A stretch of DNA of 64,000 nucleotides from a bacterium. Its GTDB lineage: Bacteria > Krumholzibacteriota > Krumholzibacteriia > G020349025. The DNA is taken from positions 1 to 64,000 of the forward strand of contig JANLSU010000050.1 in assembly GCA_031362565.1 (NCBI GenBank). The letters are read 5' to 3'. A program made the position numbers and the translations under genes. A model generated the notes under the pieces. That model was not told the origin of the DNA. It worked only from the letters and a program-made list of their open reading frames with translations, and did not search any database. Of this stretch, positions 1 through 64,000 are shown piece after piece. Every line of letters starts with the position of its first letter. Within the stretch, counting starts at the first letter, position 1.

Positions 1-51
1 CCGAGCGAGTCGACCTTCGCAGGGCCGCGTCCTGAGTGCATTCCGGGGAAA

Positions 52-73
52 AACGGTAGCAGGAACGGTAGCA
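52..73. repeat. Direct repeat AACGGTAGCA x2 (12-bp period) upstream of tRNA-Arg; possible recombinase arm-type site
   Basis: AACGGTAGCA at 52-61 and 64-73; function is inferred. Confidence 0.45.
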
Positions 74-147
74 AACTCGAAGTTTCCACAGTGGCCGAGG
101 GAGTCCCGATGCGCTATCCTCTCCGCTCACAAGCGCTTACCTTAGGC

Positions 148-224
148 GCGGCTGTAGCTCAGTTGGATAGAGCAGCGGACTTCTAATCCGCAGGTCGCTG
201 GTTCGAGTCCAGCCAGCCGCGCCA
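148..224 (+). tRNA. tRNA-Arg(TCT)
   Basis: Full cloverleaf: acceptor GCGGCTG/CAGCCGC, D-arm GCTC..GAGC, anticodon arm GCGGA-CT TCT AA-TCCGC, T-loop TTCGAGT, encoded CCA. Confidence 0.98.
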
Positions 225-251
225 CTCGATCAAGCTTAGGATGTGAATGGG

Positions 252-470
252 CTATGACGCTTTGAGGACGAACGTCTCGACCTCGAGGTCGTTCGTCGTG
301 GAGCCGGGCTCGACGTGTAGAACTTCGAACCCGATGACGCGGTTGTTGATGTCCTTCATGACGACGACTTCGTCGTTGGTTCCCTCGCAGATGTGTTCTC
401 GCGACGGATCGTCCAGCCACACGGTGAGTGTGTGGCCTACCGCATCATAGATTACTTTGATCTTGCCCAT
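252..470 (-). CDS. DUF2283-like small protein (putative antitoxin), copy 1
   Basis: 72 aa MGKIKVIYDAVGHTLTVW...VVVMKDINNRVIGFEVL; 66/72 aa identical to 4377-4595. Confidence 0.8.
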   Translation of the reverse strand: MGKIKVIYDAVGHTLTVWLDDPSREHICEGTNDEVVVMKDINNRVIGFEVLHVEPGSTTNDLEVETFVLKAS

Positions 471-1043
471 ACCGTCTCTCCGGACTTGATCGAGGCGGTG
501 GGGTACGCTGTGATCAGAAACCCCGACCCATCCTCGCGACGGGCAACTGCACACAGCCAGCGTGGTGCGTCACCTTGGTAGAAGAGAAGCACGTTGTGAT
601 CCTTGCGACTGCGGCGAATCTCGTCCGGCTCTGCTAGAACGCGCGCGATGTCCCGTTCGCGCCCCGCTAGCGTAGGATGCTTCCGCACTGAGCGTACGCC
701 ACCTCCCAAACACCGGCGGCGGACTCGACGCATTGGAGCGCTGCGTGAGGCGACAATGCCCAGCTGTTGACTTGCAAGTCCAGCCGCCCGACGACTGGCA
801 CGCGAGGTAATCCCGGGCAGTCGGCAGAGGTGCGCGCAGATCGCAGCACACGCCCGAGCGGAACGACTGCACAAGACTCGTGGTCTGACCCCATTTTGGG
901 CGACAGCTAGGCCGCGCACGTGCTGCAACCCGCCGGGATCCAAGCCGGGAGGCGGCGCACGCGCGCAACGCGGTTGGTCGGCCCGTGCATCGCACGACAA
1001 ATTGGAATGGGGTCATCACCTCGAAAAGCACGGTGCCGGCCAA
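452..1043 (-). pseudogene. Putative toxin partner of the DUF2283-like gene, split by a ~300-bp insertion (about 683-983)
   Basis: N-part MAGTVLFEVMTPFQFVVRCT (984-1043, GGAG RBS) and C-part KHPTLAGRERDIARVLAEPDEIRRSRKD...FLITAYPTASIKSGETVWARSK (452-682) lie in different frames; the stop overlaps the DUF2283 start region. Confidence 0.6.
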
Positions 1044-1072
1044 TGGATCTCCGTTCGTGTCGAGCGGAACGC

Positions 1073-1159
1073 CTACTTTCGGCCTCGCAAGACTTTGATC
1101 GCTGTTCGGGTATTGGAGCGCTTCATCCCGGCCGTGCGGGCCTGACTGCGAGCCTCGAT
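1073..1159 (-). pseudogene. 3' remnant of an AbrB/MazE-type antitoxin gene
   Basis: Translates as IEARSQARTAGMKRSNTRTAIKVLRGRK*, homologous to the C-terminus AEARRQARKAGMKRSDIKSAISTVRKRK* of 3842-4105. Confidence 0.7.
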
Positions 1160-1294
1160 TTGAATGGTTCGCAAATCGTGCAGACCGGATAAGAAATTCC
1201 TACGTGTCGCCATGAGGGACACGCGCGGTGGGAAGCTGGCACAAAGACACTCCGCCGATATTCGGGCGGGGCAGAGGTTGTTTCGCGCGCCCGG

Positions 1295-2932
1295 CTACGG
1301 CGGGCAACTTCCTCCCCGCGTCAAGCTGTACGCGAGGGCTGCGTCGTTGCAAGCGTCTTCGTACACGGCATTGATCGTGAGGGTACTGGCGTCGACAATC
1401 CCCCGCCCCGTCGTGGTGCAGACGATGATCTCCGCATCGCAGCCGCACCGAACGCCAAAGAACCCTTCGAGGCTGACTCCGAGGAGTTGGCTGCCGGACA
1501 GCGTGGCCAGCAACCTCGCGGTCCCTCCGGCAATGTGAATCGTGCCGGAGATGGCGTTCTGGTTCTGGCTGATGATTGCGCAGACCGGTACCACGGTTGT
1601 CCCGGATGGACCGCTCATGGTGACGGACCCCGTCCAGGTGCCGGTGAGATCGTCGCCGCTACTGCTTCCGACGCCGCGGACACACACATCAGTCGCGGTC
1701 GTCGTGCCCGGCGACACGAGGCAGGCCGTTACGTTGACGAAGAGAACACCCCCGCGGGTTGCGGCAATGACAGTGGTGTATTGCCCCTGCGAGTTGGTGA
1801 AGCCGATTGGCTGCTGGATTTCGATGCCGTCGCCGGTGAGCTGTACCGCGAAGGGAGCGCCCTGCGATTCCGCCTGCCCGTTGAACAACAGCCCAAACTG
1901 GATATCGAGCGAGTGCGGAAACCCGACCTGGAGATTGCTCGGGATCACGATGGTGTCGACGACGGGGCGCGCGCAGAGATCGCGTAGGATCGTCTCGCGA
2001 TCGAGGCGGTTGGCCACGGAATCGAATCCAAAACGCGCCGCCTGCTTCTGCCAGAAGAGGACGTTCGCAAGCGACGCGAGGCTTTGTTGATCTCCGCAGC
2101 GCTGGTTATTGCGGGCGATAGCCTCCCGGAGCTTCGGCGCAATGGCAGCGTGGGCCTGCGCGGTTGCCGCGACATCGTCGAAGGTGGCAAAGAGGGAAGA
2201 ACCCAGCACAAGCCGTGTTTCGTCCTTCCACATGATGAATTGGCCGATCGCGGCGGCGAGTTGGACGTCATTCGAGGCCTGCTCGATCGCAGGCAGTACA
2301 TCGCTCGCAAAGCACGAACGGTACGTTGCGAAGAGAGTGGGGAGGTCCGCCACCCCGACGGCGGCCGCCAGACACGGCGCCCCTTGGACCAGTATGAGGC
2401 GCGCGAGTTCCTGCGCAGTCGCAAACCCGACGGTGCCGCCGCTGAAATGCGTCATGGGCACGGTGAATCTCCCCGCGCCGGATCCCGCGAACGACGGCTC
2501 GAACGACGTCCCGTTGCCCGAAAACAGGATCGCCATCGGAACGCTGCCAGCATCGGGGGTTTTCGTGGTCGCAATTTCAAGGGTCACCGGGGCCGCGAAC
2601 ACCGTGCCCGACGGCTTGAGTTCCACGCCACCGACCACCCCGCCGGCAAGTGGATAGCCGTCGATGGCGGTGATGGGCGTCATCGTGATGGTGCTGCCGA
2701 TTGCGATGGCATCCACCGGGATGGTCAGCGTGTACACGGTGCCATCGTCGGCCGTGGTCTGGAGCGTGCCGCCTGCCGGGCCAATGCTGCCCGAGGCAGT
2801 ATTCGTGGTTTCGCGCGTAACATGATCGGGCTCCGGTTCGGGGGGGGGCGACACATCGTCGCCGCAGGAGACCAGCGCGAGAGCCGGCAGCAGAGCGGCA
2901 AAGCGGGCGCAACGGGCGAAGAAAGACCTCAT
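1295..2932 (-). CDS. Lipoprotein with N-terminal ZU5-like region (islet cargo)
   Basis: ATG at 2932 after AAGGA; lipobox ALVSC; SIGPAGGTL..TLTIP..ELKPSGTVFAAPVTL pattern; 545 aa. Confidence 0.75.
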   Translation of the reverse strand: MRSFFARCARFAALLPALALVSCGDDVSPPPEPEPDHVTRETTNTASGSIGPAGGTLQTTADDGTVYTLTIPVDAIAIGSTITMTPITAIDGYPLAGGVVGGVELKPSGTVFAAPVTLEIATTKTPDAGSVPMAILFSGNGTSFEPSFAGSGAGRFTVPMTHFSGGTVGFATAQELARLILVQGAPCLAAAVGVADLPTLFATYRSCFASDVLPAIEQASNDVQLAAAIGQFIMWKDETRLVLGSSLFATFDDVAATAQAHAAIAPKLREAIARNNQRCGDQQSLASLANVLFWQKQAARFGFDSVANRLDRETILRDLCARPVVDTIVIPSNLQVGFPHSLDIQFGLLFNGQAESQGAPFAVQLTGDGIEIQQPIGFTNSQGQYTTVIAATRGGVLFVNVTACLVSPGTTTATDVCVRGVGSSSGDDLTGTWTGSVTMSGPSGTTVVPVCAIISQNQNAISGTIHIAGGTARLLATLSGSQLLGVSLEGFFGVRCGCDAEIIVCTTTGRGIVDASTLTINAVYEDACNDAALAYSLTRGGSCPP

Positions 2933-3237
2933 GGCTCGTCCTTTGGTGCGGGGCAGGCCCACCACCGGCGGTCCGCTGGTTGAGAGAGAGAGACAGTCTA
3001 CCGCGCTGCCGTAGAGAAACGCGAGTGGCGAATTCGGCGCAGAGAGAACCGGGGTCGTTCGCGGGCGATCAGCCGCGCGGGCACCGGCCCCGTAAAGCGC
3101 GAATTCCCTGAAGAGTCGCCCATCGGCCCCCGGTCCAGCGTTCCGAGTCTCGACGGGAGTTCGAATAGCGTCAGCTACGGGAGCCAGTTCAATGGGCTCG
3201 AACCGGTCCGGTGTTCGCTCTGTGCTGATCGCTTCCT

Positions 3238-3373
3238 TGCTTGTCCCTTGCATGTCCACCACGCGGCACGGGCCGGGATGGAAGGGGACGAGCCGGGAAG
3301 ACGACCGTCGTAACTGCAAACGTGGTAACGCGAGGCGGGATGGGCCGGGATCAGCAGCGACGGCGCTCCCACA
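3238..3373 (+). repeat. att arm A (136 bp): TGCTTGTCC/TGCATGTCC direct repeat plus 10-bp-phased GG(G/C)A boxes
   Basis: Gapless alignment with 4169-4304 at roughly 60% identity and identical distance to the core. Confidence 0.8.
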
Positions 3374-3421
3374 ACTTCTAATCCGCAGGTCGCTGGTTCG
3401 AGTCCAGCCAGCCGCGCCACT
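3374..3421 (+). repeat. att core: exact copy of the tRNA-Arg 3' half (179-226)
   Basis: 48-bp identity ACTTCTAATCCGCAGG...GCCGCGCCACT, starting in the anticodon arm. Confidence 0.95.
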
Positions 3422-3434
3422 TCGGGTCGCAAGT

Positions 3435-3845
3435 TCATTCGCGTTTCAAAGACCGATCCAAGAACGTCCGTGGCGTGACAACTCGCACACCGGCGAAACC
3501 ATTGACGCGAAGTAGGGCGCGATCGCCACTTACGATCATGGATACGCCGCCGGCGATCGCGCAGGCGAGGAACTTGTCGTCGTCCGGGTCGGTGCAGACC
3601 GGTTCGGATAGATCGTGGGCCGCAACGAAGTCCGCGGTGACGAGGACCAGACGGAGAAGCTCGCTCGGGTTGACGTGTTGGTACTTGCGCGCGAGTTCCG
3701 CAGTGACCTGTTCATACTCATCGAAGATCGACCGAGAGACGACGAGCGTGATCCGGCGATCACGCCACGCCTCAAGGATCCGGGCCGGCGGCCCGCCAAA
3801 GAAGATCCCGGACACGAAGACGTTCGTATCGAGGACGATTCTCAC
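3435..3845 (-). CDS. PIN-domain (VapC-like) toxin
   Basis: MRIVLDTNVFVS ... DPDDDKFLACA ... IVSGDRALL. Confidence 0.92.
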   Translation of the reverse strand: MRIVLDTNVFVSGIFFGGPPARILEAWRDRRITLVVSRSIFDEYEQVTAELARKYQHVNPSELLRLVLVTADFVAAHDLSEPVCTDPDDDKFLACAIAGGVSMIVSGDRALLRVNGFAGVRVVTPRTFLDRSLKRE

Positions 3846-4105
3846 TTGCGTTTCCGCACCGTGCTGATCGCGGACTTGATGTCGGAGCGCTTCATCCCTG
3901 CCTTGCGGGCCTGACGCCGCGCTTCCGCCACGAGATCATCGAAGTCCGCCATCGACGGTGGAGTGATCTCCTTGAGAATGACAACGTCGCCGCCCCCGAC
4001 AACAAGAAACTGTGTTCCAGTGCGCAACCCCATCTCCTTGCGGATGTCCTCTGGAATGACAATCTGGCCTTTCGAGGACATCTTGGTCGTTGCGAGCTTG
4101 CCCAC
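3842..4105 (-). CDS. AbrB/MazE/SpoVT-family antitoxin
   Basis: GTG after AAGGAGG; TKMSSKGQIVIPEDIRKEMGL; 4-bp overlap with the PIN gene. Confidence 0.9.
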   Translation of the reverse strand: MGKLATTKMSSKGQIVIPEDIRKEMGLRTGTQFLVVGGGDVVILKEITPPSMADFDDLVAEARRQARKAGMKRSDIKSAISTVRKRK

Positions 4106-4168
4106 GCAAACCTCCTTCAATTTGACACCAGCTGTGATCTTACCAGTAAGCCTGCCAGGTGTCCACCG

Positions 4169-4304
4169 TGCTTGTCCCTTGCTTGTCTGCCAGGCGGCAG
4201 GAGGAGGGACCTGAAGGCACGGGGCGGGAGCGCAAGCGCCAGAAGCGCAGACAGGGCAATGTGATGCGGGACATTGGAGGACGTTCCGGGACGAACGCCA
4301 CCCA
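4169..4304 (+). repeat. att arm B (136 bp)
   Basis: Begins TGCTTGTCCCTTGCTTGTC, gapless homolog of arm A. Confidence 0.8.
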
Positions 4305-4359
4305 ACTTCTAATCCGCAGGTCGCTGGTTCGAGTCCAGCCAGCCGCGCCACTCGATCAA
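4305..4359 (+). repeat. att core: exact copy of the tRNA-Arg 3' half plus flank (179-233)
   Basis: 55-bp identity. Confidence 0.95.
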
Positions 4360-4376
4360 CATGGGTGTGATTCGGA

Positions 4377-4595
4377 CTACGACGCCTTGAGGACGAACGT
4401 CTCGACTTCGAGGTTGTTCGTTGCGGAGCCGGGCTCGACGTGCAGAACTTCGAACCCGATGACGCGGTTGTTGATGTCCTTCATGACGACGACTTCGTCG
4501 TTGGTCTCTTCGCACACGTGTTCTCGTGACGGATCATCCAGCCAAACCGTAAGCGTGTGGCCGACCGTGTCGTAGATTACTTTGATCTTGTCCAT
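4377..4595 (-). CDS. DUF2283-like small protein, copy 2
   Basis: 72 aa paralog of 252-470; only the last codons of its partner gene survive (GETIWTRSK*, 4577-4606). Confidence 0.8.
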   Translation of the reverse strand: MDKIKVIYDTVGHTLTVWLDDPSREHVCEETNDEVVVMKDINNRVIGFEVLHVEPGSATNNLEVETFVLKAS

Positions 4596-4624
4596 ATCGT
4601 CTCTCCGTTCGGCATACGAACCTC

Positions 4625-4849
4625 TCAGTGATAGTCGTCGATCTCGACGTCCAAGACATTCCTGTCAGCCCTTCGAAAGCAAATCCGCCATTGGTCGTTG
4701 ATCCGAATGCTGTGCTGCCCGGCACGGTCCCCGGCAAGCCTTCCCAGCCGGTTCCCTGGAGATGCACGAAGGTCGTCCAGGGTCGTGGCCGCGTCGAGTT
4801 GGGTAAGCTTGCGAAGCGCCGCACGATGGATCGACGCCGGAAGCCTCCG
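4625..4849 (-). pseudogene. HigB/RelE-family toxin (plasmid maintenance killer type), 5'-truncated
   Basis: RRLPASIHRAALRKL..LDDLRASPGNRL..GQHSIRINDQWRICF..VEIDDYH; N-terminus replaced by the arm relic at 4853; no HigA follows. Confidence 0.75.
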
Positions 4850-4852
4850 TTT

Positions 4853-4904
4853 TGCTTGTCCACGCGGCCGGACGCCCGGGGATCCCACGGGTTGGGGCGG
4901 GACG
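4853..4904 (+). repeat. Arm relic C (no tRNA core)
   Basis: TGCTTGTCC followed by 10-bp-phased GG(G)A boxes that align without gaps to arm A from 3249. Confidence 0.55.
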
Positions 4905-4955
4905 AAGCCCGTGCGTGTGCGTTTGCGCCCCGGCCACATTCACGGCCACCGACGG

Positions 4956-5414
4956 CTAGTCGCCGCTCTGCATCATCTCGGTCATGCGGCGCCGCATTTC
5001 CGCGGGCGACACGTGTTCGACGATCGCACAGATCGTCCACTTGTTGCCGCCGGGGTCCTTCACTGTGGCCGAGCGGTATCCATAGAACTGGTTCTTCGGT
5101 TCAGTCACCGACTTCGCGCCCGAGGCCAGCGCGCGCCCGTAGGTGACGTCGACCGCGTCGCCGTCTTCAACGTAATACGATAGCGATGCCGGCATTGCGT
5201 CCATGCCCTGCGCCGGGTTCGCCTCGCCGAACATCACGACCGAGTCGCCAATCATCATCTCGCAATGGGCGATCGTGCCGCTGGGCGCGTCGTAGCGGTC
5301 GACAACCTTGCCGCCGAACGCCTTCTTTAGGAACTCGAGAACTTCGGTCGCGTTGGGCACGGCGAAGCCTGGAGTGACAGTATGATGACCGGCAGGCTTG
5401 GGAAACTTGGACAT
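4956..5414 (-). CDS. VOC/glyoxalase (PhnB-like) family protein
   Basis: HTVTPGFAV..EFLKKAFG..AHCEMMIGDSVVM..QFYGYRSATVKDPGGNKWTI; GGAGG RBS. Confidence 0.9.
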   Translation of the reverse strand: MSKFPKPAGHHTVTPGFAVPNATEVLEFLKKAFGGKVVDRYDAPSGTIAHCEMMIGDSVVMFGEANPAQGMDAMPASLSYYVEDGDAVDVTYGRALASGAKSVTEPKNQFYGYRSATVKDPGGNKWTICAIVEHVSPAEMRRRMTEMMQSGD

Positions 5415-5530
5415 GACGTCCTCCACGGGTGAAGGGTTCGTGAGCGCGGGTAGTATAGACCTCGCACCTGGCCGTCCGCGACCGCGCCGCCCGGTCCGCC
5501 CTATGGACCACCCCGGGGCGCGTCGGTCGA

Positions 5531-5592
5531 TGCTCGTTGCCTGCTTATCTACCCGGCGGCAACGGAGGGGAATTGAACGGAGAGGGCAAGCG
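5531..5592 (+). repeat. Arm relic D (no tRNA core)
   Basis: TGCTTATCTACCCGGCGGCAACGGAGGGGAATTGAA aligns without gaps to arm B TGCTTGTCTGCCAGGCGGCAGGAGGAGGGACCTGAA. Confidence 0.65.
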
Positions 5593-5599
5593 ATCATGG

Positions 5600-6061
5600 T
5601 CAGGCTGCGTGGTCGCGGAGGTAGTCGAGGCTTCCTGGCAGGTCGCGGATGAGCCGGAGAAACATGTCCATCGCCGCTGTCTGAACGTTGCGTCCCGACT
5701 CCCATCTCGACACCGTATTGGCACCGAGTCTCAAGAGATGCGCGAGACCCGCCTGCGTCAACGTGAAGTGCTCTCGGATCGCCCGGATCTCATCGGCCGA
5801 CAGGAGTCCATGTTTCTTCCGATAGATCGCGATCGCGTCTTCGTGGAGCCGCTTCGCTTCCTGAAATCGAAGAACGACCTCGCCGCACTTCGAACACCGG
5901 AGGTGAGACGCCGACGGGACGCTGACCTCTTCACCGTTCACGGGGAGTCGCAGCGATCGTCGCGCTTCCTTCATCATGGCGCCGCACGACGGGCATGCGT
6001 CGTTCGGTAGGATCCGTCCTCGGGTTGGCACGCTGTCAGGCCGCCCCTTGGTGTTTCTCAT
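5600..6061 (-). CDS. MqsA-family antitoxin (zinc ribbon + HTH)
   Basis: CPSCG...CSKCGE zinc ribbon; LTQAGLAHLLRLGANTVSRWESG HTH. Confidence 0.88.
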   Translation of the reverse strand: MRNTKGRPDSVPTRGRILPNDACPSCGAMMKEARRSLRLPVNGEEVSVPSASHLRCSKCGEVVLRFQEAKRLHEDAIAIYRKKHGLLSADEIRAIREHFTLTQAGLAHLLRLGANTVSRWESGRNVQTAAMDMFLRLIRDLPGSLDYLRDHAA

Positions 6062-6380
6062 CGCCACCACCTTCATCCTCATGCAGTGAAACGATCACAC
6101 ATTCGCCGCGAAGGATCAGCTTCAGGTACACCGTCTCATGGCCAATCTGGGGCTTGAATACGTACATCCATTCCCCGGTCGTCCTAGACCTATGCCGGCC
6201 GGCAAAGTCGCTTGCGATCAAACCTAGCAGGACCTGGCGCACGTCCTCCGGATCGAGCCCTGCCTCGAGTGCTGCCAGTTCTCGGCTCGCTTTGGCGGTC
6301 ATCCGAATCGTGCCTGCGCGTGCGCGGGCACAGATGCCGGCAAGGATTTTGGGTAGCCACGTCGACAAGTCGCCAGTCAA
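6036..6380 (-). CDS. MqsR-like toxin (start uncertain)
   Basis: Upstream of and overlapping mqsA-like gene; EWMYVFKP...YLKLIL...VIVSLHE. Confidence 0.7.
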   Translation of the reverse strand: MTGDLSTWLPKILAGICARARAGTIRMTAKASRELAALEAGLDPEDVRQVLLGLIASDFAGRHRSRTTGEWMYVFKPQIGHETVYLKLILRGECVIVSLHEDEGGGDEKHQGAA

Positions 6381-6419
6381 CCTTATAAGTAATTATGCAT
6401 ATGGTTAGTCAGCCGTCAA
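6378..6419 (-). promoter_or_regulatory. Sigma70-like promoter of the MqsRA-like operon overlapped by an AT-rich imperfect palindrome (candidate operator)
   Basis: Minus strand TTGACG-N16-CATAAT; plus strand CAACCTTATAAGTAATTATGCATATGGTTAG. Confidence 0.55.
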
Positions 6420-6746
6420 GGGCCGAGAATTCGAACGGCGCCCTTGCCCGGAAGTCACTGCGGCACGGCATTTGATCCGGCGCGCGGGCGCAGTTCCCCA
6501 TGCATGCGGGGCGCCGTCAGCGGAGAAACGGAGGAATCTGGTGCTGCGATGCTCGTTATCGCTCGAGGTTCCCTTACCGGGCTCCAAGAAGCGCAATCGA
6601 CGTTTACAGAAGATGTCGGCGAACGGGTCGAAAGGGCGTTGCACGCCTCCGGCGCCGCTCGCACCAGCGGGTCTGACGGCATAGCCGCCATTTGGGATGC
6701 TCCGAGTGAGGCTGGCGAGCCGGGGTTGGCGACAAGTTCGAAAGCG

Positions 6747-9053
6747 CTACCGTCGCAGCACGATCTTGCCGCGCTGGCGGTGGGTCTCGAATGTGACGTC
6801 GTAGATGTAGATGCCGGAACTCACGACGCGGCCTTCCGCGTCGCGGCCGTCCCAAGTGATATGCCCGCCGCTGCCCGCCGTGTACATTGTGAGCCGGCGC
6901 ACACGCGAGCCACGAACATCGTAGACATCGAGTTGCACGGTGCCGGCGTGTGGCGCCGCGAACTCGAGCAGCATCGCCCCGGGGCTCGGGTTCGCTGGCC
7001 GCCGCGTGATCTCGAAGCTGGCGTGCGCCGGAGCTGCCTCGGCCGAGTCCGGCGCGTCAGGTTCGATTCGCGCCGCCATCATCATGACCGGTGCCGTCGT
7101 CACGACGAGTTCCGGCGGCTGGCTGCCCTCGGAGGAACTGAAGTAGACACTGTGCGCGTCGACGCTCTTGATGGCGAACGAATAGGTGCCATTGCCACCG
7201 ACCGCCGCCGTCACGTCCAACTCGACCCAAGTCTTGACCTTGACGGCGCCCAGAGCGGCGAGCGCCGGCGCCGCGATATCCGGCGCATTGTTCCAGCTGA
7301 GCACGCTTTGCGTCCAATCCATCGTCGAGGCACGAAGCGTGTTGGCGACGGGATAAACGCTCCCCGCGTTCACGTCCTCATCGACGACGTAAAGGCGCAG
7401 CTTGGCGTTCGTGACGTTGCCCGTGAGGCCCGCCAGGGTGAATTTGAAATAGCTCCGGTACTCGGGGCTGCCCGAGCTTCGAACTCGTAGGCTGGTCTCG
7501 GATCCGTAGTTCGTCGCCATGTTCGTCGATTCCACACTCGCGTCGTGCACCGCTCGGAACGTCACCACCGGCGACGCGCCGCCGCCATCGTCATTCAAGA
7601 TCATGCCGTCGCCGCGGCTCTTGCCGATCGTGCCACCCGACGCGCTATAGAGCTCGACGACGAACGTCTCGTCCGGCTCGATCTGCGTGTCGCCATTGAT
7701 GGTGACGAGAACCTGCTGGGACGTCGTCGTACCGGAGAATTTCAGCGTCCCCTTGCTCGAAGCGAAGTCGCCGCCCGACGTCGCCGTACCTGCCAAAGTC
7801 CGATACTTGACCGATACGGATTTCCCGGTCGCGCCGGCCAAGGTGACGTCGAAGGCCAGAGTCTTGGTGCCGCTGTCGCCTTCCTGGATGGCGGCATTCG
7901 CAATCGACAAGACGCTCGAAGCCACGACGCCCTTCACATCGACCTGCAAATCATCACTCGTTTGCAATGCGCCGTCGCTGACCGTAAGTCGGAGCACGTA
8001 CAAGCCTGGCAGGTTGAAGCTGACGTTCGTGCCGAGCGCCTGCGGGTCCGCGAACTGCGCCATCCCGGGCCCACTCACTTGGCTCCAAAGCGGCGACAGA
8101 TGCGCCGGCGCCGGATCGCCGTCGTCCGCACTCGACCCCTGCAGCGCCAACGGCGCGGGCAGCGTGACCGTCCCATCGTCTCCAGCAATGACGCACGGCG
8201 GCATGTTGAAGATGGCGGGGCTTCCCGCCCACGGTTTGCGGCGCAGTTGGAACGGATTCGTGGGATCCATGGAAACCGTCACCTGGAGCGGATCTTCCTC
8301 GACTCCAAGGTTAACCTGCACGCGCCGCAGGTTGGGCTCGGACCACGGGCGGTCGTCCTTCCACGAATGGCCGTCGCCGTGGATGTACATCACTGGTTTG
8401 CCGAAGGCGGCGCTCGCGGTTCGGAAGCGCGTGAAGAAAGGCTGGTGCTGGCTCGAGCCCGGACCTGCGTGTCCCATGACGACGGCGGCTCGCACTTCTC
8501 CCTTGCGCGCCGAAAACTGTTGCTCGACCCAGGCCGCATCCTGTCCGAGGCGGGTCGTCCATTCGCTGCTGCTTTGAACGGCTCCACCGACAATATTGAT
8601 GCCGATGAAGAGCACGCCCTTGTCGACGAAGGCGAAATTCTCATGGCGCGCGTCCTGATGTTCGACGGGCAGCGTGTGGCAAAAATGCGATTCGTAGGAA
8701 TCGAAGTAGCGTTTCCAATACGTCCAGGCTTGGCTCGGACTCGCGCAGTCGTTCCACTCGTTGTCACCCGGCAGCACGAAAGTCGGAACCGCAAAGCCCT
8801 GAAGCAGGGTCGCGATTTCTTGGTACACCGATTCGGTGCACGCCGAAGTGCCGTTCTTGAAATCCCCGACGTGCACCAGGAATTCGGAGGGACTGTACCG
8901 GTTGTGATCGAGGATCTGGCGGCGAAGAGTCGGGATCTCGGACGACGAATACGGGATGTCGCCGGTAATCGAAAAGGTCACCGGTTGGGCCTGGGCCCGG
9001 GCGAGGCAGGGGACGATGAGACAAATTGTCAAAAGGCACGCCGCGTTGCGCAT
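6747..9053 (-). CDS. Secreted multidomain metallophosphoesterase (+PKD-like, Calx-beta, DNRLRE/CBM96-like, FlgD-Ig/T9SS-like C-terminal domain)
   Basis: Signal peptide; GD..HVGD..PGDNEW..HGDGH; EGDSG..TAT..D..DTQIEPDETF Calx-beta; VYDVRGSRVRRL..WDGRD..G..VSSGIY. Confidence 0.85.
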   Translation of the reverse strand: MRNAACLLTICLIVPCLARAQAQPVTFSITGDIPYSSSEIPTLRRQILDHNRYSPSEFLVHVGDFKNGTSACTESVYQEIATLLQGFAVPTFVLPGDNEWNDCASPSQAWTYWKRYFDSYESHFCHTLPVEHQDARHENFAFVDKGVLFIGINIVGGAVQSSSEWTTRLGQDAAWVEQQFSARKGEVRAAVVMGHAGPGSSQHQPFFTRFRTASAAFGKPVMYIHGDGHSWKDDRPWSEPNLRRVQVNLGVEEDPLQVTVSMDPTNPFQLRRKPWAGSPAIFNMPPCVIAGDDGTVTLPAPLALQGSSADDGDPAPAHLSPLWSQVSGPGMAQFADPQALGTNVSFNLPGLYVLRLTVSDGALQTSDDLQVDVKGVVASSVLSIANAAIQEGDSGTKTLAFDVTLAGATGKSVSVKYRTLAGTATSGGDFASSKGTLKFSGTTTSQQVLVTINGDTQIEPDETFVVELYSASGGTIGKSRGDGMILNDDGGGASPVVTFRAVHDASVESTNMATNYGSETSLRVRSSGSPEYRSYFKFTLAGLTGNVTNAKLRLYVVDEDVNAGSVYPVANTLRASTMDWTQSVLSWNNAPDIAAPALAALGAVKVKTWVELDVTAAVGGNGTYSFAIKSVDAHSVYFSSSEGSQPPELVVTTAPVMMMAARIEPDAPDSAEAAPAHASFEITRRPANPSPGAMLLEFAAPHAGTVQLDVYDVRGSRVRRLTMYTAGSGGHITWDGRDAEGRVVSSGIYIYDVTFETHRQRGKIVLRR

Positions 9054-9209
9054 GAAATCAAGTCCCTCCATGGACATTAGCAGGCCTTTATTGTAGCAGG
9101 GGCGAGACACTCGAGCCAACCGGGAAACTTGCCGCTGCACCGATCGGTTGCTATAGTCCGCTTCCCTCGACCGACGCATCTCGTCACGCAGCATCGATGG
9201 GGGTTGGTC

Positions 9210-10985
9210 ATGCTTCGATCATCCAAGACACTTCGAGCGCACTTGTTTGCCGCCTTCCTACTGCTTCAGGCTGCGGCGGTTCTCGCCGTTGACTTGCAGG
9301 TCACGGGCGTCAGCCCACCGCGGAACGGCAGCGCGCCGGGCTCGACGACGGTCTCGATCACGTTCGATCGGGCGGTTTCCCCGGCCTCGATCACGGCCGC
9401 GAGCTTCCGGGTCTACGGGCGTTGGAGCGGGCCAGTGGCGGGCACCTATAGCCTGACGAACAGCAACCGCACGGTCACCTTTACACGCGCCCGCCCGTTC
9501 TCGGCCGGTGAGCTGGTTCTTGTCAATTTGTCACACGGCATCCTGGCCGCGGATCTGAGCCCGCTTCGCCCGGCGGGCTACGCCTATTCTTTTGGAATTG
9601 TGACCAAGCATGCGGCACTCACGTACCAGAACATCGGCGCGCTGTCGAATCGCATCAACAACGCCCAAACTCGCATCTACGGCGCTTCGGCGTCGGATCT
9701 GAATGAAGACGGCTATCTCGACCTCACAACCGTGAATGAAGTCAGCGCCGACGTGCGGGTGGCGCTCAACCTGGGTGCCGGGCCCACCCCTTTCGGGAGT
9801 TTCCTGGCGCCCCAGGGGATCGGCGACGAAGCGAGTCCGAACGAGCCGGCCGATTTCAATAACGACGGGCACGCCGACCTGTGCCTCGCGGCCGTGAACA
9901 GCAACAGCGTTTGGGTGCTACTGGGGGCGGGCAATGGCACCTTCAGTTCAATCACGGAGATTTCGGTCGGCTCGACGCCGCACGGGGTCGCAGTGTTGGA
10001 CGTTGATGGGGACGGGGATCCGGATATCGTCAACTCGAACAACGGCAGCAACAATCTGTCGCTCCTGGTCAACAACGGCTCGGGAAGTTTCGCACCATCG
10101 GTGTTCTTCAACGGCAACGTCACAGGGGAATATGGCGTCGTAGCCGGCGACATGAACAGCGACGGCATCATGGACGTCGTGGTGGGCGCCCGCGAGGGTC
10201 AACAGATCGTCACCATGCTCGGCAACGGCAACGGCACGTTCACGGCGGCTGGAACGGCGCAGAGTTCCGGTGGCCAGACGTGGGTCGTCGCGTTGGGCGA
10301 CTTGAACACTGACGGTGTTCTGGATGCGACGGTCGCGAACAGCCAGAGCGGCAACGGCGCCGTGCTTCTCGGGACCGGCACCGGCACGTTTGGGCTACCC
10401 AGCATCATGACGACGAGCGCCCACACGGTTGCAACCGATCTCGGCGACTTGGACGGCGACGGCGACCTCGACTGGGTGCTCTCGAGCTTCGGGGGCGGTT
10501 TCTGGCGCATCTACACGAACAATGGCAGCGGGGTGTTCACCTTCAACCAGCAGATCAATGCGCCGTCGAACCCGTCGTGTGCGGTCCTGATCGACTTCGA
10601 CAACGACCAGGATCTGGATCTGGTCCTGACGGATGAAATCGCCGATGTGCTCGTCCTCGAGAAGAACGTCGGCGCGACGTCGGATGCGGGCGACGCGGCG
10701 CCTCGCCGTGGCACGCCCCTGCTCACCAACACTCCCGAGCCCTTCCATCACGAGACGCAACTGCGTTTCCGCCTGCCGGCGAGCAGCGATGCGACGCTCC
10801 AGGTGTTCGATAGCAGCGGACGTGAAGTGTCGACGACTCGCGTTCGGGGTCTCCCGGCCGGTTGGAACTCATTTCGCTTCGAAGGCAAGGGGGCTGGCGG
10901 GCAGCCGCTGCCGAGCGGCGTCTATTATTACAAGATCGTCACACCCGGAGGCGTGCTGTCCGATCGCATGATTCTTGTGCGCTGA
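9210..10985 (+). CDS. Secreted FG-GAP/VCBS repeat protein with N-terminal Ig-like and C-terminal FlgD-Ig/T9SS-like domain
   Basis: Seven DxNxDGxxD-type repeats; VFDSSGREV..LPSGVYYY. Confidence 0.88.
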   Translation: MLRSSKTLRAHLFAAFLLLQAAAVLAVDLQVTGVSPPRNGSAPGSTTVSITFDRAVSPASITAASFRVYGRWSGPVAGTYSLTNSNRTVTFTRARPFSAGELVLVNLSHGILAADLSPLRPAGYAYSFGIVTKHAALTYQNIGALSNRINNAQTRIYGASASDLNEDGYLDLTTVNEVSADVRVALNLGAGPTPFGSFLAPQGIGDEASPNEPADFNNDGHADLCLAAVNSNSVWVLLGAGNGTFSSITEISVGSTPHGVAVLDVDGDGDPDIVNSNNGSNNLSLLVNNGSGSFAPSVFFNGNVTGEYGVVAGDMNSDGIMDVVVGAREGQQIVTMLGNGNGTFTAAGTAQSSGGQTWVVALGDLNTDGVLDATVANSQSGNGAVLLGTGTGTFGLPSIMTTSAHTVATDLGDLDGDGDLDWVLSSFGGGFWRIYTNNGSGVFTFNQQINAPSNPSCAVLIDFDNDQDLDLVLTDEIADVLVLEKNVGATSDAGDAAPRRGTPLLTNTPEPFHHETQLRFRLPASSDATLQVFDSSGREVSTTRVRGLPAGWNSFRFEGKGAGGQPLPSGVYYYKIVTPGGVLSDRMILVR

Positions 10986-11042
10986 TTTTTCGCAACGCGA
11001 TTGCGCTATACTGCGGCCGCTCGCAGAACAAGGAGGCCTCGA

Positions 11043-11594
11043 ATGCCCGAGAAGACATTTCTCACCGACATCAAGACTCTCAGGACGCGCGCGCGCCAGC
11101 ACATCGAAAAAGGCGCCGTGACTCCGGGGTACAAAGCCGATCGCGAAACGGTCATTCGGATTCTGAACGAGGCGCTGGCGACCGAGATCGTCTGTGTGTT
11201 GCGCTACCGGCGCCACCACTTCATGGCGAGCGGGATCAATGCGAGCAGCGTCGCGGCGGAATTCCTGCAGCACGCGGTCGAGGAGCAGGCGCACGCTGAT
11301 CAGATCGCCGGGCGCATCGTGCAACTGGGCGGCGAGCCGAACTTCAATCCCGAAGGGCTCCTGACCCGCAGCCACGCGGAATACGTCGAAGGCGAGAACC
11401 TTGCCGACATGATCCGGGAAGACCTCGTCGCCGAGCGCATCGCCATCGACAGCTATCGTGAGATGGTCGCGTACCTCGCGAACGACGATTCAACGACCCG
11501 CCGCATGCTGGAAGGCATCTTGGCCATGGAAGAAGAGCACGCCGAGGATCTCGTGAGCCTGCTCGCGGAATTGGGGACGCCGAAGCCCGCGTGA
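11043..11594 (+). CDS. Ferritin-like (bacterioferritin/DPS-like) protein
   Basis: LNEALATE..EEQAHAD..EDLVAERIAIDSY..EEEHAED di-iron ligands; AGGAGG RBS. Confidence 0.9.
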   Translation: MPEKTFLTDIKTLRTRARQHIEKGAVTPGYKADRETVIRILNEALATEIVCVLRYRRHHFMASGINASSVAAEFLQHAVEEQAHADQIAGRIVQLGGEPNFNPEGLLTRSHAEYVEGENLADMIREDLVAERIAIDSYREMVAYLANDDSTTRRMLEGILAMEEEHAEDLVSLLAELGTPKPA

Positions 11595-11646
11595 TGCATG
11601 CCGGCGCGCCGGCGCGGCGCGCAAGAAACCGGAGGGGACACACCAC

Positions 11647-12525
11647 ATGCGCTGGATTCCTGGCGGCCGCAGTACGAATGTCGAAGACCGGCGTGGCGAG
11701 AGCACTGGGCCACGTCGTGCGGGCATGAATTTGGGCATCGGCGGGATGCTCGTCCTGCTGGTGCTGAGCGCGGTGTTCCACAAGGACTTCTTCGCTCTGC
11801 TCGGTCAGGGTGGGGGCGGCCCCGCGACCACGGCCGATTCCGACTCGGGTTCCGGTTCGCTGCCCGTGCCCGAGACGTCGGCGCAGGAAGAGCAGCTCGC
11901 GCAGTTCGTGTCGTTCGTGCTCGACGACGTGCAGCAGACCTGGGTGGGGCTCGCGCCGCAGCTCGGCACGCAGTACGAACCCGCCAAACTGGTGCTTTTC
12001 CGTGACGCCATCGATTCGGGCTGTGGCATTGCGGATGCGGCCAGCGGCCCTTTCTATTGTACGCTCGACCAAAAGGTGTACGTCGATCTTGGATTCTACG
12101 ATCAACTCCGCGACCGCTTTGGCGCGCCGGGAGATTTCGCGCAGGCCTATGTCATCGCTCATGAGCTCGGTCATCACGTCCAAGACTTGACCGGTGTGTC
12201 ATCGCGTGTCCAAGAGGCGATGCGCGCCAATCCCGGCGACGCGAACGAACTCTCGGTGCGGCTCGAACTGCAGGCCGATTGCTACGCCGGAGTGTGGGGC
12301 CATGCAGCAGGCGCCAGAGGCATCCTCGAATCGGGCGACCTCGAAGAGGGCTTGAACGCCGCCGCCGCCATTGGTGATGACCGTATTCAGAAGATGACCG
12401 CCGGACATGTCATGCCCGAGGCCTTTACGCACGGCACCTCCGCGCAGCGCCTCGAGTGGTTCCGGCGCGGCCTCGAAACCGGCCGTTGCGAAGAGTGCGA
12501 CACCTTCCAGAGCGCCGGACGGTAG
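11647..12525 (+). CDS. Neutral zinc metallopeptidase (YpfJ-like)
   Basis: STNVEDRR, GPFYC, AHELGHHVQ, ELQADC, FTHGTS. Confidence 0.92.
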   Translation: MRWIPGGRSTNVEDRRGESTGPRRAGMNLGIGGMLVLLVLSAVFHKDFFALLGQGGGGPATTADSDSGSGSLPVPETSAQEEQLAQFVSFVLDDVQQTWVGLAPQLGTQYEPAKLVLFRDAIDSGCGIADAASGPFYCTLDQKVYVDLGFYDQLRDRFGAPGDFAQAYVIAHELGHHVQDLTGVSSRVQEAMRANPGDANELSVRLELQADCYAGVWGHAAGARGILESGDLEEGLNAAAAIGDDRIQKMTAGHVMPEAFTHGTSAQRLEWFRRGLETGRCEECDTFQSAGR

Positions 12526-12780
12526 AGCGGCCCAGCGCTTGTCTTGGCAGCAGCCTCAGCCCGCAGGCCACCACGCCGAAGGGGGCGGCGGCGGCAACGC
12601 GGGCAACGCGGCGGTGCGCCCCACTCGGGGAGCGAGCCGTTGACGCAATGCGCGCTCGGGGCATAGTCTCATCGCTCGACGGCGACAGATTTTGTCTGCG
12701 GGCCCTTGGCTCGCACGTCGCACACGGATGCATCGACGCCGCTCGACTGACAGCCTGAACATGCACCGAAGGAGATCGCA

Positions 12781-13533
12781 ATGATCCGTCGTGACTCGTT
12801 TAGCATCGCACCCATCGCCGCGTCCTTGCTCGCCGCAGCGCTCGCCGGACCCGCGAGTGCTCAGGTCAGCATCCCGTCGCTCGCCGTTCCGGTGACCGAG
12901 AATTTCAACACCCTCGCCTTGACCGGCACGAGCAGCGCGTTGCCGACCGGCTGGGCATTGTCTGAAGGTGGCACGGGCGCTAACACCACCTACACCGCCG
13001 GCACCGGTAGCGGCACGGCCGGCGACACCTACAGCTTCGGCGCGGCAGCCAACACCGAACGCGCCTTCGGCGGCTTGCAGAGCGGCACATTGATTCCGAC
13101 GATTGGCGCCGCCTTCAAGAACAACACCGGCTCGACGATTACGAGCTTGACGATCGCGTACACCGGCGAACAGTGGCGTGTGGGCGCCGCGTCGCGCGTC
13201 GATCGGCTCGACTTCCAGTACAGCTTGGATGCGACGAGCCTGACGACCGGCACCTGGACCGACCGCGATCCGCTCGACTTCACGGCACCCATCACCGGGC
13301 CGACACTCGGCTTGCTCGACGGCAACCTGGCCGCGAACCGCACCGGCATCACGAATTCGATCGGCGGGCTTAGCATCGCGAACACCGCCGTGTTCTGGAT
13401 TCGCTGGAACGATTTCAACGGCACGGGTGCGGACGACGGCCTCGGCGTCGACGATTTCTCGATCACCGCGAGCGGCGGCCCCGTCGCGGTCGAGGCGCGT
13501 GCCTGGACGGCGATCAAGTCCTTCTATCGGTAA
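12781..13533 (+). CDS. Secreted hypothetical protein with C-terminal WxxIKxxYR motif
   Basis: Signal peptide ending ASA-Q; ends PVAVEARAWTAIKSFYR; AAGGAG RBS. Confidence 0.85.
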   Translation: MIRRDSFSIAPIAASLLAAALAGPASAQVSIPSLAVPVTENFNTLALTGTSSALPTGWALSEGGTGANTTYTAGTGSGTAGDTYSFGAAANTERAFGGLQSGTLIPTIGAAFKNNTGSTITSLTIAYTGEQWRVGAASRVDRLDFQYSLDATSLTTGTWTDRDPLDFTAPITGPTLGLLDGNLAANRTGITNSIGGLSIANTAVFWIRWNDFNGTGADDGLGVDDFSITASGGPVAVEARAWTAIKSFYR

Positions 13534-13748
13534 GTACGAAGAGAACGACTCGCGATGGCCTGTTCCGCCGCCCGGCGGGGCAGGCCATCGGCGCTTTCGG
13601 GCGCGGGGCGAAGACACTCTGGAGACGCGACGAAAAAGAGACAGCAAGCGATGGCGCGCCGTCGTATTGTTTGGGGGCCATCGTTTGTCCCGGTGCACAG
13701 GAAGCGGCGAACCGGGTGTGCATCGAATCACGTGCGGGAGGTTGGACC

Positions 13749-14216
13749 GTGAAGGCGAGTTTCAAACTTTTCTTGGGTGCACTGCTCGTCGTTTCGAGCG
13801 CCGTTGCTCAGCAGGCGGAAACGCCCAGTGCGCCGCCGAGCGCGCCCGTGATTGCGGGCCCCGCACCGAAGGTGGTCATCGAATCTCTCGAGCACCAATT
13901 CGGCAACGTCAAGCCGGGAACACCGCTCACCTACACGTTCAAAGTGAAGAACAAGGGCAAGGGCGGTTTGGAGATCCAGAGCGTGACGCCGTCCTGCGGT
14001 TGCACCAAGGGCGACTTCGACAAGACCGTAGCGCCCGGCAAGACCGGTAAGATCACGCTGACCATCGCCAAGACCGACCACTTGAGCGGCCCCATCGTCA
14101 AGACGGCCGGCGTCGCGACCAATGATCCGGAACACAAGACCCTGACGCTGACGCTCCGCGCCAACTTCTCGACCCAGGCAGCAGCGCTGACACAGACCTC
14201 GGCACAGGCACACTGA
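13749..14216 (+). CDS. DUF1573-like Ig-fold exported protein
   Basis: FGNV..YTFKVKNKG..LEIQSVTPSCGCT..VAPGKTG. Confidence 0.85.
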   Translation: MKASFKLFLGALLVVSSAVAQQAETPSAPPSAPVIAGPAPKVVIESLEHQFGNVKPGTPLTYTFKVKNKGKGGLEIQSVTPSCGCTKGDFDKTVAPGKTGKITLTIAKTDHLSGPIVKTAGVATNDPEHKTLTLTLRANFSTQAAALTQTSAQAH

Positions 14217-14340
14217 CTTGCGCGCTTTGCGATGGCGGGCGAGAGCGAGGGCTTTCGCCCGCGTCCGTCTCCCGATGCTCGAGACGCGTAACGCCGCTAC
14301 CGGCTGGGCCGGTCGCAGCATTTCCGCTACGATGTCCCAC

Positions 14341-15240
14341 ATGCGGCGGATTCAAACACCTATCGTTGCTTTGATCCTGGCACTCGGCGCCGGGTTACTG
14401 GCCGCCGAGACACTGCCGCCGTCGGTGCAGCTCCTTACGAAAGCGGAAAACGACTTCATGGCCGCGGCCGCCACAATCGGCGCGCGGCAAGCATTTGCCG
14501 ACCGGTTTGCAGCGATGGCCGTGCTCCTGCGGCCGCGTCCGGTCGAAGGTTTGGGCTGGCTCAAGGACAACCCGCCTCCGGATGGCAAGTGGAGTTGGAC
14601 GCCGGACTTCGTCGAGACGTCGGGCGGCGAAGACCTCGGTTATACGACCGGCCCCTGGCAGCTGGTGCCCGCCGGTTCGAGCCCGCTGCGTTCGGGCGAT
14701 TACCTGTCGATCTGGCGCTACCATCCGCAAATCGGCTGGAAGTTGCTACTGACCGCTGCGACCGAGCACGCCGCGCCGGACGCCGGCGCCCCACCACATT
14801 ACTTCGTCGACTGGTGCACGGCGATTGCACCGCACGAATCGCTCACTGTCGCGCGCGAAGCCATCAACGCCGCCGATGTCGACTTGGGCGTGCAGGCAAC
14901 GAAGTTGGGGCTGCGTGCGGCGCTCGCGGCGCGCGCCACGGACGATATCCGCGTCATCGGCAACGGTGAGTTGTCGCGAGTCGGCCGGGACGCAGTGCTT
15001 GCCGCCTCGCCGGCGGAGCCTGCAGCCTACGAGTGGGAACCCGTGACAACCCGCGTCGCCCTCTCGTCGGAACTCGGATACACGATCGGTAATTGTACGA
15101 TCGCGCCTGCTGGTACACCGAAGAGCAAGGCAACAGCCTGGAGCTACGTCCACATCTGGCGCAAGGATCGCAAGGGCGCCCAGCGACTGGCTCTCGAGTT
15201 CATGCTGCCGATTCCTGCCGTCCGCGATTCGTTTCATTAG
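14341..15240 (+). CDS. Exported protein with tandem NTF2/DUF4440-like domains
   Basis: Two repeats ending (D/E)LGYTxG...Y..IWR. Confidence 0.7.
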   Translation: MRRIQTPIVALILALGAGLLAAETLPPSVQLLTKAENDFMAAAATIGARQAFADRFAAMAVLLRPRPVEGLGWLKDNPPPDGKWSWTPDFVETSGGEDLGYTTGPWQLVPAGSSPLRSGDYLSIWRYHPQIGWKLLLTAATEHAAPDAGAPPHYFVDWCTAIAPHESLTVAREAINAADVDLGVQATKLGLRAALAARATDDIRVIGNGELSRVGRDAVLAASPAEPAAYEWEPVTTRVALSSELGYTIGNCTIAPAGTPKSKATAWSYVHIWRKDRKGAQRLALEFMLPIPAVRDSFH

Positions 15241-15268
15241 GCTCTTGGCCCGTCCCGTCCGCGACAAG

Positions 15269-15715
15269 ATGCAGCCGGAAAGCGGGGGCGCTATTTTCCG
15301 AGTCACGCAAAGCGACGACGATCTGCTCGCCGCATACTGTGTACGGAGCATCGTGTTCGTGGGCGAACAGGGGTGCCCGTTTCGGGAAGAATTCGACGGC
15401 CTGGATGCCGGCGCGATTCACGTCGTCGGATTCGCTGCCGGCGGCGAACCCGTCGCGGCGGCGCGCCTGCGCGATGTCGACGGCTGGGCCAAGTTGGAGC
15501 GCATCGCACTCGTTCCGAGCGTCCGCGGCCGTGGCCTGGGTCACGAAATCGTCGAGTTCCTGCTGGGCGTCGCCCGCGAGCACGGATTTCGCCGCTTCAA
15601 GATGCACGCCCAATCGCATCTCGAAGCCTTTTACGCGCAGCACGGCTTCGCGCCCGTCGGCGCCCCATTCATGGAAGCCGGCATCGAGCATCTATTGATG
15701 CGGCGCGAGGATTGA
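15269..15715 (+). CDS. GNAT acetyltransferase (ElaA/YjcF-like)
   Basis: VFVGEQG..RGRGLG..HAQSHLEAFYAQHGF..FMEAGIEH. Confidence 0.88.
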   Translation: MQPESGGAIFRVTQSDDDLLAAYCVRSIVFVGEQGCPFREEFDGLDAGAIHVVGFAAGGEPVAAARLRDVDGWAKLERIALVPSVRGRGLGHEIVEFLLGVAREHGFRRFKMHAQSHLEAFYAQHGFAPVGAPFMEAGIEHLLMRRED

Positions 15716-15722
15716 GTGCTCT

Positions 15723-16523
15723 CTACAGATCGCCCAGATTCTTGACGCCGACGGCTTTCCACAAGCGGGGCGGCGCGGGCGGAGCGATTTCCAACAAATA
15801 CACTTCATCGTTCGCTTGGCGTACCGTTTCGGCCTGCTGACGCGTCAAGCCGAGCACCGAGCGCAAGATCATGCGATTCGTGCCGCCGTGCCCGACAACG
15901 AGAATGGTGCCGGAGCCATGCTGAGCGACGATTTGGTCGAACGTCGTGCGAACGCGTGCAAAGAATTGATTTTCGGACTCGCCGCCATCCAGGGCATCGT
16001 CGGGGTCCTTGCTACGCCGGTCGAATTCCTTCGCAATGACCGAGTCGGCGAGGGAAACGCCCTCGAAACGTCCGATGCGCTGCTCTCGCAGTCCCACGAG
16101 GCTGTCGATGGGGGTGTTGCCGTGGGCGAGTTCGGCCGTCTCGCGGCAGCGCCGCAACGTGCTGCAGTAGACGCCGTCGAGCGGCACATCCCGCAGCCGC
16201 GCCGCAAGTTCACGAGCCTGGGTGCGACCTGTCTCGTTGAGCACCGTGTCGCTCCACCCCTGCAGTCGCCGGGCGGAGTTCCAATCGGTTTGCCCATGCC
16301 GTGCAAGGTAGATCCGGAGCACCGGCTGTGCCCGCGTCGCGCGGCTCCCCGCGCATCCACTCGCCACGGCCACAGCTCCCAGCAGCGCCAGAACCCACGC
16401 CCCACGCCGCGCGCCCCAGGCGAGCCGCCGGAGCCGAAGCCCGCCACCCAGCCTCAGCTCGCGTCGCTGGCCGCGCTCGCCCTGCTGCCGTCGACTGATT
16501 CGAACCCCACGTGCAATTCGCAT
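15723..16523 (-). CDS. Histidine phosphatase family protein (possibly lipoprotein; start uncertain)
   Basis: ARHGQTDWN..GES..VVGHGG. Confidence 0.85.
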   Translation of the reverse strand: MRIARGVRISRRQQGERGQRRELRLGGGLRLRRLAWGARRGAWVLALLGAVAVASGCAGSRATRAQPVLRIYLARHGQTDWNSARRLQGWSDTVLNETGRTQARELAARLRDVPLDGVYCSTLRRCRETAELAHGNTPIDSLVGLREQRIGRFEGVSLADSVIAKEFDRRSKDPDDALDGGESENQFFARVRTTFDQIVAQHGSGTILVVGHGGTNRMILRSVLGLTRQQAETVRQANDEVYLLEIAPPAPPRLWKAVGVKNLGDL

Positions 16524-16850
16524 GGCTTGCACTGTAGCCGCCGGCGCCGTCGGAGGCCAGGCGGCTCCGTGCCTGTGGCCGATGAGACACAGAATCTGAG
16601 CCCTCGGAGACACACCCACGCCGACGGCGCACGCTAGGGTGGTTCCGGGTCTCGTTTCTTCCGTTGCCCGGCGCTGGAGCACTCAGCCCGCAGCGAGAGC
16701 CGCTTACTGCACTTGGCTTCTAAAATACTCGAAGTTCTTGGCGCCGCATCGACCGCAATTCCACGCCCATCGGGCAAAGTGGCCGCCGACTTGCTCCATA
16801 CACCTGGTGTATCACTGGGCCCTCGGATCTCGGTAAGGAGGCAACGTTAC

Positions 16851-17504
16851 ATGCTGAATCGAAACGCCAAGCACCGCCGCTTGATCCCGTGGGTCGGGCT
16901 CATCGGTCTCTTGGCCCTGACTTCGGGATGCGCGACCAAAGGGTTCGTGCGCCAGCAGATGTCGACGCTCGAAAAGTCGGTCGACACGAAGATCGAGCCG
17001 ACCGCTGAACAGGCACGCGCCGCTCAAGCACTCGCGCAGGACGTCGACGGCCGGTCACGCCAAGTCCAGCGTGAAGCTCAATTTGCGCGCGATCTGGCGC
17101 TCGGCAACATCAAGCGCGAAGAAGTGCGGCACATGAGCGTGGCTTTCGCCTTCAACAGCGCGGAGATTCCGGCCGAGACTCTTCCGGAGCTCGACCAAGT
17201 GGCTGCCGACCTGCAGACGCATCCGAACTACATGGCGCTCGTCGCCGGCTATACCGACGCCACGGGCGATGAGGAGTACAACATCGTCCTGGCTCAGCGC
17301 CGGGCTGCGAACGTGCAGCGCTACCTGGCCCAGAAGCTGGGAATCGAGTTCGTACGTCTCGCGGTGATCGGATTTGGCGAGTCGCTGCCGGTGGCCGACA
17401 ACGCGACCCGCGAAGGCCGGGCGCAGAACCGTCGTACCGACGTGCAGCTCGTGCAGCCGCAGCCGGCGACCGCTCTCGGCACAGAACCAACCGCGTCACG
17501 CTGA
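16851..17504 (+). CDS. OmpA-family lipoprotein
   Basis: Lipobox LTSGC; GYTDATG..YNIVLAQRRA..GFGES..RAQNRR; AAGGAGG RBS. Confidence 0.9.
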   Translation: MLNRNAKHRRLIPWVGLIGLLALTSGCATKGFVRQQMSTLEKSVDTKIEPTAEQARAAQALAQDVDGRSRQVQREAQFARDLALGNIKREEVRHMSVAFAFNSAEIPAETLPELDQVAADLQTHPNYMALVAGYTDATGDEEYNIVLAQRRAANVQRYLAQKLGIEFVRLAVIGFGESLPVADNATREGRAQNRRTDVQLVQPQPATALGTEPTASR

Positions 17505-17635
17505 CGCAGGCCCGAACAAGGCCCGACACGTTGGTTCTCATCGCCTGAACGCGGTACGGGACGCGGCCGAGAACGCCGTGTCCCGTATCGCTTTCTTACG
17601 ACCGCCGCGGACGCCCTCCGCGTCTCGCGCCGCCG

Positions 17636-18022
17636 CTACGACCGCCGCGTGCCGTCTCGGCGTTCGATTCGCAACAGGCGGATCGGTGTGCCGATGAGAC
17701 GTTCGTTGGGCAAGATTTCCCGCAACTCACCTGAGAAAAGCACCCGCAGTCCGTCTTCGCGGAACGCCTCCGGAAGGTCGTCGGGAAGATAGCGTTCGTC
17801 CGGGTGTGCCTCTGGAATCAGCAGGAACGTCTCGGCATCAATCGGGAATCGCTTCAACGTTGCCGCGACGTCAGTGAGAGCCGCAGTTGCCGGCTGCGAT
17901 TCGGATTCCGATTTCGCCTCCGGCTTGGGTTCCGCCTGCCGGCAGCTACTCATCCCGGTCACGAAGATCGCCGCAATCACAGTGAGAGACTTCAAGACTC
18001 GGATCCGGCCGCCATGCGCCAT
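17636..18022 (-). CDS. Small hypothetical lipoprotein
   Basis: Hydrophobic N-terminus with SSC; YLPDDLPEAFREDGLRVLFSG. Confidence 0.65.
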   Translation of the reverse strand: MAHGGRIRVLKSLTVIAAIFVTGMSSCRQAEPKPEAKSESESQPATAALTDVAATLKRFPIDAETFLLIPEAHPDERYLPDDLPEAFREDGLRVLFSGELREILPNERLIGTPIRLLRIERRDGTRRS

Positions 18023-18199
18023 TCGATTGCCCCCCCCGAAGGATTGACCCCCAGTCTAAGCATCAACGCCCACCAACGCCAAGCACCGCGCCCCGCCGCC
18101 AGATCACGCAGGCGGCACCCCCGCCGCAGCCGCCGCATCAAACGTGAGCGGGCGGCATCGCGGCGGGCTGCGGGCGGCCTCTGTGCTAGGGTGGCCGCC

Positions 18200-20023
18200 A
18201 TGCGTCCCAACAGCGCAACCGGATTAGATCCCGCCGAAGGAACTCGAGCCCTCCCGGCGGGGGAGCCGTTGGCGTTTCTCTTCGTCGCCACGACGCCACC
18301 AGTCGACGACGAATCGTGGCTCCTCGCGACCGCGCGGGCGTTGCTGGACCGTGGGCATCGCGTTGCGATCGCCACCGTTCGCGGGACCTCACTCGCTACC
18401 CGTCCACCGGAGCCCGGCCTGACCGTGCTCACGATGCGTCCTGGCCGCCGGTTCAACCTGCGAGCCCGATGGCGCGCCCGCGCGATTCGCAAGCGGCATC
18501 AGTTCGACCTCGCGATCACGTTCGATCCCACCGCCTTCGAAATCGCCCGGTCGATTGCTGTCGAACCCACGCCGCTCGTTTGGCGGGCGAGCGCCGTCGA
18601 CAGCAGCAAGCCGGCTCGACGCTGCTTGACGCATTCGCGCCTCACGGCGCTCTGGCTCGTCCCCGGTGCTCCACCCGTACCGGAACTTGCGGACATTCCG
18701 CGGCGTGCTGCACGCAGGGCTGCGCCCGCCGCTCTCGCGGTGCGCGTGCTCACGGACGCCGTTACGATTCCATCCGAGCCACTCGATCCGACTGCGACGC
18801 GCCGCGAACTGCGCTTGCCGCGACGGGTGGTGCTCGGTTTGCACGTTGCGCCGCTCGAGCGCGGCTACGGTCACGAAACAATTCTGCGCGCCCTCCAGGA
18901 ACTGCAAAAGAGCCGCCGGCCGTTGCCGACTGTTGCCTTCCTCGGCACCGGACCCGAGGAGTCGCGTTTGCACGTGCTCTGCCAAGACCTCGGCGTCAAG
19001 GAGAACGTGTTGTGGCTCGGTTTCCGCCGCGACACCGAACCCTTCGTGCACGCGGCCGACTTCGTACTGGCGCCGGAAGCGAGCGCGAACACTCGATCCG
19101 TTCTCCTCGCCGCCCAAGCCGCCGGCGTACAAGTCCTCGCCGCCGACACGGCGGTTGCCGAAGAGTGCAGCCCGGCGCCCGGTGGTCTGCGCATCGCCAG
19201 CACTGCCCCGAAAGCCTGGGCCGAAGTGATCGCCCAAGTGTTGGCAGACCGCGCCGATCTCGCCGATCCCGCCGCGCTCGCCGCGGTCGCCGCGCGCAGT
19301 GCCGCCGCCCGCCGCGCCGCCGCAACGCGTGCGAACACCCACACCGCCGCCGAACTCGAGTGCGCCGTGCACGCCGCGCGCCTCCAACGCGCCGGTTTCG
19401 CCGATCGTGCGCCCAGCCACGCCGAAAACCACGCGCCCAACCCCGCCGCCAACCGCGGGGCTCGCCGTCCCGCGCTGTTCTTGGACCGCGACGGTACGCT
19501 GGTCGAAAACGTGCCTTACAACGCCGATCCCACTGCCGTCGTTCTCGAACCACGCGTCGGGCGCGCATTGCGCTGGGCGCGCGACGCCGGGTTCGCGCTT
19601 GTCGTCGTCACGAATCAATCGGCTCTAGCTCGCGGCCTGTGCACCGAAGCGGACGTCCAAGCCGTGAACGACCGCATGCGGGATCTGCTGCGTGCCGAGG
19701 GCTGCGAGTTGGACGGCGTCTATGTTTGTCCGCATCATCCGGACTTTGGCCCGGCGTGCGATTGCCGCAAGCCCGCGCCCGGGTTGTTGCAACGTGCCGC
19801 ACGTGACCTGCATCTCGATCTCACTCGCAGCGTGCTCGTGGGTGACTCCGAGCGCGACATGGAAGCAGCCCGCCGCGCCGGTGTGCGGCCACTCTTTTAC
19901 CGCAACCCCTCGCTCGCCATCGCGCCCGGCGCCGAGCTAGTGCCAGCCGGTGTCCAAGCTCACGACGATTGGCTTGCGCTCGTACGTCAACTGCTGGCCG
20001 ACACCGGCCGCGAATTCCTGTAA
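18200..20023 (+). CDS. GT4-like glycosyltransferase fused to a GmhB-like HAD-IIIA phosphatase
   Basis: GT-B signature VLWLGFRRD; C-terminal FLDRDGTL, VTNQS, CPHHP..CDCRKPAPG, VGDSERD. Confidence 0.8.
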   Translation: MRPNSATGLDPAEGTRALPAGEPLAFLFVATTPPVDDESWLLATARALLDRGHRVAIATVRGTSLATRPPEPGLTVLTMRPGRRFNLRARWRARAIRKRHQFDLAITFDPTAFEIARSIAVEPTPLVWRASAVDSSKPARRCLTHSRLTALWLVPGAPPVPELADIPRRAARRAAPAALAVRVLTDAVTIPSEPLDPTATRRELRLPRRVVLGLHVAPLERGYGHETILRALQELQKSRRPLPTVAFLGTGPEESRLHVLCQDLGVKENVLWLGFRRDTEPFVHAADFVLAPEASANTRSVLLAAQAAGVQVLAADTAVAEECSPAPGGLRIASTAPKAWAEVIAQVLADRADLADPAALAAVAARSAAARRAAATRANTHTAAELECAVHAARLQRAGFADRAPSHAENHAPNPAANRGARRPALFLDRDGTLVENVPYNADPTAVVLEPRVGRALRWARDAGFALVVVTNQSALARGLCTEADVQAVNDRMRDLLRAEGCELDGVYVCPHHPDFGPACDCRKPAPGLLQRAARDLHLDLTRSVLVGDSERDMEAARRAGVRPLFYRNPSLAIAPGAELVPAGVQAHDDWLALVRQLLADTGREFL

Positions 20024-20074
20024 GCTCGCCAACCGCCCTTTGCCGCCAGTTTGTCGCCCAAGCCCCCCGCCGTC

Positions 20075-21193
20075 CTAGCCAGCCCGTGGAGGCAGCGAAC
20101 GAGCGAAATTGTCGACCATGGCGCCGTACGGCTGCGGGAGTTCGCGCACCCCTTCGGCGTGCCACGGCCCGAAGAACTCGCGCGCCTGATGCTGGTTGTG
20201 GCGCGCGCACAAGAGCCGCACGTTGGCCACCGTGGCGCTGCCACCGTCACCGTGCGGCCGCGCGTGATCGAACTCGATCTGATCCTCTTCAGTGCAGCGT
20301 TTGCCGCTCGGGCTGACGAAGGAGCAGCGGCCTTGATCGCGCTGCCACACGGCACGTTTCACGGCGGCTGGAATGTACCGCGAGTGTCCCTCTGCCGTTT
20401 GCTTTCCCGCCCGCGGCCGATCGGTGGCCGCGATCTTTTTCTTTTCGAGATCCCGCACGAGCAGCTCGAGCGCCCGGCCCATGACGGCCGCCAAATCGCC
20501 ATCCGGGATCTGATGGCGCAACAGCGCTTGCGCCCGGCGCAGATTGCGATAGATCGCCGCGCTCGCGGTGAATTGAACTTTGTAACGCTCCGGCGCGAGC
20601 GGAACGACAACCGCTGGACGCGTGGGCGCAGCTGCGGCCGAGGCCGCCCCAGGTCGAGCCGCGGCGGTCCCTTGCGCGGCGGCCGCCGCTGCCTGCGCTG
20701 CAGCTGCCAACGCGAGTTCCGGCTCACACGTTGGCCCCGGCGCGGGTCGCGGCGTTGCGACCTTGCGCACCGCATCCGGCACATCCGGCTGTGGCCGCAG
20801 GCGCGCTACCAGCTCTTCCACCTCGCGTTTCGACTTGTGCTTCGCTGCATCGAGCAGCTCTTGATGGTTCTCGGGCGTCAGGATCGACCCCAGCATCTGA
20901 ACTGCGGTCAGATGGATGTCGCCGCGGGCGAGACGCACCAAAACGACGGGAAACCGGCGGACGATTCTTGCCGCCTCGATCCGGTTGTAGGCCGCGTGCT
21001 CCGAGAGATGCAAGACCTGGACGCAGTACGTGAAGAGCGACCGGCAACCCGCTCCGAGATACAACTGACGCCTGTCGAACTCGGCCAGGTGCGCGACGAG
21101 TGTCGCCGTCGCATGGCTTTCGTGCCGCACGAGGTGCTTCAGCCGCGCCGTAAGTGCGGCATCAGAAAGGCTGGCAGGAGATCCGATGTTCAT
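20075..21193 (-). CDS. DUF222-like HNH endonuclease
   Basis: LSDAAL..LVAHLAEFDRRQLY..SLFTYC..LSEHAAYNRI; RDQGRC..C..EFDH..NVRLLCARHN; AAGGAGG RBS. Confidence 0.85.
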   Translation of the reverse strand: MNIGSPASLSDAALTARLKHLVRHESHATATLVAHLAEFDRRQLYLGAGCRSLFTYCVQVLHLSEHAAYNRIEAARIVRRFPVVLVRLARGDIHLTAVQMLGSILTPENHQELLDAAKHKSKREVEELVARLRPQPDVPDAVRKVATPRPAPGPTCEPELALAAAAQAAAAAAQGTAAARPGAASAAAAPTRPAVVVPLAPERYKVQFTASAAIYRNLRRAQALLRHQIPDGDLAAVMGRALELLVRDLEKKKIAATDRPRAGKQTAEGHSRYIPAAVKRAVWQRDQGRCSFVSPSGKRCTEEDQIEFDHARPHGDGGSATVANVRLLCARHNQHQAREFFGPWHAEGVRELPQPYGAMVDNFARSLPPRAG

Positions 21194-21601
21194 CGTCGCC
21201 TCCTTTCTTCTCGCGTGAGAGTGTGGTGAGCACGTTCGTGTCCGAGGAACGCGAACCATCGTCCATCGATGGCGCCCAAGGTTGGGCGGTCGCAAGGATC
21301 TTGCAATCGACGGGCCGGGTGAACTGGCCGCGGAATTTGGCTCTGCGACTGCGGCGATTCCGAAATTGCCGGGCGCCAATCGTAAAGCGCAGAGATAGGG
21401 AAGTGTCGATCGCGTTGACGCCAGTGCCGAGGATTTCTGTGATCGCCAGGTGCGACGGGCGGCAGGCGCGCTCGGGTGGTAGCGCGCCAGGCGCACCCGC
21501 GCGGCAACGCAATTGTGTCGTTCGGCGTCCTCGCGCAAACCCGCATCACCGAAGTAGTTGCAAACATCGTCGGGCGGGTTTGCACTCGTTCCAGAACGAG
21601 T

Positions 21602-23544
21602 GTGCGCCAGGCAAAGCCTGAGAAGGGGGAAGGCGTGAGCGGGTCGCCGCTCACCGGAAACTCTTCATCGTGACCCAGTGAGAATTTGAAAGCTCACCCG
21701 GCAAAGCTGGCCAGCAGCCGGAACCGAGTGTTGCGTGGTCTCGGGGTGACCCGAGCTGCGAAGCGTACACAGGGAGCAAGCGGGCCGTGTGATTGAGCCT
21801 CGAAAACGGAATCATTGCGGGAGCCGACGTATTACTCGTCGCGGAAGGCAGCATGAACATCCCGAATGGCAAGGGATGTCTCGTCCCGCCGGGGTCGTAG
21901 AGCAGGGCACGTTTGCATAGGGGCCACTCAGGAACCTGGGAGATCCGACGGTTTCTCGTCGAGTGATGAGTACGCACGTACGACGCAAGGAAGGACGTGC
22001 GGATGGGCCGCCGGAAGTCAGAGCACCTGCACAGTACCGCAGAAGCGGGGGAACCGACCCGAGGGACCCCGTGGAGGGAAGGCGGGTGTCGGATTACGGG
22101 ATCGTTGGAGGGAAAGGCGAATGGGAACACTGAATCCCCGCGACGTCTCGACATCACTTCAACGAATAGCGGATCTGGCGCGGAAGGCGCCGGAGCGCTC
22201 GTTCATGAGCATCCACCACGTGATCGATGTGGATCTACTGCGGGAAGCGTATCGGCGGACACGCAAGGATGGAGCAGTTGGTGTGGACCAGCAGACAGCG
22301 GCAGAGTACGCAGCAAATCTGGAGGAGAATCTCCCGTCGCTGCGTGACCGCCTGAAGCTTGGCACCTACTACGCGCCTCCGGTGCGTCGCGTCGACATCC
22401 CAAAGGGAGACGGATCGCAGACACGGCCGATTGGAATTCCGACCTTTGAAGACAAGGTGCTTCAACGGGCGGTGGCGATGGTACTGGAAGAAATCTACGA
22501 GCAGGACTTTATGGATTGCTCGTACGGCTTCCGCCGTGGCCGGTCAGCGCATCAAGCGCTGGACACAATCTTCCATTCGATGATGCAAATGCGCGGCGGC
22601 TACGTGATTGAGCTCGACATCGAGAAGTTTTTCGATCGGCTCGATCACGGACATCTCCGGACCTTTCTCGACCGGAGGGTGTGTGACGGGGTGATCCGTC
22701 GCGCGATCGACAAGTGGCTGAAGGCCGGCGTACTCACAGAGGGCCGACTGACGCACTCTCGACAAGGGACACCGCAAGGTGGAGTGATCTCTCCGCTTCT
22801 TGCCAATATCTATCTGCATGAGGTCTTCGATCGATGGTTTCAGGAGCAGATCGCACCACAACTACGAGGTCGCTCGTTTATGGTGCGCTACGCCGATGAT
22901 GCTATCCTGGTGTTTTCGTCCGAGGAGGACGCTCGCCGCGTGTTCGAAGTCTTGCCAAAGCGGTTTGCTCGCTTCGGTCTGACCCTGCACCCGGAAAAGA
23001 CCCGCCTCGTCCAATTCACCTGCCCGCCCTATCTGCGAATGCAACGGCTTCCGCAGAAAGAAGGCGGACCGGACACCTTCGACTTTCTCGGCTTCACCCA
23101 CTACTGGGGCAAGTCCAGGAAAGGTCGATGGATCGTGCGCAAGAAGACGATCAGAGATCGTCTCGTCCGCTTCCTGCGGCGGATCGCGCAGTGGTGCCGA
23201 CGATATCGGCATGAGAAGATCGCGTGGCAACACGCGCATCTTGTCCGCGTGATCCGAGGTCACGATGCCTACTACGCTGTGACAGGTAACGAACGCCAGC
23301 TTGATCGGCTTCGTCAACTCGTGCATCGTATCTGGCAGAAATGGCTCTCACGTCGCTCGGAATCGACGCCCATGTCATGGGCACGTTTCAACCGCCTGCT
23401 CGCGCGATACCCACTTCCGAAGGTGCGAGTCGTACACTCGCTCTATCATGCAGCGAAACCGTAATCTGAGGAGCCGGATGCGTCAATCGCGCACGTCCGG
23501 ATCTGTGGGGGGCGGCCGGTCGCGAGACCGGTCGCTATCCCGAT
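21602..23544 (+). mobile_element. Complete group II intron (IIB-like RNA, En-less IEP)
   Basis: 5' GTGCG; EBS1 ACTCGT (21834-39) complementary to IBS1 ACGAGT (21596-601); domain V GAGCCGGATGCG..CGCACGTCCGGATC; domain VI ending CTATCCCGAT. Confidence 0.93.
22121..23464 (+). CDS. ltrA: Group II intron reverse transcriptase/maturase
   Basis: IPKGDG..RPIGIPT..DKVLQ, SYGFR, DIEKFFD, GTPQGGVISPLLANIYL, RYADD, FDFLGF; no endonuclease domain. Confidence 0.95.
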   Translation: MGTLNPRDVSTSLQRIADLARKAPERSFMSIHHVIDVDLLREAYRRTRKDGAVGVDQQTAAEYAANLEENLPSLRDRLKLGTYYAPPVRRVDIPKGDGSQTRPIGIPTFEDKVLQRAVAMVLEEIYEQDFMDCSYGFRRGRSAHQALDTIFHSMMQMRGGYVIELDIEKFFDRLDHGHLRTFLDRRVCDGVIRRAIDKWLKAGVLTEGRLTHSRQGTPQGGVISPLLANIYLHEVFDRWFQEQIAPQLRGRSFMVRYADDAILVFSSEEDARRVFEVLPKRFARFGLTLHPEKTRLVQFTCPPYLRMQRLPQKEGGPDTFDFLGFTHYWGKSRKGRWIVRKKTIRDRLVRFLRRIAQWCRRYRHEKIAWQHAHLVRVIRGHDAYYAVTGNERQLDRLRQLVHRIWQKWLSRRSESTPMSWARFNRLLARYPLPKVRVVHSLYHAAKP

Positions 23545-23644
23545 GTTTGCAAGATAACAATGCCGCGATCGAGGCTCATCGCGGGCTCGCCAGCGCCGGC
23601 CGCCGCCGCACGATTACGCCGGTCCGCGAATTGCTGGGCTTGGT

Positions 23645-24715
23645 TCAGCGCGCTGCGAAGAATTCGCGGAATTCGCGTGGGAGGGCGTCGGCGCCGACGG
23701 TTGTTTGGTGCGCGAATGCGTTGGCGGGCTGGGTGTGCCAGAAGAGCACGGGGCCGGTGACGGTGCCGGCGCGCACGTCGTGCATGAGCGCGGCGAGCGC
23801 CGGCGAACCGTGCCGTGAATCCAGTTCGATGTTCTCGAGGTCACGCAGCAGGCCGCGTGCCTGATGCGCGGCGACATTGCCGAGACTCGAGTCCGTGAAG
23901 TTATGGCGCATTTCGATGTTCTTGAATCCGAACGGCTGAGTCGGGATACGCCGTGTCTTGTGCCGGAGCAGGCCGGCTGTACGTTCGGCAAGCGCCGTCG
24001 GCCGGGCGTGCGTGCCCCGCGCGTTGGCAACGGCCACGATCGTCGAGCGGATCTGCGCCAACTGGCAGCCGAGCGCGAGACCCGCAGCCGTGGCGCCCGT
24101 CGTCGCGGGCACATAGATGCGTTCCGGCTCGGGCAGAATGCCGACGTTGATCTGGCGTTTCAATTCGTACGCCGCGTTGACATATCCGAGGGCGCCAAAG
24201 AGTGCGGCGCGGCGCGGCCACAGCACATACGGACGGCGCGAATCGTCGTCGTCGGCGCGCCGCAAGGCGCTGCGCAACAGCCGGACGAGCGCCATCGGTC
24301 CGCCGTCCAGCCGATGCAACTCGGCCCCGAGTTCGTGTTCGATTTGCAACGAGCGCTGCACGTCGCGCCCGTCGCGCCGGCGCGCCAACGCCAGAACCGG
24401 CTGGACTCGGAAGTGGTGCGCGAACGTCGTGACGGCCAGGCAATGACCGCTGCCGACACCGCCGAAGGCGACGATGCGGCGTGCGCCGCTCCGCAGCACG
24501 TCTCCGAAGACGAACTCGAGCTTGCGCGGTTTGTCGCCGCCGTACACTTCGCTCGTCTGGTCGTCGCGCTTCACCCACAGTGACGCCGCGTGCAAGTACG
24601 ACTCGATGCGCACGAGCCGCTCGACTGGGGTGGCGCGGGCCAACGGCACCCAGGGCAGGCGCTCGCGCAACTCCGGGTAGTTGCGGAAGATCTCGGGTGT
24701 TGGATAGCTGCTCAT
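23645..24715 (-). CDS. PLP-dependent ACC deaminase/D-cysteine desulfhydrase-like protein (divergent)
   Basis: TPVERL..LWVKRDD..YGGDKPRKLEF..GALGYVNAAYEL..VLFWHT. Confidence 0.8.
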   Translation of the reverse strand: MSSYPTPEIFRNYPELRERLPWVPLARATPVERLVRIESYLHAASLWVKRDDQTSEVYGGDKPRKLEFVFGDVLRSGARRIVAFGGVGSGHCLAVTTFAHHFRVQPVLALARRRDGRDVQRSLQIEHELGAELHRLDGGPMALVRLLRSALRRADDDDSRRPYVLWPRRAALFGALGYVNAAYELKRQINVGILPEPERIYVPATTGATAAGLALGCQLAQIRSTIVAVANARGTHARPTALAERTAGLLRHKTRRIPTQPFGFKNIEMRHNFTDSSLGNVAAHQARGLLRDLENIELDSRHGSPALAALMHDVRAGTVTGPVLFWHTQPANAFAHQTTVGADALPREFREFFAAR

Positions 24716-24858
24716 GGCGTCGACTCCACGAGGAGTATACCAGTGTCGAAGCACGCGGCAAACCATGAGCCGCCGGCCGATTCATCGACCGCCAACAGAA
24801 CGGCACGCTGGGCTATACTTCAGGTCGCGCTTTCTCATCTTTGGGGGGACATCTCGCC

Positions 24859-27800
24859 ATGGCGCCCAACCATCCGCACGGATCCCGATCCCGATCCCGA
24901 TCCCGATCCCGGTGGCCCGGCGGGCTAGCACTCGTCGCGTCCAGCGTCCTGAACACCGGACTCGTGTCGCCGGCCGCGGCGCGGCAGATCGAAACGACCC
25001 TGCCCGCCAGAACGACCACGACCTCCGTCCCTGTCGGCTCTGATGTCGTAGGTTCCGCGGCTGCCGCCGCCGGCTCCGCCATCCTGGGTTCCGCCGCTGC
25101 CGCCGTCCGTTCGGGTGGCGGCCTCCTGGGTGGTTCCGAGGGCGCCCTCTATACATTCGTTGTGCCCGACGGTGAGGTCGCCACGGCAGTGCGGTCGCTC
25201 GATCCAGGCACGGCTGTCGAGCTCGTGGGGACTGCGACCTGGCGCGGCGCGGCGCTGGCGATCGTGCGCGCCACTGGCCGCGACGTCACTGGCCCGGGCG
25301 CCACCGGCCCCGGCGCCGCGTTGGACGCCTTCGGGCAGCGCGTCGTGATCGAGACCGCCATGGCACCTGGTGCGCCTGCCCCTGGGACTGGGGCCGCCGC
25401 CGGCGACGCCATCCGCCGCCTGCGCCCGGACCCCGCCGGCGAGCAGGCCGAGCGCGCCGAACTCCGAGCCCTCGTCGCCAACCCCGCGGACGTCGCGGTG
25501 TTTCACCCAGCGCTTCCACCGCGCGTTGCCAAAGCCACTCCGAGTCGATTCCGGCCGTCCAGCTACCCCGACCTCGAGGGCAGCCCGGTTCGCTATCTCA
25601 TCGTGACCGACGCGGCGTTCGTCGCGGATTTCCAAACTCTTGCCGATTGGAAGACACGCCGTGGCTTTCCGGCGCAGGTGCGGACCCTCGACTGGGTCGT
25701 AGCGCACGCTCGGCACGGCAGCGACCTGGCTGAAACCATTCGGAATTTCTTGCAGGACGCATACGCACTTTGGGGCGTGGACTACGTGCTCTTGGGCGGC
25801 GATACCGACCGCATTCCAGCCCGCATCGCGACCTCCGGCGTCCCCGGCACGGCGACGCCTGTCCCGACGGATCTCTACTACGCCTGTCTCGACGGGACGT
25901 GGAACGCCAACCGCAACGGCATCTGGGCGGAGCCCGCGACCGGCGCCAACAACCTCGGCGACCAAGCGGATCTTTACGCCGAACTCTTCGTGGCGCGTGC
26001 CCCCGTGCACTCCGGCACCGAAGTGCAGAATTTCGTCCAGAAAACGATTCGCTACGAGACCCCCATCGACACCGCGTATCAAAATCAGATGCTGTTACTT
26101 GGCGAGGTCCTCTCGCCGGCCGACTACGACAGCCTGCAGTCCATCACTCTCGACGGCGCGGCGCTCTCGGAGCAGGTTCGCATCAACAATGTGCCGGGAA
26201 CCCAGGCCATCACGCGCCAATACGAAACGGCATTTCTCTATCCGGGCTCGACGAAAATCACCAAAGCCGCGTCTCTCGCCGCCATGAATGCCGGCACGAA
26301 CTTCGTCAATCACATCGGCCACGGATTCCGTTACAACATGTCGGTCGGCAACGCGAGCATCGTGAATGCCGACGCCGATGCGATGACCAACGGCAACCGG
26401 ACTTTTATTCTTTATTTGCTCAACTGCACTGCACTCGCATATGACAGCAATTCGCTGGGCGAACGCTTTTTGCTCGCACCCAGCGGCGGGGCAGCAGGCG
26501 TCATCGGCGCGAGCCGCGAGGCCTACCCGTCGACGTCGATCGCCTACAACCAAGCGTTCTACGATCAACTTTTCGCGCAGGGGAATACGGCGCTCGCCAC
26601 CGCGTTCTCGAACGCCCGGCTCGGACGCACTGTATTCACGTTCTTCGACACCCAAGACCGCTGGACGCATTTCATCGACAACGTGCTGGGGGATCCGGCC
26701 CTCACCGTCTACACGGGCCCGGCGCTGGCCCCGCAAGTGACGCATCCGGCGACGATCGCGCTCGGCACGACCAGCGTCGCGGTGCACGTCGATGCAGCGT
26801 CCGTGCCGGTCGCCGGCGCGCTGGTTTGTCTCTGGAAGGGCGACGAGGCGTATGCGACCGGAACGACCGACGGTTCCGGCGATATCACGCTCGACCTGCG
26901 CGCCGACACGCAGGGCAGCGTCCTCGTCACGGTGTCGCAGCGCAACCTCCGCACCTATCTCGGCACGATCGCCGTCGGCGCCTCCGCACCGGCTCACCCG
27001 CGCATCGCGTCCGCGACAATCATCGACGACGGATCGAACGGTTCAGTCGGCAACGGTGACGGCGAGGCCGATGCCGGCGAGACGGTGGGCCTCGACGTCC
27101 ACATCGCCAACGCCGGCGGCGCGTCGATCACGGCGCGCGCCCGGCTCGTGTCGGGGCTCCTGCAAGCGGTCGCGCTCCAGGATTCCGTCGAACTAGGCGT
27201 CCTCGCGCCGTCCGCGACGCCAACCGCGATCGCACACTTCCTCGTGCATCTCGACCCGGCAATCGCCGACCAGACCACCGTGCCGTTCACGGTGCAGTTC
27301 CGCGATCAATCGGCAACATCGTTCGGATCCGAAGCGCTGCCCAAGGTCATTCACGCCCCACGCCTCGAAGTCGTCGAGGTTTTGCCGGCCAGTGCGGCCG
27401 GTACCACGACATTCAATGTTGTCGTCAAGAACTTCGGCTCCGGTGCCGCAACGGCGCTCGCGGCAACGCTGACGAGCACGGACCCGGATGTGTCGATTGG
27501 ACAGGGCGCGGCCACCATCGCCGCCGCCGCGAGCTACGGAACCGGCTCGACATCGCCGGCGCTCGTCGTCACCGAAACCAACACCACGCAGCGCAACCGG
27601 CTGCACCTGGCGCTGGTGGATGGCTTCGGGCGCAGCACGCCTTTCGACTTCGATCTGCGCGGTCCGGGAACAGCGTCGAAACCCGTCGCCGATGCGAGCC
27701 AGGGCCCGACCGTCATGCGCCTCACCTGGAGCACCTCCGCCGATGCGGATCTACTCGGTTATCACGTCTACCGGCGCCTGTCGGGGATCGGCACGTTGGT

Positions 27801-29556
27801 GCGCGTCAGCACCGACGTCGTGCATCAATCCTATGTTCTGGACACGGGCCTCGCGCCCAGCACGCGCTACGATTGGGCGGTTGCGGCGGTCGACAGCAGC
27901 GGCTTGGTCGGCGCCTTGTCGCCGAGCGTCACGGCGAGCACCAATCCACCGCAGCTCGCGGGCTGGCCGCTGCTTCTGCCGGCTGCTACATCCAGCAGTG
28001 TCGCGATCGGCGACATCGACGGCGATGGCAGCCGCGAGATCCTGGTGGGCGACGAAGGCGTCTACGCCTGGCATTCGAACGGCGTCGAAATGCAGGATGG
28101 TGACAACGATGCCAGCACCTGGGGCGCGCTGACGAATGACCCGGCAGTCGTCACCGGTTGCATCGCGCTCGGCGAATTCGATCCGGCGCGGCCGGGTCTC
28201 GAAATCCTGCGCGCCAATTGGGCCGACAGCCGTGTCACTGTCCTTGATGGCCAAGGCAACATTCTGCCGGGCTGGCCGCGCCAGCCCGCGAACGGTGCAC
28301 CCGGCTACTGGGGCACGCCGACGGCCGCCGATCTGGACGGCGACGGACGCGCCGAGGCGCTCGTCGTCGGCAAGGACGGCCATTTGTACGGCTGGCACTT
28401 CGATGGCACACCGCTCGCGGGTGTGGACGGCACGCTCGCCATCGTCGGTGGTTTCACGCGCACGTCGCCGACCGTCGCCAACTTGGACGGCGATCCGCAG
28501 CTCGAAATCCTCGTCGCCGGCGCCGACGGTTTTCTGCGCGCTCTCAACCTGGACGGCTCCGTCGTCGTGACATCAGGGTCGGCATGGCCCGTGAATCTCG
28601 GCGGCCCGAGTCTGTCGTCACCGGCAGTCGCCGAGATCGACGGTAATCCGCGCACGACGGAAATCGTCGTGACGTCGGAAAACGATCGCGTGCACGTCAT
28701 CAGCCATCGTGGCCTCGAACTCACCGGTTGGCCCAAGACGTTGGTCGAGGATTCGCCGAGTTTCGGCCCGTCGCCGGCGCTCGGTGACCTGAACGGCGAT
28801 GGCCGGGCGGAAGTCGTCGTCGTTTCGAATCGGAATCCGGCGTCGCTCAGCACTCTTGTCGTCTATGACGGCGCGACCAGCACGGTGCTGCTCACGAAGC
28901 TGCTCAACAATAGCTCCGAGTCGTCGCCCATTCTGGCCGACGTCGACGGCAACGGTTCGGTGGATGTCGTGGTTGGTGGCGAGAGCGGTGTCATCAATGC
29001 CTGGAACCTCGCGGGCCAGCAGTTAGACGGCTTCCCGCTGACCGTCAACGATTTCGTGCGCAGTACGCCCGCTTACGCCGACGTCGATGGCGATGGCGGC
29101 GCCGATCTCGTCCTCGCGGGCTGGGACCGCAATCTCTATATCTGGGACTTGAGTGCGCCGTATGTCGCGGCCCGCGCGCCGTGGCCGACGTTCTGCCGGG
29201 ACGCGTCGCGCACCGGCAATGCCCTCGAGAAGCTGCCGACCGACAGCGGCGGCGGCGCCGTGCCGGCCGCCAACCCGCCGCGCTTCCGGGTGCTGCCCAA
29301 CGTACCGAATCCGTTCAATCCAAGCACCGAGTTGCGGTTCGAGCTGCCCATCGCCGGCGACACGGGCGTACGGATTTTCGATGCGCAGGGGCGCTTGGTG
29401 CGGACCCTCGTCCATGCAGTGCTTGCCGCCGGCGCGCACACCGTCGAGTGGAACGGCCGCGACGATGCGGGCCACACGCTGGCAAGCGGCATCTACTGGT
29501 CGCGCGTCGAATTCGCCGGCCAAGTGCGCATGCGCAAGCTGACGCTGCTCAAGTAA
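24859..29556 (+). CDS. Secreted C25 (gingipain-family) cysteine peptidase with FN3, FG-GAP repeats and FlgD-Ig/T9SS-like C-terminal domain
   Basis: YLIVT..LADWKTRRG..YVLLGGD..TDLYYACLD; NHIGHG and LNC dyad; LGDPAL; PNPFNPST..IFDAQGRLVRTL..WNGRD..LASGIY. Confidence 0.92.
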   Translation: MAPNHPHGSRSRSRSRSRWPGGLALVASSVLNTGLVSPAAARQIETTLPARTTTTSVPVGSDVVGSAAAAAGSAILGSAAAAVRSGGGLLGGSEGALYTFVVPDGEVATAVRSLDPGTAVELVGTATWRGAALAIVRATGRDVTGPGATGPGAALDAFGQRVVIETAMAPGAPAPGTGAAAGDAIRRLRPDPAGEQAERAELRALVANPADVAVFHPALPPRVAKATPSRFRPSSYPDLEGSPVRYLIVTDAAFVADFQTLADWKTRRGFPAQVRTLDWVVAHARHGSDLAETIRNFLQDAYALWGVDYVLLGGDTDRIPARIATSGVPGTATPVPTDLYYACLDGTWNANRNGIWAEPATGANNLGDQADLYAELFVARAPVHSGTEVQNFVQKTIRYETPIDTAYQNQMLLLGEVLSPADYDSLQSITLDGAALSEQVRINNVPGTQAITRQYETAFLYPGSTKITKAASLAAMNAGTNFVNHIGHGFRYNMSVGNASIVNADADAMTNGNRTFILYLLNCTALAYDSNSLGERFLLAPSGGAAGVIGASREAYPSTSIAYNQAFYDQLFAQGNTALATAFSNARLGRTVFTFFDTQDRWTHFIDNVLGDPALTVYTGPALAPQVTHPATIALGTTSVAVHVDAASVPVAGALVCLWKGDEAYATGTTDGSGDITLDLRADTQGSVLVTVSQRNLRTYLGTIAVGASAPAHPRIASATIIDDGSNGSVGNGDGEADAGETVGLDVHIANAGGASITARARLVSGLLQAVALQDSVELGVLAPSATPTAIAHFLVHLDPAIADQTTVPFTVQFRDQSATSFGSEALPKVIHAPRLEVVEVLPASAAGTTTFNVVVKNFGSGAATALAATLTSTDPDVSIGQGAATIAAAASYGTGSTSPALVVTETNTTQRNRLHLALVDGFGRSTPFDFDLRGPGTASKPVADASQGPTVMRLTWSTSADADLLGYHVYRRLSGIGTLVRVSTDVVHQSYVLDTGLAPSTRYDWAVAAVDSSGLVGALSPSVTASTNPPQLAGWPLLLPAATSSSVAIGDIDGDGSREILVGDEGVYAWHSNGVEMQDGDNDASTWGALTNDPAVVTGCIALGEFDPARPGLEILRANWADSRVTVLDGQGNILPGWPRQPANGAPGYWGTPTAADLDGDGRAEALVVGKDGHLYGWHFDGTPLAGVDGTLAIVGGFTRTSPTVANLDGDPQLEILVAGADGFLRALNLDGSVVVTSGSAWPVNLGGPSLSSPAVAEIDGNPRTTEIVVTSENDRVHVISHRGLELTGWPKTLVEDSPSFGPSPALGDLNGDGRAEVVVVSNRNPASLSTLVVYDGATSTVLLTKLLNNSSESSPILADVDGNGSVDVVVGGESGVINAWNLAGQQLDGFPLTVNDFVRSTPAYADVDGDGGADLVLAGWDRNLYIWDLSAPYVAARAPWPTFCRDASRTGNALEKLPTDSGGGAVPAANPPRFRVLPNVPNPFNPSTELRFELPIAGDTGVRIFDAQGRLVRTLVHAVLAAGAHTVEWNGRDDAGHTLASGIYWSRVEFAGQVRMRKLTLLK
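24881..24910 (+). repeat. (GATCCC)x5 hexamer microsatellite in the signal region of the C25 gene
   Basis: Five perfect copies encoding SR repeats. Confidence 0.9.
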
Positions 29557-29586
29557 ACGGCGCGCGAAGAAGCCCCTGAAAGACCG

Positions 29587-29622
29587 GAGCCCCGCTCATC
29601 CGTGTTGCACGGAGCGGGGCTC
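29587..29622. terminator. Hairpin between convergent genes
   Basis: GAGCCCCGCTC ... GAGCGGGGCTC inverted repeat. Confidence 0.6.
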
Positions 29623-29706
29623 AGTTGCGTGGGGATTTCTTGTTGCGGAGATTGGGCGGCGCGGCCGGCCCGGGGTTTTGGGCCATGGCGCCGCGCCGCC
29701 CGGGGC

Positions 29707-30192
29707 TCAGTGCATCTCGACCTGCAGACGCTCCATCGCGTCGCGTGCGAGTGCGTAACCGGAATCGTGTTCGAGGGCGCGGCGATACTCGCGCTGCGCG
29801 CGCTCGCGGTGCCCCAGCTTCTCGTAGGCACGCCCTAAGTTGTAGTGCGCGTAGTGGTATGTCAGGTAGCGCGGCGCTTTGACTGCCTGCTCTAGATACG
29901 GGATGGCCTCCATCGGCCGGTCCAAGGCCAACAAATAGGCGCCCAGATCGTTCAACGGATTGCCGAACTCGGGGTCCAACGTGATCGCGTGGCGGCAGAG
30001 CCGGATGGCCGGTTCGAAGTTGCCGCGCATGCTCTCGGTCCACGCCATGAACGTGTACGCTTCCGGGCTCTCGACGCAATCGATCGAGCGGCCGTAGTAA
30101 TACAGGGCTCGATCCAGATCGCCCTGCATCTGCAGCTCGTAGGCCAGCTCGAAATAGTCCTGGGCCATCAGTTTCATGGACTGCGAATTCAC
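29707..30192 (-). CDS. TPR protein
   Basis: Four TPR-like helical repeats; GGAGG RBS. Confidence 0.85.
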   Translation of the reverse strand: MNSQSMKLMAQDYFELAYELQMQGDLDRALYYYGRSIDCVESPEAYTFMAWTESMRGNFEPAIRLCRHAITLDPEFGNPLNDLGAYLLALDRPMEAIPYLEQAVKAPRYLTYHYAHYNLGRAYEKLGHRERAQREYRRALEHDSGYALARDAMERLQVEMH

Positions 30193-30209
30193 AGCGGTCC
30201 TCCGAAGGT

Positions 30210-31619
30210 CTAACTGCGGATCGCGGCGGCGCCGGAGCGTTCGCCGTACAGGCGGCGCAAGTCGGCAGCCGTTTGCCGGCCGTCGTGCTTGCGAACTGCC
30301 AAGGCGCGGAGGCGCTCGCCGAGTTCGGGCCGCAGCCGCACGATGCGCCCGAGCTTTTCTTCAATTTCACGGACCGCCGGTGCGTCGGCGCGCAACACGC
30401 ACAGCGACGCGATCTCGGCCGAGATCTCGCTCGCGATCGTGCTGACCACCTGGGCTGCGGGGGTGGCTTCGCGCACGAGCGGCAGCACGCCGCCCGCCAA
30501 CGCCTCGAGCGCCACGTGCGCCGACCGGCGCGGGTCGATGCCAGGCAGCACGGCGACGTCGGCCAGCGCCAGGAGCGCCGCGAATTCACTGCGTTCAACT
30601 TCGCCCGCGAAGCGCACCCGCCGCTCCGGCTCGAGGCGCGCGGCGTTCGCCCACCAGGCGTCGGCGCGTCCCTGAGCGTGCAGCAGATCGAGGTGATCGG
30701 CGAGCGGCTGGTACATCTCGTTCGTTTGCAGGATGGCGTACAGCGCCTCGGGATTCCGGGCCGCGAGCGCCGCGCGCAGGCTGTCGATGGCCGGCGACGG
30801 CGGCCCGAGCTGCGCGACGATGGCGATCAGGCCGGGCTGGGTCCGCAGCAATTCCGGCAGGGCGAACAGCAGATGCTCGAAGCCATCCGTTTCGCCTTCG
30901 TGTTGCACGCACAACACCACGCAGGCCCGCTCCCAATCGATGCCATCCAACCGCGACGCGAGTTCGGGTTTGCGGGCAAGACGTAAGGCGGCGTTCCGGC
31001 GCTCTGGGCGTGGGAGGGGCTTAAAAAACTCCAAGTCCACACCACGGTGGAGCATGCGCGGCCGTAGGGGGGACTCGCCGGCGCGCCCCGGAAACGCCGC
31101 CTCCATCGAGCGGCGCATGTCCTCGTCGAACAACACGATGTGGCGGGCGTCGCGCAGCACGGCGCGGCCGCGCTCGGAGACCTCGCGCCGGTCGATGAGA
31201 TCGGTCCAGCGCGGCGTCACGCAGTAAGGAGTTCCGGTGCGCTCGTGCACGAGCCGCACCACGCGTCCGGCGATGCCCAGTCCGACGGCGTGCAGGACGT
31301 CGAGGCCTTCGGTCTGCAACACGGCGCAGACTTGGCTGGCGAGCAGGTCGAGACATTCGTCGGTAGGTTCGCGGTCGATCCAGGCGGCGGGCGCCGGATC
31401 GGCGGCAGCTGCCGCGCTATTGCGGTAGACCCACGTTTCAGCATGACGAATGGAATGCGTGATGCGCGGTGCCGGAGCAGGAACGACCTCGATGCGATGT
31501 GTCTGGAAGCCCTCGCTCGCGAGACCGCGTGCGACGTCGTCGACGAGAGCATGCGCGCCCGGGCTGCGGACGCGCCCTTCGAGCACGAAGCCGACCATCT
31601 TCACCACCACCCGTCCCAA
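30210..31619 (-). CDS. Glycosyltransferase family 4-like protein (start uncertain)
   Basis: LDVLHA..HRGVDLEFF..VRFAGEV..LADVAVLP..ALEALAGG. Confidence 0.8.
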   Translation of the reverse strand: MGRVVVKMVGFVLEGRVRSPGAHALVDDVARGLASEGFQTHRIEVVPAPAPRITHSIRHAETWVYRNSAAAAADPAPAAWIDREPTDECLDLLASQVCAVLQTEGLDVLHAVGLGIAGRVVRLVHERTGTPYCVTPRWTDLIDRREVSERGRAVLRDARHIVLFDEDMRRSMEAAFPGRAGESPLRPRMLHRGVDLEFFKPLPRPERRNAALRLARKPELASRLDGIDWERACVVLCVQHEGETDGFEHLLFALPELLRTQPGLIAIVAQLGPPSPAIDSLRAALAARNPEALYAILQTNEMYQPLADHLDLLHAQGRADAWWANAARLEPERRVRFAGEVERSEFAALLALADVAVLPGIDPRRSAHVALEALAGGVLPLVREATPAAQVVSTIASEISAEIASLCVLRADAPAVREIEEKLGRIVRLRPELGERLRALAVRKHDGRQTAADLRRLYGERSGAAAIRS

Positions 31620-31722
31620 CCACCTCGGCCGGGAGCGCAGAGTCCTTGCAGTGGTGCGTTGTCGTCAATACAAAATATGTGTTGTCGGGAATGGCGCGGA
31701 GTGCGGACTTGCGCGCGGCGCT

Positions 31723-33279
31723 TCAGAAACGACTGACAAGCAGGGCGCTGACTCCTTCAAACTCCAAGACTCGATAGCAAGTACCGGCCGTGCACGCGAG
31801 GCCGCCGCGCCGCCGTCCCCAGAAGAGCGACAAGCTGTGGCGATCGCGGCTCAAACTCGCTTGCAGGGAATCGAACGCGCGCCGTGCGACGTGTCCGGTG
31901 ACCGGATCCGTGGCTTCACCCGGATCATTGGTGGTCTGGCGGACGACGCCGATCGAGAAATGTTCGGCCCACGCATAGGTGAGAGATGCATAGCGGTCCT
32001 CGATGTCGACCGATTGGCGCGACGTGCGGCGCGTCGCCGACTGGCGCTCCAATTCGGCTTCGATGCTGTGCACGCCGGCGAACGGCATTTGCGTGAAGCC
32101 GCCGAACGTATCGCGGTCATGCGTGCTGTCGAAGTCGTCCGCGCCGCGGCCACCAAAGAGCGCCGCCGTACGGCCCCGCCAGTGGGTGGCGAGTTCGGCG
32201 TAGCGTTCGTGAAACCGCCGCGACCGGGCATTCTCGGCGCGGCTCCAATTGAGTGTCAGTTCCGCCCAGCCGCGGTAATCAACGCGCGTTTCGAACTGAT
32301 ACCCCTGTTCTTGCTGCGGCTCGACGACGTGGGTGACACGGTTCAAGAGGGCATACGAATGCTCGCGGACCAGCGGCGGCGGTTCGTTCGCGAAGAGCTG
32401 CAGCCCTTGGTAGTCTTTGTATTCGTAGGTCGCGCCCCATCGGAGTCCCGGCAACGGTTCATCGAGAGTCGCGGACTGCGACACGTACACGCCGTAGCCG
32501 CGCCCTTGGCTGGTGCGCGGGCTGGGGCGAGCGAAATGTCCCGACACGTGGGCGTACTCGCCATACGTATCAAGTGTCAAACGCGACCAGCCGGCGCGCT
32601 CGAGCCACGGGTCGGCGGTGAACTGCACGAAGCCGCCGCCGCCTTCGTGGGGCGCGCCGTCGATGCCATCGATACGCACGTAGTTGGCGCCGGCCCGCGT
32701 GCCGCGCACGATCTCGGCGCTCGCCGTCGCGCCGGCCACGTCGAGGACGCGCGGTTGGTCGGGCGGCAGAGCCTCGACACGCGGCTTGCCTTGCACGACC
32801 TCGACATTCCAGCGGGCGCCGCCCGTCCGCAGGCGCAGGCCATCGAGATCGCGCGAATCGGCGTATTGCGCCAATCCAATCTCTTCGCGAATCACCCCTG
32901 GGAGTTCAAAGGCACGCAGCAGCAGGCCGCGCCCGAAGAGGGTTTCGTAGTTGCCGACCGTAATCTCGAGGCCGTCGGCGGCCCAGGTGGCGTAGCGCCG
33001 CGAGAACTCCCGCAGTTGGAGAGTGCGCGGCTCGGAGACGTCATAGAACTCATACCGGAAACCGAGCCGCAACGCGGCGTGCGACCAGTCGAGCGTGAAA
33101 GCGTCGAAGGTCGAATAGCCCGTCGACGGTAGTCCGGGGTTCGGCGGTTGGAACGGCAGGTTGCCAGGCGGCTTGCCGGAGCGAATGAGGGCGATATTCG
33201 AAGCACTGATCTGCGCCTCCGCACCCGCCGCGAAGCAAGCGAGAGCGCCGACGATAGCAAAAATATGCGGCTTGTTCAC
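31723..33279 (-). CDS. DUF6029-like outer-membrane beta-barrel
   Basis: Signal peptide; ITVGNYETLFGRGLLLRAFE; C-terminal GRRRGGLACTAGTCYRVLEFEG..SRF. Confidence 0.75.
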   Translation of the reverse strand: MNKPHIFAIVGALACFAAGAEAQISASNIALIRSGKPPGNLPFQPPNPGLPSTGYSTFDAFTLDWSHAALRLGFRYEFYDVSEPRTLQLREFSRRYATWAADGLEITVGNYETLFGRGLLLRAFELPGVIREEIGLAQYADSRDLDGLRLRTGGARWNVEVVQGKPRVEALPPDQPRVLDVAGATASAEIVRGTRAGANYVRIDGIDGAPHEGGGGFVQFTADPWLERAGWSRLTLDTYGEYAHVSGHFARPSPRTSQGRGYGVYVSQSATLDEPLPGLRWGATYEYKDYQGLQLFANEPPPLVREHSYALLNRVTHVVEPQQEQGYQFETRVDYRGWAELTLNWSRAENARSRRFHERYAELATHWRGRTAALFGGRGADDFDSTHDRDTFGGFTQMPFAGVHSIEAELERQSATRRTSRQSVDIEDRYASLTYAWAEHFSIGVVRQTTNDPGEATDPVTGHVARRAFDSLQASLSRDRHSLSLFWGRRRGGLACTAGTCYRVLEFEGVSALLVSRF

Positions 33280-33827
33280 TGCTTCGGGGCCTTGTCCAGC
33301 AACGCCTCGGTTGCCTTGCGGAGGGCATCGATTTCGCCGGGCCGGTAGCCGAACGTCGTGCGCACGACCGTACCGTCCTTATCGAGGAGCAGCGTCGTCG
33401 GCAACGCCGGAATCTGCAACTGGCTCTGCGCCGCGCGGTTCAAATCGAGGACGATGGGAAAGTCGATGCCGTGGCTCTTGGCAAACGGTTTCACCTTCGG
33501 CGCGTTGCGCGGTCCGTCCTCGTTCACACCGACGATCTGCAAGCCGCGCGGCGCCAGGTCGGCATACAACTGCTGGAGTTCCGGCAAGGCGCTGATGCAC
33601 GGCTTGCACCAGGTCGCCCAGAAATCCAGGATGACCGGTCCCTTGCCGAGATACGACGCCAGTTCGACGCTACGCCCTTCGAGGTCTTGGAGCCGCAGGC
33701 CGGCGAGTGAGATTTTTTGCGCCGGCGCTTCCTGTCCAGCAGCCGGGCCAGCCAGAACTGCCGCGAGCAGGCAGGTGAGTGCCGCGGTTTGGGCGCGAGC
33801 GATGCGGCCACGCCGGTGCATTCTCAT
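33276..33827 (-). CDS. TlpA-family thiol:disulfide oxidoreductase
   Basis: DFWATWCKPC; LPTTLLLD; ATGA overlap with the upstream gene. Confidence 0.92.
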   Translation of the reverse strand: MRMHRRGRIARAQTAALTCLLAAVLAGPAAGQEAPAQKISLAGLRLQDLEGRSVELASYLGKGPVILDFWATWCKPCISALPELQQLYADLAPRGLQIVGVNEDGPRNAPKVKPFAKSHGIDFPIVLDLNRAAQSQLQIPALPTTLLLDKDGTVVRTTFGYRPGEIDALRKATEALLDKAPKQ

Positions 33828-34372
33828 CGATACAATCCCTTCACGGTCGACCATGTTGGTGTCGCAACCGGCGTCGGCAGGTTCGCGACGATGGCTGCCC
33901 GCACGTGCGCCTCGTTGAAGGCGAAGTCCAAGTCCGACTGGTAGCGCACGATGCCCTGCGGGTCGATGACGAAGTAGTTGTCACGGATCTGATTGTAATA
34001 CGCTGGGCCCACGAGATATCCACCCAGACGCAGGAACGGGAACGTGATGCCGGTGCGATCGACGAAGCTTTGGGCACCGGAGGCCGAGCCCTGCCACACG
34101 TCCACCGCCAAGGTTTGAAATCCAGGCCCCGCCTTATAGTCCTGCCAGACTTGCTCCACGACCGGACCGGCCGTGCGACACTCGCCTCAATTCCACCCAA
34201 ACAGCGCCAGCAGCACGACCTTGCCGCGGAGCGCGCTGAGCGTCCAGCTCTGACCGTTGGTGTCGGTGAGCGTGAAATCAGGCGCCGGGTCGCCGACCTG
34301 GAGCGCGGCGGCCGGCGATCCGAGCGCGCCACAGAGGGCGGCGGATGCGACAAGGAGGCGCAAGGAACGCAT
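33824..34372 (-). CDS. Exported redoxin/AhpC-TSA-like selenoprotein (UGEC motif; Sec at TGA 34187-34189), 182 aa
   Basis: ORFs 34187-34372 and 33824-34159 are in frame: ..APDFTLTD..LRGKVVLLALFGWN-TGA-GECRTAGP..; the TGA occupies the first Cys of CxxC; SECIS-like hairpin follows. Confidence 0.88.
34157..34175 (-). promoter_or_regulatory. Putative bacterial SECIS element
   Basis: 11 nt after TGA: CACGGCCG-GTC-CGGTCGTG, an 8-bp stem (one G-U pair) with G/U at the apex. Confidence 0.7.
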
Positions 34373-34508
34373 GGTCTTCTCCTCGGCACTGGAACGAACC
34401 CCACGAGTCTACAGGACCAACACTACACCCAACCAGGCCAGGCGCCCGGGTATTCCGGGGCTGGGCTGGGGTGGGGCGGGGCGAAGGCGGCCCAAGGTTC
34501 GCGGGCGT

Positions 34509-35348
34509 TCAGACCAGCGCCGCACTCACGCGGCGCTCCCGATCGGCGACGTGCGCCGCGATGAGCGCCAGGGCGTCGTGCGTGCCGGCGTCGATCGCCA
34601 CCCACTCGGCGCCTTGCGCGCGGGCGTCGGCCCCGAGCGCCAGCCCGAGCCCGGCGTCGAGACCGGAGTGCACCAGGACGAGCAGTGCCGGGTGCTCGGC
34701 GCGCAGTCCGCCGCGCACCACCTCGGGGGTCACATCGGACCCCAGGTCCACCACGCGCCAACCGCGTTCGGCGAGCGTCACGTGGACGAGGATCGCGGTG
34801 ACCGCGTCGGCGGTGCCGGGTGCCGCTGCCAGAAGCGCGGTCGCGGCTGCAACGCGAGTCGCCGCCGTTTGGTCGAGCAACGAACGCAACGTCGTGACGG
34901 CGCATTGCTCCGCCCGACGGCGCTTGAAGGCGTCGAAGTCGGGCGCCAGCGCCGTCGCAACGAGTTCGTGCCAGGCCCGCGCCACGAGGGCCGCGGATTC
35001 CGCCAAGCGCAGCCCATGACGGTGCAGGTCGAGGGCAATGCCGCGCGCCGTGGCGGTGTCACCGTTCCCCAAGGCGGTCGCGATGTGGGCGGCGAGAGCA
35101 GCGTGGTTCCCCTGCAGGAGCAGCAGTGCGAGTTCATCGATCTGAGCCGCGGGCCGCACTTCGGTGTCGACGATCGACAGCCCGAGTTTGCGGCCGGCCT
35201 CGGCGACATCCTGCACGCGGTACTTGCGATGCCCGCCCGGCGTGCGCACGCAGCGCAAGAGCCCGGCGTCGGTCCAACGTTTGACAGTGGAAATGCTGAC
35301 CCCGCAGACGCGGGCTAAATCGGCGGTCGAATAGAATCGATCCCTCAT
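34509..35348 (-). CDS. MerR/excisionase-type HTH regulator with degenerate cobalamin-binding-like domain
   Basis: STADLARVCGVSISTVKRW..RTPGGHRKY; GWRVVDLGSDVTPE. Confidence 0.8.
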   Translation of the reverse strand: MRDRFYSTADLARVCGVSISTVKRWTDAGLLRCVRTPGGHRKYRVQDVAEAGRKLGLSIVDTEVRPAAQIDELALLLLQGNHAALAAHIATALGNGDTATARGIALDLHRHGLRLAESAALVARAWHELVATALAPDFDAFKRRRAEQCAVTTLRSLLDQTAATRVAAATALLAAAPGTADAVTAILVHVTLAERGWRVVDLGSDVTPEVVRGGLRAEHPALLVLVHSGLDAGLGLALGADARAQGAEWVAIDAGTHDALALIAAHVADRERRVSAALV

Positions 35349-35553
35349 CCCTACCCATCCTCCCTGGCGCCGGTGCCGCCGACAGCGGATTCGAACGATC
35401 CGGTCGGTATGGGCTCCTTTGCGTTCGACTAGGCGCAGAGTAGCCGCATGGAGTCCAGGCGCGCAAGCGCCGGTTTCGCCGACCAAGGGCGGAAACGAGC
35501 GCGGCCCCGGAGTTCCGGGGCCGCACCGCACGTCCAAGCTGCGCCTTGGTGGG

Positions 35554-36168
35554 TCACTCGACGAGGATGGCCTTCTTGATCACGATCGGCACGAGCGGCT
35601 GGCCCTCGGAGATCTGTGTCGCCGCGACCTTGACGGCTTTGATCTTCTCGACGACATCGGTGCCGCCGACGACTTTCCCGAACACGCAGTAGCCGACGCC
35701 GTCGGAATACTTCGCCTTGTCCAAGAAGCCATTCTTGGCCGTGACGTTGATGAAAAATTGGTCGGTGGCGCTATTCGGTGCATTCGTGCGCGCCATGGCG
35801 ACGGTATAGAGCTCGTTGGACAGGCCGTTCGTCGATTCGTTGACGATCGGTGGCAGGCCCGGCTTCTCCTTGTAATTCACATCGAGCCCACCGCCCTGAA
35901 TCATGAAGTTGGACATGACGCGGTGGAATACGGTGCCATCGTAGTGGCCGTTCTTCACGTAGGCCAGGAAGTTGGCGACGGTCTTCGGAGCTTCCTTCTT
36001 ATAGAGCTCGATCGTGATGTCGCCGAGTGTGGTCGTCATCTTCACGACCGGGTTGGTCGCATCCTTCACTTTCTGGACCGCCTCGGGGACTGCCGCAGTT
36101 GCGGCGTGAGTGGCGCCCAGCACGAGGATCGTGCTGGCAAGGGCGAACGCCCGACGAACCGATTGCAT
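35554..36168 (-). CDS. Exported cyclophilin-type peptidyl-prolyl isomerase
   Basis: APKTVANF..YDGTVFHRV..FMIQGGG..AMART..QFFIN..YCVFGKV. Confidence 0.95.
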   Translation of the reverse strand: MQSVRRAFALASTILVLGATHAATAAVPEAVQKVKDATNPVVKMTTTLGDITIELYKKEAPKTVANFLAYVKNGHYDGTVFHRVMSNFMIQGGGLDVNYKEKPGLPPIVNESTNGLSNELYTVAMARTNAPNSATDQFFINVTAKNGFLDKAKYSDGVGYCVFGKVVGGTDVVEKIKAVKVAATQISEGQPLVPIVIKKAILVE

Positions 36169-36367
36169 GCGAACCTCCGGCAGCAAGGCTTGGAACGGCA
36201 GGCCCTGGAATCGGGCCGCGAATTTTCGGCGCGGGAGACTACCACGCGCCGCACGAACCGCGACCCCCTTCGACACCACGGCCCGGCGCCAGGTTCCAAG
36301 GTGGCGGTTGCCGCCGCCCGGCGCGCCGTTCCGAGGCACGACCGGCCGCTGCCGGGAGCAAAGCAAA

Positions 36368-36393
36368 GGCCCCGCGGCACGTGCCGCGGGGCC
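36368..36393 (-). terminator. Rho-independent terminator of the porin gene
   Basis: Perfect 26-bp palindrome GGCCCCGCGGCACGTGCCGCGGGGCC followed by TTTGCTTT on the minus strand. Confidence 0.75.
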
Positions 36394-36462
36394 ATGGACC
36401 TTCGCCAGGGGTGTCGTGGGAGGAAGGCCCTCCTCGCCCCGACGTTCGCCGGAAAGCGAGCG

Positions 36463-37755
36463 TCAGAACGACACAGTGCCCTGCGCGTAGAACCAGTACG
36501 AGTTGTCGGCCTTCGTCGAGCCCACCGGCGCCGGGACGGCGTCACCGGGCATGAACGCGCTCACGCCCACGGTCGGCATGAAGCGTTCGCGATAGGCCCA
36601 CGTGCCGTGCACGTCGACTTCGTTGCCGAGGGCGTTGCTGGCCGTTCCGGCCTCCGCCAAACGGAAGTTGTGGAACTCGCCACCCACGGCGAACGAGTTG
36701 TACTCGTTGCTCCACACCGTCGCCTTGGCGTTGACCTTGATATCCTGCAAGCCGCCCGATGCGACGCTCGAGCTGCTCGCCGGTTGCACCACGTCCATGA
36801 GGCCATAGAACGTGTGGTTGTCGCCGAACAGCGTGTTGAACGCCTTCTGCTTGTTGTCGGTGCCGTTGTCGTCGCCCGACAGCAGGTCCACGCCGGCGCC
36901 GAAGCGCACCGGACGTGCCTCGTTGCCCAACGTCACGCCGACCTCGCCGCCCACCATATAGGCGCCGATGTCGTTCTGAGTCGACGGACCGGTGTCCTGC
37001 GAACCCATCTGGTACGCGCCTTCGACGCTGTAGTCGAACTGCGTCGCGGCCTTGCCATGGACGCGGCCACCCAGCGTGAAGGTGTCCATGTTGTCGTCCG
37101 GGGTCACGGCGCCCTTGTCGCGCTCGTTGATCGCGTAGACGTCGACATTGGCGTTGTCGTTGACGCCGAACGTCCCGAACCCAGCCTGCATCGTCGCGTC
37201 GGTCTTGTTCTGGAAGTCCGGCGAGCCGATGGACGGCGTGTCGTTCTCGGCCAAGTTCGCCCACAGCAACTGGCCGTTGAAACGGCCATGGTTCACGGTC
37301 GCCATCGCGCCGTCGAACGACGTGGAGACGTTGTTCCACGCGTCCGGCGCGATCAAGCGCTCGTTGCCGAAGCTGACTTCCATGCGGCCGGCCTTGATGC
37401 CGAAGCCCTGCCACCCCAGGTTGTTCACCTGGAAGAAGCCCTGATGCAGATCGAGGTTACCGTTCTCCTGCACGCCCGGCGTCGTCGACGACGGCACCTG
37501 GCCCTGCACGCGTGAGTCCTGCACCTGCACGAACACACTCATGTCGGCCGCTGGATGCACATTGATCCCGATGCGCGTCCGCATCAGGCTGAAGCTCTTC
37601 ATGTCGGTATTGCTGTTGAAGTCACGATTGTCGTTTTCATTGCGCACCCGAAGCTCGCCGTTGATTTCGAACGGTGTCGCCGTCGGGTCCGCAACTGCGG
37701 CGCCGGCACACGCCAGAACCGCGACGGAAGTCACCAGCATCGACTTGAACTTCAC
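36463..37755 (-). CDS. Alginate-export-family outer-membrane porin
   Basis: GELRVRNE..RTRIG..VFVQVQDSR..GRMEVSFGNERLI..LSGDD..FNTLF..H.FYGLMD; terminal F. Confidence 0.85.
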   Translation of the reverse strand: MKFKSMLVTSVAVLACAGAAVADPTATPFEINGELRVRNENDNRDFNSNTDMKSFSLMRTRIGINVHPAADMSVFVQVQDSRVQGQVPSSTTPGVQENGNLDLHQGFFQVNNLGWQGFGIKAGRMEVSFGNERLIAPDAWNNVSTSFDGAMATVNHGRFNGQLLWANLAENDTPSIGSPDFQNKTDATMQAGFGTFGVNDNANVDVYAINERDKGAVTPDDNMDTFTLGGRVHGKAATQFDYSVEGAYQMGSQDTGPSTQNDIGAYMVGGEVGVTLGNEARPVRFGAGVDLLSGDDNGTDNKQKAFNTLFGDNHTFYGLMDVVQPASSSSVASGGLQDIKVNAKATVWSNEYNSFAVGGEFHNFRLAEAGTASNALGNEVDVHGTWAYRERFMPTVGVSAFMPGDAVPAPVGSTKADNSYWFYAQGTVSF

Positions 37756-38607
37756 TGCATTGCCTTTCGGTGAGGTACGACTTCGGCGGCAACCTGCGCG
37801 TCGAAGTGGACCGGTCGGCGCTCCCTTGACCATCGCTCGCGCCCGACGCGATCTTTTGCAAGCGGCACCCAAGGGCCGCTCGCAGTTCACCGAGGCGCGC
37901 CCGCGGCGCTGCCTCGAGAATCCACCGTCACGGAGCCATCGCCCTCACCCCCTCCGCCTCTCGCCACCCCTGGCGACGGTGCGTCGCCGCATGCGGCACG
38001 AACCGTTCGAAGCGGAGCGCATGAAAGCAGTGCGATCGATGAGTGCGCAAACGGATCTGCGCGGCGGAGTGCATTCGGGGCACTCGACTCTGTCTCGACC
38101 GCTTCGCCAGACGGCTCCAGAGCCCGCTTGACGACCTGGGTGCTGGCTGGTTCTTGTCCGGGGCTCGGCAGCAGGTCACCCTGCTTCACGGACGACGGGG
38201 TCGCGAATTCAAGTTCCGCGCACCCTGAACCGCAGCTCGATCAGGGTGGGGAAATGCAAGCGCACGTCCAACGTCGCGTGTGGAACCGGCGCCGGCTTTG
38301 GATGTCGTTGCAGCTTCGACAGCCGCGGCGCCGCGCGGTGCGTGAGGCTGGCGTGTCTGGCCGGTGCAGGCGCGGTACAGCCCGGCCCGGATGCGGGTGT
38401 TAATTTGCCGGACCCCGGCCGACGTTTCACGGCGCCGCGCCGCGCGCCGCATCTCCAGATGCGGTTCCGGCGGAGCAAAGGTGGCGCGCTGCAGCCTCGG
38501 CGGGAGAGGACGCAACTGACCACGGATGGGCCGCACATCATCGTTCGATCGAGATGCATGAAAAATATCCGCCGGGCACTGTCGGGAAGGGCCTGGACGC
38601 CGAAACG

Positions 38608-39879
38608 TCAGTGGCCCCGCACGCCCGGGGCCGGTGTGAGCGCACTCGCTGCGAGCGCGGCGCGCAGATCGCGCAGTATGTCGCCCGGATGTTCGAGTCC
38701 AATCGACAAGCGCACACCGGCGGCCTCGACGGCATCGGGGCAAGCGCTGTGCGTCATCCAACGCGGCATTTCCACCAGCGTCTTCACGTGGCCAAGGCTG
38801 ACGGCGAGCGTCACCGCATAGGCATGCTGCGCCAGGTGATCGACGAAGCGCGCCGCATCGGCGCGGGCCGCGTCGAGTTCGAAGTAGATCATGCTGCCGG
38901 GCGCGAAGCCGCCGTCGGGCGTCCGCAACAGTTTCGCCGCCAGCGCGCGCTGTGGGTAACTTGCAAGCCCGGGATAGCGCACGCAGCGCACCGCCGGTTC
39001 TAACTCGAGTGCGGTGGCGATAGTGAGCGCGCTGGCCTGCTGGCGTTCGAGCCGGATCGCCAGCGTCGGCAGCCCGTGCACGAGCACCGACCAGGCGCTT
39101 TGCGCCGCGAGCACGCCGCCAAAATCCTTGCGGTAGACGCGGACCTCGGGCGCCAGGTCCGCTTTCACGAGCACCGCGCCGCCCAGTTCGGTCCCGAAAC
39201 CGCCGATGTTCTTGGTGAGGCTGTGCACGACGACGTCGGCACCCCAGGCCGCCGGGCGCATGCAATAGGGCGTCGCAAACGTGTTGTCGACGACGATCTT
39301 GGCGTGGCACCCGGACGGATGCGCATCGATGATCGCGCGGATGAGCGGCACATCGAAGATTTCCAGGCTGGGATTGACGATGGTCTCGAAGAACACCACG
39401 CGGGTCGATGGTTCGAGCGCCTCGGCAAGTTCGTGGGGCCGCGACAAGTCCACTTGCGTGACCCGCAGGCCCAAGCGCGGAAACCAGCGGTCGAAGAGCG
39501 ACTGCGTGCACCCATACAATGTGCGGTGCGCGACGATGTGATCGCCGGTGCGCAGCAGGCACCCGAGCGCCGCCGCAATCGCCGCCATTCCGGATGCGAA
39601 GCACACCCCGGCGTCCAGACCCTCGGCATCGGCGAGCGCATCCTCGAGCATGCCGCGCGCGGGCTCGTCGAGCCGGTCATAGATGTAGACGGGCTGTTCG
39701 CTGTCCTGCCCGTATTCCTGGAAGCCGCGCGCGCCGCGGCCGGTCGTTTCGAGCCGGTAGCTGGAGGAAGCCGAGATCGGCGGCACCACGTGGTGCGAGA
39801 AATCCCAGCGTTTGCTACGGGATTCGCCGTGCAGCCAGCGAGTGAGCGGGTGATAGGCCGTTTGCCGAGGCGTCTTCAT
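38608..39879 (-). CDS. PLP-dependent trans-sulfuration enzyme (methionine gamma-lyase/cystathionine gamma-synthase family)
   Basis: FASGMAAI..LYGCT..VDNTFATP..HSLTKNIGG..VRLSIGLE; AGGAGG RBS. Confidence 0.92.
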   Translation of the reverse strand: MKTPRQTAYHPLTRWLHGESRSKRWDFSHHVVPPISASSSYRLETTGRGARGFQEYGQDSEQPVYIYDRLDEPARGMLEDALADAEGLDAGVCFASGMAAIAAALGCLLRTGDHIVAHRTLYGCTQSLFDRWFPRLGLRVTQVDLSRPHELAEALEPSTRVVFFETIVNPSLEIFDVPLIRAIIDAHPSGCHAKIVVDNTFATPYCMRPAAWGADVVVHSLTKNIGGFGTELGGAVLVKADLAPEVRVYRKDFGGVLAAQSAWSVLVHGLPTLAIRLERQQASALTIATALELEPAVRCVRYPGLASYPQRALAAKLLRTPDGGFAPGSMIYFELDAARADAARFVDHLAQHAYAVTLAVSLGHVKTLVEMPRWMTHSACPDAVEAAGVRLSIGLEHPGDILRDLRAALAASALTPAPGVRGH

Positions 39880-39903
39880 GGTGGTTCCTCCTGCAAGACA
39901 CGG

Positions 39904-39920
39904 TGCAACCGGTACGCCGG
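39904..39920 (-). promoter_or_regulatory. Possible sigma54 (-24/-12) promoter
   Basis: Minus strand CCGGCGTACCGGTTGCA (GG-N10-GC) about 25 nt before the ATG. Confidence 0.35.
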
Positions 39921-40188
39921 GAAGCGCCTGGAAACCCGGTGCAGTTCGCCGTGCCGCCGTTGCCCAAGCCGCCGTGACTGCGACCCGGCGCCCCAGCCGC
40001 CGCCCGCACCCCTGCCGCCGCGGCCGCGCGCCTTCCCCCGCGGGATGCCCACAACCAGCTGTCTGGAAGACGTTTAACTGCGCACCGGGAGCTCGCTCGG
40101 GGCCTCTTGAACAATTCAAATGGAACAGCCTGGTGGGGTGGTCCGTACTGGTCGCAGGACACTGAACCGAGGCCAAGGGAGAACGCCG

Positions 40189-41853
40189 ATGCGCCGCTCG
40201 ATCGCGATTGCCGCCGCCGCAGTTTTTTGCGCCGGGTGCCACACGCAGGACGTTGCCCCGCCGGCGCTCGCGCGCCCGATCGAAGCGCTGCCGAGCGGCG
40301 CGCGCGCCGTACTCCTGGCCGCTGATTTGCGCAACACGTGGCAGCGTGTCGAAGCGCACGACCTGCGGTCGATTCTCAGCGAGTTGCCGGGGTCCGCGCC
40401 ACTCCTGCGCGACTCGACGCTCATCAAGCTCGAAGCGGCGTGCAGCGAGTTCGAACGGCGCACCGGTACGCGCCTCCACGAGGACGTGGTGCTGAACTTG
40501 GTGGGCGGCCGTGCCGGGGTCGGACTCTATGGCCATCGCAACGATGCCAACGATATTGCGCTGGTCGGAGAACTGCGCGATCCGGCGCGCTTTCGTGCCG
40601 GCATCGAGGCGTTGAGCCGCGAACCACTCGAGTCGATTCGCGTCGAAGCAGCGACGTTCGAAGGGCTCGCCGGTTGGCGCGTGAGCGGCGACCGCGGCAC
40701 TTCGGTCTTGGTGGTCGAGCGCGATGGATTCGTAGCCCTGGCGACGCGCGACGAATTGGTGCACGCCGCGCTCGAACTGCGCGGCGGTGCCGGCAATGGC
40801 AATGCCTCGGCGCTCGCCGACACCGCGATCGCTGCCGGACTGCGGGCGATTGGCCCCCACAACATCATCGGGGTCGCGGCGCACAACGGCGGCTGGATGG
40901 CGCAGGCATTCACGTGGGATGGCACCGGCCTGCATTTCGATCACGCCTCATCGGCGCCCGCCGCACCGGCGCCGGCGCTCGCGAGTGAATCGCGCCGCGC
41001 CGAGATTTTGAGGTCGATTCCCGATGGCATGACGTTCGCAGCCTATGCGCGCACCCCCGATCTCGATTTGGGCGGAGCGCTGGGCTCGGCGCTCCGCACC
41101 GGCATCGGCACACCCACATTCCGTTCAATCTCGACTCAGGACAATTCGGTCTCGACCCAAGAGAATTCGATCGCCACCCAAGGCAATTCCGTCGCCACTC
41201 AGCCCGGCGTTTGGGTACCGCCCTTTTTGCCCGGAGAAATGCGCGATTGGATGGGCGATGAGATCGGGATCGCGGTGCGCGGTGTCGAGCCGACGCAACT
41301 TGCACCGGTGCCGGACATGGCACTCGTGTTCGAAGTGCGCGACGCCGCCGCGGCAACCGCGGGCTTGCGCGAACTCGAGGGACGGCTCGCCTCGATGCCG
41401 CTCGGTCCGGCCGCGGCCGGGTTCACCGACATCACGTATGGCGGCCGCACGTTCCGCAGCTTCGCGCAGCCGTTCGCCGAGCGCATCAGTCCAAGTTGGA
41501 TCGTCGATGGCGACGTGGCGATCTTGACCTCGACGCGGACTCTCATGCAGCAGATCATCGACACGCGCCGCACCGGCCGGCGCAATGTGCAGAGTGATGG
41601 CGCCTTCCGCGGTTTCAAAGCCTTCGTGCCCGATGCTGCGAGCGCCATCGTCTATGCCGACGATCGCCGCCTGCATCACGTGGTGCAACAACTCGACGAC
41701 TCCGCGGCACTCTGGGGCCCGCACGTCGCCCGCGGCATTCAAGAAGTCGAGCGTTGGTCAGGCCTGCTCGAACACTTTCCGTCCGGCGCCGCCTACGTGA
41801 TCCGCGACGGCAAGACGCTCGCAGTCCGTGGCTGGATGACGGAGTCGGACTAA
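40189..41853 (+). CDS. DUF3352-like lipoprotein
   Basis: Lipobox FCAGC; WMGDEIGIAV; internal heptapeptide repeat. Confidence 0.65.
   Translation: MRRSIAIAAAAVFCAGCHTQDVAPPALARPIEALPSGARAVLLAADLRNTWQRVEAHDLRSILSELPGSAPLLRDSTLIKLEAACSEFERRTGTRLHEDVVLNLVGGRAGVGLYGHRNDANDIALVGELRDPARFRAGIEALSREPLESIRVEAATFEGLAGWRVSGDRGTSVLVVERDGFVALATRDELVHAALELRGGAGNGNASALADTAIAAGLRAIGPHNIIGVAAHNGGWMAQAFTWDGTGLHFDHASSAPAAPAPALASESRRAEILRSIPDGMTFAAYARTPDLDLGGALGSALRTGIGTPTFRSISTQDNSVSTQENSIATQGNSVATQPGVWVPPFLPGEMRDWMGDEIGIAVRGVEPTQLAPVPDMALVFEVRDAAAATAGLRELEGRLASMPLGPAAAGFTDITYGGRTFRSFAQPFAERISPSWIVDGDVAILTSTRTLMQQIIDTRRTGRRNVQSDGAFRGFKAFVPDAASAIVYADDRRLHHVVQQLDDSAALWGPHVARGIQEVERWSGLLEHFPSGAAYVIRDGKTLAVRGWMTESD
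41125..41202 (+). repeat. Degenerate 21-bp tandem repeat (about 3.7 copies)
   Basis: Encodes SISTQDN-SVSTQEN-SIATQGN-SVATQ. Confidence 0.8.
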
Positions 41854-41887
41854 GGCGCCGCGGGTTCTCGAGGTGCCACAGTGCTCT

Positions 41888-43525
41888 CTAGCGCGCCGCT
41901 GAGGCGCCGATGCGCTCCAGCAGGTTTCGACAATTGCGGATTTCAGCCTCGCGAGTTGCGGCGTCCCAGCCGAGCTCGCGGCTGAAGATGGCCGCGATGA
42001 TCTCGAGGTCGGCAATGCCGTTGCCGGGTTCGAATGCCGTGCCCGAGCGGCGCAGGAACCAATCCTCGAGACGCAGCGCGAACTCGTGGCGGACGGCGTA
42101 GGCCACCTCGGCCGGATGAAAGCGGACAGGCGTTTCGGGCCCGGTCGCCGGCGCGGCGGGTGCCGCGGCTGCCAACGCCGCGATGGCTGCGGCGCGCGTG
42201 CCGTAGAGCGTCAACCACCGCGCCGCCATCGCGGTCTCGACGCGGGCGTAGGCGGCGAGTTCGGCGGCTTTCGCCTGGAACTGTGCACCGCGTTGCCAGT
42301 GTTCCTCGGGTGACCATGCGAAGTCGCCGCCGGGCAATGGCGTGGTGCGCGTGCGGCACGCGGCGCGGCGGCCGAGGGATGGTTCGATGCGATCGACGAC
42401 CGACTCGGCGACGGCGCGATACGTCGTGTACTTGCCGCCGACGACGGCGAAGAGTCCGGGCACCGGTTGCAGGATGGCATGCTCGCGGCGGCGGGCCGAG
42501 GCGTCACCAGTGGCGCGCAGGAGCGGCCGCAAGCCGGCGAATGCCGCCACGACGTCGTGCCGCAACAATCCTGCCGCCGGGAAGAAACGGTTCGCTTCGG
42601 CGAGCAGATATTCGATCTCGGCTTCCGTCGGTTCGACGGCTTCGGGAAGCCCCGCGTCCTCGACGTCGGTCGTGCCGACCAGTGTTCCCTCGCCCCAAGG
42701 CAGGGCGAAGAACACCCGGCCGTCGCGCTCGGCGGCGAGCGTGAAGGCGCGCTCGCCAAGCCGCCGTACGACAATGTGGGTGCCGCGCGTCGGCGCGACC
42801 GCCGGCTGCGTGCCGGGAATCGCCGCCAGGAGCGCATTGGTCCACACGCCGGTGCAGGCGACGACGCAACGGGCGTTCCACGTGGCGCGGTCCCCGGACA
42901 CGGAGTCGTGGATTTCGACGCCACGCGCGCCGGCGCCCGCCCCACTGCCGTCGAGATCGATCCGCGTCACTGTCGCGCGGCTCAGCACGACCGCACCGGC
43001 TTCGCGCGCCGCGACGACATTCGCCAGCACGAGCCGCGCATCGTTCATCGCCGCGTCGTAGTACAGCGCCGCGCCCCGCAAGCCGTCGCGCCGCAGGTTC
43101 TCGCTCCACGCCTCCGGATGGCGCATTGACAGGACGCGATGCCGGCGCACATTGCGAAATGCCGCCAGCAGATCGTAGAGCCACATGCCGGCCCGCAACC
43201 GCCACAGACCGACACGGCCACCGGCGTACACCGGAAAGACGAAGGGCAACGGGCGCACGAGATGCGGGGCGAGCTGCAGCAGGCGGCGGCGCTCGTGACA
43301 CGCCTCCCACACCAAGCGGATCGCCCCGTGCTCCAGGTAGCGAATGCCGCCATGCACGAGTTTGGATGTCCGCGAACTCGATCCAGATCCGAAATCGTAT
43401 TGCTCGACGAGGGCGACGCGAAAACCGCGCAGGGCGGCGTCACGTGCGACTCCGGCGCCATTGATACCGCCGCCGATGATCACCAGATCGAAGTCGCGCG
43501 GCAGGTCTGCAAGCCGCTCATGCAT
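41888..43525 (-). CDS. glpD: FAD-dependent glycerol-3-phosphate dehydrogenase
   Basis: IIGGGINGAGVARDAALRG..SSRTSKLVHGGIRYLE..GGKYTTYR. Confidence 0.93.
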   Translation of the reverse strand: MHERLADLPRDFDLVIIGGGINGAGVARDAALRGFRVALVEQYDFGSGSSSRTSKLVHGGIRYLEHGAIRLVWEACHERRRLLQLAPHLVRPLPFVFPVYAGGRVGLWRLRAGMWLYDLLAAFRNVRRHRVLSMRHPEAWSENLRRDGLRGAALYYDAAMNDARLVLANVVAAREAGAVVLSRATVTRIDLDGSGAGAGARGVEIHDSVSGDRATWNARCVVACTGVWTNALLAAIPGTQPAVAPTRGTHIVVRRLGERAFTLAAERDGRVFFALPWGEGTLVGTTDVEDAGLPEAVEPTEAEIEYLLAEANRFFPAAGLLRHDVVAAFAGLRPLLRATGDASARRREHAILQPVPGLFAVVGGKYTTYRAVAESVVDRIEPSLGRRAACRTRTTPLPGGDFAWSPEEHWQRGAQFQAKAAELAAYARVETAMAARWLTLYGTRAAAIAALAAAAPAAPATGPETPVRFHPAEVAYAVRHEFALRLEDWFLRRSGTAFEPGNGIADLEIIAAIFSRELGWDAATREAEIRNCRNLLERIGASAAR

Positions 43526-45002
43526 CGGCCACGCGCCGCACTGCCGCCTGCCACGCACCCAAGAGCGCCTGGCGCCGGCCGGCCTCGATCCCGGGTTCGA
43601 AGCGGCGTGCGGTGCGCCGCGCCCGGCCGAGTTCCGCCGCATCGGTCCAGAACCGCGCCCCGAAACCGGCTAAGAAGGCGGCGCCGAGCGCCGTTGTTTC
43701 GATCTGTTCCGGGCGATCGACCACGAGGCCCAACACATCGGCTTGGAACTGCATCAAGAAGTTGTTCTGTGAGGCGCCACCATCGACCCGCAGCGGTCCG
43801 AATGCGGCCGCGGCATCCGCGGCGCGCACGTCGGCTTGCATGGCGTTGCACACATCCCACGTCTGATACGCCATCGCTTCGAGTGCGGCCCGGCAAACGT
43901 GCGCGCGCGTCGAACCACGCGTCAGCCCGAAGAGCGCACCGCGCGCATTCTGCACCCAGTGTGGTGCTCCCAAGCCGGTAAAAGCCGGCACCAACACGAC
44001 GCCGCCGCTGTCCTCGACGGTTTGTGCCAAGTGTTCGCATTCCTGTGCGTCGGCGATCAATCCGAGTCCGTCGCGCAACCACTGCACGGCGGCACCGGCG
44101 GTGAACACCGCGCCCTCTAGTGCATAGGCCGGTTCGCCGCCCGCGCCGCACGCCAGCGTCGTCAACAGGCCATGGCGCGATTCGAGCGCCCGGCCGCCGG
44201 TATTCAGCATCAAGAAACAGCCCGTGCCGTAGGTGTTCTTCCAATCGCCCGGCGCGACGCATTGCTGTCCGAAGAGCGCCGCTTGCTGGTCGCCTGCCAC
44301 ACCCAGGATCGGCAGTCCATCCGGCAGCGGATCCACGCCCCGCACGCTGCCGTAGTCCGCCACCGAAGGCCGCACGTCCGGCAACCAGGCGCGCGGCACG
44401 CCGAATGCCTGCAGCAATTCGTCGCTCCAACGCCGCTCGTGAATATCGAAGAGCAGGGTGCGTGAAGCATTTGTGAAGTCGGTGGCGTGTTGCGTTCCGC
44501 CGGTGAAACACCACAGGAGCCACGTGTCGACCGTACCGCACGCGAGTCCGGCGGGATCCAGCCCTTGATCGAGCCACCAGCGCAACTTGCTGGCCGAGAA
44601 ATAGGCGTCGAGGACCAAACCGGTGCGGCGCCGCACTTCGGGTTCGAGGCCCGCACTTCGCCAGGCGTCACATTGTGCGGCCGTGCGCCGGTCCTGCCAC
44701 ACCAGAGCCCGCGCCGCGGGTGTGCCGGTGGCGCGATTCCAAACGACGGTCGTCTCACGCTGATTGGTGATGCCAAGCGCGACCGCGGCGCGTGGATCGA
44801 GCCCCAGATAGAGTTCGGCGAGAACCTGGCGCGTCGCGGCCCAGATCTCGAGCGCGTCGTGCTCGACCCAGCCCGGTTGTGGGAAGTACTGCGGAAATTC
44901 GCGCCAGGCACGCGCCAGAGTGCGGCCATCGTGTGCGACCGCAAGCGCCGTCACGCCGGTCGTGCCGGCATCGAGACCGACGATGTGCGGAGTCTTTTCC
45001 AC
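43518..45002 (-). CDS. glpK: Glycerol kinase
   Basis: LDAGTT..PGWVEHDA..GITNQRET..WQDRRT..GDQQAALFGQ..KNTYGTG. Confidence 0.96.
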   Translation of the reverse strand: MEKTPHIVGLDAGTTGVTALAVAHDGRTLARAWREFPQYFPQPGWVEHDALEIWAATRQVLAELYLGLDPRAAVALGITNQRETTVVWNRATGTPAARALVWQDRRTAAQCDAWRSAGLEPEVRRRTGLVLDAYFSASKLRWWLDQGLDPAGLACGTVDTWLLWCFTGGTQHATDFTNASRTLLFDIHERRWSDELLQAFGVPRAWLPDVRPSVADYGSVRGVDPLPDGLPILGVAGDQQAALFGQQCVAPGDWKNTYGTGCFLMLNTGGRALESRHGLLTTLACGAGGEPAYALEGAVFTAGAAVQWLRDGLGLIADAQECEHLAQTVEDSGGVVLVPAFTGLGAPHWVQNARGALFGLTRGSTRAHVCRAALEAMAYQTWDVCNAMQADVRAADAAAAFGPLRVDGGASQNNFLMQFQADVLGLVVDRPEQIETTALGAAFLAGFGARFWTDAAELGRARRTARRFEPGIEAGRRQALLGAWQAAVRRVADA

Positions 45003-45150
45003 GCGCCACCTCTTGGTTGCCACCTTAGCGGCGCCACCGAGCGCTCGCAAGCACGGGCCGTGCGTTGCTGCCGAAGCGCGCCGATGGTACGCTGCCAGGC
45101 CGGAGCGCGACCCCCACGCTTCGCGCCGCATGGTCCGGAGGTCGTCGTCG

Positions 45151-47307
45151 ATGTTCGACGCAAAGGTTCCATTGGGCGCGATCGGCGCGGCACTCGGCCG
45201 CGCATGGCGGCGGCGGTCCGGCAAACTGATGGCCGTGTGCCTCGTGTTGGCGGTCTGGCGGCCGTTTTTCGCCGCCATTCCAGCCGTGTTCTACGGCATC
45301 CCAGCCGTCCGCGCCCTCATGCGGCGGCTGCTCTATTCGGTACGCGCCAAGCTCGCGGCATTCTATGTCTACGCCGCCGTGCTGCCCATTCTCATCGTCG
45401 CCACCGTGTTGTTGTTCGCGGCATACATCGTTTTCGGCCAAACCAGCGCGCGTGTCGTGCAAGACCGCCTCGAACGGCACGTCGAGTGGGGCGAGGACAG
45501 TGTGCAACGCGCCGACCATGCCTACTGGCAAGCCCGCTCGCGCGGTTTGCCCCTTGCCCAAGCCGCACAAGCGGCGCTCGACGCCGGCTGGGGCGACGCG
45601 CCGCCGCAACTCACAGCTTGGGTTCGGACCGGCACGACCGTACTGGCGGTGCGTGGACAGCCGGGTCCCGGCGACATGAACGTGCCGGCGTGGCTCGACA
45701 CTCTGCGGTTGCCGTTCGTAGGACTGACTGCCGTCGACTCGACGCATCTCGATTTGCGGACGCGTTTGCAAGTTCGGGATGGCGGCGCCATTCTCGAGAT
45801 CGGCAGTACGCTGCCGATCGGCAGTGCGCTGCTGAACCGCGCCTTGCCGGGCCGTCACGCCGCTTTCCGCGGCGGAGTCGGCGCTCCGGAGCGCAGTCTC
45901 TACGAATTCGAATCGGTCGCCGACTCGGCCGTCCTGCGCGAGGGTGTCGTGGCGTTTTTTCGCGGCTCCGGTGATATCGGCAACGGGCCGGCTCATTTGC
46001 ACTTCGACGATCCGGCCTGGCGGCGCGCCGCCCGGGACTCGCTGCGAAACATGACGTTTTCCTTCCGCGCCGCGATCGACAACGATGTTCCGATGCGTGC
46101 CGGTGCGGATTCACTGCCGGCGAATGCCACGGCTCTCGCGCCGTCCGGCCTGCGGTCGCGTTGGGGCCTGTTCAATTGGACGTACATCGCCAACCCGGTC
46201 GACTGGCAGACCGGGCGGCCGCAATCCGTCGGCCCGCCGATCGCCATTCTCTTCACGATCGAAGGCACGGCGCGGGCGTTGCTCGCCACCGGCTGGGCCG
46301 GCATCGAGAACTACGTCTTGATCGGCGTGCTCGTCGTGATCGTGTTCTTCATCTTGGTGCAAATGGTGGCGACTCTGCAGGGTTTCGTGTACGCCCGCGC
46401 CATAGCCAATTCGGTGTCACGGCTCGACGATGGCGTCCGCGCAATTCGCGCCGGCGACTTTGGCCAGCGCATCCAGCCGCACGAACGCGACCAGTTGGGC
46501 GGGCTGGCCATGGCGTTCAACGACATGTCCGAACGCCTGCAATCGCTGCTCGAGGAACGCGTCCATCACGAAGCTGTCGAACGCGAGCTGGCCATCGCGC
46601 GCGACGTGCAGGCGCGCCTTTTTCCGGCTCGCATGCCCTACGCGCCGTTCCTGGAGGCCGTCGGCATGTGCATGCCGGCGCGTGTCGTGAGCGGCGACTC
46701 CTACGATTTCGTCGAAGTTCCGGGGGGCTGGGATTCATTCGTGGCCGACGTGAGCGGCAAAGGGATGTCCGCCGCGCTGCTCATGGCGAGTCTGCATTCC
46801 GCCTTGCATGGCGCCTACATCGGCCAGCCGCGCGGCTACGCACCGGATCCCGCCGACGTGGTGACGCGTCTCAACCAACACTTGCACCAATACGCGGAGC
46901 CGTCGCGGTTCGTGACGCTGTTCATGGCGCGCTATTGCGGCGACGGCAAGCTGATCTACTGTAATGCGGGACACAACCCGGCGGCGCTGGTGCGCGATGG
47001 CCGGGTGCAATGGTTGCAATCGGGCGGGCTCATGTTGGGGCCGTTTCCCGATTTGCAATACACGAACACCGTGGTTGCCGTGCAGCCGGGTGACGTGTTG
47101 TGCATGTATACCGACGGCGTCACCGAAGCGGAATCGCCGACCGGTGAACAGTTCGGCGACGAACGCCTGGCGCGGACGTTGCGCAAGGCCGCCGGGGCGC
47201 ATCCGCGCGATGTCGCCGCGGCGCTGCAAGACGCAGTGCAGGATTGGCGGGCCGGCGGCGAACCTTTGGACGACGTGACGATCGTCGTACTGCGCATCAT
47301 GGCTTGA
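45151..47307 (+). CDS. Membrane HAMP + PP2C (SpoIIE/RsbU-like) phosphatase
   Basis: TM helices, HAMP, VSGDSYDF..ADVSGKG..NAGH..YTDGVTEA..DDVT; GGAGG RBS. Confidence 0.9.
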   Translation: MFDAKVPLGAIGAALGRAWRRRSGKLMAVCLVLAVWRPFFAAIPAVFYGIPAVRALMRRLLYSVRAKLAAFYVYAAVLPILIVATVLLFAAYIVFGQTSARVVQDRLERHVEWGEDSVQRADHAYWQARSRGLPLAQAAQAALDAGWGDAPPQLTAWVRTGTTVLAVRGQPGPGDMNVPAWLDTLRLPFVGLTAVDSTHLDLRTRLQVRDGGAILEIGSTLPIGSALLNRALPGRHAAFRGGVGAPERSLYEFESVADSAVLREGVVAFFRGSGDIGNGPAHLHFDDPAWRRAARDSLRNMTFSFRAAIDNDVPMRAGADSLPANATALAPSGLRSRWGLFNWTYIANPVDWQTGRPQSVGPPIAILFTIEGTARALLATGWAGIENYVLIGVLVVIVFFILVQMVATLQGFVYARAIANSVSRLDDGVRAIRAGDFGQRIQPHERDQLGGLAMAFNDMSERLQSLLEERVHHEAVERELAIARDVQARLFPARMPYAPFLEAVGMCMPARVVSGDSYDFVEVPGGWDSFVADVSGKGMSAALLMASLHSALHGAYIGQPRGYAPDPADVVTRLNQHLHQYAEPSRFVTLFMARYCGDGKLIYCNAGHNPAALVRDGRVQWLQSGGLMLGPFPDLQYTNTVVAVQPGDVLCMYTDGVTEAESPTGEQFGDERLARTLRKAAGAHPRDVAAALQDAVQDWRAGGEPLDDVTIVVLRIMA

Positions 47308-48145
47308 CGCCGCGCGCCATGGCCGGATAGATGCGCGCCAGCCGGCGGGGCGATACGCCCACAACGTACAGCGTCAACAATGCGGCGTTGCGAAGTTGCC
47401 GGCGCAACACGCCCTGACTCTCGTAGCGCCTTGCCGACGCGATCACGGCGCCCGCCGCGCGGCCGATCGGCTTCCGGGCGCGCAATCGGGCCAGGAAATC
47501 CACATCTTCGAACAGCGGCCAGTCGGCGAATCCGCCCAAGAACTCGAAGGTCTCTCGCCGCACGAACAGTGCACCCTCTCCGAACGACGTAAAACGCGTC
47601 TCGAAGCGCGACATCGCGCCGGCGAGCCGCAGCATCGGATGCCGGGAATCGTAGCGGATGGCGAAGATGCCGGCTTCGTGCCCGCCAGCGAATATCGCGT
47701 CGATTGCCGCCAGCGCATTCGGCGGCAGCCGGCAGTCGGCGTGCAGGAAGAGGAGCGCCGTCCCACGGGCGAGACGCGCCCCGGCATTCATCTGCGGACC
47801 CCGGCCCGGCGGCGACGTGACGACGCGCGCACCGGCTGCATGTGCCGCGTCGGCGGTGCCGTCGTGACTGCCGCCATCGGCGACCACGACGTCGATCGCT
47901 GGCGATAGCGTTCGTACATGCTCGATCGTGGCGGCAATGCGCGCCATTTCGTCGAGCGCCGGGATCACGACCGACAACTCGGGGCAGGCGCGTGGATTGT
48001 GACTCGTCCGGTGCTCTGCTATGCTGCCGCGGCGCGCGGCCCGGTGGTGCGATTGCGTACGGCCTCCCCGGATTTCCAGTGTCGCGTTCGAACCGCAAGT
48101 TGTAACGAGCCCTGGCAGCGGGCGCAAGCCCCGCGGCCGAGCCAC
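47297..48145 (-). CDS. GT2 glycosyltransferase (TIGR04283-like); true start probably near 47980-48020
   Basis: [46 protein letters not shown]. Confidence 0.85.
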
Positions 48146-48156
48146 GGAAGCGAGTC

Positions 48157-49098
48157 ATGGCGCGAGTCGAGAAGATTCTGATTATCGGATCCGGTCCAGC
48201 AGGGTTGACCGCGGCGATTTACGCTGCACGGGCTAATCTGTCGCCCGTCGTCATCGAAGGCATGCAGCCCGGTGGCCAGCTGACGATCACGACCGAAGTC
48301 GAAAATTATCCGGGTTTCACCGGCGGCATCATGGGTCCGGCGCTCATGCACGAGATGCGCGCCCAAGCCGAGCGTTTCGGCACGCGCATCGTGCGCTATG
48401 ACGCCCAACGCGTCGATCTGTCGCGGCGGCCGTTCTCGGTCTGGTCCGCGGACGACGAAGAGATTCAGTGCCATGCGCTCATTATCGCTTCGGGAGCCAG
48501 CGCCAAATTGCTGGGGATCGACAGCGAGTCGCGCCTCATGGGGTTCGGGGTGTCGGCGTGCGCCACGTGCGACGGGCCGTTCTTCCGGGATCGCGACATC
48601 GCGGTCGTGGGCGGCGGCGACACGGCGATGGAAGAGGCGAACTACCTCACCAAGTTCGCTCGCAAGGTGACGGTGATTCACCGGCGCGATTCCTTGCGCG
48701 CCTCGAAGATCATGCAGGAACGGGCCCTGAAAAATGCCAAGATCGAGTTCCAGTGGAATTCCGAAGTCACCGCGATTCTCGACCCCGAGACCAAAGAAGT
48801 GCACGGCGTGCGGCTGCGCAATCTGGTGAGCGGCGCGGAAAGCGACCTGGCGGTGCAGGGCGTGTTCATCGCCATCGGCCATCAACCGAATACGAAGTTG
48901 TTCGAGAAGCAACTCGCCATGAACGAGGCAGGATACCTGCATGTGAATCCGGGCACGACGCGCACCAGCGTCGAGGGTGTGTATGCGGCCGGCGACGTCG
49001 CGGATCACATCTACCGGCAAGCGGTCACCGCAGCCGGAACCGGCTGCATGGCGGCAATCGATGCGGAGCGCGACTTGGCGGTGCTCGGCATCGAGTGA
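48157..49098 (+). CDS. trxB: Thioredoxin-disulfide reductase
   Basis: [41 protein letters not shown]. Confidence 0.97.
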
Positions 49099-49117
49099 GG
49101 GCGCGGCTACCGGGTCC

Positions 49118-49417
49118 TCAAGCGTGCCGCGGGCGCGCCAGCCGCACGAGCACCACGATCCCAGCCACCAGCAACGCGATGGGCGCGAGCGGCAAGAGGA
49201 CCAGACTGGCCACCAAGCCCAGAATGACGGCCAGCCCGGCGAGGATGACGACCGGCAACACGACGGCGGTGCCCACAACCGTGAGCAGTGCGCCGAGCAG
49301 ATGCACCGGCACGAGGACGATCGCCAGGGCGACCTTCGCGAGAATAAAAGCGCCCTTCGCGACCCCACCCAAGACGGCGAGCGCAACGACGGCCGCCGCG
49401 CCCAAGATCCATTCCAT
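49118..49417 (-). CDS. Small hydrophobic membrane protein
   Basis: 99 aa almost entirely hydrophobic; AAGGAGG RBS. Confidence 0.75.
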   Translation of the reverse strand: MEWILGAAAVVALAVLGGVAKGAFILAKVALAIVLVPVHLLGALLTVVGTAVVLPVVILAGLAVILGLVASLVLLPLAPIALLVAGIVVLVRLARPRHA

Positions 49418-49490
49418 GAGGCCTCCTTATGAACGACGTTGAGAGTACGCAACCGGCCCGGCCGGGGTTTCAGCTACGGGAGGCCGGCGT

Positions 49491-50195
49491 TTGAAAAACC
49501 ATCGCCGGCTGCTGCTCTTCGACATCGACGGCACCATGCTTACCTGCCAAGGCCGCGGGCTGAAGGCCATGCACCGGGTGGTGCAAGAACTCTGGGGGAC
49601 GGCACCCGTCGAAGTGCAGATCCATCCCCACGGCAAGACCGACCCGATGCTGTTCGAGGAAGTCGGCGCGGCGTACGGCCTTTCGGCGGCCGACATCGGC
49701 GGCCGCAATGCCGATCTGCAACAGGCGTATGCCAAGGCGTTGGCCGGCGAGCTGCGTACCCCGGGGGTATGCGTCGTGAAACCCGGCGTGACGGCGCTTC
49801 TCGGGACGCTCGGCGAACGGCCGGGTGCGACGCTCGGCCTGGTGAGCGGCAATCTCGAATCGACGGCGTGGCTGAAGCTCGAGAACGCCAACCTCGCCGG
49901 TTTCTTCGCCGGCGGCGCCTTCGGATCGGACGGGCGGCGCCGGGCGGATCTTGTCGCGCTGGCCATCGAGCGGTTTGCGATTCGCACTGGTGCGGGCTTC
50001 GCGGCGCGCGATGTGTGGGTCATCGGCGACACGCCGGACGACGTTGCCGGGGGGCGCGCCCATGGGACGCGCACCCTCGCGGTTGCTACCGGCAGTTTCT
50101 CGCGCGCCGAACTCGAGCGTTGCAGCCCCGATGTCGTGTTCGACAACTTCGCCGACACCGCAATCGTGGTGGACGCTTTGTGTCGCAACGTGTGA
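49491..50195 (+). CDS. HAD-family hydrolase
   Basis: LLFDIDGTM..HGKTD..VIGDTPDD. Confidence 0.88.
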   Translation: MKNHRRLLLFDIDGTMLTCQGRGLKAMHRVVQELWGTAPVEVQIHPHGKTDPMLFEEVGAAYGLSAADIGGRNADLQQAYAKALAGELRTPGVCVVKPGVTALLGTLGERPGATLGLVSGNLESTAWLKLENANLAGFFAGGAFGSDGRRRADLVALAIERFAIRTGAGFAARDVWVIGDTPDDVAGGRAHGTRTLAVATGSFSRAELERCSPDVVFDNFADTAIVVDALCRNV

Positions 50196-50271
50196 CGGAG
50201 CGCGCACCGCACCCCGCACCGGGCCCTGGTGGCGCGCAGTGGCGCGCGTTGGCGCGCCACTTGCGGCTGCC

Positions 50272-50300
50272 TTGACGGTGCGGAGCGTGTTCCTTAGCAT
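50272..50300 (+). promoter_or_regulatory. Sigma70-like promoter of ssb
   Basis: TTGACG-N17-TAGCAT. Confidence 0.55.
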
Positions 50301-50371
50301 TTGAACCCGTCCGCGGCGATCCCCGATTTCACGGCCGCATCGCGGCCGAGCGCACCTCGAGAGGAGAGGGC

Positions 50372-50821
50372 ATGGCAAGCGTCAACAAAGTGATCCTGGT
50401 CGGCAATCTTGGAGCCGATCCAGAATTGCGGTACACGAACACGGGTACGGCCGTGGCGAATTTCCGCATCGCGACCAACGACCAGTGGACCGACAAGAAC
50501 GGTGAGAAACAGGAACGCGCCGAATGGCACCAGATCGTCGCTTGGGGCAAGCTGGGCGAGATCTGCGGCAAGTACCTCAAGAAGGGCCGGCCGGTGTACG
50601 TCGAAGGCCGCCTGCAGACGCGGTCGTGGGAAGACCAGCAAGGCAACAAGCGCTATACGACCGAAATCGTCGCGCAGACCATGCAGATGCTCGGCCGTCC
50701 CGGTGAGGGCGCGGGCGAGGCGCCGGAAGGCGGCTGGGAGCCGCGCAGCCAGGCCCCGCAGCACGACGAGGACGTCGCCGTTGCGCCGGCCGGAAATTCC
50801 GACGACGATTTGCCGTTCTGA
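50372..50821 (+). CDS. ssb: Single-stranded DNA-binding protein
   Basis: [32 protein letters not shown]. Confidence 0.98.
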
Positions 50822-50878
50822 GCGCCGGATCGTTCGACGCCGGAGACCTTCATCCGGGCCGCGTTTCCGGGCGGTTGC

Positions 50879-50907
50879 TTGACAGCCATCGGACGCCGTG
50901 ATAGCTT
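50879..50907 (+). promoter_or_regulatory. Sigma70-like promoter of tRNA-Lys
   Basis: TTGACA-N17-TAGCTT with TG extension. Confidence 0.6.
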
Positions 50908-50944
50908 CCGCCGCCGTCGTCGAACGATTTCGTACGCCTTGGTT

Positions 50945-51020
<76 letters not shown>

Positions 51021-51099
51021 CTTTTCCCTTCTTTCGAACTCCTGCCCTGATCCCATTAGGAAGCAGGAACCCAGCGCACCGAAATTCCGGAGTCCGGCG

Positions 51100-51747
51100 A
51101 TGAAGCGTTCCTGGATCGTTCCCGCCGCCATCGTGCTGGCGATCGTCGTCGCCATCGTGGCGCTCGTCGCCCGCCGGGGTGGCCCGGGTACGGCGCAGCC
51201 GGCCTCGGGAACGGGCACGCAGACGATTGCCACGCGTGTCTATTCGGATGACTCACTGGGTATCCGACTCCGTATCCCGGAATCGCCGGGCTGGACGCTC
51301 GAACGGGATCTTGGCGTGCGGCCCGATGGCCGCGTTGTCACCGCCAACCACGCCAGCGGGCTGGCGACGGCGCGGGTTTTCGTTCTCCCAACCACTCCGG
51401 CAACGAATATCGACGCGATCCTGGAGGCGCGCAAGAAGGAGATCGCGGTCGCCTTCGGTGTCGACGATCTCGACAAAGCCGTTGCCGGTACGGTGCGCGA
51501 CGAGCGCAAAGACATCAACGGCCATACCTTCCGGCAGTGGCAAGCTGTGACCCAGCCGGTCGTGGCGCCCGGCGAGAAGTCCTCCCGTCTGGTATTCCTC
51601 TGGCTCGGGACGGTCACTCCGGGGCACAGCCTCGAGTGCCTCGGCATCGTCCGCTACCACGACCTGCCGACGCCCGAGGAACAGCAAACCACCGACGCTC
51701 TCCTGCGCGACGCCAGCTACGTCATGCAGTCCTTCGAAGTCCGCTGA
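51100..51747 (+). CDS. Membrane-anchored hypothetical protein
   Basis: N-terminal TM helix; GGAG RBS; fills the gap between tRNA and tmRNA. Confidence 0.7.
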   Translation: MKRSWIVPAAIVLAIVVAIVALVARRGGPGTAQPASGTGTQTIATRVYSDDSLGIRLRIPESPGWTLERDLGVRPDGRVVTANHASGLATARVFVLPTTPATNIDAILEARKKEIAVAFGVDDLDKAVAGTVRDERKDINGHTFRQWQAVTQPVVAPGEKSSRLVFLWLGTVTPGHSLECLGIVRYHDLPTPEEQQTTDALLRDASYVMQSFEVR

Positions 51748-51863
51748 TCCCTGGCGCGGTCGTGCCCCAAAAGGCCCCATGATGGCTTCGTCTTGTGGCG
51801 GCCGGCGCGCTGGCGTATGGTTGACCGAACCGCAGCACCGGAGCGGGCACTCCATTCCGAGAT

Positions 51864-52225
51864 GGGGGCGAACGGTTTCGACGGGGTCACGGAATCCCTG
51901 GATGCGTGCCGAGGTCCACTGGCTCGTTAAACAAGTGGAAAAAGACAGCTGACAACCAGCTGCAACTCGCTGCCTAATCTGAACTAAGTTCAGATGTAGG
52001 TGCCGTCGGCTCCGTTCGCGCCCGCAGGGGTGGAGTACCGGCGTTATATTCTGCAGGCTGGCCGAAGGCTGCGTCCCGAAGCCGACGGCGAGATTTCAGG
52101 GACTGGTGACGTGGACATCCTGCTCGGTGGAGTTCCACGGCATGAGATCAAATACCGAGACACGCACGTAGACTCCTTGGAGGATGGATCTCCGGACGCG
52201 GGTTCGATTCCCGCCGCCTCCACCA
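51864..52225 (+). ncRNA. ssrA: tmRNA; tag (A)ADNQLQLAA* at 51948-51977
   Basis: 5' GGGGGCGAACGGTTTCGACGGG; 3' GACGCGGGTTCGATTCCCGCCGCCTCCACCA; tag ending LAA-stop. Confidence 0.97.
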
Positions 52226-52229
52226 CATC

Positions 52230-52270
52230 GCGCTCCCTCGCGCCCGGCGTGGGGGAGCGCGTTCGCTTTT
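52230..52270 (+). terminator. Hairpin after tmRNA
   Basis: GCGCTCCCTCGCGC..GCGTGGGGGAGCGC followed by a T-containing tail. Confidence 0.5.
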
Positions 52271-52319
52271 CGGCGCCGGTCGCTTTACGCGGCGCGGCGT
52301 CGATGCTACGGTGACGCGC

Positions 52320-53000
52320 ATGCACGCTCCGACACAAGAAAAACCGGGCATGGGCTGGATCGAAGTGATCGCCGGCAGCATGTTCAGCGGCAAGAGCGAA
52401 GAGCTGATCCGCCGCTTGAAGCGGGCGCGCATCGCGCGCCAAAACGTCCAGGTCTTCAAGCCGGCGATCGACAACCGCTACTCGGCCGATGACGTGGTCT
52501 CGCACAACGACCAGCGCCTGCCGTCGGAACTCGTCACCTCGGCGCGCGAGATTCTGGAACGCTTGGCGCCCGACACCCAGGTCGTCGGCATCGACGAAGC
52601 CCAGTTCCTCGACGCGGATCTGCTCGATGTCTGTGACCGGTTGGCGAATGCCGGGGTGCGGGTGGTGGTGGCGGGCCTCGATCAGGACTACCGGGGGCGG
52701 CCTTTCGAGCCGATGCCCCAGCTCCTCGCGGTGGCCGAGTACATCACCAAAATGCGGGCCATCTGCATGCGTTGCGGCGAACCGGCGCTGCGGTCCCAGC
52801 GCCTCGGCCAAAGCACCGAGCGGGTCGTCGTCGGTGCCGCAGAGACCTACGAACCCCGATGCCGGGCCTGTTTCGAGGACCCGGAACGGCCCGAGCCGCC
52901 GCTCTTCGGGCCGGTTCCCGATGCCATCCGGCCGCACGGCGCCGAGGCGGCGACCGACGCCGAGGTGCGCATTGCCTCCTCTCCACACCCGCCACTATAG
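52320..53000 (+). CDS. tdk: Thymidine kinase
   Basis: [29 protein letters not shown]. Confidence 0.96.
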
Positions 53001-53044
53001 TGGTGCGCCCTCCCGACCCGGCGCCCGTGTCGGGAGGTGGCGGA

Positions 53045-53713
53045 ATGGCAAGCCTCGCCGACAATCTGGCGCGGGTGCGTGAACGCATCGCGCGCGCCGT
53101 CGAGTGCGCCGGCCGCGACGCCGGCTCGGTGACTCTCGTGGCCGTGACCAAGGGGCATGGCGGCGAAGCGGTTCGCGCGCTGTGGGAATTGGGCGAACGC
53201 GAGTTCGGCGAGAATCGCGTCCAGGAAGCGTTGCCCAAGATGATGGCACCGCTCGCTGGGGCGCATTGGCATTTGATCGGGCACTTGCAGGAGAACAAGA
53301 TCAACAAGATCCTCCCGCACGTGCACTGGATTCAGTCGATCGACTCGCTGGAGTTGGCGCGTGCGGTCGCGGCGCGCGCCGCGCACTTGGGCCGTTCGGT
53401 GCCGGTGTTGCTCGAGGTGAAGACCTCACCCGAGCCGACGAAGCACGGCATCGCGCCGGATGCGATCGTCGATGCCGCCGGCCTCGTCGCCGGCCTGCCG
53501 CATCTCGAGCTGCGCGGTCTGATGACCATCGCGGCGTTGAATGCGGACGAGCGGGAGTCGCGGCGGTCGTTCGCCGCGGTACGGGCATTGGGCGAGCGTC
53601 TCGATCTCGGGTTCGCGCCTGTCTTGTCGATGGGCATGAGCGACGACTTCGAGATCGCGATCGACGAAGGTTCGACGATGGTGCGCGTCGGGCGCGCGCT
53701 GTTGGATCGCTGA
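53045..53713 (+). CDS. yggS: PLP homeostasis protein
   Basis: LVAVTK..FGENRVQE..WHLIGHLQENK..LSMGMSDD..MVRVG. Confidence 0.95.
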   Translation: MASLADNLARVRERIARAVECAGRDAGSVTLVAVTKGHGGEAVRALWELGEREFGENRVQEALPKMMAPLAGAHWHLIGHLQENKINKILPHVHWIQSIDSLELARAVAARAAHLGRSVPVLLEVKTSPEPTKHGIAPDAIVDAAGLVAGLPHLELRGLMTIAALNADERESRRSFAAVRALGERLDLGFAPVLSMGMSDDFEIAIDEGSTMVRVGRALLDR

Positions 53714-53747
53714 GGCGGGGCCGCACTTTGGCCCGTGGAGGTACGTG

Positions 53748-54647
53748 ATGCGTCTGACACCGCTCGACATCCGCGAGCAGCAGTTCCGCCGCGTGATGCG
53801 TGGGCTCGATCCGGAAGAGGTCGAGACGTTTCTCGCGACCGTCGCCGGGGAATTCGAACAACTGGTGACCGGCCAGAACGAGATGCGCCAGCGGGTGGTG
53901 GAACTCGAGGACAAGATCCAAGAGTACCGCAGCATGGAGAAGGCGCTGCGCGACACGTTGCTGACCGCCGAAAAGGTCATGGGCGATGCGAAGGAAAGCG
54001 CCCAGCGCGAGGCGACGCTCATCATCCGTGAAGCGGAAGTCGCGGCCCAGCGCAGCAAGGGCCGCCTGCAGCAGGAACTCTCGCAACTGCAGCATGACAT
54101 CGGTGAAATGCGCCGCGCCAAGGACGGCTATCTCACCCGGGTGCGGTGGTTGTTGCGCAGCCATCTCGAAATGGTGGAAGGCCAGGGCCAGGAGTTCGCC
54201 GAAATGGATCAAGGGTTGGGGATGACGCCGGGTCTGCCGCAGCAGGCGAGCGCCCCACCGGCCGCCGCGTATACGCTGCCGCCGGCTTATCCGCCGCCGC
54301 CGCCAGGCCCCGCGCCGGTATACGCGCCGGCCGCGCCGGCGCCTCCGCCCCATGCGACGCGCGACGATCTGGGTGACGCATTGCGGCCGATCGCGCCGGA
54401 CGGCACCTATGCGGCACCCGGCTTTGGCCCCCTGCCGCCCACCTATGCGGCGCCTGCCAACGCGCCCGCCGCACCGGCGTCACGTGCCGCCACTTCGGCT
54501 GAAGAACTCACTCAGGCAGCGCGCCGCGCCGAGCGTCTGGCCGCCGAAGCGCGGGCGGCGCTCGAACGCCACGCGAGCGCGCCGCAAAATCCCGCCGGCG
54601 CATGGAGTGTCGACCGCTTTCGCGAGGATCCGGGCGCGCGCCCCTGA
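53748..54647 (+). CDS. DivIVA-domain protein with Pro/Ala-rich tail
   Basis: MRLTPLDIREQQFRRVMRGLDPEEVETFL + coiled coil. Confidence 0.9.
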   Translation: MRLTPLDIREQQFRRVMRGLDPEEVETFLATVAGEFEQLVTGQNEMRQRVVELEDKIQEYRSMEKALRDTLLTAEKVMGDAKESAQREATLIIREAEVAAQRSKGRLQQELSQLQHDIGEMRRAKDGYLTRVRWLLRSHLEMVEGQGQEFAEMDQGLGMTPGLPQQASAPPAAAYTLPPAYPPPPPGPAPVYAPAAPAPPPHATRDDLGDALRPIAPDGTYAAPGFGPLPPTYAAPANAPAAPASRAATSAEELTQAARRAERLAAEARAALERHASAPQNPAGAWSVDRFREDPGARP

Positions 54648-54674
54648 TCCCCTAAGGGTCCGCAAGGGAGAACG

Positions 54675-55517
54675 ATGCCAGCGAACGAAACGCCGCTCTA
54701 CGAGCGCATCCAGGAAACGAGCGCGTTTCTGCGCGGCCGTTCGCGCCTGACACCGCGTTTCGGGCTGATCTTGGGCACCGGGCTCGGCGGGCTCGCGGAC
54801 CAGATCGAGGATCCCGTCGCGATTGCCTATCGCGACATTCCAAATTTCGTGCCTTCGACCGCCGAAAGCCACGCCGGCAACTTGGTGTTCGGCAGCCTCG
54901 GCGGCGTCGACGTCGTGGCGATGCAGGGACGCGTGCACTATTACGAGGGCTACTCGATGGCGCAGGTCACGTTCCCGGTGCGGGTGATGAAGGCGCTCGG
55001 CGTCGATTCACTCGTGGTGTCGAATGCCGCCGGCGGGATGAATCCGCACATGCGGGCCGGCGATTTGGTGGCAATCGTCGATCACATCAACCTGATGGGC
55101 GACAATCCGCTCCGCGGTCCGAACGACGAACGCCTCGGCGACCGGTTTCCCGATATGTCGGAACCCTACGATCGCACCTATCTGCGGCGCATCGAAGCCA
55201 TTGCCCTCGATCAGCACGTGCAACTGCACCGCGGGGTGTTCGTGGCAGTGGCCGGTCCCAACCTCGAAACCGCGGCGGAGTACCGTTTCTTGCGCGCCAT
55301 CGGCGCCGATGTCGTCGGCATGTCGCTCATTCCGGAGAGCATCGTCGCGGCGCATTCGGGAATGCGGGTGCTGGCGCTCACCGTGGTGACCGATGAATGC
55401 TTTCCGGACCGTCTCGAGCGGGCCGATGTCGCCAAGATCATTCGAATTGCCAACGAAGCGGAGCCGCTGCTGGCGCGGCTCGTGGTCGAATTCCTGCGGC
55501 GCGCCGATTCCGTTTGA
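54675..55517 (+). CDS. punA: Purine-nucleoside phosphorylase (trimeric type)
   Basis: GLILGTGLG, MQGRVHYYEG, NAAGG, GPNLETAAE, ADVVGMS. Confidence 0.93.
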   Translation: MPANETPLYERIQETSAFLRGRSRLTPRFGLILGTGLGGLADQIEDPVAIAYRDIPNFVPSTAESHAGNLVFGSLGGVDVVAMQGRVHYYEGYSMAQVTFPVRVMKALGVDSLVVSNAAGGMNPHMRAGDLVAIVDHINLMGDNPLRGPNDERLGDRFPDMSEPYDRTYLRRIEAIALDQHVQLHRGVFVAVAGPNLETAAEYRFLRAIGADVVGMSLIPESIVAAHSGMRVLALTVVTDECFPDRLERADVAKIIRIANEAEPLLARLVVEFLRRADSV

Positions 55518-55559
55518 CGGACGTGCGCTTGGGTGATCTGTCGTTCCGAAGGAGGGCGC

Positions 55560-55943
55560 GTGGAGCGCAAGGATCTCGAACTCATGAAGGTAAAGTTGCT
55601 CGAGGAGCGTGAGCGTTTGGTGGCCGACCTCGCGTCGCTCGAAGAGACCACCGCCTCGACATCGCGCGATGCCTCGGGCGATCTGTCCAGTTACTCGAGC
55701 CACATGGCGGACATGGGCAGCGACTCGATGGAGCGCGAGAAGGCGTTCATGTTCGCCAGCGTCAAACGCCGCCGCTTGGATGAAATTACGTTGGCTCTGA
55801 CCCGGGTGGACGCCGGCACCTTCGGCATCTGCGAGACCTGCGCCAATCCCATCCCCGCCAAGCGTCTCGAGCGCATGCCGGGTGCGTCGATGTGCGTCAC
55901 GTGCAAGGAGAAGGACGAGAAAGAGCAGGGCACTTCAGCTTGA
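55560..55943 (+). CDS. TraR/DksA C4-type zinc finger protein
   Basis: HMADMGSD; CETC..IP..RL..P..CVTC. Confidence 0.92.
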   Translation: MERKDLELMKVKLLEERERLVADLASLEETTASTSRDASGDLSSYSSHMADMGSDSMEREKAFMFASVKRRRLDEITLALTRVDAGTFGICETCANPIPAKRLERMPGASMCVTCKEKDEKEQGTSA

Positions 55944-56458
55944 TCTTCTACGCTCTGGCGATTCTCGTCGTGCTTCTCGATCAGCTCGCCAAGTGGTGGA
56001 TCGTGCACCGCGTCGGTGACCGCAGCGTTTGGGGCGAGGTGCTGCGCTTCACCGTCACCCACAACACCGGCGCGGCGTTCGGATTGTTCCCCGGGGCGCG
56101 GATTTCGTTCATCGTCATCAGCATCGCCGCTGCCGCCGGCCTGGTGTATGCGCATCATGTCCTGGCGCCGGCGGACCGGCGCCGGCCCTACTTGGCGCTC
56201 ATTCTGGGCGGCAATCTCGGCAATCTCGCCGACCGGTTGCGCGTCGGCCGCGTCACCGACTTCATCGACATGGGCATCGGCACGGCGCGCTGGCCGGTCT
56301 ACAACGTTGCCGACATCGCGGTCGTCTGCGGGGCCGTCGGGCTCGGTTGGCTGTTGCTGCGCGACGTGATGCTGGAGCGCGCGCCGCGGCCGCCGGTCTT
56401 GGTGTCGGCCGCGGACGACTCGGTGGGTTCCGAGGAGACTTCCGCGGACGCGAGGTGA
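55940..56458 (+). CDS. lspA: Lipoprotein signal peptidase
   Basis: DQLAK, NTGAAFG, GNLADR, VTDFI, WPVYNVAD. Confidence 0.95.
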   Translation: MIFYALAILVVLLDQLAKWWIVHRVGDRSVWGEVLRFTVTHNTGAAFGLFPGARISFIVISIAAAAGLVYAHHVLAPADRRRPYLALILGGNLGNLADRLRVGRVTDFIDMGIGTARWPVYNVADIAVVCGAVGLGWLLLRDVMLERAPRPPVLVSAADDSVGSEETSADAR

Positions 56459-56461
56459 GGG

Positions 56462-57445
56462 GTGGAAACCGAACTTCACCTCGCGATCGATGCCGGAATG
56501 CGCGGCCAACGCATCGACCGCCTGCTCGCCGAACAGTTTCCCGCCATCACCCGGTCGCGCTTTCAGAAGCTCCTGCGGGATGGGTGTGTCACCGCCGCGG
56601 GCCGCAAGGTGCGGAGCGCCTATCGCGTCATGCTCGGTGACGAGGTGCGGGTCACCATTCCGCCGCCCGAACCGGCCGACCTCGAACCCGAAGATATTCC
56701 ACTGCGTGTCGTCTTCGAGGACGAACACCTGCTCGTCATCGACAAGCCCGCCGGCTTGGTCGTGCACCCGGCGGCGGGCAATCAGACCGGCACTCTCGTG
56801 CATGCGCTGCTGTTCCACGCCCGGCAATTGTCGGCACACGGTGATTTGCTGCGGCCGGGCATCGTGCACCGGCTCGACAAGGACACCACGGGCCTCATGG
56901 TGGTCGCCAAGACCGAACACGCCCACGCGACGCTCGCCGACGCATTGCGGGCGCGCACCGTCAGGCGCGAGTACGCGGCCATCGTTTGGGGCCGGATCCG
57001 GGACGACGCGGGTGAGGTCGAGGCGCCGATCGGCCGCAACCCGGGCGACCGCAAACGGATGGCGGTCCGCAGCACCGGTGGCAAGGCGGCCCTGACCCGC
57101 TACGCGGTGCGGGCGCGGTACGCCTTCGCGACGCTTCTCGACCTGCGGCTCGCCACCGGCCGCACGCACCAGATTCGTGTCCACATGGCATTTATCGGCC
57201 ACCCGGTGTTCGGTGACCCGAGTTACGGCGGCCGCGCCCCCCGGTTGACTCAACTCACACCGCCGCTTAGAGTTCAGGCGAAGCGCGCGCTGGAGGTCCT
57301 GCCGCGGCAGGCGTTACACGCCGCGCGCTTGTCGTTTCGGCATCCAGAGACCGGGCGCGAACTCGAATTCGCGTCACCGTTGCCCGAAGACTTCACCACG
57401 GCTCTGGCCCTGATTGCGGACCTCGAGCCTGGAGACCCGCGATGA
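56462..57445 (+). CDS. rluD: RluA/RluD-family pseudouridine synthase
   Basis: S4 domain; KPAGLVVHP; HRLDKDTTG; TGRTHQIR. Confidence 0.93.
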   Translation: METELHLAIDAGMRGQRIDRLLAEQFPAITRSRFQKLLRDGCVTAAGRKVRSAYRVMLGDEVRVTIPPPEPADLEPEDIPLRVVFEDEHLLVIDKPAGLVVHPAAGNQTGTLVHALLFHARQLSAHGDLLRPGIVHRLDKDTTGLMVVAKTEHAHATLADALRARTVRREYAAIVWGRIRDDAGEVEAPIGRNPGDRKRMAVRSTGGKAALTRYAVRARYAFATLLDLRLATGRTHQIRVHMAFIGHPVFGDPSYGGRAPRLTQLTPPLRVQAKRALEVLPRQALHAARLSFRHPETGRELEFASPLPEDFTTALALIADLEPGDPR

Positions 57446-57780
57446 CCATTCAACAGCGTGACATTGGCGATGTCGTAGTCGTGGACGTGCATGGCAAGAT
57501 CATGGGCGGTCCCGACTCCGACGGCCTCAAGCAGGCGTTGCGCGATCTCATGGAACGCGGCGCGCACAAAGTCCTGGTGAACTTAGGCGATGTGACCTGG
57601 ATCAACAGCAGCGGCCTCGGGATCCTGATCGAGGGATTTTCCGAGCTGCGGCGCCAGGGCGGCAGCCTCAAGCTGGTGCACGTGCCGCCCCGGATCGAAA
57701 GTTTGCTCACGGTCACGAAACTATCGACGATCTTCGAGTCGTATAGGCAAGAGGACGAGGCGGTCCGCAGTTTCGCCTGA
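57442..57780 (+). CDS. STAS anti-sigma factor antagonist
   Basis: VTWINSSGLGIL. Confidence 0.93.
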   Translation: MTIQQRDIGDVVVVDVHGKIMGGPDSDGLKQALRDLMERGAHKVLVNLGDVTWINSSGLGILIEGFSELRRQGGSLKLVHVPPRIESLLTVTKLSTIFESYRQEDEAVRSFA

Positions 57781-57820
57781 GGGGCGATGCCGCCCCGCAT
57801 TGCGCCGACGGAGGGATCGC

Positions 57821-58282
57821 ATGCCGCAACCCGCAGACCAAGTCGAACTCCGCATTCCGAGCCAGCTTCGTTACCTCGCGGTCGTGGACGCCGTCGTTCA
57901 GGCGTTCGCCGCCGATTTTGGCTGGGAGGCGGATGACATCAACAATCTGGGCACCGCGGCCATCGAGGCGGCATCGAACGCCATGGAACACGGCAATCGG
58001 TTCGCCGAAAACACCAACGTGTGGCTGCGGATGCGTGGCGATGCGGGCGGCGTCGAAGTCGAGATCGAGGACCAAGGCCCGGGGTTCGACCACCGCCCGT
58101 ACGAGCGTGAACTGACGGCCGACGACCTGCTCAAGCTGCGCGGGCGCGGCATTTTCATCATGCGGTCGTTCATGGATGAAGTCAGTTTCGCACCGGGCCA
58201 GGGGCATGGCACCTGTGTGCGGCTCGTCAAACACGGCCACATCAAGGCCGAACAGTCGGGCGGCACGAGCACTGGTGCCTGA
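57821..58282 (+). CDS. RsbW-like anti-sigma factor/Ser kinase
   Basis: EAASNAMEHGN..DQGPGFD..GRGIFIMRSFMDEV. Confidence 0.92.
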   Translation: MPQPADQVELRIPSQLRYLAVVDAVVQAFAADFGWEADDINNLGTAAIEAASNAMEHGNRFAENTNVWLRMRGDAGGVEVEIEDQGPGFDHRPYERELTADDLLKLRGRGIFIMRSFMDEVSFAPGQGHGTCVRLVKHGHIKAEQSGGTSTGA

Positions 58283-58324
58283 GCGCCGTCCGCGCCAGCG
58301 GGCCCGAAGGGCGCGGGTGGCCTC

Positions 58325-60586
58325 GTGACCTACGCACAGTTGTTCTCCACCCTGTCGCTCGTCGGTGGCCTGGCGATTCTGCCACTCGGCCTGGTGATCC
58401 TGCGCGAGAACCCGCGCAGCCCGGTCAATCGCGCCACGGCCCTCATGCTGTTCTCGGGCGCGTTCGGTTCGATGCTCGGCGCCCTGGGACGGCTTCTCGA
58501 CCAGCCGGCGGCGACGGCCGGCGCTTCGGCGGCCTGGCTGCGGAGCTTCGCCTATCTCTGGGAGTTCTTTTTCCCATCGCTGTTGTACTTCGCCCTCGTG
58601 TATCCGATCGCGCTGGTGCGCGACCGCCAACTGCGGGTCATGGAGGCGGCGCTCTACATCCCCCACTTGTGCCACTTGGCGCTCGTTCTCCTGGTGGGCG
58701 ACAGCGCCGTCGGCGCCCGCGCCATCGACGCCGTCGTGGCGCGCGCCGGGAGCGGCACGGTCGGCGATCTCATCTCGTCGTTCCTCGACGTATTGAGTTT
58801 CATGGTGACGTTGCTGGGGCGCATTCACCAGCAGATCTTCTCGATCGTCAATCTGTCGTACGCCGGGGTCGCCATTCATCTCCTGCGGCGCAGCGGCAGC
58901 CGGGTGCGGAGCGCGCGGGTCCGCGGCCAAGTGCGGATCATCGTCGTCGGCCTGACCCTCTGTGTCATCGGCTACGGCACCGCCAAGTTGCTGCCGGTGT
59001 TCTTCGCGTATCGCGCTAGCGATGCGCTCGAAGTCATGCTCACGAGCATCGCGCTGCTGGTGGCGAGCGGCACGATCGGCTGGGCCATCGTGCGCCACAA
59101 ATTCCTCGACATGCGGAACTTGGCCCGCCGCTCGATCCTGTACGGCACGACGGCGCTCCTGTTCGCGGCGTTCTATATCGTCGTCATGAAACAGATCGCC
59201 CGTCTCACCGCCGGGGCCTTCGGGCCGAACGCCGACATCATCGAAGCGGGTTTCATCGTCGTGTCGGTGCTGGTGTTCCAGCCGCTGCTCTTGGGTGCCG
59301 AAGAAGTGCTCGAATCGTTACTGCGCCGGCGCGGCGGCGGTGATCCGCAGTCCATGCTGCAGGATTTGTCGCGGGCGCTGGCCGTGGAAGTCGATCTGGT
59401 TTCGATGCGGGTCCGATTGGCTGCGAATCTGCGCCAGAGCCTGCTCGTGGACGGCGCAACGCTCTACACCCTGGAGCGCCTGCCGGGCGGCATGGTGCTG
59501 GACGCCGGCGACCGCCGGGCGCGCCTCGAACCCGGCTCGTCGCTCGCATCATTGGTGCGCTTCTTCGAGTCGGCCCCGGAGCCGGCGCTGCGCCAGGACC
59601 TGGAGCGATCGCTGCCGCGCACCACCGAGGCCGACCGCGAGACGTTGCTGACTTGGATCCAGGACCAGGCGCTGTTCGTACCGATCGTGCGCCAGAACGA
59701 ACTGCGCGGCTTGCTTGGCGTCGGACCGAAGGTGACCGGCGCCCGCTTTCATTCCGAGGATGTAGGCTTGCTCGTCTTGATCGCGCAGCAAATCGGCGTG
59801 TCCCTCGAAAACCTGCGCCTGTTGTCCGACAATCTGCGCAAGCGCTTGCTGGAGGAAGAACTGCAGCTTGCCGCCGAAATCCAAAAGCAATTGCTGCCGA
59901 CCATTTTCCCGGACCAGCTGGGGTACGCGACCCACGCGCTGAGTCTCGCCAGCAAGGAAGTCGGCGGCGACTATTTCGACCTGTTCGTGGCCCGTGACGG
60001 ACGCATGCACCTCGCCATTGCCGACGTCTCGGGGAAGGGGATGCCGGCGGCGCTGCTCATGGCTTCGCTGCGCGCCGCACTGCGCTCCAACGTCCAGCAT
60101 CTGGACTCACCCGCCAGGGTGCTGGAGCACATCAACGACCTGCTGTACGAAAGCACTTCGCTGGAGAAGTTCGCGACGTTCTTCTTCGGCACCCTCGACA
60201 TGCGGACCCACGAACTCGTGTACGCGAATGCCGGCCACAATTATCCGGTTCTCGTGCGCGCCGACGGCGAAGTGCGAGAACTCGCCGAAGGCGGCTTGGT
60301 GCTGGGCATCGTCCCAGGAACGTGTTACGAGGACGGCAGAACCAGTCTGGGTCCGGGGGACGTGCTGTTCTTGTATACCGACGGCATCACCGAAGCCATG
60401 GACAACCTCGAGGAGGAGTTCGGCGTGGACCGGCTGCATGCCCATCTGCGCGACAACGTGCATTGCTGCGCCTCCGAGATCGTCGATGGCGTGTTGCGCG
60501 AAGTGCGGCAATTCGTGCGCGGCTTGGAACTGGGCGATGACGTCACCATGCTCGTGGTGCGGCGCGCGGTCGTGGCCGTGTCTTGA
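58325..60586 (+). CDS. Multi-TM sensor + GAF + PP2C (RsbU-like) phosphatase
   Basis: N-terminal TM helices; GAF; VGGDYFD, ADVSGKG, NAGH, YTDGITEA, DDVT. Confidence 0.92.
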   Translation: MTYAQLFSTLSLVGGLAILPLGLVILRENPRSPVNRATALMLFSGAFGSMLGALGRLLDQPAATAGASAAWLRSFAYLWEFFFPSLLYFALVYPIALVRDRQLRVMEAALYIPHLCHLALVLLVGDSAVGARAIDAVVARAGSGTVGDLISSFLDVLSFMVTLLGRIHQQIFSIVNLSYAGVAIHLLRRSGSRVRSARVRGQVRIIVVGLTLCVIGYGTAKLLPVFFAYRASDALEVMLTSIALLVASGTIGWAIVRHKFLDMRNLARRSILYGTTALLFAAFYIVVMKQIARLTAGAFGPNADIIEAGFIVVSVLVFQPLLLGAEEVLESLLRRRGGGDPQSMLQDLSRALAVEVDLVSMRVRLAANLRQSLLVDGATLYTLERLPGGMVLDAGDRRARLEPGSSLASLVRFFESAPEPALRQDLERSLPRTTEADRETLLTWIQDQALFVPIVRQNELRGLLGVGPKVTGARFHSEDVGLLVLIAQQIGVSLENLRLLSDNLRKRLLEEELQLAAEIQKQLLPTIFPDQLGYATHALSLASKEVGGDYFDLFVARDGRMHLAIADVSGKGMPAALLMASLRAALRSNVQHLDSPARVLEHINDLLYESTSLEKFATFFFGTLDMRTHELVYANAGHNYPVLVRADGEVRELAEGGLVLGIVPGTCYEDGRTSLGPGDVLFLYTDGITEAMDNLEEEFGVDRLHAHLRDNVHCCASEIVDGVLREVRQFVRGLELGDDVTMLVVRRAVVAVS

Positions 60587-61029
60587 CCGCGCCCGGCGAC
60601 GCGGCCTGGCCGCGCTTCAGCACGGTTCTGGGCCTCGATCCGGGCGACCGGCGCGTCGGACTCGCAATCAGCGACCCAGAGCGGCGGGTTGCGGTCGGTC
60701 TACCCACCTTCGACCGGCAGTCTGGGCGGAAGCTCGTCGACCACCTCCGTGAACTCTTGCAAGTCTACGCCGTGCATCGCATTGTCGTAGGCGAACCGCG
60801 GACGATGCGGGGCGAAATCGGCGCCGCGGCGCGTAAATCCGCCACGCTGGCGCGCCACTTGCGACGCGAACTCGGCGTGGACGTCGACTTGTGGGACGAG
60901 CGCCTGACCAGCGTCGCCGGCGACCGCGTTCTGCGCGGGACGCGCGCCGCCAAAGGGGCGCGCGACCGCATCGCGGCGACACTGCTGTTGCAAAGCTACC
61001 TCGACCGGCTCCACGCGGAGGATTCGTGA
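60583..61029 (+). CDS. ruvX: YqgF/RuvX pre-16S rRNA nuclease
   Basis: LGLDPGDRRVGLAISD..WDERLTS..LLQSYL. Confidence 0.93.
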   Translation: MTAPGDAAWPRFSTVLGLDPGDRRVGLAISDPERRVAVGLPTFDRQSGRKLVDHLRELLQVYAVHRIVVGEPRTMRGEIGAAARKSATLARHLRRELGVDVDLWDERLTSVAGDRVLRGTRAAKGARDRIAATLLLQSYLDRLHAEDS

Positions 61030-62195
61030 GGCGCGGGCTCGTCTGGACGCTTGTCGTGACCCTGTGCGTCGCGCTTTGCGGCGCGGCGGGCGGCGTGTTG
61101 TTCGTGGTCCGGCCCATTCTCTACGGCGACCGCGCCGGGACCGATCCGGTGCGCGTCGACATTCCCGCCGGCACCGGGCTCGCGGACATCGCCGGGCGCC
61201 TCGACGCGGCGCATGTCATCCAACATCCATTCGTGTTCCGCCGCTACGCAACGATGGCGCACTTCGATCGCCAGGTGCGGCCCGGCGAATACGAGTTTGT
61301 GGCCGGGGAATCGTACCGGCGCATTCTCGAGCGGCTGCGCGAGGGCGACATCATTCAGATCAAAGTCACGATTCCAGAGGGTTTGACCTGCAAGGAAATC
61401 GCCGACATCGTTCAGAGGAAGCTGGGCATCGGTCGCGAGGTCTTCTTGGCTGCGACCGAAGACCACGAATTGCTCCGGCGGCACAACATCGATTCGCCGA
61501 GCTTCGAGGGCTATCTCTTCCCCGACACCTATTTTTTCCCGAGCAAGTCGACCGCCCAGGACGTCATCGAAGCACTCCTGCAGCGGTTCTTCACGGCCTG
61601 GACCCCGGAACTCGAGGAGCGGGCCCGTTCTATCGGCATGACGCGCGGGCAGGTGTTGGCGCTCGCCTCGATTATCGAAGGTGAGGCGCTGCTCAATTCG
61701 GAGCGGCCGCGCATTTCGGCCGTGTATCACAACCGCCTGCGGCGCGACATGCTGCTGCAAGCCGACCCCACCGTGTTGTATGCACTGGGCGGCATCAGGC
61801 GACGGGTGCTGTACCGCGACTTGCTCGTTCCGTCGCCGTTCAACACCTACGTCAACCGTGGCCTGCCGCCCGGCCCCATCAACAACCCGGGCCTGCTGTC
61901 GATCGAGGCCGCCTTGTCGCCGACGTCCGGGGTGGAAGACATCTACTTCGTGGCCGCGAACGACGGCACGGGCCGCCACGTGTTCACTCACACTCTGGTG
62001 GATCACGAGGCGGCGAAGCACCACGCGGACCGGCTTTCGGCAGCCCGGATTGCGGCCAGCGCCGCGAAGCGCGACAGCGAGGACTTGAGCCCGGGTGCGC
62101 CGGTCGAAGGCAAGCATCCCAAAGGCGGGACGGCGGCCGCCGCCGCAACTGCCCCCGCGCCGCCACGCCGCGACCGGGATGACGACTCGGATTGA
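61026..62195 (+). CDS. mltG: Endolytic transglycosylase
   Basis: TIPEG, EGYLFPDTY, LASIIEGE, VYHNRL, LQADPT, GLPPGPINNPG. Confidence 0.95.
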   Translation: MRRGLVWTLVVTLCVALCGAAGGVLFVVRPILYGDRAGTDPVRVDIPAGTGLADIAGRLDAAHVIQHPFVFRRYATMAHFDRQVRPGEYEFVAGESYRRILERLREGDIIQIKVTIPEGLTCKEIADIVQRKLGIGREVFLAATEDHELLRRHNIDSPSFEGYLFPDTYFFPSKSTAQDVIEALLQRFFTAWTPELEERARSIGMTRGQVLALASIIEGEALLNSERPRISAVYHNRLRRDMLLQADPTVLYALGGIRRRVLYRDLLVPSPFNTYVNRGLPPGPINNPGLLSIEAALSPTSGVEDIYFVAANDGTGRHVFTHTLVDHEAAKHHADRLSAARIAASAAKRDSEDLSPGAPVEGKHPKGGTAAAAATAPAPPRRDRDDDSD

Positions 62196-62234
62196 CGCGC
62201 CGACGGACGGCGGCGAGTCGGCTATACTGCGGGC

Positions 62235-63161
62235 ATGAAGAACGAAACCGTTCAACCGGCGACACCCAAGACTCCACCTGAGCCCGCGGCCGCGCCCGCG
62301 ACCCCGGCCACCCCGACGCCTACCGAAGCGCGCCTGCGGGCCGTACTGCAGCGTCATGGCCGCGTTCTCGTCGCTTTCTCGGGCGGCGTCGACAGCACCC
62401 TGGTGTTGCGTGCCGCGATCGAGGCCCTCGGCCGTGACTCGGTGCTCGCGGTCACCGGGGTGTCGGCGTCCCTGGCCGAGAGCGAACGCGTCGACGCCGA
62501 AGCACTGGCGAGCGCCATGGGGGCGACGCACCGCTGGCTCGACACGCATGAACTCGAGAATCCGAACTACGCGGCGAATCCCACCAACCGCTGCTATTTC
62601 TGCAAGAGCGAACTGTACGACCGCTTACAGGAAGTCGCCGCCCGCGACGGGTACGACGCGATCCTCGACGGCACCAACCTGGACGACGTGCACGACATTC
62701 GTCCCGGGCGCCAAGCGGCGCGTGAGCGCGGCGTCGTGAGTCCGCTCTTGGAAGCGGGCCTGACGAAGAGCGACGTGCGCGCCCTGTCCCAGGCCTGGGG
62801 CCTGCCGACATGGGACAAACCCGAGATGCCATGTCTCTCGTCGCGAATTCCGTACGGTAGCGCGGTCGATCCGGAAAAGCTGCGGCAGATCGAGACCGCC
62901 GAAGACGTCTTGCGCCGCGCCGGGGTGCGTGGCGGACGGGTGCGCCATCATGGCGAGATCGCGCGCCTCGAGCTGCCCGCCGAGTCGCTGGAGCGGTTTG
63001 CGGACGCGACGTTTCGCGACACCGTCGCGGCGGGAATTCGGGCCGCCGGGTTCGCCTACGTCACCCTGGACCTCGACGGCTATCGCAAGGGGCGCCTGAA
63101 CGAAGCGGTCGCGGCGCAAATCGCCTGGCGCCCGTCGCGCCCGCCCGAAGGCACTCGGTAG
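62235..63161 (+). CDS. larE: ATP-dependent sacrificial sulfur transferase LarE-like
   Basis: AFSGGVDS, RCYFCK, DGTNLDD, RPG, PCLSSRIPYG. Confidence 0.92.
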   Translation: MKNETVQPATPKTPPEPAAAPATPATPTPTEARLRAVLQRHGRVLVAFSGGVDSTLVLRAAIEALGRDSVLAVTGVSASLAESERVDAEALASAMGATHRWLDTHELENPNYAANPTNRCYFCKSELYDRLQEVAARDGYDAILDGTNLDDVHDIRPGRQAARERGVVSPLLEAGLTKSDVRALSQAWGLPTWDKPEMPCLSSRIPYGSAVDPEKLRQIETAEDVLRRAGVRGGRVRHHGEIARLELPAESLERFADATFRDTVAAGIRAAGFAYVTLDLDGYRKGRLNEAVAAQIAWRPSRPPEGTR

Positions 63162-63422
63162 GGCGGCGCAACCGCACTGCCGGATGCCACGGCGGTCGCG
63201 GGCCCACTCTCGGCCCGACGGCACGCCCCTGCCGTCCTGGGCCCGCATCGCCGCGCCGCGGCACGTGTCGCCCGAACCCTCGCACCCAAGCCCAAGACGC
63301 GGGTCAGATGCCCCGCAGCGATGACATCCGGCGAGCGGTCTCACGCAGAGCGGTCCACTAGGCTCCCGGAAACAGCTGGGGCCCGCTCCTCAAAGTTCCT
63401 CGCCGCTCCGATGAATTTCTGC

Positions 63423-63452
63423 TTGACGGATTCCCGACGTTGCCGATATCCT
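63423..63452 (+). promoter_or_regulatory. Sigma70-like promoter for the small ORF and tRNA-Val
   Basis: TTGACG-N18-TATCCT. Confidence 0.5.
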
Positions 63453-63485
63453 CCTACTTGCTTCTCTCTGCTTCCGAGGGAGTTC

Positions 63486-63665
63486 ATGACCCAAAGAGAG
63501 GGAATGCGTTCGAAGCGCAGCCGTTGGCTGTTCCTGGGGGGGATCGCTTCGATCGCGTTGGGTTATGTTCTCCTAGCGATGAACGATAAGTTCCTGGCAC
63601 CGTTTCTGCTCGTGGCAGGATACCTGGTGCTCGTGCCCTTGTCGTTCATCGTGTCGGGCGAATAG
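63486..63665 (+). CDS. Small two-TM membrane protein (start 63486 or 63504)
   Basis: GGGAG RBS; LFLGGIASIALGYVLL..LAPFLLVAGYLVLVP; stop codon lies inside tRNA-Val. Confidence 0.65.
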   Translation: MTQREGMRSKRSRWLFLGGIASIALGYVLLAMNDKFLAPFLLVAGYLVLVPLSFIVSGE

Positions 63666-63732
63666 CTCAGCCGGTTAGAGCGCCTGCCTTACAAGCAGGA
63701 GGCCACAGGTTCGAGTCCTGTTTCGCCCACCA
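63656..63732 (+). tRNA. tRNA-Val(TAC)
   Basis: GGGCGAA/TTCGCCC acceptor, CCTGC-CT TAC AA-GCAGG, TTCGAGT, CCA. Confidence 0.97.
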
Positions 63733-63842
63733 CTCTGAGTGATCCTAAGAGGGCCCGCAGCGCCGAACGATGATTCGTTTCGGATTTGCGACGCTTTCAT
63801 CTCGACGGGGTCGAATCGTTCTGGAATGACGTAACACGCGAC

Positions 63843-63872
63843 TTGACAACGACTCAGATGCGGTGGTAGGCT
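63843..63872 (+). promoter_or_regulatory. Sigma70-like promoter for a gene starting just beyond the window
   Basis: TTGACA-N18-TAGGCT; GGAGG at the window end. Confidence 0.5.
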
Positions 63873-64000
63873 TGCCGAAGTCAAGTTTCCACCCAAGCGA
63901 AGCCCGGAGGGAGGTGCGAGGGGACTCCTGTATCAGCAACAACTTCGGGTTTTGACTTCCGTCTCGAATGACTCGCTGAATGTCCTTTTGGAGGTGTCGC

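Follow-up and report, generated by a model that had tools for sequence, protein, structure and literature searches.

At the start of a 64,000-nt stretch of bacterial DNA (hereafter the window), small packets of genes stand in a row behind an intact tRNA-Arg(TCT) gene, divided from one another by exact copies of the 3' half of that tRNA. The region is probably a tandem accretion array of islets akin to cis-mobilizable elements (CIMEs), with attR-type bounds, that was made and moved by an integrase now missing. The gene packets look like the leftovers and passengers of ordinary tRNA-targeting mobile elements rather than a new type of integron, and the kind is already known from CIMEs and tycheposon islands. 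An earlier note on this DNA had proposed an undescribed integron-like system; that proposal gives way before the resemblance of the conserved arm to a P arm, a probable island of ~21 kb in a related genome (G001), the signs of decay, the fit to CIMEs and the lack of attC features.

The host is an uncultured sediment bacterium of the Krumholzibacteriia lineage, in a little-known phylum. Its contig begins at window base 1, leaving only 147 nt readable to the left of the tRNA, and synteny was uninformative about the left neighbour: a BNR-repeat gene, found upstream of the tRNA in both L024 and L032, has its match in the middle of contig C131. A repeat search returned a 55-nt block in three copies, at 179, 3374 and 4305, with spacings of 3195 and 931 nt (Table 1), so that both the exact recurrence of the tRNA-Arg(TCT) 3' half at 3374 and 4305 and the units of about 3.2 kb and 0.93 kb described in the earlier note are borne out by ARAGORN and the repeat search. 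Copies 1 and 3 are 100% identical over the 55 nt, and copy 2 matches them over its first 48 nt. The core of the repeat spans the last anticodon-stem base to the CCA; as a 46-nt pattern it occurs three times in the 5.4-Mb genome, always on the window's contig, and its reversed control has no occurrence. Across the Arg cores and the Leu and Ser cores introduced below, identity begins at tRNA position 30-31, 1-2 nt before the 7-nt anticodon loop, and this crossover point in the anticodon loop is a canonical sublocation of tRNA islands. The signature of Islander-type islands is thereby present, with an intact tRNA and displaced 3' fragments downstream, both on the + strand. Further downstream, a previously suggested degraded tail to about 6.4 kb stands in part: there is a third, truncated arm at 4850-4914, but the best local score for a degraded fourth core in 4900-7000 was 12 against a shuffle mean of 11.8, and an island end at 6.4 kb therefore lacks support.

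Table 1. Features of the tRNA-Arg array in window coordinates, with the evidence for each.
Feature	Position	Strand	Evidence and remarks
tRNA-Arg(TCT), intact	148..224	+	ARAGORN; Rfam tRNA 75.5 bits; bases 179-224 = core copy 1, anticodon loop to CCA
DUF2283 gene, 72 aa	252..470	-	Pfam PF10049; stop 27 nt past tRNA; 89% nt identity to 4374-4607; tblastn
DUF4258-like partner gene X, disrupted	455..1043	-	tblastn of G001 X: residues 28-106 at 455-691, 1-20 at 984-1043
AbrB/MazE-type antitoxin remnant, C-terminal 36 residues only	1076..1183	-	tblastn; repeat search
Lipoprotein-like ORF, 546 aa	1295..2935	-	ORF call; signal peptide and Cys read from sequence
Arm 2: TGCTTGTC-type doublet, 4+3 phased GGGAY repeats	3237..3373	+	alignments; model R1 match 3236-3384, 112.5 bits
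Core copy 2 (tRNA 3' half)	3374..3420	+	repeat search
PIN_3 toxin gene, 136 aa	3435..3845	-	Pfam PF13470, E=1.8e-25; stop 14 nt past core 2
AbrB/MazE-type antitoxin gene, 89 aa	3842..4111	-	Pfam PF04014, tblastn; 4-nt overlap with PIN start
Arm 3, built like arm 2 (73% identical, gapless)	4168..4304	+	alignments; R1 match 4167-4315, 94.9 bits
Core copy 3 (tRNA 3' half)	4305..4351	+	repeat search
Second DUF2283 gene, 72 aa	4377..4595	-	Pfam; stop 25 nt past core 3
HigB-like toxin gene without first ~15 profile positions	4625..4939	-	Pfam PF05015, profile 16-89 of 91
Truncated arm, model positions 12-76, coreless	4850..4914	+	R1 match, E=1e-6; sequence reading
VOC/glyoxalase-family gene	4956..5417	-	Pfam PF00903
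MqsA-like antitoxin	5600..6082	-	Pfam PF15731 / PF15723 matches for MqsA/MqsR pair
MqsR-like toxin	6036..6380	-	Pfam PF15731 / PF15723 matches for MqsA/MqsR pair

Each unit lies between exact cores, and its right-hand site bears a conserved arm. Before both displaced repeats (cores 2 and 3) the arm is gapless and consists of the TGCTTGTC doublet followed by seven GGGAY repeats about 10 nt apart; the alignments correct its length from the 136 bp first given to 137 nt, and support the view that it occurs on one side of the core only. Nine copies align gaplessly at 65-81% identity, with no variation in the doublet or at the G/A positions of the GGGAY repeats and with variable spacers. The same type of arm precedes a tRNA-Leu(TAA) half in this genome (G000, contig C130) and a tRNA-Ser(TGA) half in G001 (contig C37), and with Arg, Leu and Ser alike the arm junction always falls 1-2 nt before the anticodon loop. 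A blastn search with the arm against its own genome returned nothing outside contig C75, the diverged tRNA-Leu arm copies on contig C130 being recovered with profile model R1, which detected arms in only 2 of the 151 genomes of the class. Pairs of GCTTGTC at 11-nt spacing number five in the 5.4-Mb genome, and all five lie within arms or beside the integrase stump of contig C65. To judge from this architecture, the arm is built like the P arm of an ordinary attP or attR for a two-domain (arm-binding) tyrosine integrase, and its doublet, a pair of arm-type sites, and its GGGAY repeats, which recur in helical phase, probably bind an integrase and a directionality factor. As part of the accretion-array reading as a whole, and with the same fair likelihood, each internal boundary would be an attR-type site in which a 137-nt P arm is followed by the 46-nt tRNA 3' half. 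It is hardly credible, by comparison, that arm and tRNA half together form a structured RNA gene, a tRNA-like small RNA present in each unit: although ~185 nt are conserved at fixed length and end in an intact T arm and CCA, conservation resides in short direct repeats ~10 nt apart, which is the pattern of protein-binding DNA, and double changes affect only 6 of the 37 predicted pairs. An RNA-gene identity was rejected, as Rfam at E<=1 returns tRNA alone and the RNAalifold covariation term over nine arm-plus-core copies (+0.74) gives no support.

The cargo between these sites agrees with the toxin-antitoxin (TA) modules, lipoprotein and VOC protein listed earlier, each now backed by Pfam or ORF calls. 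Type II TA modules are represented by PIN_3 with MazE/AbrB, by MqsR with MqsA, by the HigB-like gene and by DUF2283 with its DUF4258-like partner, gene X, whose Pfam match is weak and below cut-off (PF14076, E=0.0067). Gene X is intact in G001 (106 aa) and is interrupted here by a single-copy insert of ~300 nt (687-986) that is unique in the genome; the 546-aa lipoprotein-like ORF has no Pfam family. The AbrB-PIN cassette, at least, appears from its sequence to have its own promoter. All 11 genes of the array that family or homology evidence supports lie on the minus strand, in keeping with the uniform orientation claimed earlier, which holds for Pfam-supported ORFs; the stops at 252, 3435 and 4377, lying 27, 14 and 25 nt past their cores, likewise agree with a stop codon within ~30 bp of each CCA end.

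Within the species-genome collection the 46-nt core pattern was found only in the relatives G001 and G002. Cargo points against the tRNA in 8 of 8 genes in G001, in 3 of 3 at tRNA-Leu and in all supported genes of L015, L017, L018, L021, L025, L027 and L028. The order of cassettes, whose comparison between strains had been proposed as a check, does differ in G001 and in metagenome contigs: PIN-AbrB stands directly behind the tRNA in L017, L018 and L020, behind DUF2283-X-AbrB in G001 and behind the lipoprotein unit in the window, while the DUF2283 unit is found behind the tRNA (window, G001) or behind arms with other neighbours (window core 3, L025, L028). L017/L018, in which the site is occupied, and L023/L029, in which it is empty, have their right flank in common. 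Between two genera the units are 91% and 78% identical, against 64-76% for patches within the 20 kb alongside. In the G001 tRNA, 2 of the 7 pairs between the 5' acceptor strand and the 3' half are mismatched, as would follow if the 3' half had been imported.

Such observations bear on whether the repeats could have arisen by local duplication only (unequal crossing-over or slippage, with no site-specific recombination) or as an assembly artefact of a metagenome bin, which we consider very improbable. In every copy, and at three different tRNAs, the anticodon loop is the exact boundary of the repeat; independent assemblies show the arm-core and core-cargo junctions again (7 halves, 6 metagenome contigs); and the cores are 100% identical against 73-89% for the flanks. 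The flanks behind copies 1 and 3 are, on the other hand, 89% alike over 305 nt, as duplication would have it; G001 is a co-assembled bin, and the unit order across the 46-55-nt repeats is that of the original assembly, without independent confirmation across the cores, inside which the Logan contigs of the likely source run break. A 55-nt repeat is nonetheless shorter than a read.

The units lack a recombinase, as had been claimed. Of three PF00589 matches in the genome none is on the window's contig, Pfam searches of 12 ORFs of the region gave no integrase, and tblastn with three integrases found no match in 1-7000. By Pfam, the PF00589 genome search and tblastn the units contain no integration or transfer genes, and no remnants of either were seen inside any unit; a P' arm remnant, without integrase, was seen in L027 only. 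None of the ~10 arms found, most of them on short contigs, has an integrase gene beside it, and at tRNA-Arg no element was seen that combines this arm with an integrase. The doublet of the arm does, however, also occur closely upstream of tyrosine integrase genes of a single family that adjoin tRNAs. In G001, an identical 21-nt doublet lies ~55 nt upstream of an integrase gene that is intact, encodes 377 aa and occupies L043:10034-11164, 75 nt after tRNA-Ser. The Ser half that would be the distal att of this element is absent within 11 kb and is located on contig C37, which probably abuts contig C53 to give an island of ~21 kb running from tRNA-Ser, doublet and integrase to arm and Ser half. 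The pairing of arm and integrase is thus a candidate one, based on the shared 21-nt motif and the inferred contig join. In the present genome the sole remaining member of the family is a 153-residue stump beside tRNA-Gln, PF00589 and tblastn searches having returned no intact one. The earlier suggestion of an integrase acting in trans is accordingly half sustained: a candidate family that shares the doublet exists elsewhere, its copy in G001 being intact and the one here truncated. Viral contigs searched with the G001 integrase yielded three distant relatives at 26-33% identity.

The alternative closest to the original proposal is a dedicated integron-like capture system of native integrase-less cassettes, characterised by fixed antisense cargo, a one-sided 137-nt arm and a tRNA half, and it seems to us unlikely. 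A separately encoded two-domain tyrosine integrase would, on this doubtful scheme, insert and excise single units at anticodon loops, those of the Arg-TCT, Leu-TAA and Ser-TGA tRNA genes at least; equally tentatively, the role of attI would fall to the tRNA or to a resident element's attL, and capture would proceed via an excision-type attL x attR reaction. Much of the architecture suits such a system: the smallest units, at 884 nt, comprise a TA pair and an arm and nothing more; arms have one sharp left boundary, beyond which lie cargoes of five or more unrelated types (AbrB, lipoprotein, HTH_66, HigB, an unknown ORF); in every unit seen the cargo is oriented alike, and core-to-stop distances are tight; one arm type serves three tRNAs; unit order varies between genomes; and a length that stays fixed at 65-81% identity argues for current or recent function of the arm. 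This must be set against an arm that resembles half of an ordinary attP, and that in G001 probably closes a large integrase-bearing island whose genes, including the one adjacent to the arm, are oriented with the tRNA. Among the 151 genomes of the class, arms were found in only two, and the candidate integrase is not intact in this one. Decay and unit fusions are common: the window holds the orphan AbrB remnant, the broken X gene and the truncated arm at 4850-4914, which is by its sequence a decayed unit boundary, and G001 has arms without cores. Circular junctions, which the earlier note had asked to be sought, are no clear help, as the likely source run X1 (Logan contigs only) shows neither circles nor alternative joints, and the joints in other runs (227 to 3283 in X2, side 28; 4886 to 4304 in X3) belong to relatives of 90-95% likeness, where they could reflect a different unit order just as readily as circles.

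Under the preferred accretion-array reading, repeated site-specific recombination in the anticodon loop would have laid down the units, catalysed by a lambda/L5-like two-domain tyrosine integrase of elements now absent from the locus. An integrase-bearing element entering at the tRNA would supply the missing attL (core and P' arm), and may then either 1) excise with any downstream attR, taking islets along by cis-mobilisation; or 2) leave alone, so that the islets stay behind the tRNA without a P' arm. Between visits the stack would decay, with TA cargo slowing its loss. Three observations sit uneasily with accretion. Firstly, the P' side is clean, since of 11 core-to-cargo junctions measured, 9 have the stop 4-29 nt past the core, which is odd if the units were deletion remnants and counts against this reading. 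Secondly, so does the uniformly antisense cargo, set against the with-tRNA genes of the tRNA-Ser element. Thirdly, units that lack a P' arm fall short of a canonical attP, so that the reading does not account for the relocation of single units.

Among described systems, CIMEs and their tandem accretion beside tRNA genes come closest, on the definition given in the relevant part of a review of integrative mobilizable elements (PMC5704250, citing Pavlovic 2004 and Bellanger 2011): like the units here, they have att sites on either side and no integration or transfer genes, lie in tandem at a tRNA 3' end and are expected to move together with an incoming integrase-bearing element. Unlike CIMEs as that part of the review presents them, the present units are far smaller (0.9-3.2 kb) and mostly TA pairs, with one-armed internal sites and uniformly oriented cargo. 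Descent from a decayed ICE or IME, which characterises the class, would be no more than a possible origin here, decay being visible but remnants of integrase or transfer genes absent from the units. The tycheposon-shaped islands of Prochlorococcus (bioRxiv 10.1101/2020.12.28.424599) are similarly adjacent to tRNAs, with successive integrations pushing older elements inward, and in the portion of the account drawn on here contain scattered partial tRNAs and fragmented integrases; the present array differs in having no surviving replication or integrase module, and neither a one-sided 137-nt arm nor so minimal a unit size features in that portion. Islander-type islands, in the sections of the survey used here (PMC4383910), have in common with the array an intact tRNA with displaced 3' fragments in the same orientation and an anticodon-centred crossover, the latter in 2083 of 3919 islands; arrays of three or more are rare there (4). 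Islander discards candidates that lack an integrase or measure <2 kb, so that, as far as those sections describe it, units like these are filtered by design. The tyrosine integrase that Islander looks for inside an island is lacking in this one.

Integron-like features of the array lie in its organisation. Integrons and chromosomal superintegrons are rows of small, co-oriented, TA-rich cassettes, each with a recombination site, whose recombinase is encoded outside the cassettes. The array likewise has small co-oriented TA-rich units closed by a site, with the recombinase outside. Its site is, in contrast to attC, half a tRNA with a direct-repeat arm and without structural covariation: positions 1-9000 hold no inverted repeats of >=18 nt, and an attC-type hairpin with R'' and R' boxes is absent. 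No IntI adjoins the array as assembled, the one found (TIGR02249, 448.6 bits) lying at the end of contig C130, from where it might still be a neighbour across the assembly gap. As no contig shares 15-mers with the start of the window's contig, an attC/IntI link was rejected on this and on the inverted-repeat result. Acinetobacter pdif modules and Xer-dependent IMEXs are also small recombinase-less modules, often TA pairs, with sites for a recombinase encoded elsewhere, and use dif-like XerC/XerD sites without arms. The site here differs in being a tRNA anticodon stem-loop with a long arm.

If the ordinary reading is true, the array is a clean natural example of how islands are built beside tRNAs in a little-known phylum, through the accretion of tiny att-bounded passengers and their subsequent decay. 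Such units are under-counted because standard island finders drop integrase-less candidates of <2 kb, and the conserved arm can be searched for as a marker and pairs a site with an integrase in a way open to test. Were the bolder reading to prove true, bacteria would possess, besides integrons, a second and tRNA-based route by which single-gene cassettes are filed and shuffled, with toxin-antitoxin pairs stabilising the cassette row.

Starting at the final anticodon-stem base and continuing to CCA, the 3' part of tRNA-Arg(TCT) is repeated at 3374 and 4305 of the window, which makes up the first 64 kb of contig C75; by repeat search the halves lie 3195 and 931 nt apart. Copy 3 equals copy 1 at all 55 nt; copy 2 matches for the first 48 nt only. 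A scan of the whole genome (G000; 5.4 Mb, 133 contigs) places the 46-nt core at three sites, all in the window, and a local search for a degraded core found no terminal repeat closing the array's tail. Every array ORF with family support (Pfam or homology) is on the minus strand, and Pfam PF00589 detects no tyrosine recombinase in the contig, C75. ARAGORN, repeat, ORF and Pfam analyses thus bear out what the earlier note had observed: repeated tRNA halves and minus-strand cargo in an array without a recombinase. The insert that splits the DUF4258-like gene (687-986, about 300 nt) is unique in the genome, repeat-free and of no known family.

Features of the tRNA-Arg array and of related loci (positions without a contig name are those of the window)
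Feature	Location	Strand	Basis
tRNA-Arg(TCT)	148-224	+	ARAGORN
DUF2283 gene	252-470	-	
DUF4258-like partner gene of DUF2283 (X), interrupted by single-copy ~300-nt insert	455-1043	-	
AbrB-type antitoxin remnant, 36 residues	1076-1183	-	
Lipoprotein-like ORF, 546 aa	1295-2935	-	
PIN_3 toxin gene	3435-3845	-	
AbrB/MazE-type antitoxin gene	3842-4111	-	
Second DUF2283 gene	4377-4595	-	
HigB-like gene, short at N terminus	4625-4939	-	
VOC/glyoxalase family gene	4956-5417	-	
MqsA and MqsR genes	5600-6380	-	
Full arm leading directly into tRNA-Leu(TAA) 3' part	C130:31607-31755	-	R1
Cargo of tRNA-Leu array: PD40 repeat, FlgD_ig, erythromycin-esterase-like	C130	antisense to tRNA	
Arm leading into exact tRNA-Ser(TGA) 3' half	G001 C37:3449-3597		R1
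Tyrosine integrases (HTH_17 excisionase-like gene in L018 and L019 only)	L018:1356-2678, L019:3881-5156, L030:2186-3541	tRNA strand	
Exact displaced 5' half of window tRNA-Arg, positions 1-39	C106:1350-1388		
Exact displaced 5' half of window tRNA-Arg, positions 1-31	C46:17579-17609		

Before each repeated half lies a conserved segment, the arm. Nine copies (the two in the window, a further one at a second G000 locus, one in G001, a relative in another genus, and five on metagenome contigs) align over 137 nt almost without gaps, the exception being a single 1-nt indel in metagenome contig L021, at pairwise identities of 65-81%. The far end of the alignment holds an invariant doublet, TGCTTGTC(Y)(Y)TTGCWTGTC, and there are seven GGGAY repeats (four distal, three proximal) at intervals of 10-11 nt, their G/A positions invariant and their spacers free to vary. 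Helically phased direct repeats at a fixed distance from the crossover have the layout expected of a protein-binding arm in attP/attR. The arm-type integrase sites and Xis sites of phages L5 and lambda have a comparable layout. That the arm is an RNA gene is scarcely credible: RNAalifold found no covariation (term +0.74), and Rfam matches the tRNA alone.

PF00589 has three matches in G000: contig C70 carries a XerD-like and a XerC-like gene, and C130 has an integron integrase at its end. The integron integrase (C130:96081-97355, L006:988-2262) scores 448.6 bits with TIGR02249 (cut-off 265) and lies about 340 nt short of where the contig stops; GTTAGAC and GTTAGGC motifs stand behind it. A cassette array, if present, would not be assembled with it and would be downstream of intI, the 'inverted' integron layout. 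Same-strand GCTTGTC pairs within 15 nt number seven in G000, and all five with an 11-nt spacing fall in arms (C75, and C130 twice) or in a triplet on C65. There (C65:4549-5277, L035), three GACAAGC repeats at 11-nt spacing separate tRNA-Gln(CTG) from the beginning of a tyrosine integrase gene that is reduced to its first 153 residues and is the sole member of the candidate family in G000. Relatives of this integrase occur in five of 151 genomes of the class, G000 included, the best being an intact 377-aa integrase on contig C53 of G001, where tRNA-Ser(TGA) is followed by 75 nt, the doublet TTGCTTGTCCCTTGCTTGTC, about 55 nt and the integrase start; the doublet is identical to window arm 3 at 21/21 nt. 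The starts of C53 and C37 in G001 each interrupt a repeat-protein gene, with the strands facing one another; the two contigs probably abut, and the join would make an island of about 21 kb running from tRNA-Ser, doublet and integrase to arm and Ser half. Since the doublet adjoins the integrase and an arm probably closes this island, the most plausible role of the arm is that of a P arm in elements that use this integrase family, whose N terminus would bind arm-type sites; Pfam finds no arm-binding domain in the candidate at E<=0.01.

A sequence-only arm model (R1) matched two of the 151 genomes of the class, five times in G000 (3236-3384, 4167-4315, a truncated 4850-4914 and two on C130) and four times in G001. 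The full arm on C130 lies 6 kb from an intact tRNA-Leu(TAA) at C130:37596-37681, with three tRNA-antisense genes and a truncated arm in between. This region (C130:31446-37681, L036) is an array of the same kind at tRNA-Leu(TAA), with a full arm, a diverged Leu 3' half and no integrase. For all three tRNAs (Arg, Leu and Ser), tRNA identity starts 1-2 nt ahead of the anticodon loop. Crossovers centred on the anticodon form a common class, accounting for 2083 of the 3919 islands surveyed with Islander (PMC4383910).

With up to three mismatches, the core was found in three of 41 related genomes (three copies in G000, two in G001, one in G002). Among metagenome contigs, 20 hold matches to it, 21 in total: 14 are full tRNAs and seven are halves. 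All seven halves have arm sequence before them as far as the contig extends, complete in four; L025 has another complete arm with a one-mismatch core. In L017, L018 and L020 the PIN-AbrB unit is directly behind the tRNA; in G001 DUF2283-X-AbrB precedes it, and in the window the lipoprotein unit does. L021 has the window's PIN-AbrB unit (protein identity 93-100%) with another neighbour on its right. The DUF2283 unit stands behind the tRNA in the window and G001, and behind arms with other left neighbours at window core 3, L025 and L028. L023 and L029 have a bare right flank behind the tRNA, and in L017 and L018 this flank stands behind one PIN-AbrB unit with its core eroded to the last 7 nt. 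Local duplication or misassembly is a very improbable source of the array. In the Logan contigs of the likely source run, which break at repeats, all 30 depth bins are covered at even depth and no alternative joint was seen; joints in the contigs of other runs stem from relatives.

Units of G000 and G001 are 91% (148-686) and 78% (3238-4190) identical, whereas the next 20 kb of the window shows patches of 64-76% only, with a few short matches of 85-88%, which suggests transfer. One tRNA-Arg of G001 pairs a 5' acceptor GCGCCCG with a 3' strand CAGCCGC, and these 2/7 mismatches are the outcome that would be expected of an imported 3' half; a second, on C36, has the reciprocal combination. The two genes (C51:615-691, L010; C36:50081-50155, L057:8082-8156) mismatch within themselves and match across each other, and could be reciprocal products of anticodon-loop recombination or a chimera of the co-assembly that is G001.

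Several of these loci show decay. The shortened arm at 4850-4914 has no core behind it, and G001 holds a coreless arm between AbrB and AAA/DUF4143 genes and also a core that has lost 3 nt. In window unit 1 and G001 unit A, AbrB (as a gene or a remnant) has no PIN partner, best explained by a deletion fusing two units. In metagenome contig L027 one TTGCTTGTC motif survives at about 70 nt beyond the core, resembling the P' arm of the G001 element, and no integrase follows it.

Contig C75 begins 147 nt before tRNA-Arg. In three of 14 metagenome contigs (L018, L019, L030) the full tRNA has an intact tyrosine integrase immediately upstream and on its own strand, the integrase region ending 6-119 nt before tRNA-Arg(TCT); two more (L016, L033) hold integrase remnants there. 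This layout, common to two unrelated integrase types (26% identity), fits elements carrying the tRNA's 5' part, and L020, L031 and G001 C36 have displaced 5' halves at distances of 0.6-4 kb upstream of full tRNAs. Of the two exact 5' halves in G000, that on C46 follows a ~75% copy of the flank that the tRNA has upstream in the window (85-147); no integrase was found near either. Because of these upstream integrases and displaced halves, the window's tRNA-Arg appears also to be targeted by elements duplicating its 5' part, a known minority class (159 of 3919 islands; PMC4383910). The halves on C106 and C46 would imply islets on the 5' side too, and repeats of this sort are the probable reason why the contig breaks off at base 1.

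We favour, with reasonable though not high confidence, a reading of the array as integrase-less, att-bounded passengers accreted at a tRNA in the manner of cis-mobilizable elements (CIMEs). Each internal site would be an attR, with P arm and core and no P' arm, and the sole attL would be supplied by an integrase-bearing element landing in the tRNA. With its directionality factor, that element could recombine with any downstream attR and either take islets along or exit alone, leaving them directly behind the tRNA, which would explain units that start right after the core without a P' arm. Accretion and cis-mobilisation are steps of the published CIME scheme (PMC5704250). Not well explained are the tight core-to-cargo junctions (4-29 nt to the stop codon at nine of 11 measured) and the uniformly antisense cargo (11/11 genes in the window, 8/8 in G001, 3/3 at tRNA-Leu and all genes of seven metagenome contigs), yet the genes of G001's integrase-bearing tRNA-Ser element run with the tRNA, opposite to islet cargo. 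Both features leave some room for the integron-like system that the earlier note had proposed, handling units cassette by cassette, which we regard as unlikely. Because the cargo is antisense, its mRNAs would end in the complement of the tRNA 3' half (3374-3420 and 4305-4351, minus strand), a stable hairpin formally complementary to the tRNA 3' end.

The structure is real and more regular than the note had seen; its kind is already known. CIMEs are likewise passengers without an integrase that are bounded by att sites and stand in tandem at a tRNA (PMC5704250), and tycheposon islands share successive integrations and scattered partial tRNAs (bioRxiv 10.1101/2020.12.28.424599); new here are the defined arm, the three tRNAs and the candidate integrase. 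Because standard island finders, as PMC4383910 describes them, reject units of this kind, such islets are under-described.

Follow-up and report, generated by a model that had tools for sequence, protein, structure and literature searches.

The minus strand of the window (the whole 64,000-nucleotide stretch that was analysed) carries, from 34372 to 33824, a single 182-codon reading frame with one in-frame TGA at 34189..34187, established by translation. A second redoxin gene lies downstream and overlaps it, with candidate starts at 33854, 33827 and 33821; the start at 33827 gives an ATGA overlap with the stop of the first gene. The features are as follows.

31723..33279, minus strand: DUF6029 protein, the next gene, ending ...LLVSRF (Pfam DUF6029, E 1.1e-19)
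33276..33854, minus strand: second redoxin, TlpA/ResA-like, WATWCKPC, with its own signal peptide (Pfam AhpC-TSA, E 5.1e-24)
33824..34372, minus strand: probable selenoprotein gene, 182 codons plus a TGA stop (translation)
33827..33877, minus strand: C-terminal tail PTPVATPTWSTVKGLYR, core W174-R182 at 33853..33827 (recurrent terminal motif)
34157..34175, minus strand: candidate bacterial SECIS upper stem-loop, 8 bp, loop GUC (folding; bSECIS constraints)
34187..34189, minus strand: in-frame UGA, codon 62, probably read as selenocysteine (aligned with the first Cys of CxxC)
34304..34372, minus strand: probable Sec-type signal peptide, residues 1-23 (direct reading of the sequence)
12781..13533, plus strand: second protein with the same tail (...AVEARAWTAIKSFYR), with a signal peptide and a conserved domain

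In translation the TGA stands in the context ...LLALFGWN-U-GEC-RTAGP..., giving the active site U62-G-E-C65, and the frame ends ...PTPVATPTWSTVKGLYR before a TGA stop at 33826..33824. The ORF list splits the gene in two, with 61 aa at 34187..34372 and 111 aa at 33824..34159, and the protein-database records of the window's own contig are likewise two fragments, P0123 (61 aa) and P0002 (111 aa), so the gene was missed by automated annotation. The original prediction had held that the two ORF fragments are one frame with TGA at the first cysteine of a CxxC motif and that automated annotation would overlook it; translation and coordinates agree with the former, and the database records with the latter. 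General reassignment of TGA was considered and ruled out, since TGA is a normal stop in the window, being the commonest one among ORFs with coding-like base composition (57 of 92 by a crude count), and terminates this very gene. In-frame TGA junctions with coding-like flanks numbered 11 in the window, and a redox-type motif was present only at the junction described here; the remaining 10, of which not all were checked by homology, look like borders between neighbouring ORFs.

Read by eye, the N-terminus has a basic n-region (MRSLR), a hydrophobic core and AAA followed by L24; this is probably the signal peptide that had been proposed for the protein, and comparable N-termini are present in P0124, P0125, P0005 and the genes of locus L001 described below. 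Pfam AhpC-TSA (PF00578) matched across the TGA (E 8.8e-15, 55.2 bits against a cutoff of 26, residues 26-144), as did Pfam Redoxin (PF08534; 45.5 bits against a cutoff of 26.6). The AF2 model had a mean pLDDT of 91.8 and a thioredoxin fold in which U62 directly precedes the active-site helix (63-79), at its N-terminal end. The closest fold by Foldseek was ResA (1su9, TM 0.89 on the target, rmsd 2.1), and the top matches were ResA structures. The two pieces are exactly what gene callers predict, and one could take them as separate small proteins, a secreted peptide of 61 aa and a cytoplasmic fragment of 111 aa with its start at GTG 34159; we regard this as highly improbable, because the TGA interrupts neither the Pfam domain nor the AF2 fold, full-length Cys forms exist, and the 111-aa piece would have neither active site nor signal peptide and yet carry a secretion-type tail.

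Among 150 homologs examined, 138 had Cys-x-x-Cys at the positions of U62 and C65, with the family motif FG[YWN]xCxxC. The closest full-length Cys form, P0005, has GWYCPRC at the active site and ends in the same tail as the window protein, as do P0161 and P0164, two other Cys forms of full length. The expected pairing of Cys with TGA in the homolog alignment was thus found, in P0005 and in the 138 sequences. In the genome-contig collection, the first two subfamily-specific peptide patterns (46 pattern matches) yielded no relatives; the patterns that led to locus L001 (593 pattern matches) were derived from a 7-sequence alignment, a 13-sequence alignment being too diverse. Locus L001, from a Candidatus Krumholzibacteriia MAG, contains two tandem paralogs, approximately 50% identical to the window protein, in which the DNA has TGA at the same codon (458-460 in gene 1 and 1204-1206 in gene 2; one in-frame TGA each, GYG-U-VQC). 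Calculated with a Nei-Gojobori script, the dN/dS of these paralogs was approximately 0.30 for the part before the TGA and 0.34 for the part after it, i.e., purifying selection on both halves is similar.

Further relatives appear in the protein database as fragments that break at the same place. On the N-terminal side, P0124 (90% identity) and P0125 (84%) each comprise 61 aa, the last of which immediately precedes U; on the C-terminal side, P0003 (85%) and P0004 (79-80%) begin just past U; P0125 and P0004 share their origin in a contig of 1694 bp. In total, 38 short fragments were found, eight of them ending exactly at residue 61, namely the window's own P0123, five of the same family (G[YWH]x) and two with other redoxin motifs. 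Five non-self N-terminal fragments (P0124, P0125, P0126, P0127 and P0128) stop right before the U62 codon, and six C-terminal fragments (P0003, P0004, P0169, P0186, P0276 and P0277) start at query residues 67-88. These metagenomic breaks are protein-record boundaries, the TGA of relatives having been read from DNA in L001 only. Homologs with TGA at this site therefore exist (the two L001 genes, together with the fragment breaks), contrary to the possibility raised alongside the original prediction that they never carry it.

These data bear on whether the locus is a pseudogene, that is, an ordinary CxxC redoxin hit by a nonsense mutation or a sequencing error. TGA is one base away from TGC or TGT, and the Sec machinery was not seen in the window. 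Against this stand the same TGA codon in two genes of an independent assembly, the break at the same residue in at least five other fragment clusters, the conservation of both flanks (dN/dS of about 0.3) and the position of the break precisely at the catalytic Cys; we consider a pseudogene very unlikely and already largely refuted.

Neither selA, selB, selD nor tRNA-Sec was found in the 64-kb window or in loci L001-L003, and, apart from a tmRNA, ARAGORN and Rfam searches of the same sequences for tRNA-Sec returned ordinary tRNAs only, including the tRNA-Pro that adjoins the L001 genes. A literature search returned no paper pairing Krumholzibacteriota with selenocysteine. The UGA might thus be read without selenium, by near-cognate insertion of Cys or Trp or by a lineage-specific sense reading, to give a Cys or Trp product; besides the Sec machinery not being seen in the window or L001-L003, a distant homolog record, P0006, has W at position 62. 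A gene caller working with code 4 is the likelier source of this W, given that the near-twin P0126 stops exactly there. The stop usage described above and the lack of any other TGA in the window at a redox-type motif with coding-like flanks also count against selenium-free reading, and the review PMC13188914 defines selenoproteins by just this signature, a UGA in place of a redox Cys together with homologs that have Cys there. Reading without selenium is therefore improbable, though less so than a pseudogene, and selenocysteine remains the preferred reading of codon 62.

Folding placed the 8-bp hairpin of the original prediction at 34175..34157, beginning 11 nt past the UGA as had been claimed, with a 3-bp lower extension covering 34180..34152. 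The bSECIS model, as described in PMC13188914, specifies a loop of 3-9 nt, a stem of 4-16 bp, a G in the first two loop positions, a spacing of 16-37 nt and an MFE of <= -7.5. With loop GUC, 8 bp, a spacing of 19 and -11.0 kcal/mol or lower, the window hairpin lies within these published constraints in our own implementation. The criterion is weak because 146 of 3000 random positions (4.9%) also pass. L001 gene 2 passes the model, and gene 1 fails in the 63-nt implementation and passes only in a 45-nt fold. The folding energy is unremarkable in this GC-rich sequence (z = -0.51 for a 59-nt stretch; z = -1.81 for a 45-nt stretch, with 12 of 200 shuffles equally good), and L001 gene 1 had z = +0.48. 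Hairpins of at least 8 bp with the same spacing and an early loop G followed 1083 of 127,880 window positions (0.85%) and 20 of 1258 window TGA triplets (1.6%). Both L001 genes retain a 7-bp core of the hairpin, in which two one-sided changes are compatible with pairing, and no double compensatory changes were found among the three sequences compared. Because Cys forms also keep AGPVVE, the peptide for which the hairpin sequence codes, conservation of the RNA may be no more than a consequence of conservation at the protein level.

Taken as a whole, the gene very probably encodes an exported ResA/TlpA-like redoxin-fold thiol-disulfide oxidoreductase with selenocysteine in place of the nucleophilic Cys (U-G-E-C). 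UxxC Prx-like and redoxin selenoproteins are already known, and the tail is the more novel part. Table 1 of PMC13188914 lists a Prx-like thiol:disulfide oxidoreductase (PF00578, UxxC/UxxU) and a Redoxin family protein (PF08534, UxxC); the window protein shares with these families the Pfam domains, UxxC, Cys homologs and a hairpin directly downstream, whereas, compared by the Table 1 listing, its subfamily adds FG[YW]x-U-xx-C, the signal peptide and a W-x-x-[IV]-K-x-L-Y-R tail. The available text of this review contains no mention of Krumholz, signal peptide or periplasm. The best PDB sequence matches were ResA/TlpA/CcmG (1su9, 1st9 and 1jfu), which are exported and have a CxxC-type site at the helix start; the window protein differs in having Sec for the first Cys and no adjacent cytochrome c maturation genes. 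In NCBIfam it falls short of the cutoffs for both ResA (PRK03147, 59.7 bits; cutoff 170) and TlpA (NF047696, 35.7 bits; cutoff 230), and it is thus not a ResA/TlpA equivalog. The ResA-like WAxxUGC selenoprotein of NCBIfam NF041054 also combines a ResA-like redoxin with active-site Sec, but the window protein covers only part of the 354-position model, reaches 31.6 bits where the cutoff is 300, and differs in motif and length. Redoxins with FGYxCPxC and a T9SS C-terminal domain (e.g., P0006) have the same catalytic domain (30-48% identity) and active-site context and are exported; most are Cys forms, and they are mostly 250-270 aa long, with a Por_Secre_tail/T9SS domain of ~80-100 aa (estimated from lengths of ~260 aa versus ~180 aa) where the window protein has a tail of ~10-18 aa.

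The tail follows the motif [ST]-W-[GST]-x-[IV]-K-x-L-Y-R-stop, a longer form having ...P-V-x(4-6)- ahead of it, and W174 and K178 are invariant across 13 subfamily members. The same tail closes unrelated secreted proteins in the window and in L001, L002 and L003; all eight occurrences were terminal, always 1-2 residues from the stop, and none was internal. The sorting-like C-terminal motif noticed originally is accordingly a recurrent, strictly C-terminal one. In the AF2 model residues 174-180 form a helix (pLDDT about 78-80), and the C-terminus (...TWSTVKGLYR) has no hydrophobic stretch. The tail matched no Pfam or NCBIfam model, and the T9SS CTD models PF18962, PF13860 and TIGR04183 had no match in the selenoprotein. 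T9SS CTDs and PEP-CTERM/exosortase signals likewise stand at the extreme end of signal-peptide-bearing proteins, but a PEP-CTERM/sortase-type arrangement (motif, transmembrane helix and basic cluster) was not found in the tail, which differs from PEP-CTERM in having neither transmembrane segment nor basic cluster. The shortest T9SS CTDs described in the available text of PMC11969387, in Prevotella intermedia, are 43-55 aa, and the window tail (~10-18 aa) is several-fold shorter than any described there.

The second window protein with the tail (12781..13533) has a conserved domain that belongs to no Pfam or NCBIfam family. Among the 120 homologs of this protein that were listed, 40 had the tail, 14 a PEP-CTERM-like end, 12 T9SS-like ends and 54 other or partial ends, with the tail occupying the site of the PEP-CTERM or T9SS domains. 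Earlier sorting systems were recognised by such a domain-swapping pattern on one passenger domain. The tail appears evolutionarily interchangeable with PEP-CTERM and T9SS domains. Other window proteins bear FlgD_ig-type CTDs, and the tail thus occurs alongside T9SS-type cargo in the same genome; a literature search returned no paper pairing Krumholzibacteriota with T9SS. Tentatively, and with slightly less than even confidence, we propose that in Krumholzibacteriota-like bacteria the tail represents a hitherto undescribed kind of C-terminal signal, for sorting or attachment, that would here place the selenoenzyme at the cell surface or outer membrane.

In the proposed mechanism, SelB and tRNA-Sec, bound to the hairpin that begins 11 nt past UGA-62, would decode this codon as selenocysteine, and the N-terminal signal peptide, judged from its sequence, would carry the protein across the inner membrane. 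Sec62 would then pair with Cys65 in a selenenylsulfide, which would cycle with disulfides of the substrate, the fold being taken from the model and the chemistry from the family. The DUF6029 protein has an ending that resembles that of an outer-membrane beta-barrel, and from gene order this outer-membrane-type protein and the adjoining, translationally coupled Cys-type TlpA-like redoxin are likely envelope redox partners. The tail may act as a lineage-wide tag of secreted proteins, probably for a post-export step, localisation or attachment.

In public protein sets this gene and many of its relatives are represented by pairs of fragments that mean nothing by themselves. Once recognised, they add an exported Sec-redoxin subfamily and indicate selenocysteine use in the poorly known, Krumholzibacteriota-like candidate phylum, and the recurrent tail offers a testable lead to a protein-sorting route absent from curated models.

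On the minus strand, the reading frame at 34372..33824 has a TGA at codon 62 (window 34189..34187) as its sole interruption. Translation through this codon gave a product of 182 residues with the N-terminus MRSLRLLVASAALCGALGSPAAA-LQVGDPAPDF, the active site ...LLALFGWN-U-GEC-RTAGP..., and the C-terminus ...LPTPVATPTWSTVKGLYR, followed by a TGA stop. The original prediction that two fragments in the ORF list (61 aa and 111 aa) are one frame with a single TGA was borne out by direct translation and by Pfam domains that cross the TGA, namely AhpC-TSA (residues 26-144, 55.2 bits against a cutoff of 26) and Redoxin (45.5 bits against a cutoff of 26.6). Automated annotation was expected to miss the gene, and the protein database does hold the identical split from the window's own contig, as entries P0123 and P0002. 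The UGA at the catalytic Cys of this exported ResA/TlpA-like redoxin is real and conserved, and it is very likely decoded as selenocysteine (Sec).

At E <= 0.001 the representative search returned 17,484 proteins, of which the best 150 were listed; P0005 (a full-length Cys form), P0006, and 148 further entries from this list were aligned. Pairing of Cys with TGA, proposed earlier as a check, was recovered: Cys was found opposite both U62 and C65, the Sec and Cys of the active site, in 138 of these 150 homologs, with the family signature FG[YWN]xCxxC. The remaining 12 were four fragments not reaching the site, three homologs with A..C, and one each with W..C, C..T, C..N, D..S, and G..C. A pattern scan of genome contigs found relatives only in Krumholzibacteriota/Krumholzibacteriia MAGs and one 'uncultured bacterium', and the window is probably of Krumholzibacteriota-like origin. 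One of these relatives was L001 (5.6 kb), a contig from a Candidatus Krumholzibacteriia MAG that carries tandem Sec-redoxin paralogs. Each starts with a signal peptide, contains ...VGYG-TGA-VQC..., and finishes in ...TW[ST]xVKSLYRD:

275..835, plus strand, Sec-redoxin paralog in L001
1027..1587, plus strand, Sec-redoxin paralog in L001

The TGA lies in one shared alignment column in all three genes (window and L001), and the objection that homologs never have TGA at this site fails, as both paralogs have it at the same codon. In a comparison of the paralogs (own script), dN/dS came to ~0.30 before the TGA and ~0.34 after it, and both halves have therefore been under selection since the L001 duplication.

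Database fragments break at the same place. P0124 and P0125 (90% and 84% identity) both stop at exactly 61 aa, with the ending ...FGYN, and P0003 (85%) and P0004 (79-80%) are C-terminal pieces beginning a few residues past the site; P0125 and P0004 are each reported from a 1694-bp contig. When the N-terminal piece was searched, 8 of 38 short fragments ended exactly at residue 61 (P0123 itself, five relatives of the G[YWH]x family, and two with other redoxin motifs), and the other 30 were from different redoxin families with ends a few residues later. More C-terminal-only pieces with the same C-terminal tail (P0169, P0186, P0276, and P0277) were among the best 150 representative matches. P0006 (38% identity, T9SS domain) reads GYD-W-HVC, and its near-twin P0126 ends after GYD; judging from these sequences, the Trp in P0006 is probably a TGA translated by a code-4 gene caller. 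A simple nonsense mutation was made very unlikely by the Sec/Cys pairing, the DNA of the relatives, the fragment boundaries, and the P0006/P0126 case. Separately, dozens of entries of 44-107 aa (P0132-P0160) break off within the redoxin active site with ...AFAFSGT or ...AFTGT, and they look like the N-terminal halves of further peroxiredoxin-type genes with Sec, cut short by gene callers.

General reassignment of TGA in the window was rejected because TGA remains an ordinary stop: it ends the Sec-redoxin gene itself and, by a crude count that takes in shadow frames, 57 of the 92 ORFs whose base composition looks coding. Of 11 in-frame TGA junctions with coding-like flanks, a redox-type motif is present only at the one in the Sec-redoxin gene; the rest look like borders between neighboring ORFs, though homology was not checked for each of these 10. 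The RNA genes detected in the window using ARAGORN and Rfam were tRNA-Arg, tRNA-Lys, tRNA-Val, a tmRNA (51864-52225, plus strand, tag peptide DNQLQLAA), and a group II intron piece (group-II-D1D4-6, 21689-21904, plus strand, 149.5 bits), beyond which no clean single ORF was seen to ~23640 in the one frame tried. No tRNA-Sec was found in the window by either tool, no SelA, SelB, or SelD by Pfam among 43 + 10 window ORFs, and no Sec machinery in L001 or in L002 and L003, two further loci with tail-bearing proteins.

The 8-bp hairpin predicted 11 nt downstream of the TGA was located:

34175..34157, minus strand, candidate SECIS hairpin of 8 bp with loop GUC, starting 11 nt past the TGA

In PMC13188914, the bacterial SECIS (bSECIS) model has an apical loop of 3-9 nt, an upper stem of 4-16 bp, a G within the first two loop positions, a UGA-to-loop distance of 16-37 nt, and an MFE <= -7.5 kcal/mol. 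The suggested SECIS check succeeded in part: the window hairpin (GUC loop, 8 bp, 19-nt spacing, -11.0 kcal/mol) and L001 gene 2 (GGC loop, 19-nt spacing) passed, but L001 gene 1 failed, with the same hairpin present in a 45-nt fold and absent from the MFE structure of our own 63-nt implementation. Against controls, the hairpin signal is moderate. The model was passed by 146/3000 random window positions (4.9%), and an 8-bp hairpin with an early loop G starting 8-14 nt downstream occurred at 1083/127,880 positions (0.85%) and after 20/1258 TGA triplets (1.6%). Folding-energy z-scores were -0.51 (59 nt) and -1.81 (45 nt) for the window, +0.48 for L001 gene 1, and -2.11 for L001 gene 2. When the three genes were folded to a consensus, a 7-bp core persisted; two of its pairs had changed compatibly on one side (A-U to G-U; G-U to G-C), double compensatory changes were absent, and the hairpin stretch encodes the conserved peptide AGPVVE. 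The hairpin therefore stays a candidate SECIS, consistent with one in place and form.

The AF2 model (61-sequence alignment, mean pLDDT 91.8, pTM 0.82) is a thioredoxin fold in which helix 63-79 starts directly after U62. The top fold matches were Bacillus ResA structures (for 1su9, TM 0.89 on target and rmsd 2.1 at 28% identity); 2ls5, a Bacteroides putative disulfide isomerase, came next, and a PDB sequence search agreed. All NCBIfam equivalog cutoffs were far above the scores obtained, at 59.7 bits for ResA (cutoff 170), 35.7 for TlpA (230), and 31.6 for WAxxUGC_long (300). The protein is a predicted extracytoplasmic ResA/TlpA-type thiol-disulfide oxidoreductase outside those named families. 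It is not new in kind: Table 1 of PMC13188914, with 119 families and subfamilies of prokaryotic selenoproteins, already includes UxxC members for PF00578 ('Prx-like thiol:disulfide oxidoreductase') and for PF08534 ('Redoxin family protein').

The neighboring genes are as follows, the downstream ones in order:

34509-35537, minus strand, MerR-family HTH regulator, 137 bp upstream of the Sec-redoxin operon
start at 33821-33854, minus strand, Cys-type TlpA-like redoxin (WATWCKPC; ORF list, Pfam)
second gene downstream, minus strand, DUF6029 protein ending ...LLVSRF (Pfam)
third gene downstream, minus strand, glycosyltransferase (Pfam)

For the TlpA-like redoxin, any of three ATG codons could serve as the start, and one of them forms an ATGA overlap with the selenoprotein stop; this arrangement suggests translational coupling from the selenoprotein to the TlpA-like redoxin. 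Control of the operon by the MerR-family regulator is possible, and, judging by adjacency, the Sec-redoxin and downstream genes may belong to a single pathway of envelope redox chemistry. The two Sec genes of L001 have other neighbors downstream, a tRNA-Pro directly after them (1712-1788) and a sensor kinase, and the operon is therefore not conserved. Elsewhere in the window (GC 65.7%), 5603-6094 on the minus strand encodes a protein with an MqsA-type antitoxin domain (Pfam E 8.4e-14).

The redoxin subfamily ends in ...LPxPVExx[ST]W[SGT]x[IV]KxLYR, with W174 and K178 invariant in 13 aligned members; among the other homologs, most of those 250-270 aa long have a T9SS-type domain in place of this tail. 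The sorting-like motif noticed originally proved to recur on unrelated signal-peptide proteins:

12781..13533, plus strand, window, tail-bearing protein ending ...ARAWTAIKSFYR
5220..6020, L002, tail-bearing protein ending ...EEMSWGRVKGLYR
4226..5059, L002, tail-bearing protein ending ...EEMSFGAVKSLFR
9227..10123, L003, tail-bearing protein ending ...TITWGRIKGLYR
5133..5654, minus strand, L001, tail-bearing protein ending ...KTWGGVKELYR

In the window and L001-L003 (~101 kb; all six-frame ORFs of 80 aa or more), a relaxed 8-residue pattern occurred eight times, each 1-2 residues from the stop and never internally, with one hit each in L001, L002, and L003 preselected by the motif itself. A degenerate 10-residue pattern matched 593 stretches in the genome contig collection, against a chance expectation of a few tens (rough hand estimate). 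The tail is a short helix (174-180, pLDDT about 78-80) in AF2, lacks a transmembrane stretch, matched no Pfam-A or NCBIfam 20.0 model, and was not found described in a limited literature search. It is much shorter than the shortest T9SS CTDs (43-55 aa) described in PMC11969387. Classical FlgD_ig-type CTD cargo is encoded in the window as well, and the two endings therefore coexist in one genome. At 24769-29556 (plus), 9081-10985 (plus), and 6747-9218 (minus) lie genes for large secreted proteins whose C-terminal domains are of the FlgD_ig type (T9SS-like), among them a 1595-aa peptidase C25 (gingipain family) protein with FG-GAP repeats.

The most telling result for the tail is its alternation with known anchors. 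The passenger domain of the 250-aa secreted protein at 12781-13533 is conserved (55-82% identity in the 120 listed of 1531 matches) and belongs to no Pfam or NCBIfam family. When the 120 listed homologs were classed by C-terminus using our own regular expressions, 40 ended in T-W-G-x-[VIL]-K-x-L-Y-R, 14 were PEP-CTERM-like, 12 were T9SS-like, and 54 were other or partial. Database labels concur, with PF07589 and PF18962 flagged on several listed matches; one match is named 'PEP-CTERM sorting domain-containing protein', another 'T9SS type A sorting domain-containing protein'. This alternation is 'choice-of-anchor'-type behavior. On one passenger domain, the tail thus occupies the position of a sorting signal. 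As a selenoprotein, the redoxin is ordinary; its tail is the part deserving follow-up and, as a best guess, would act after export as a signal for sorting or attachment.
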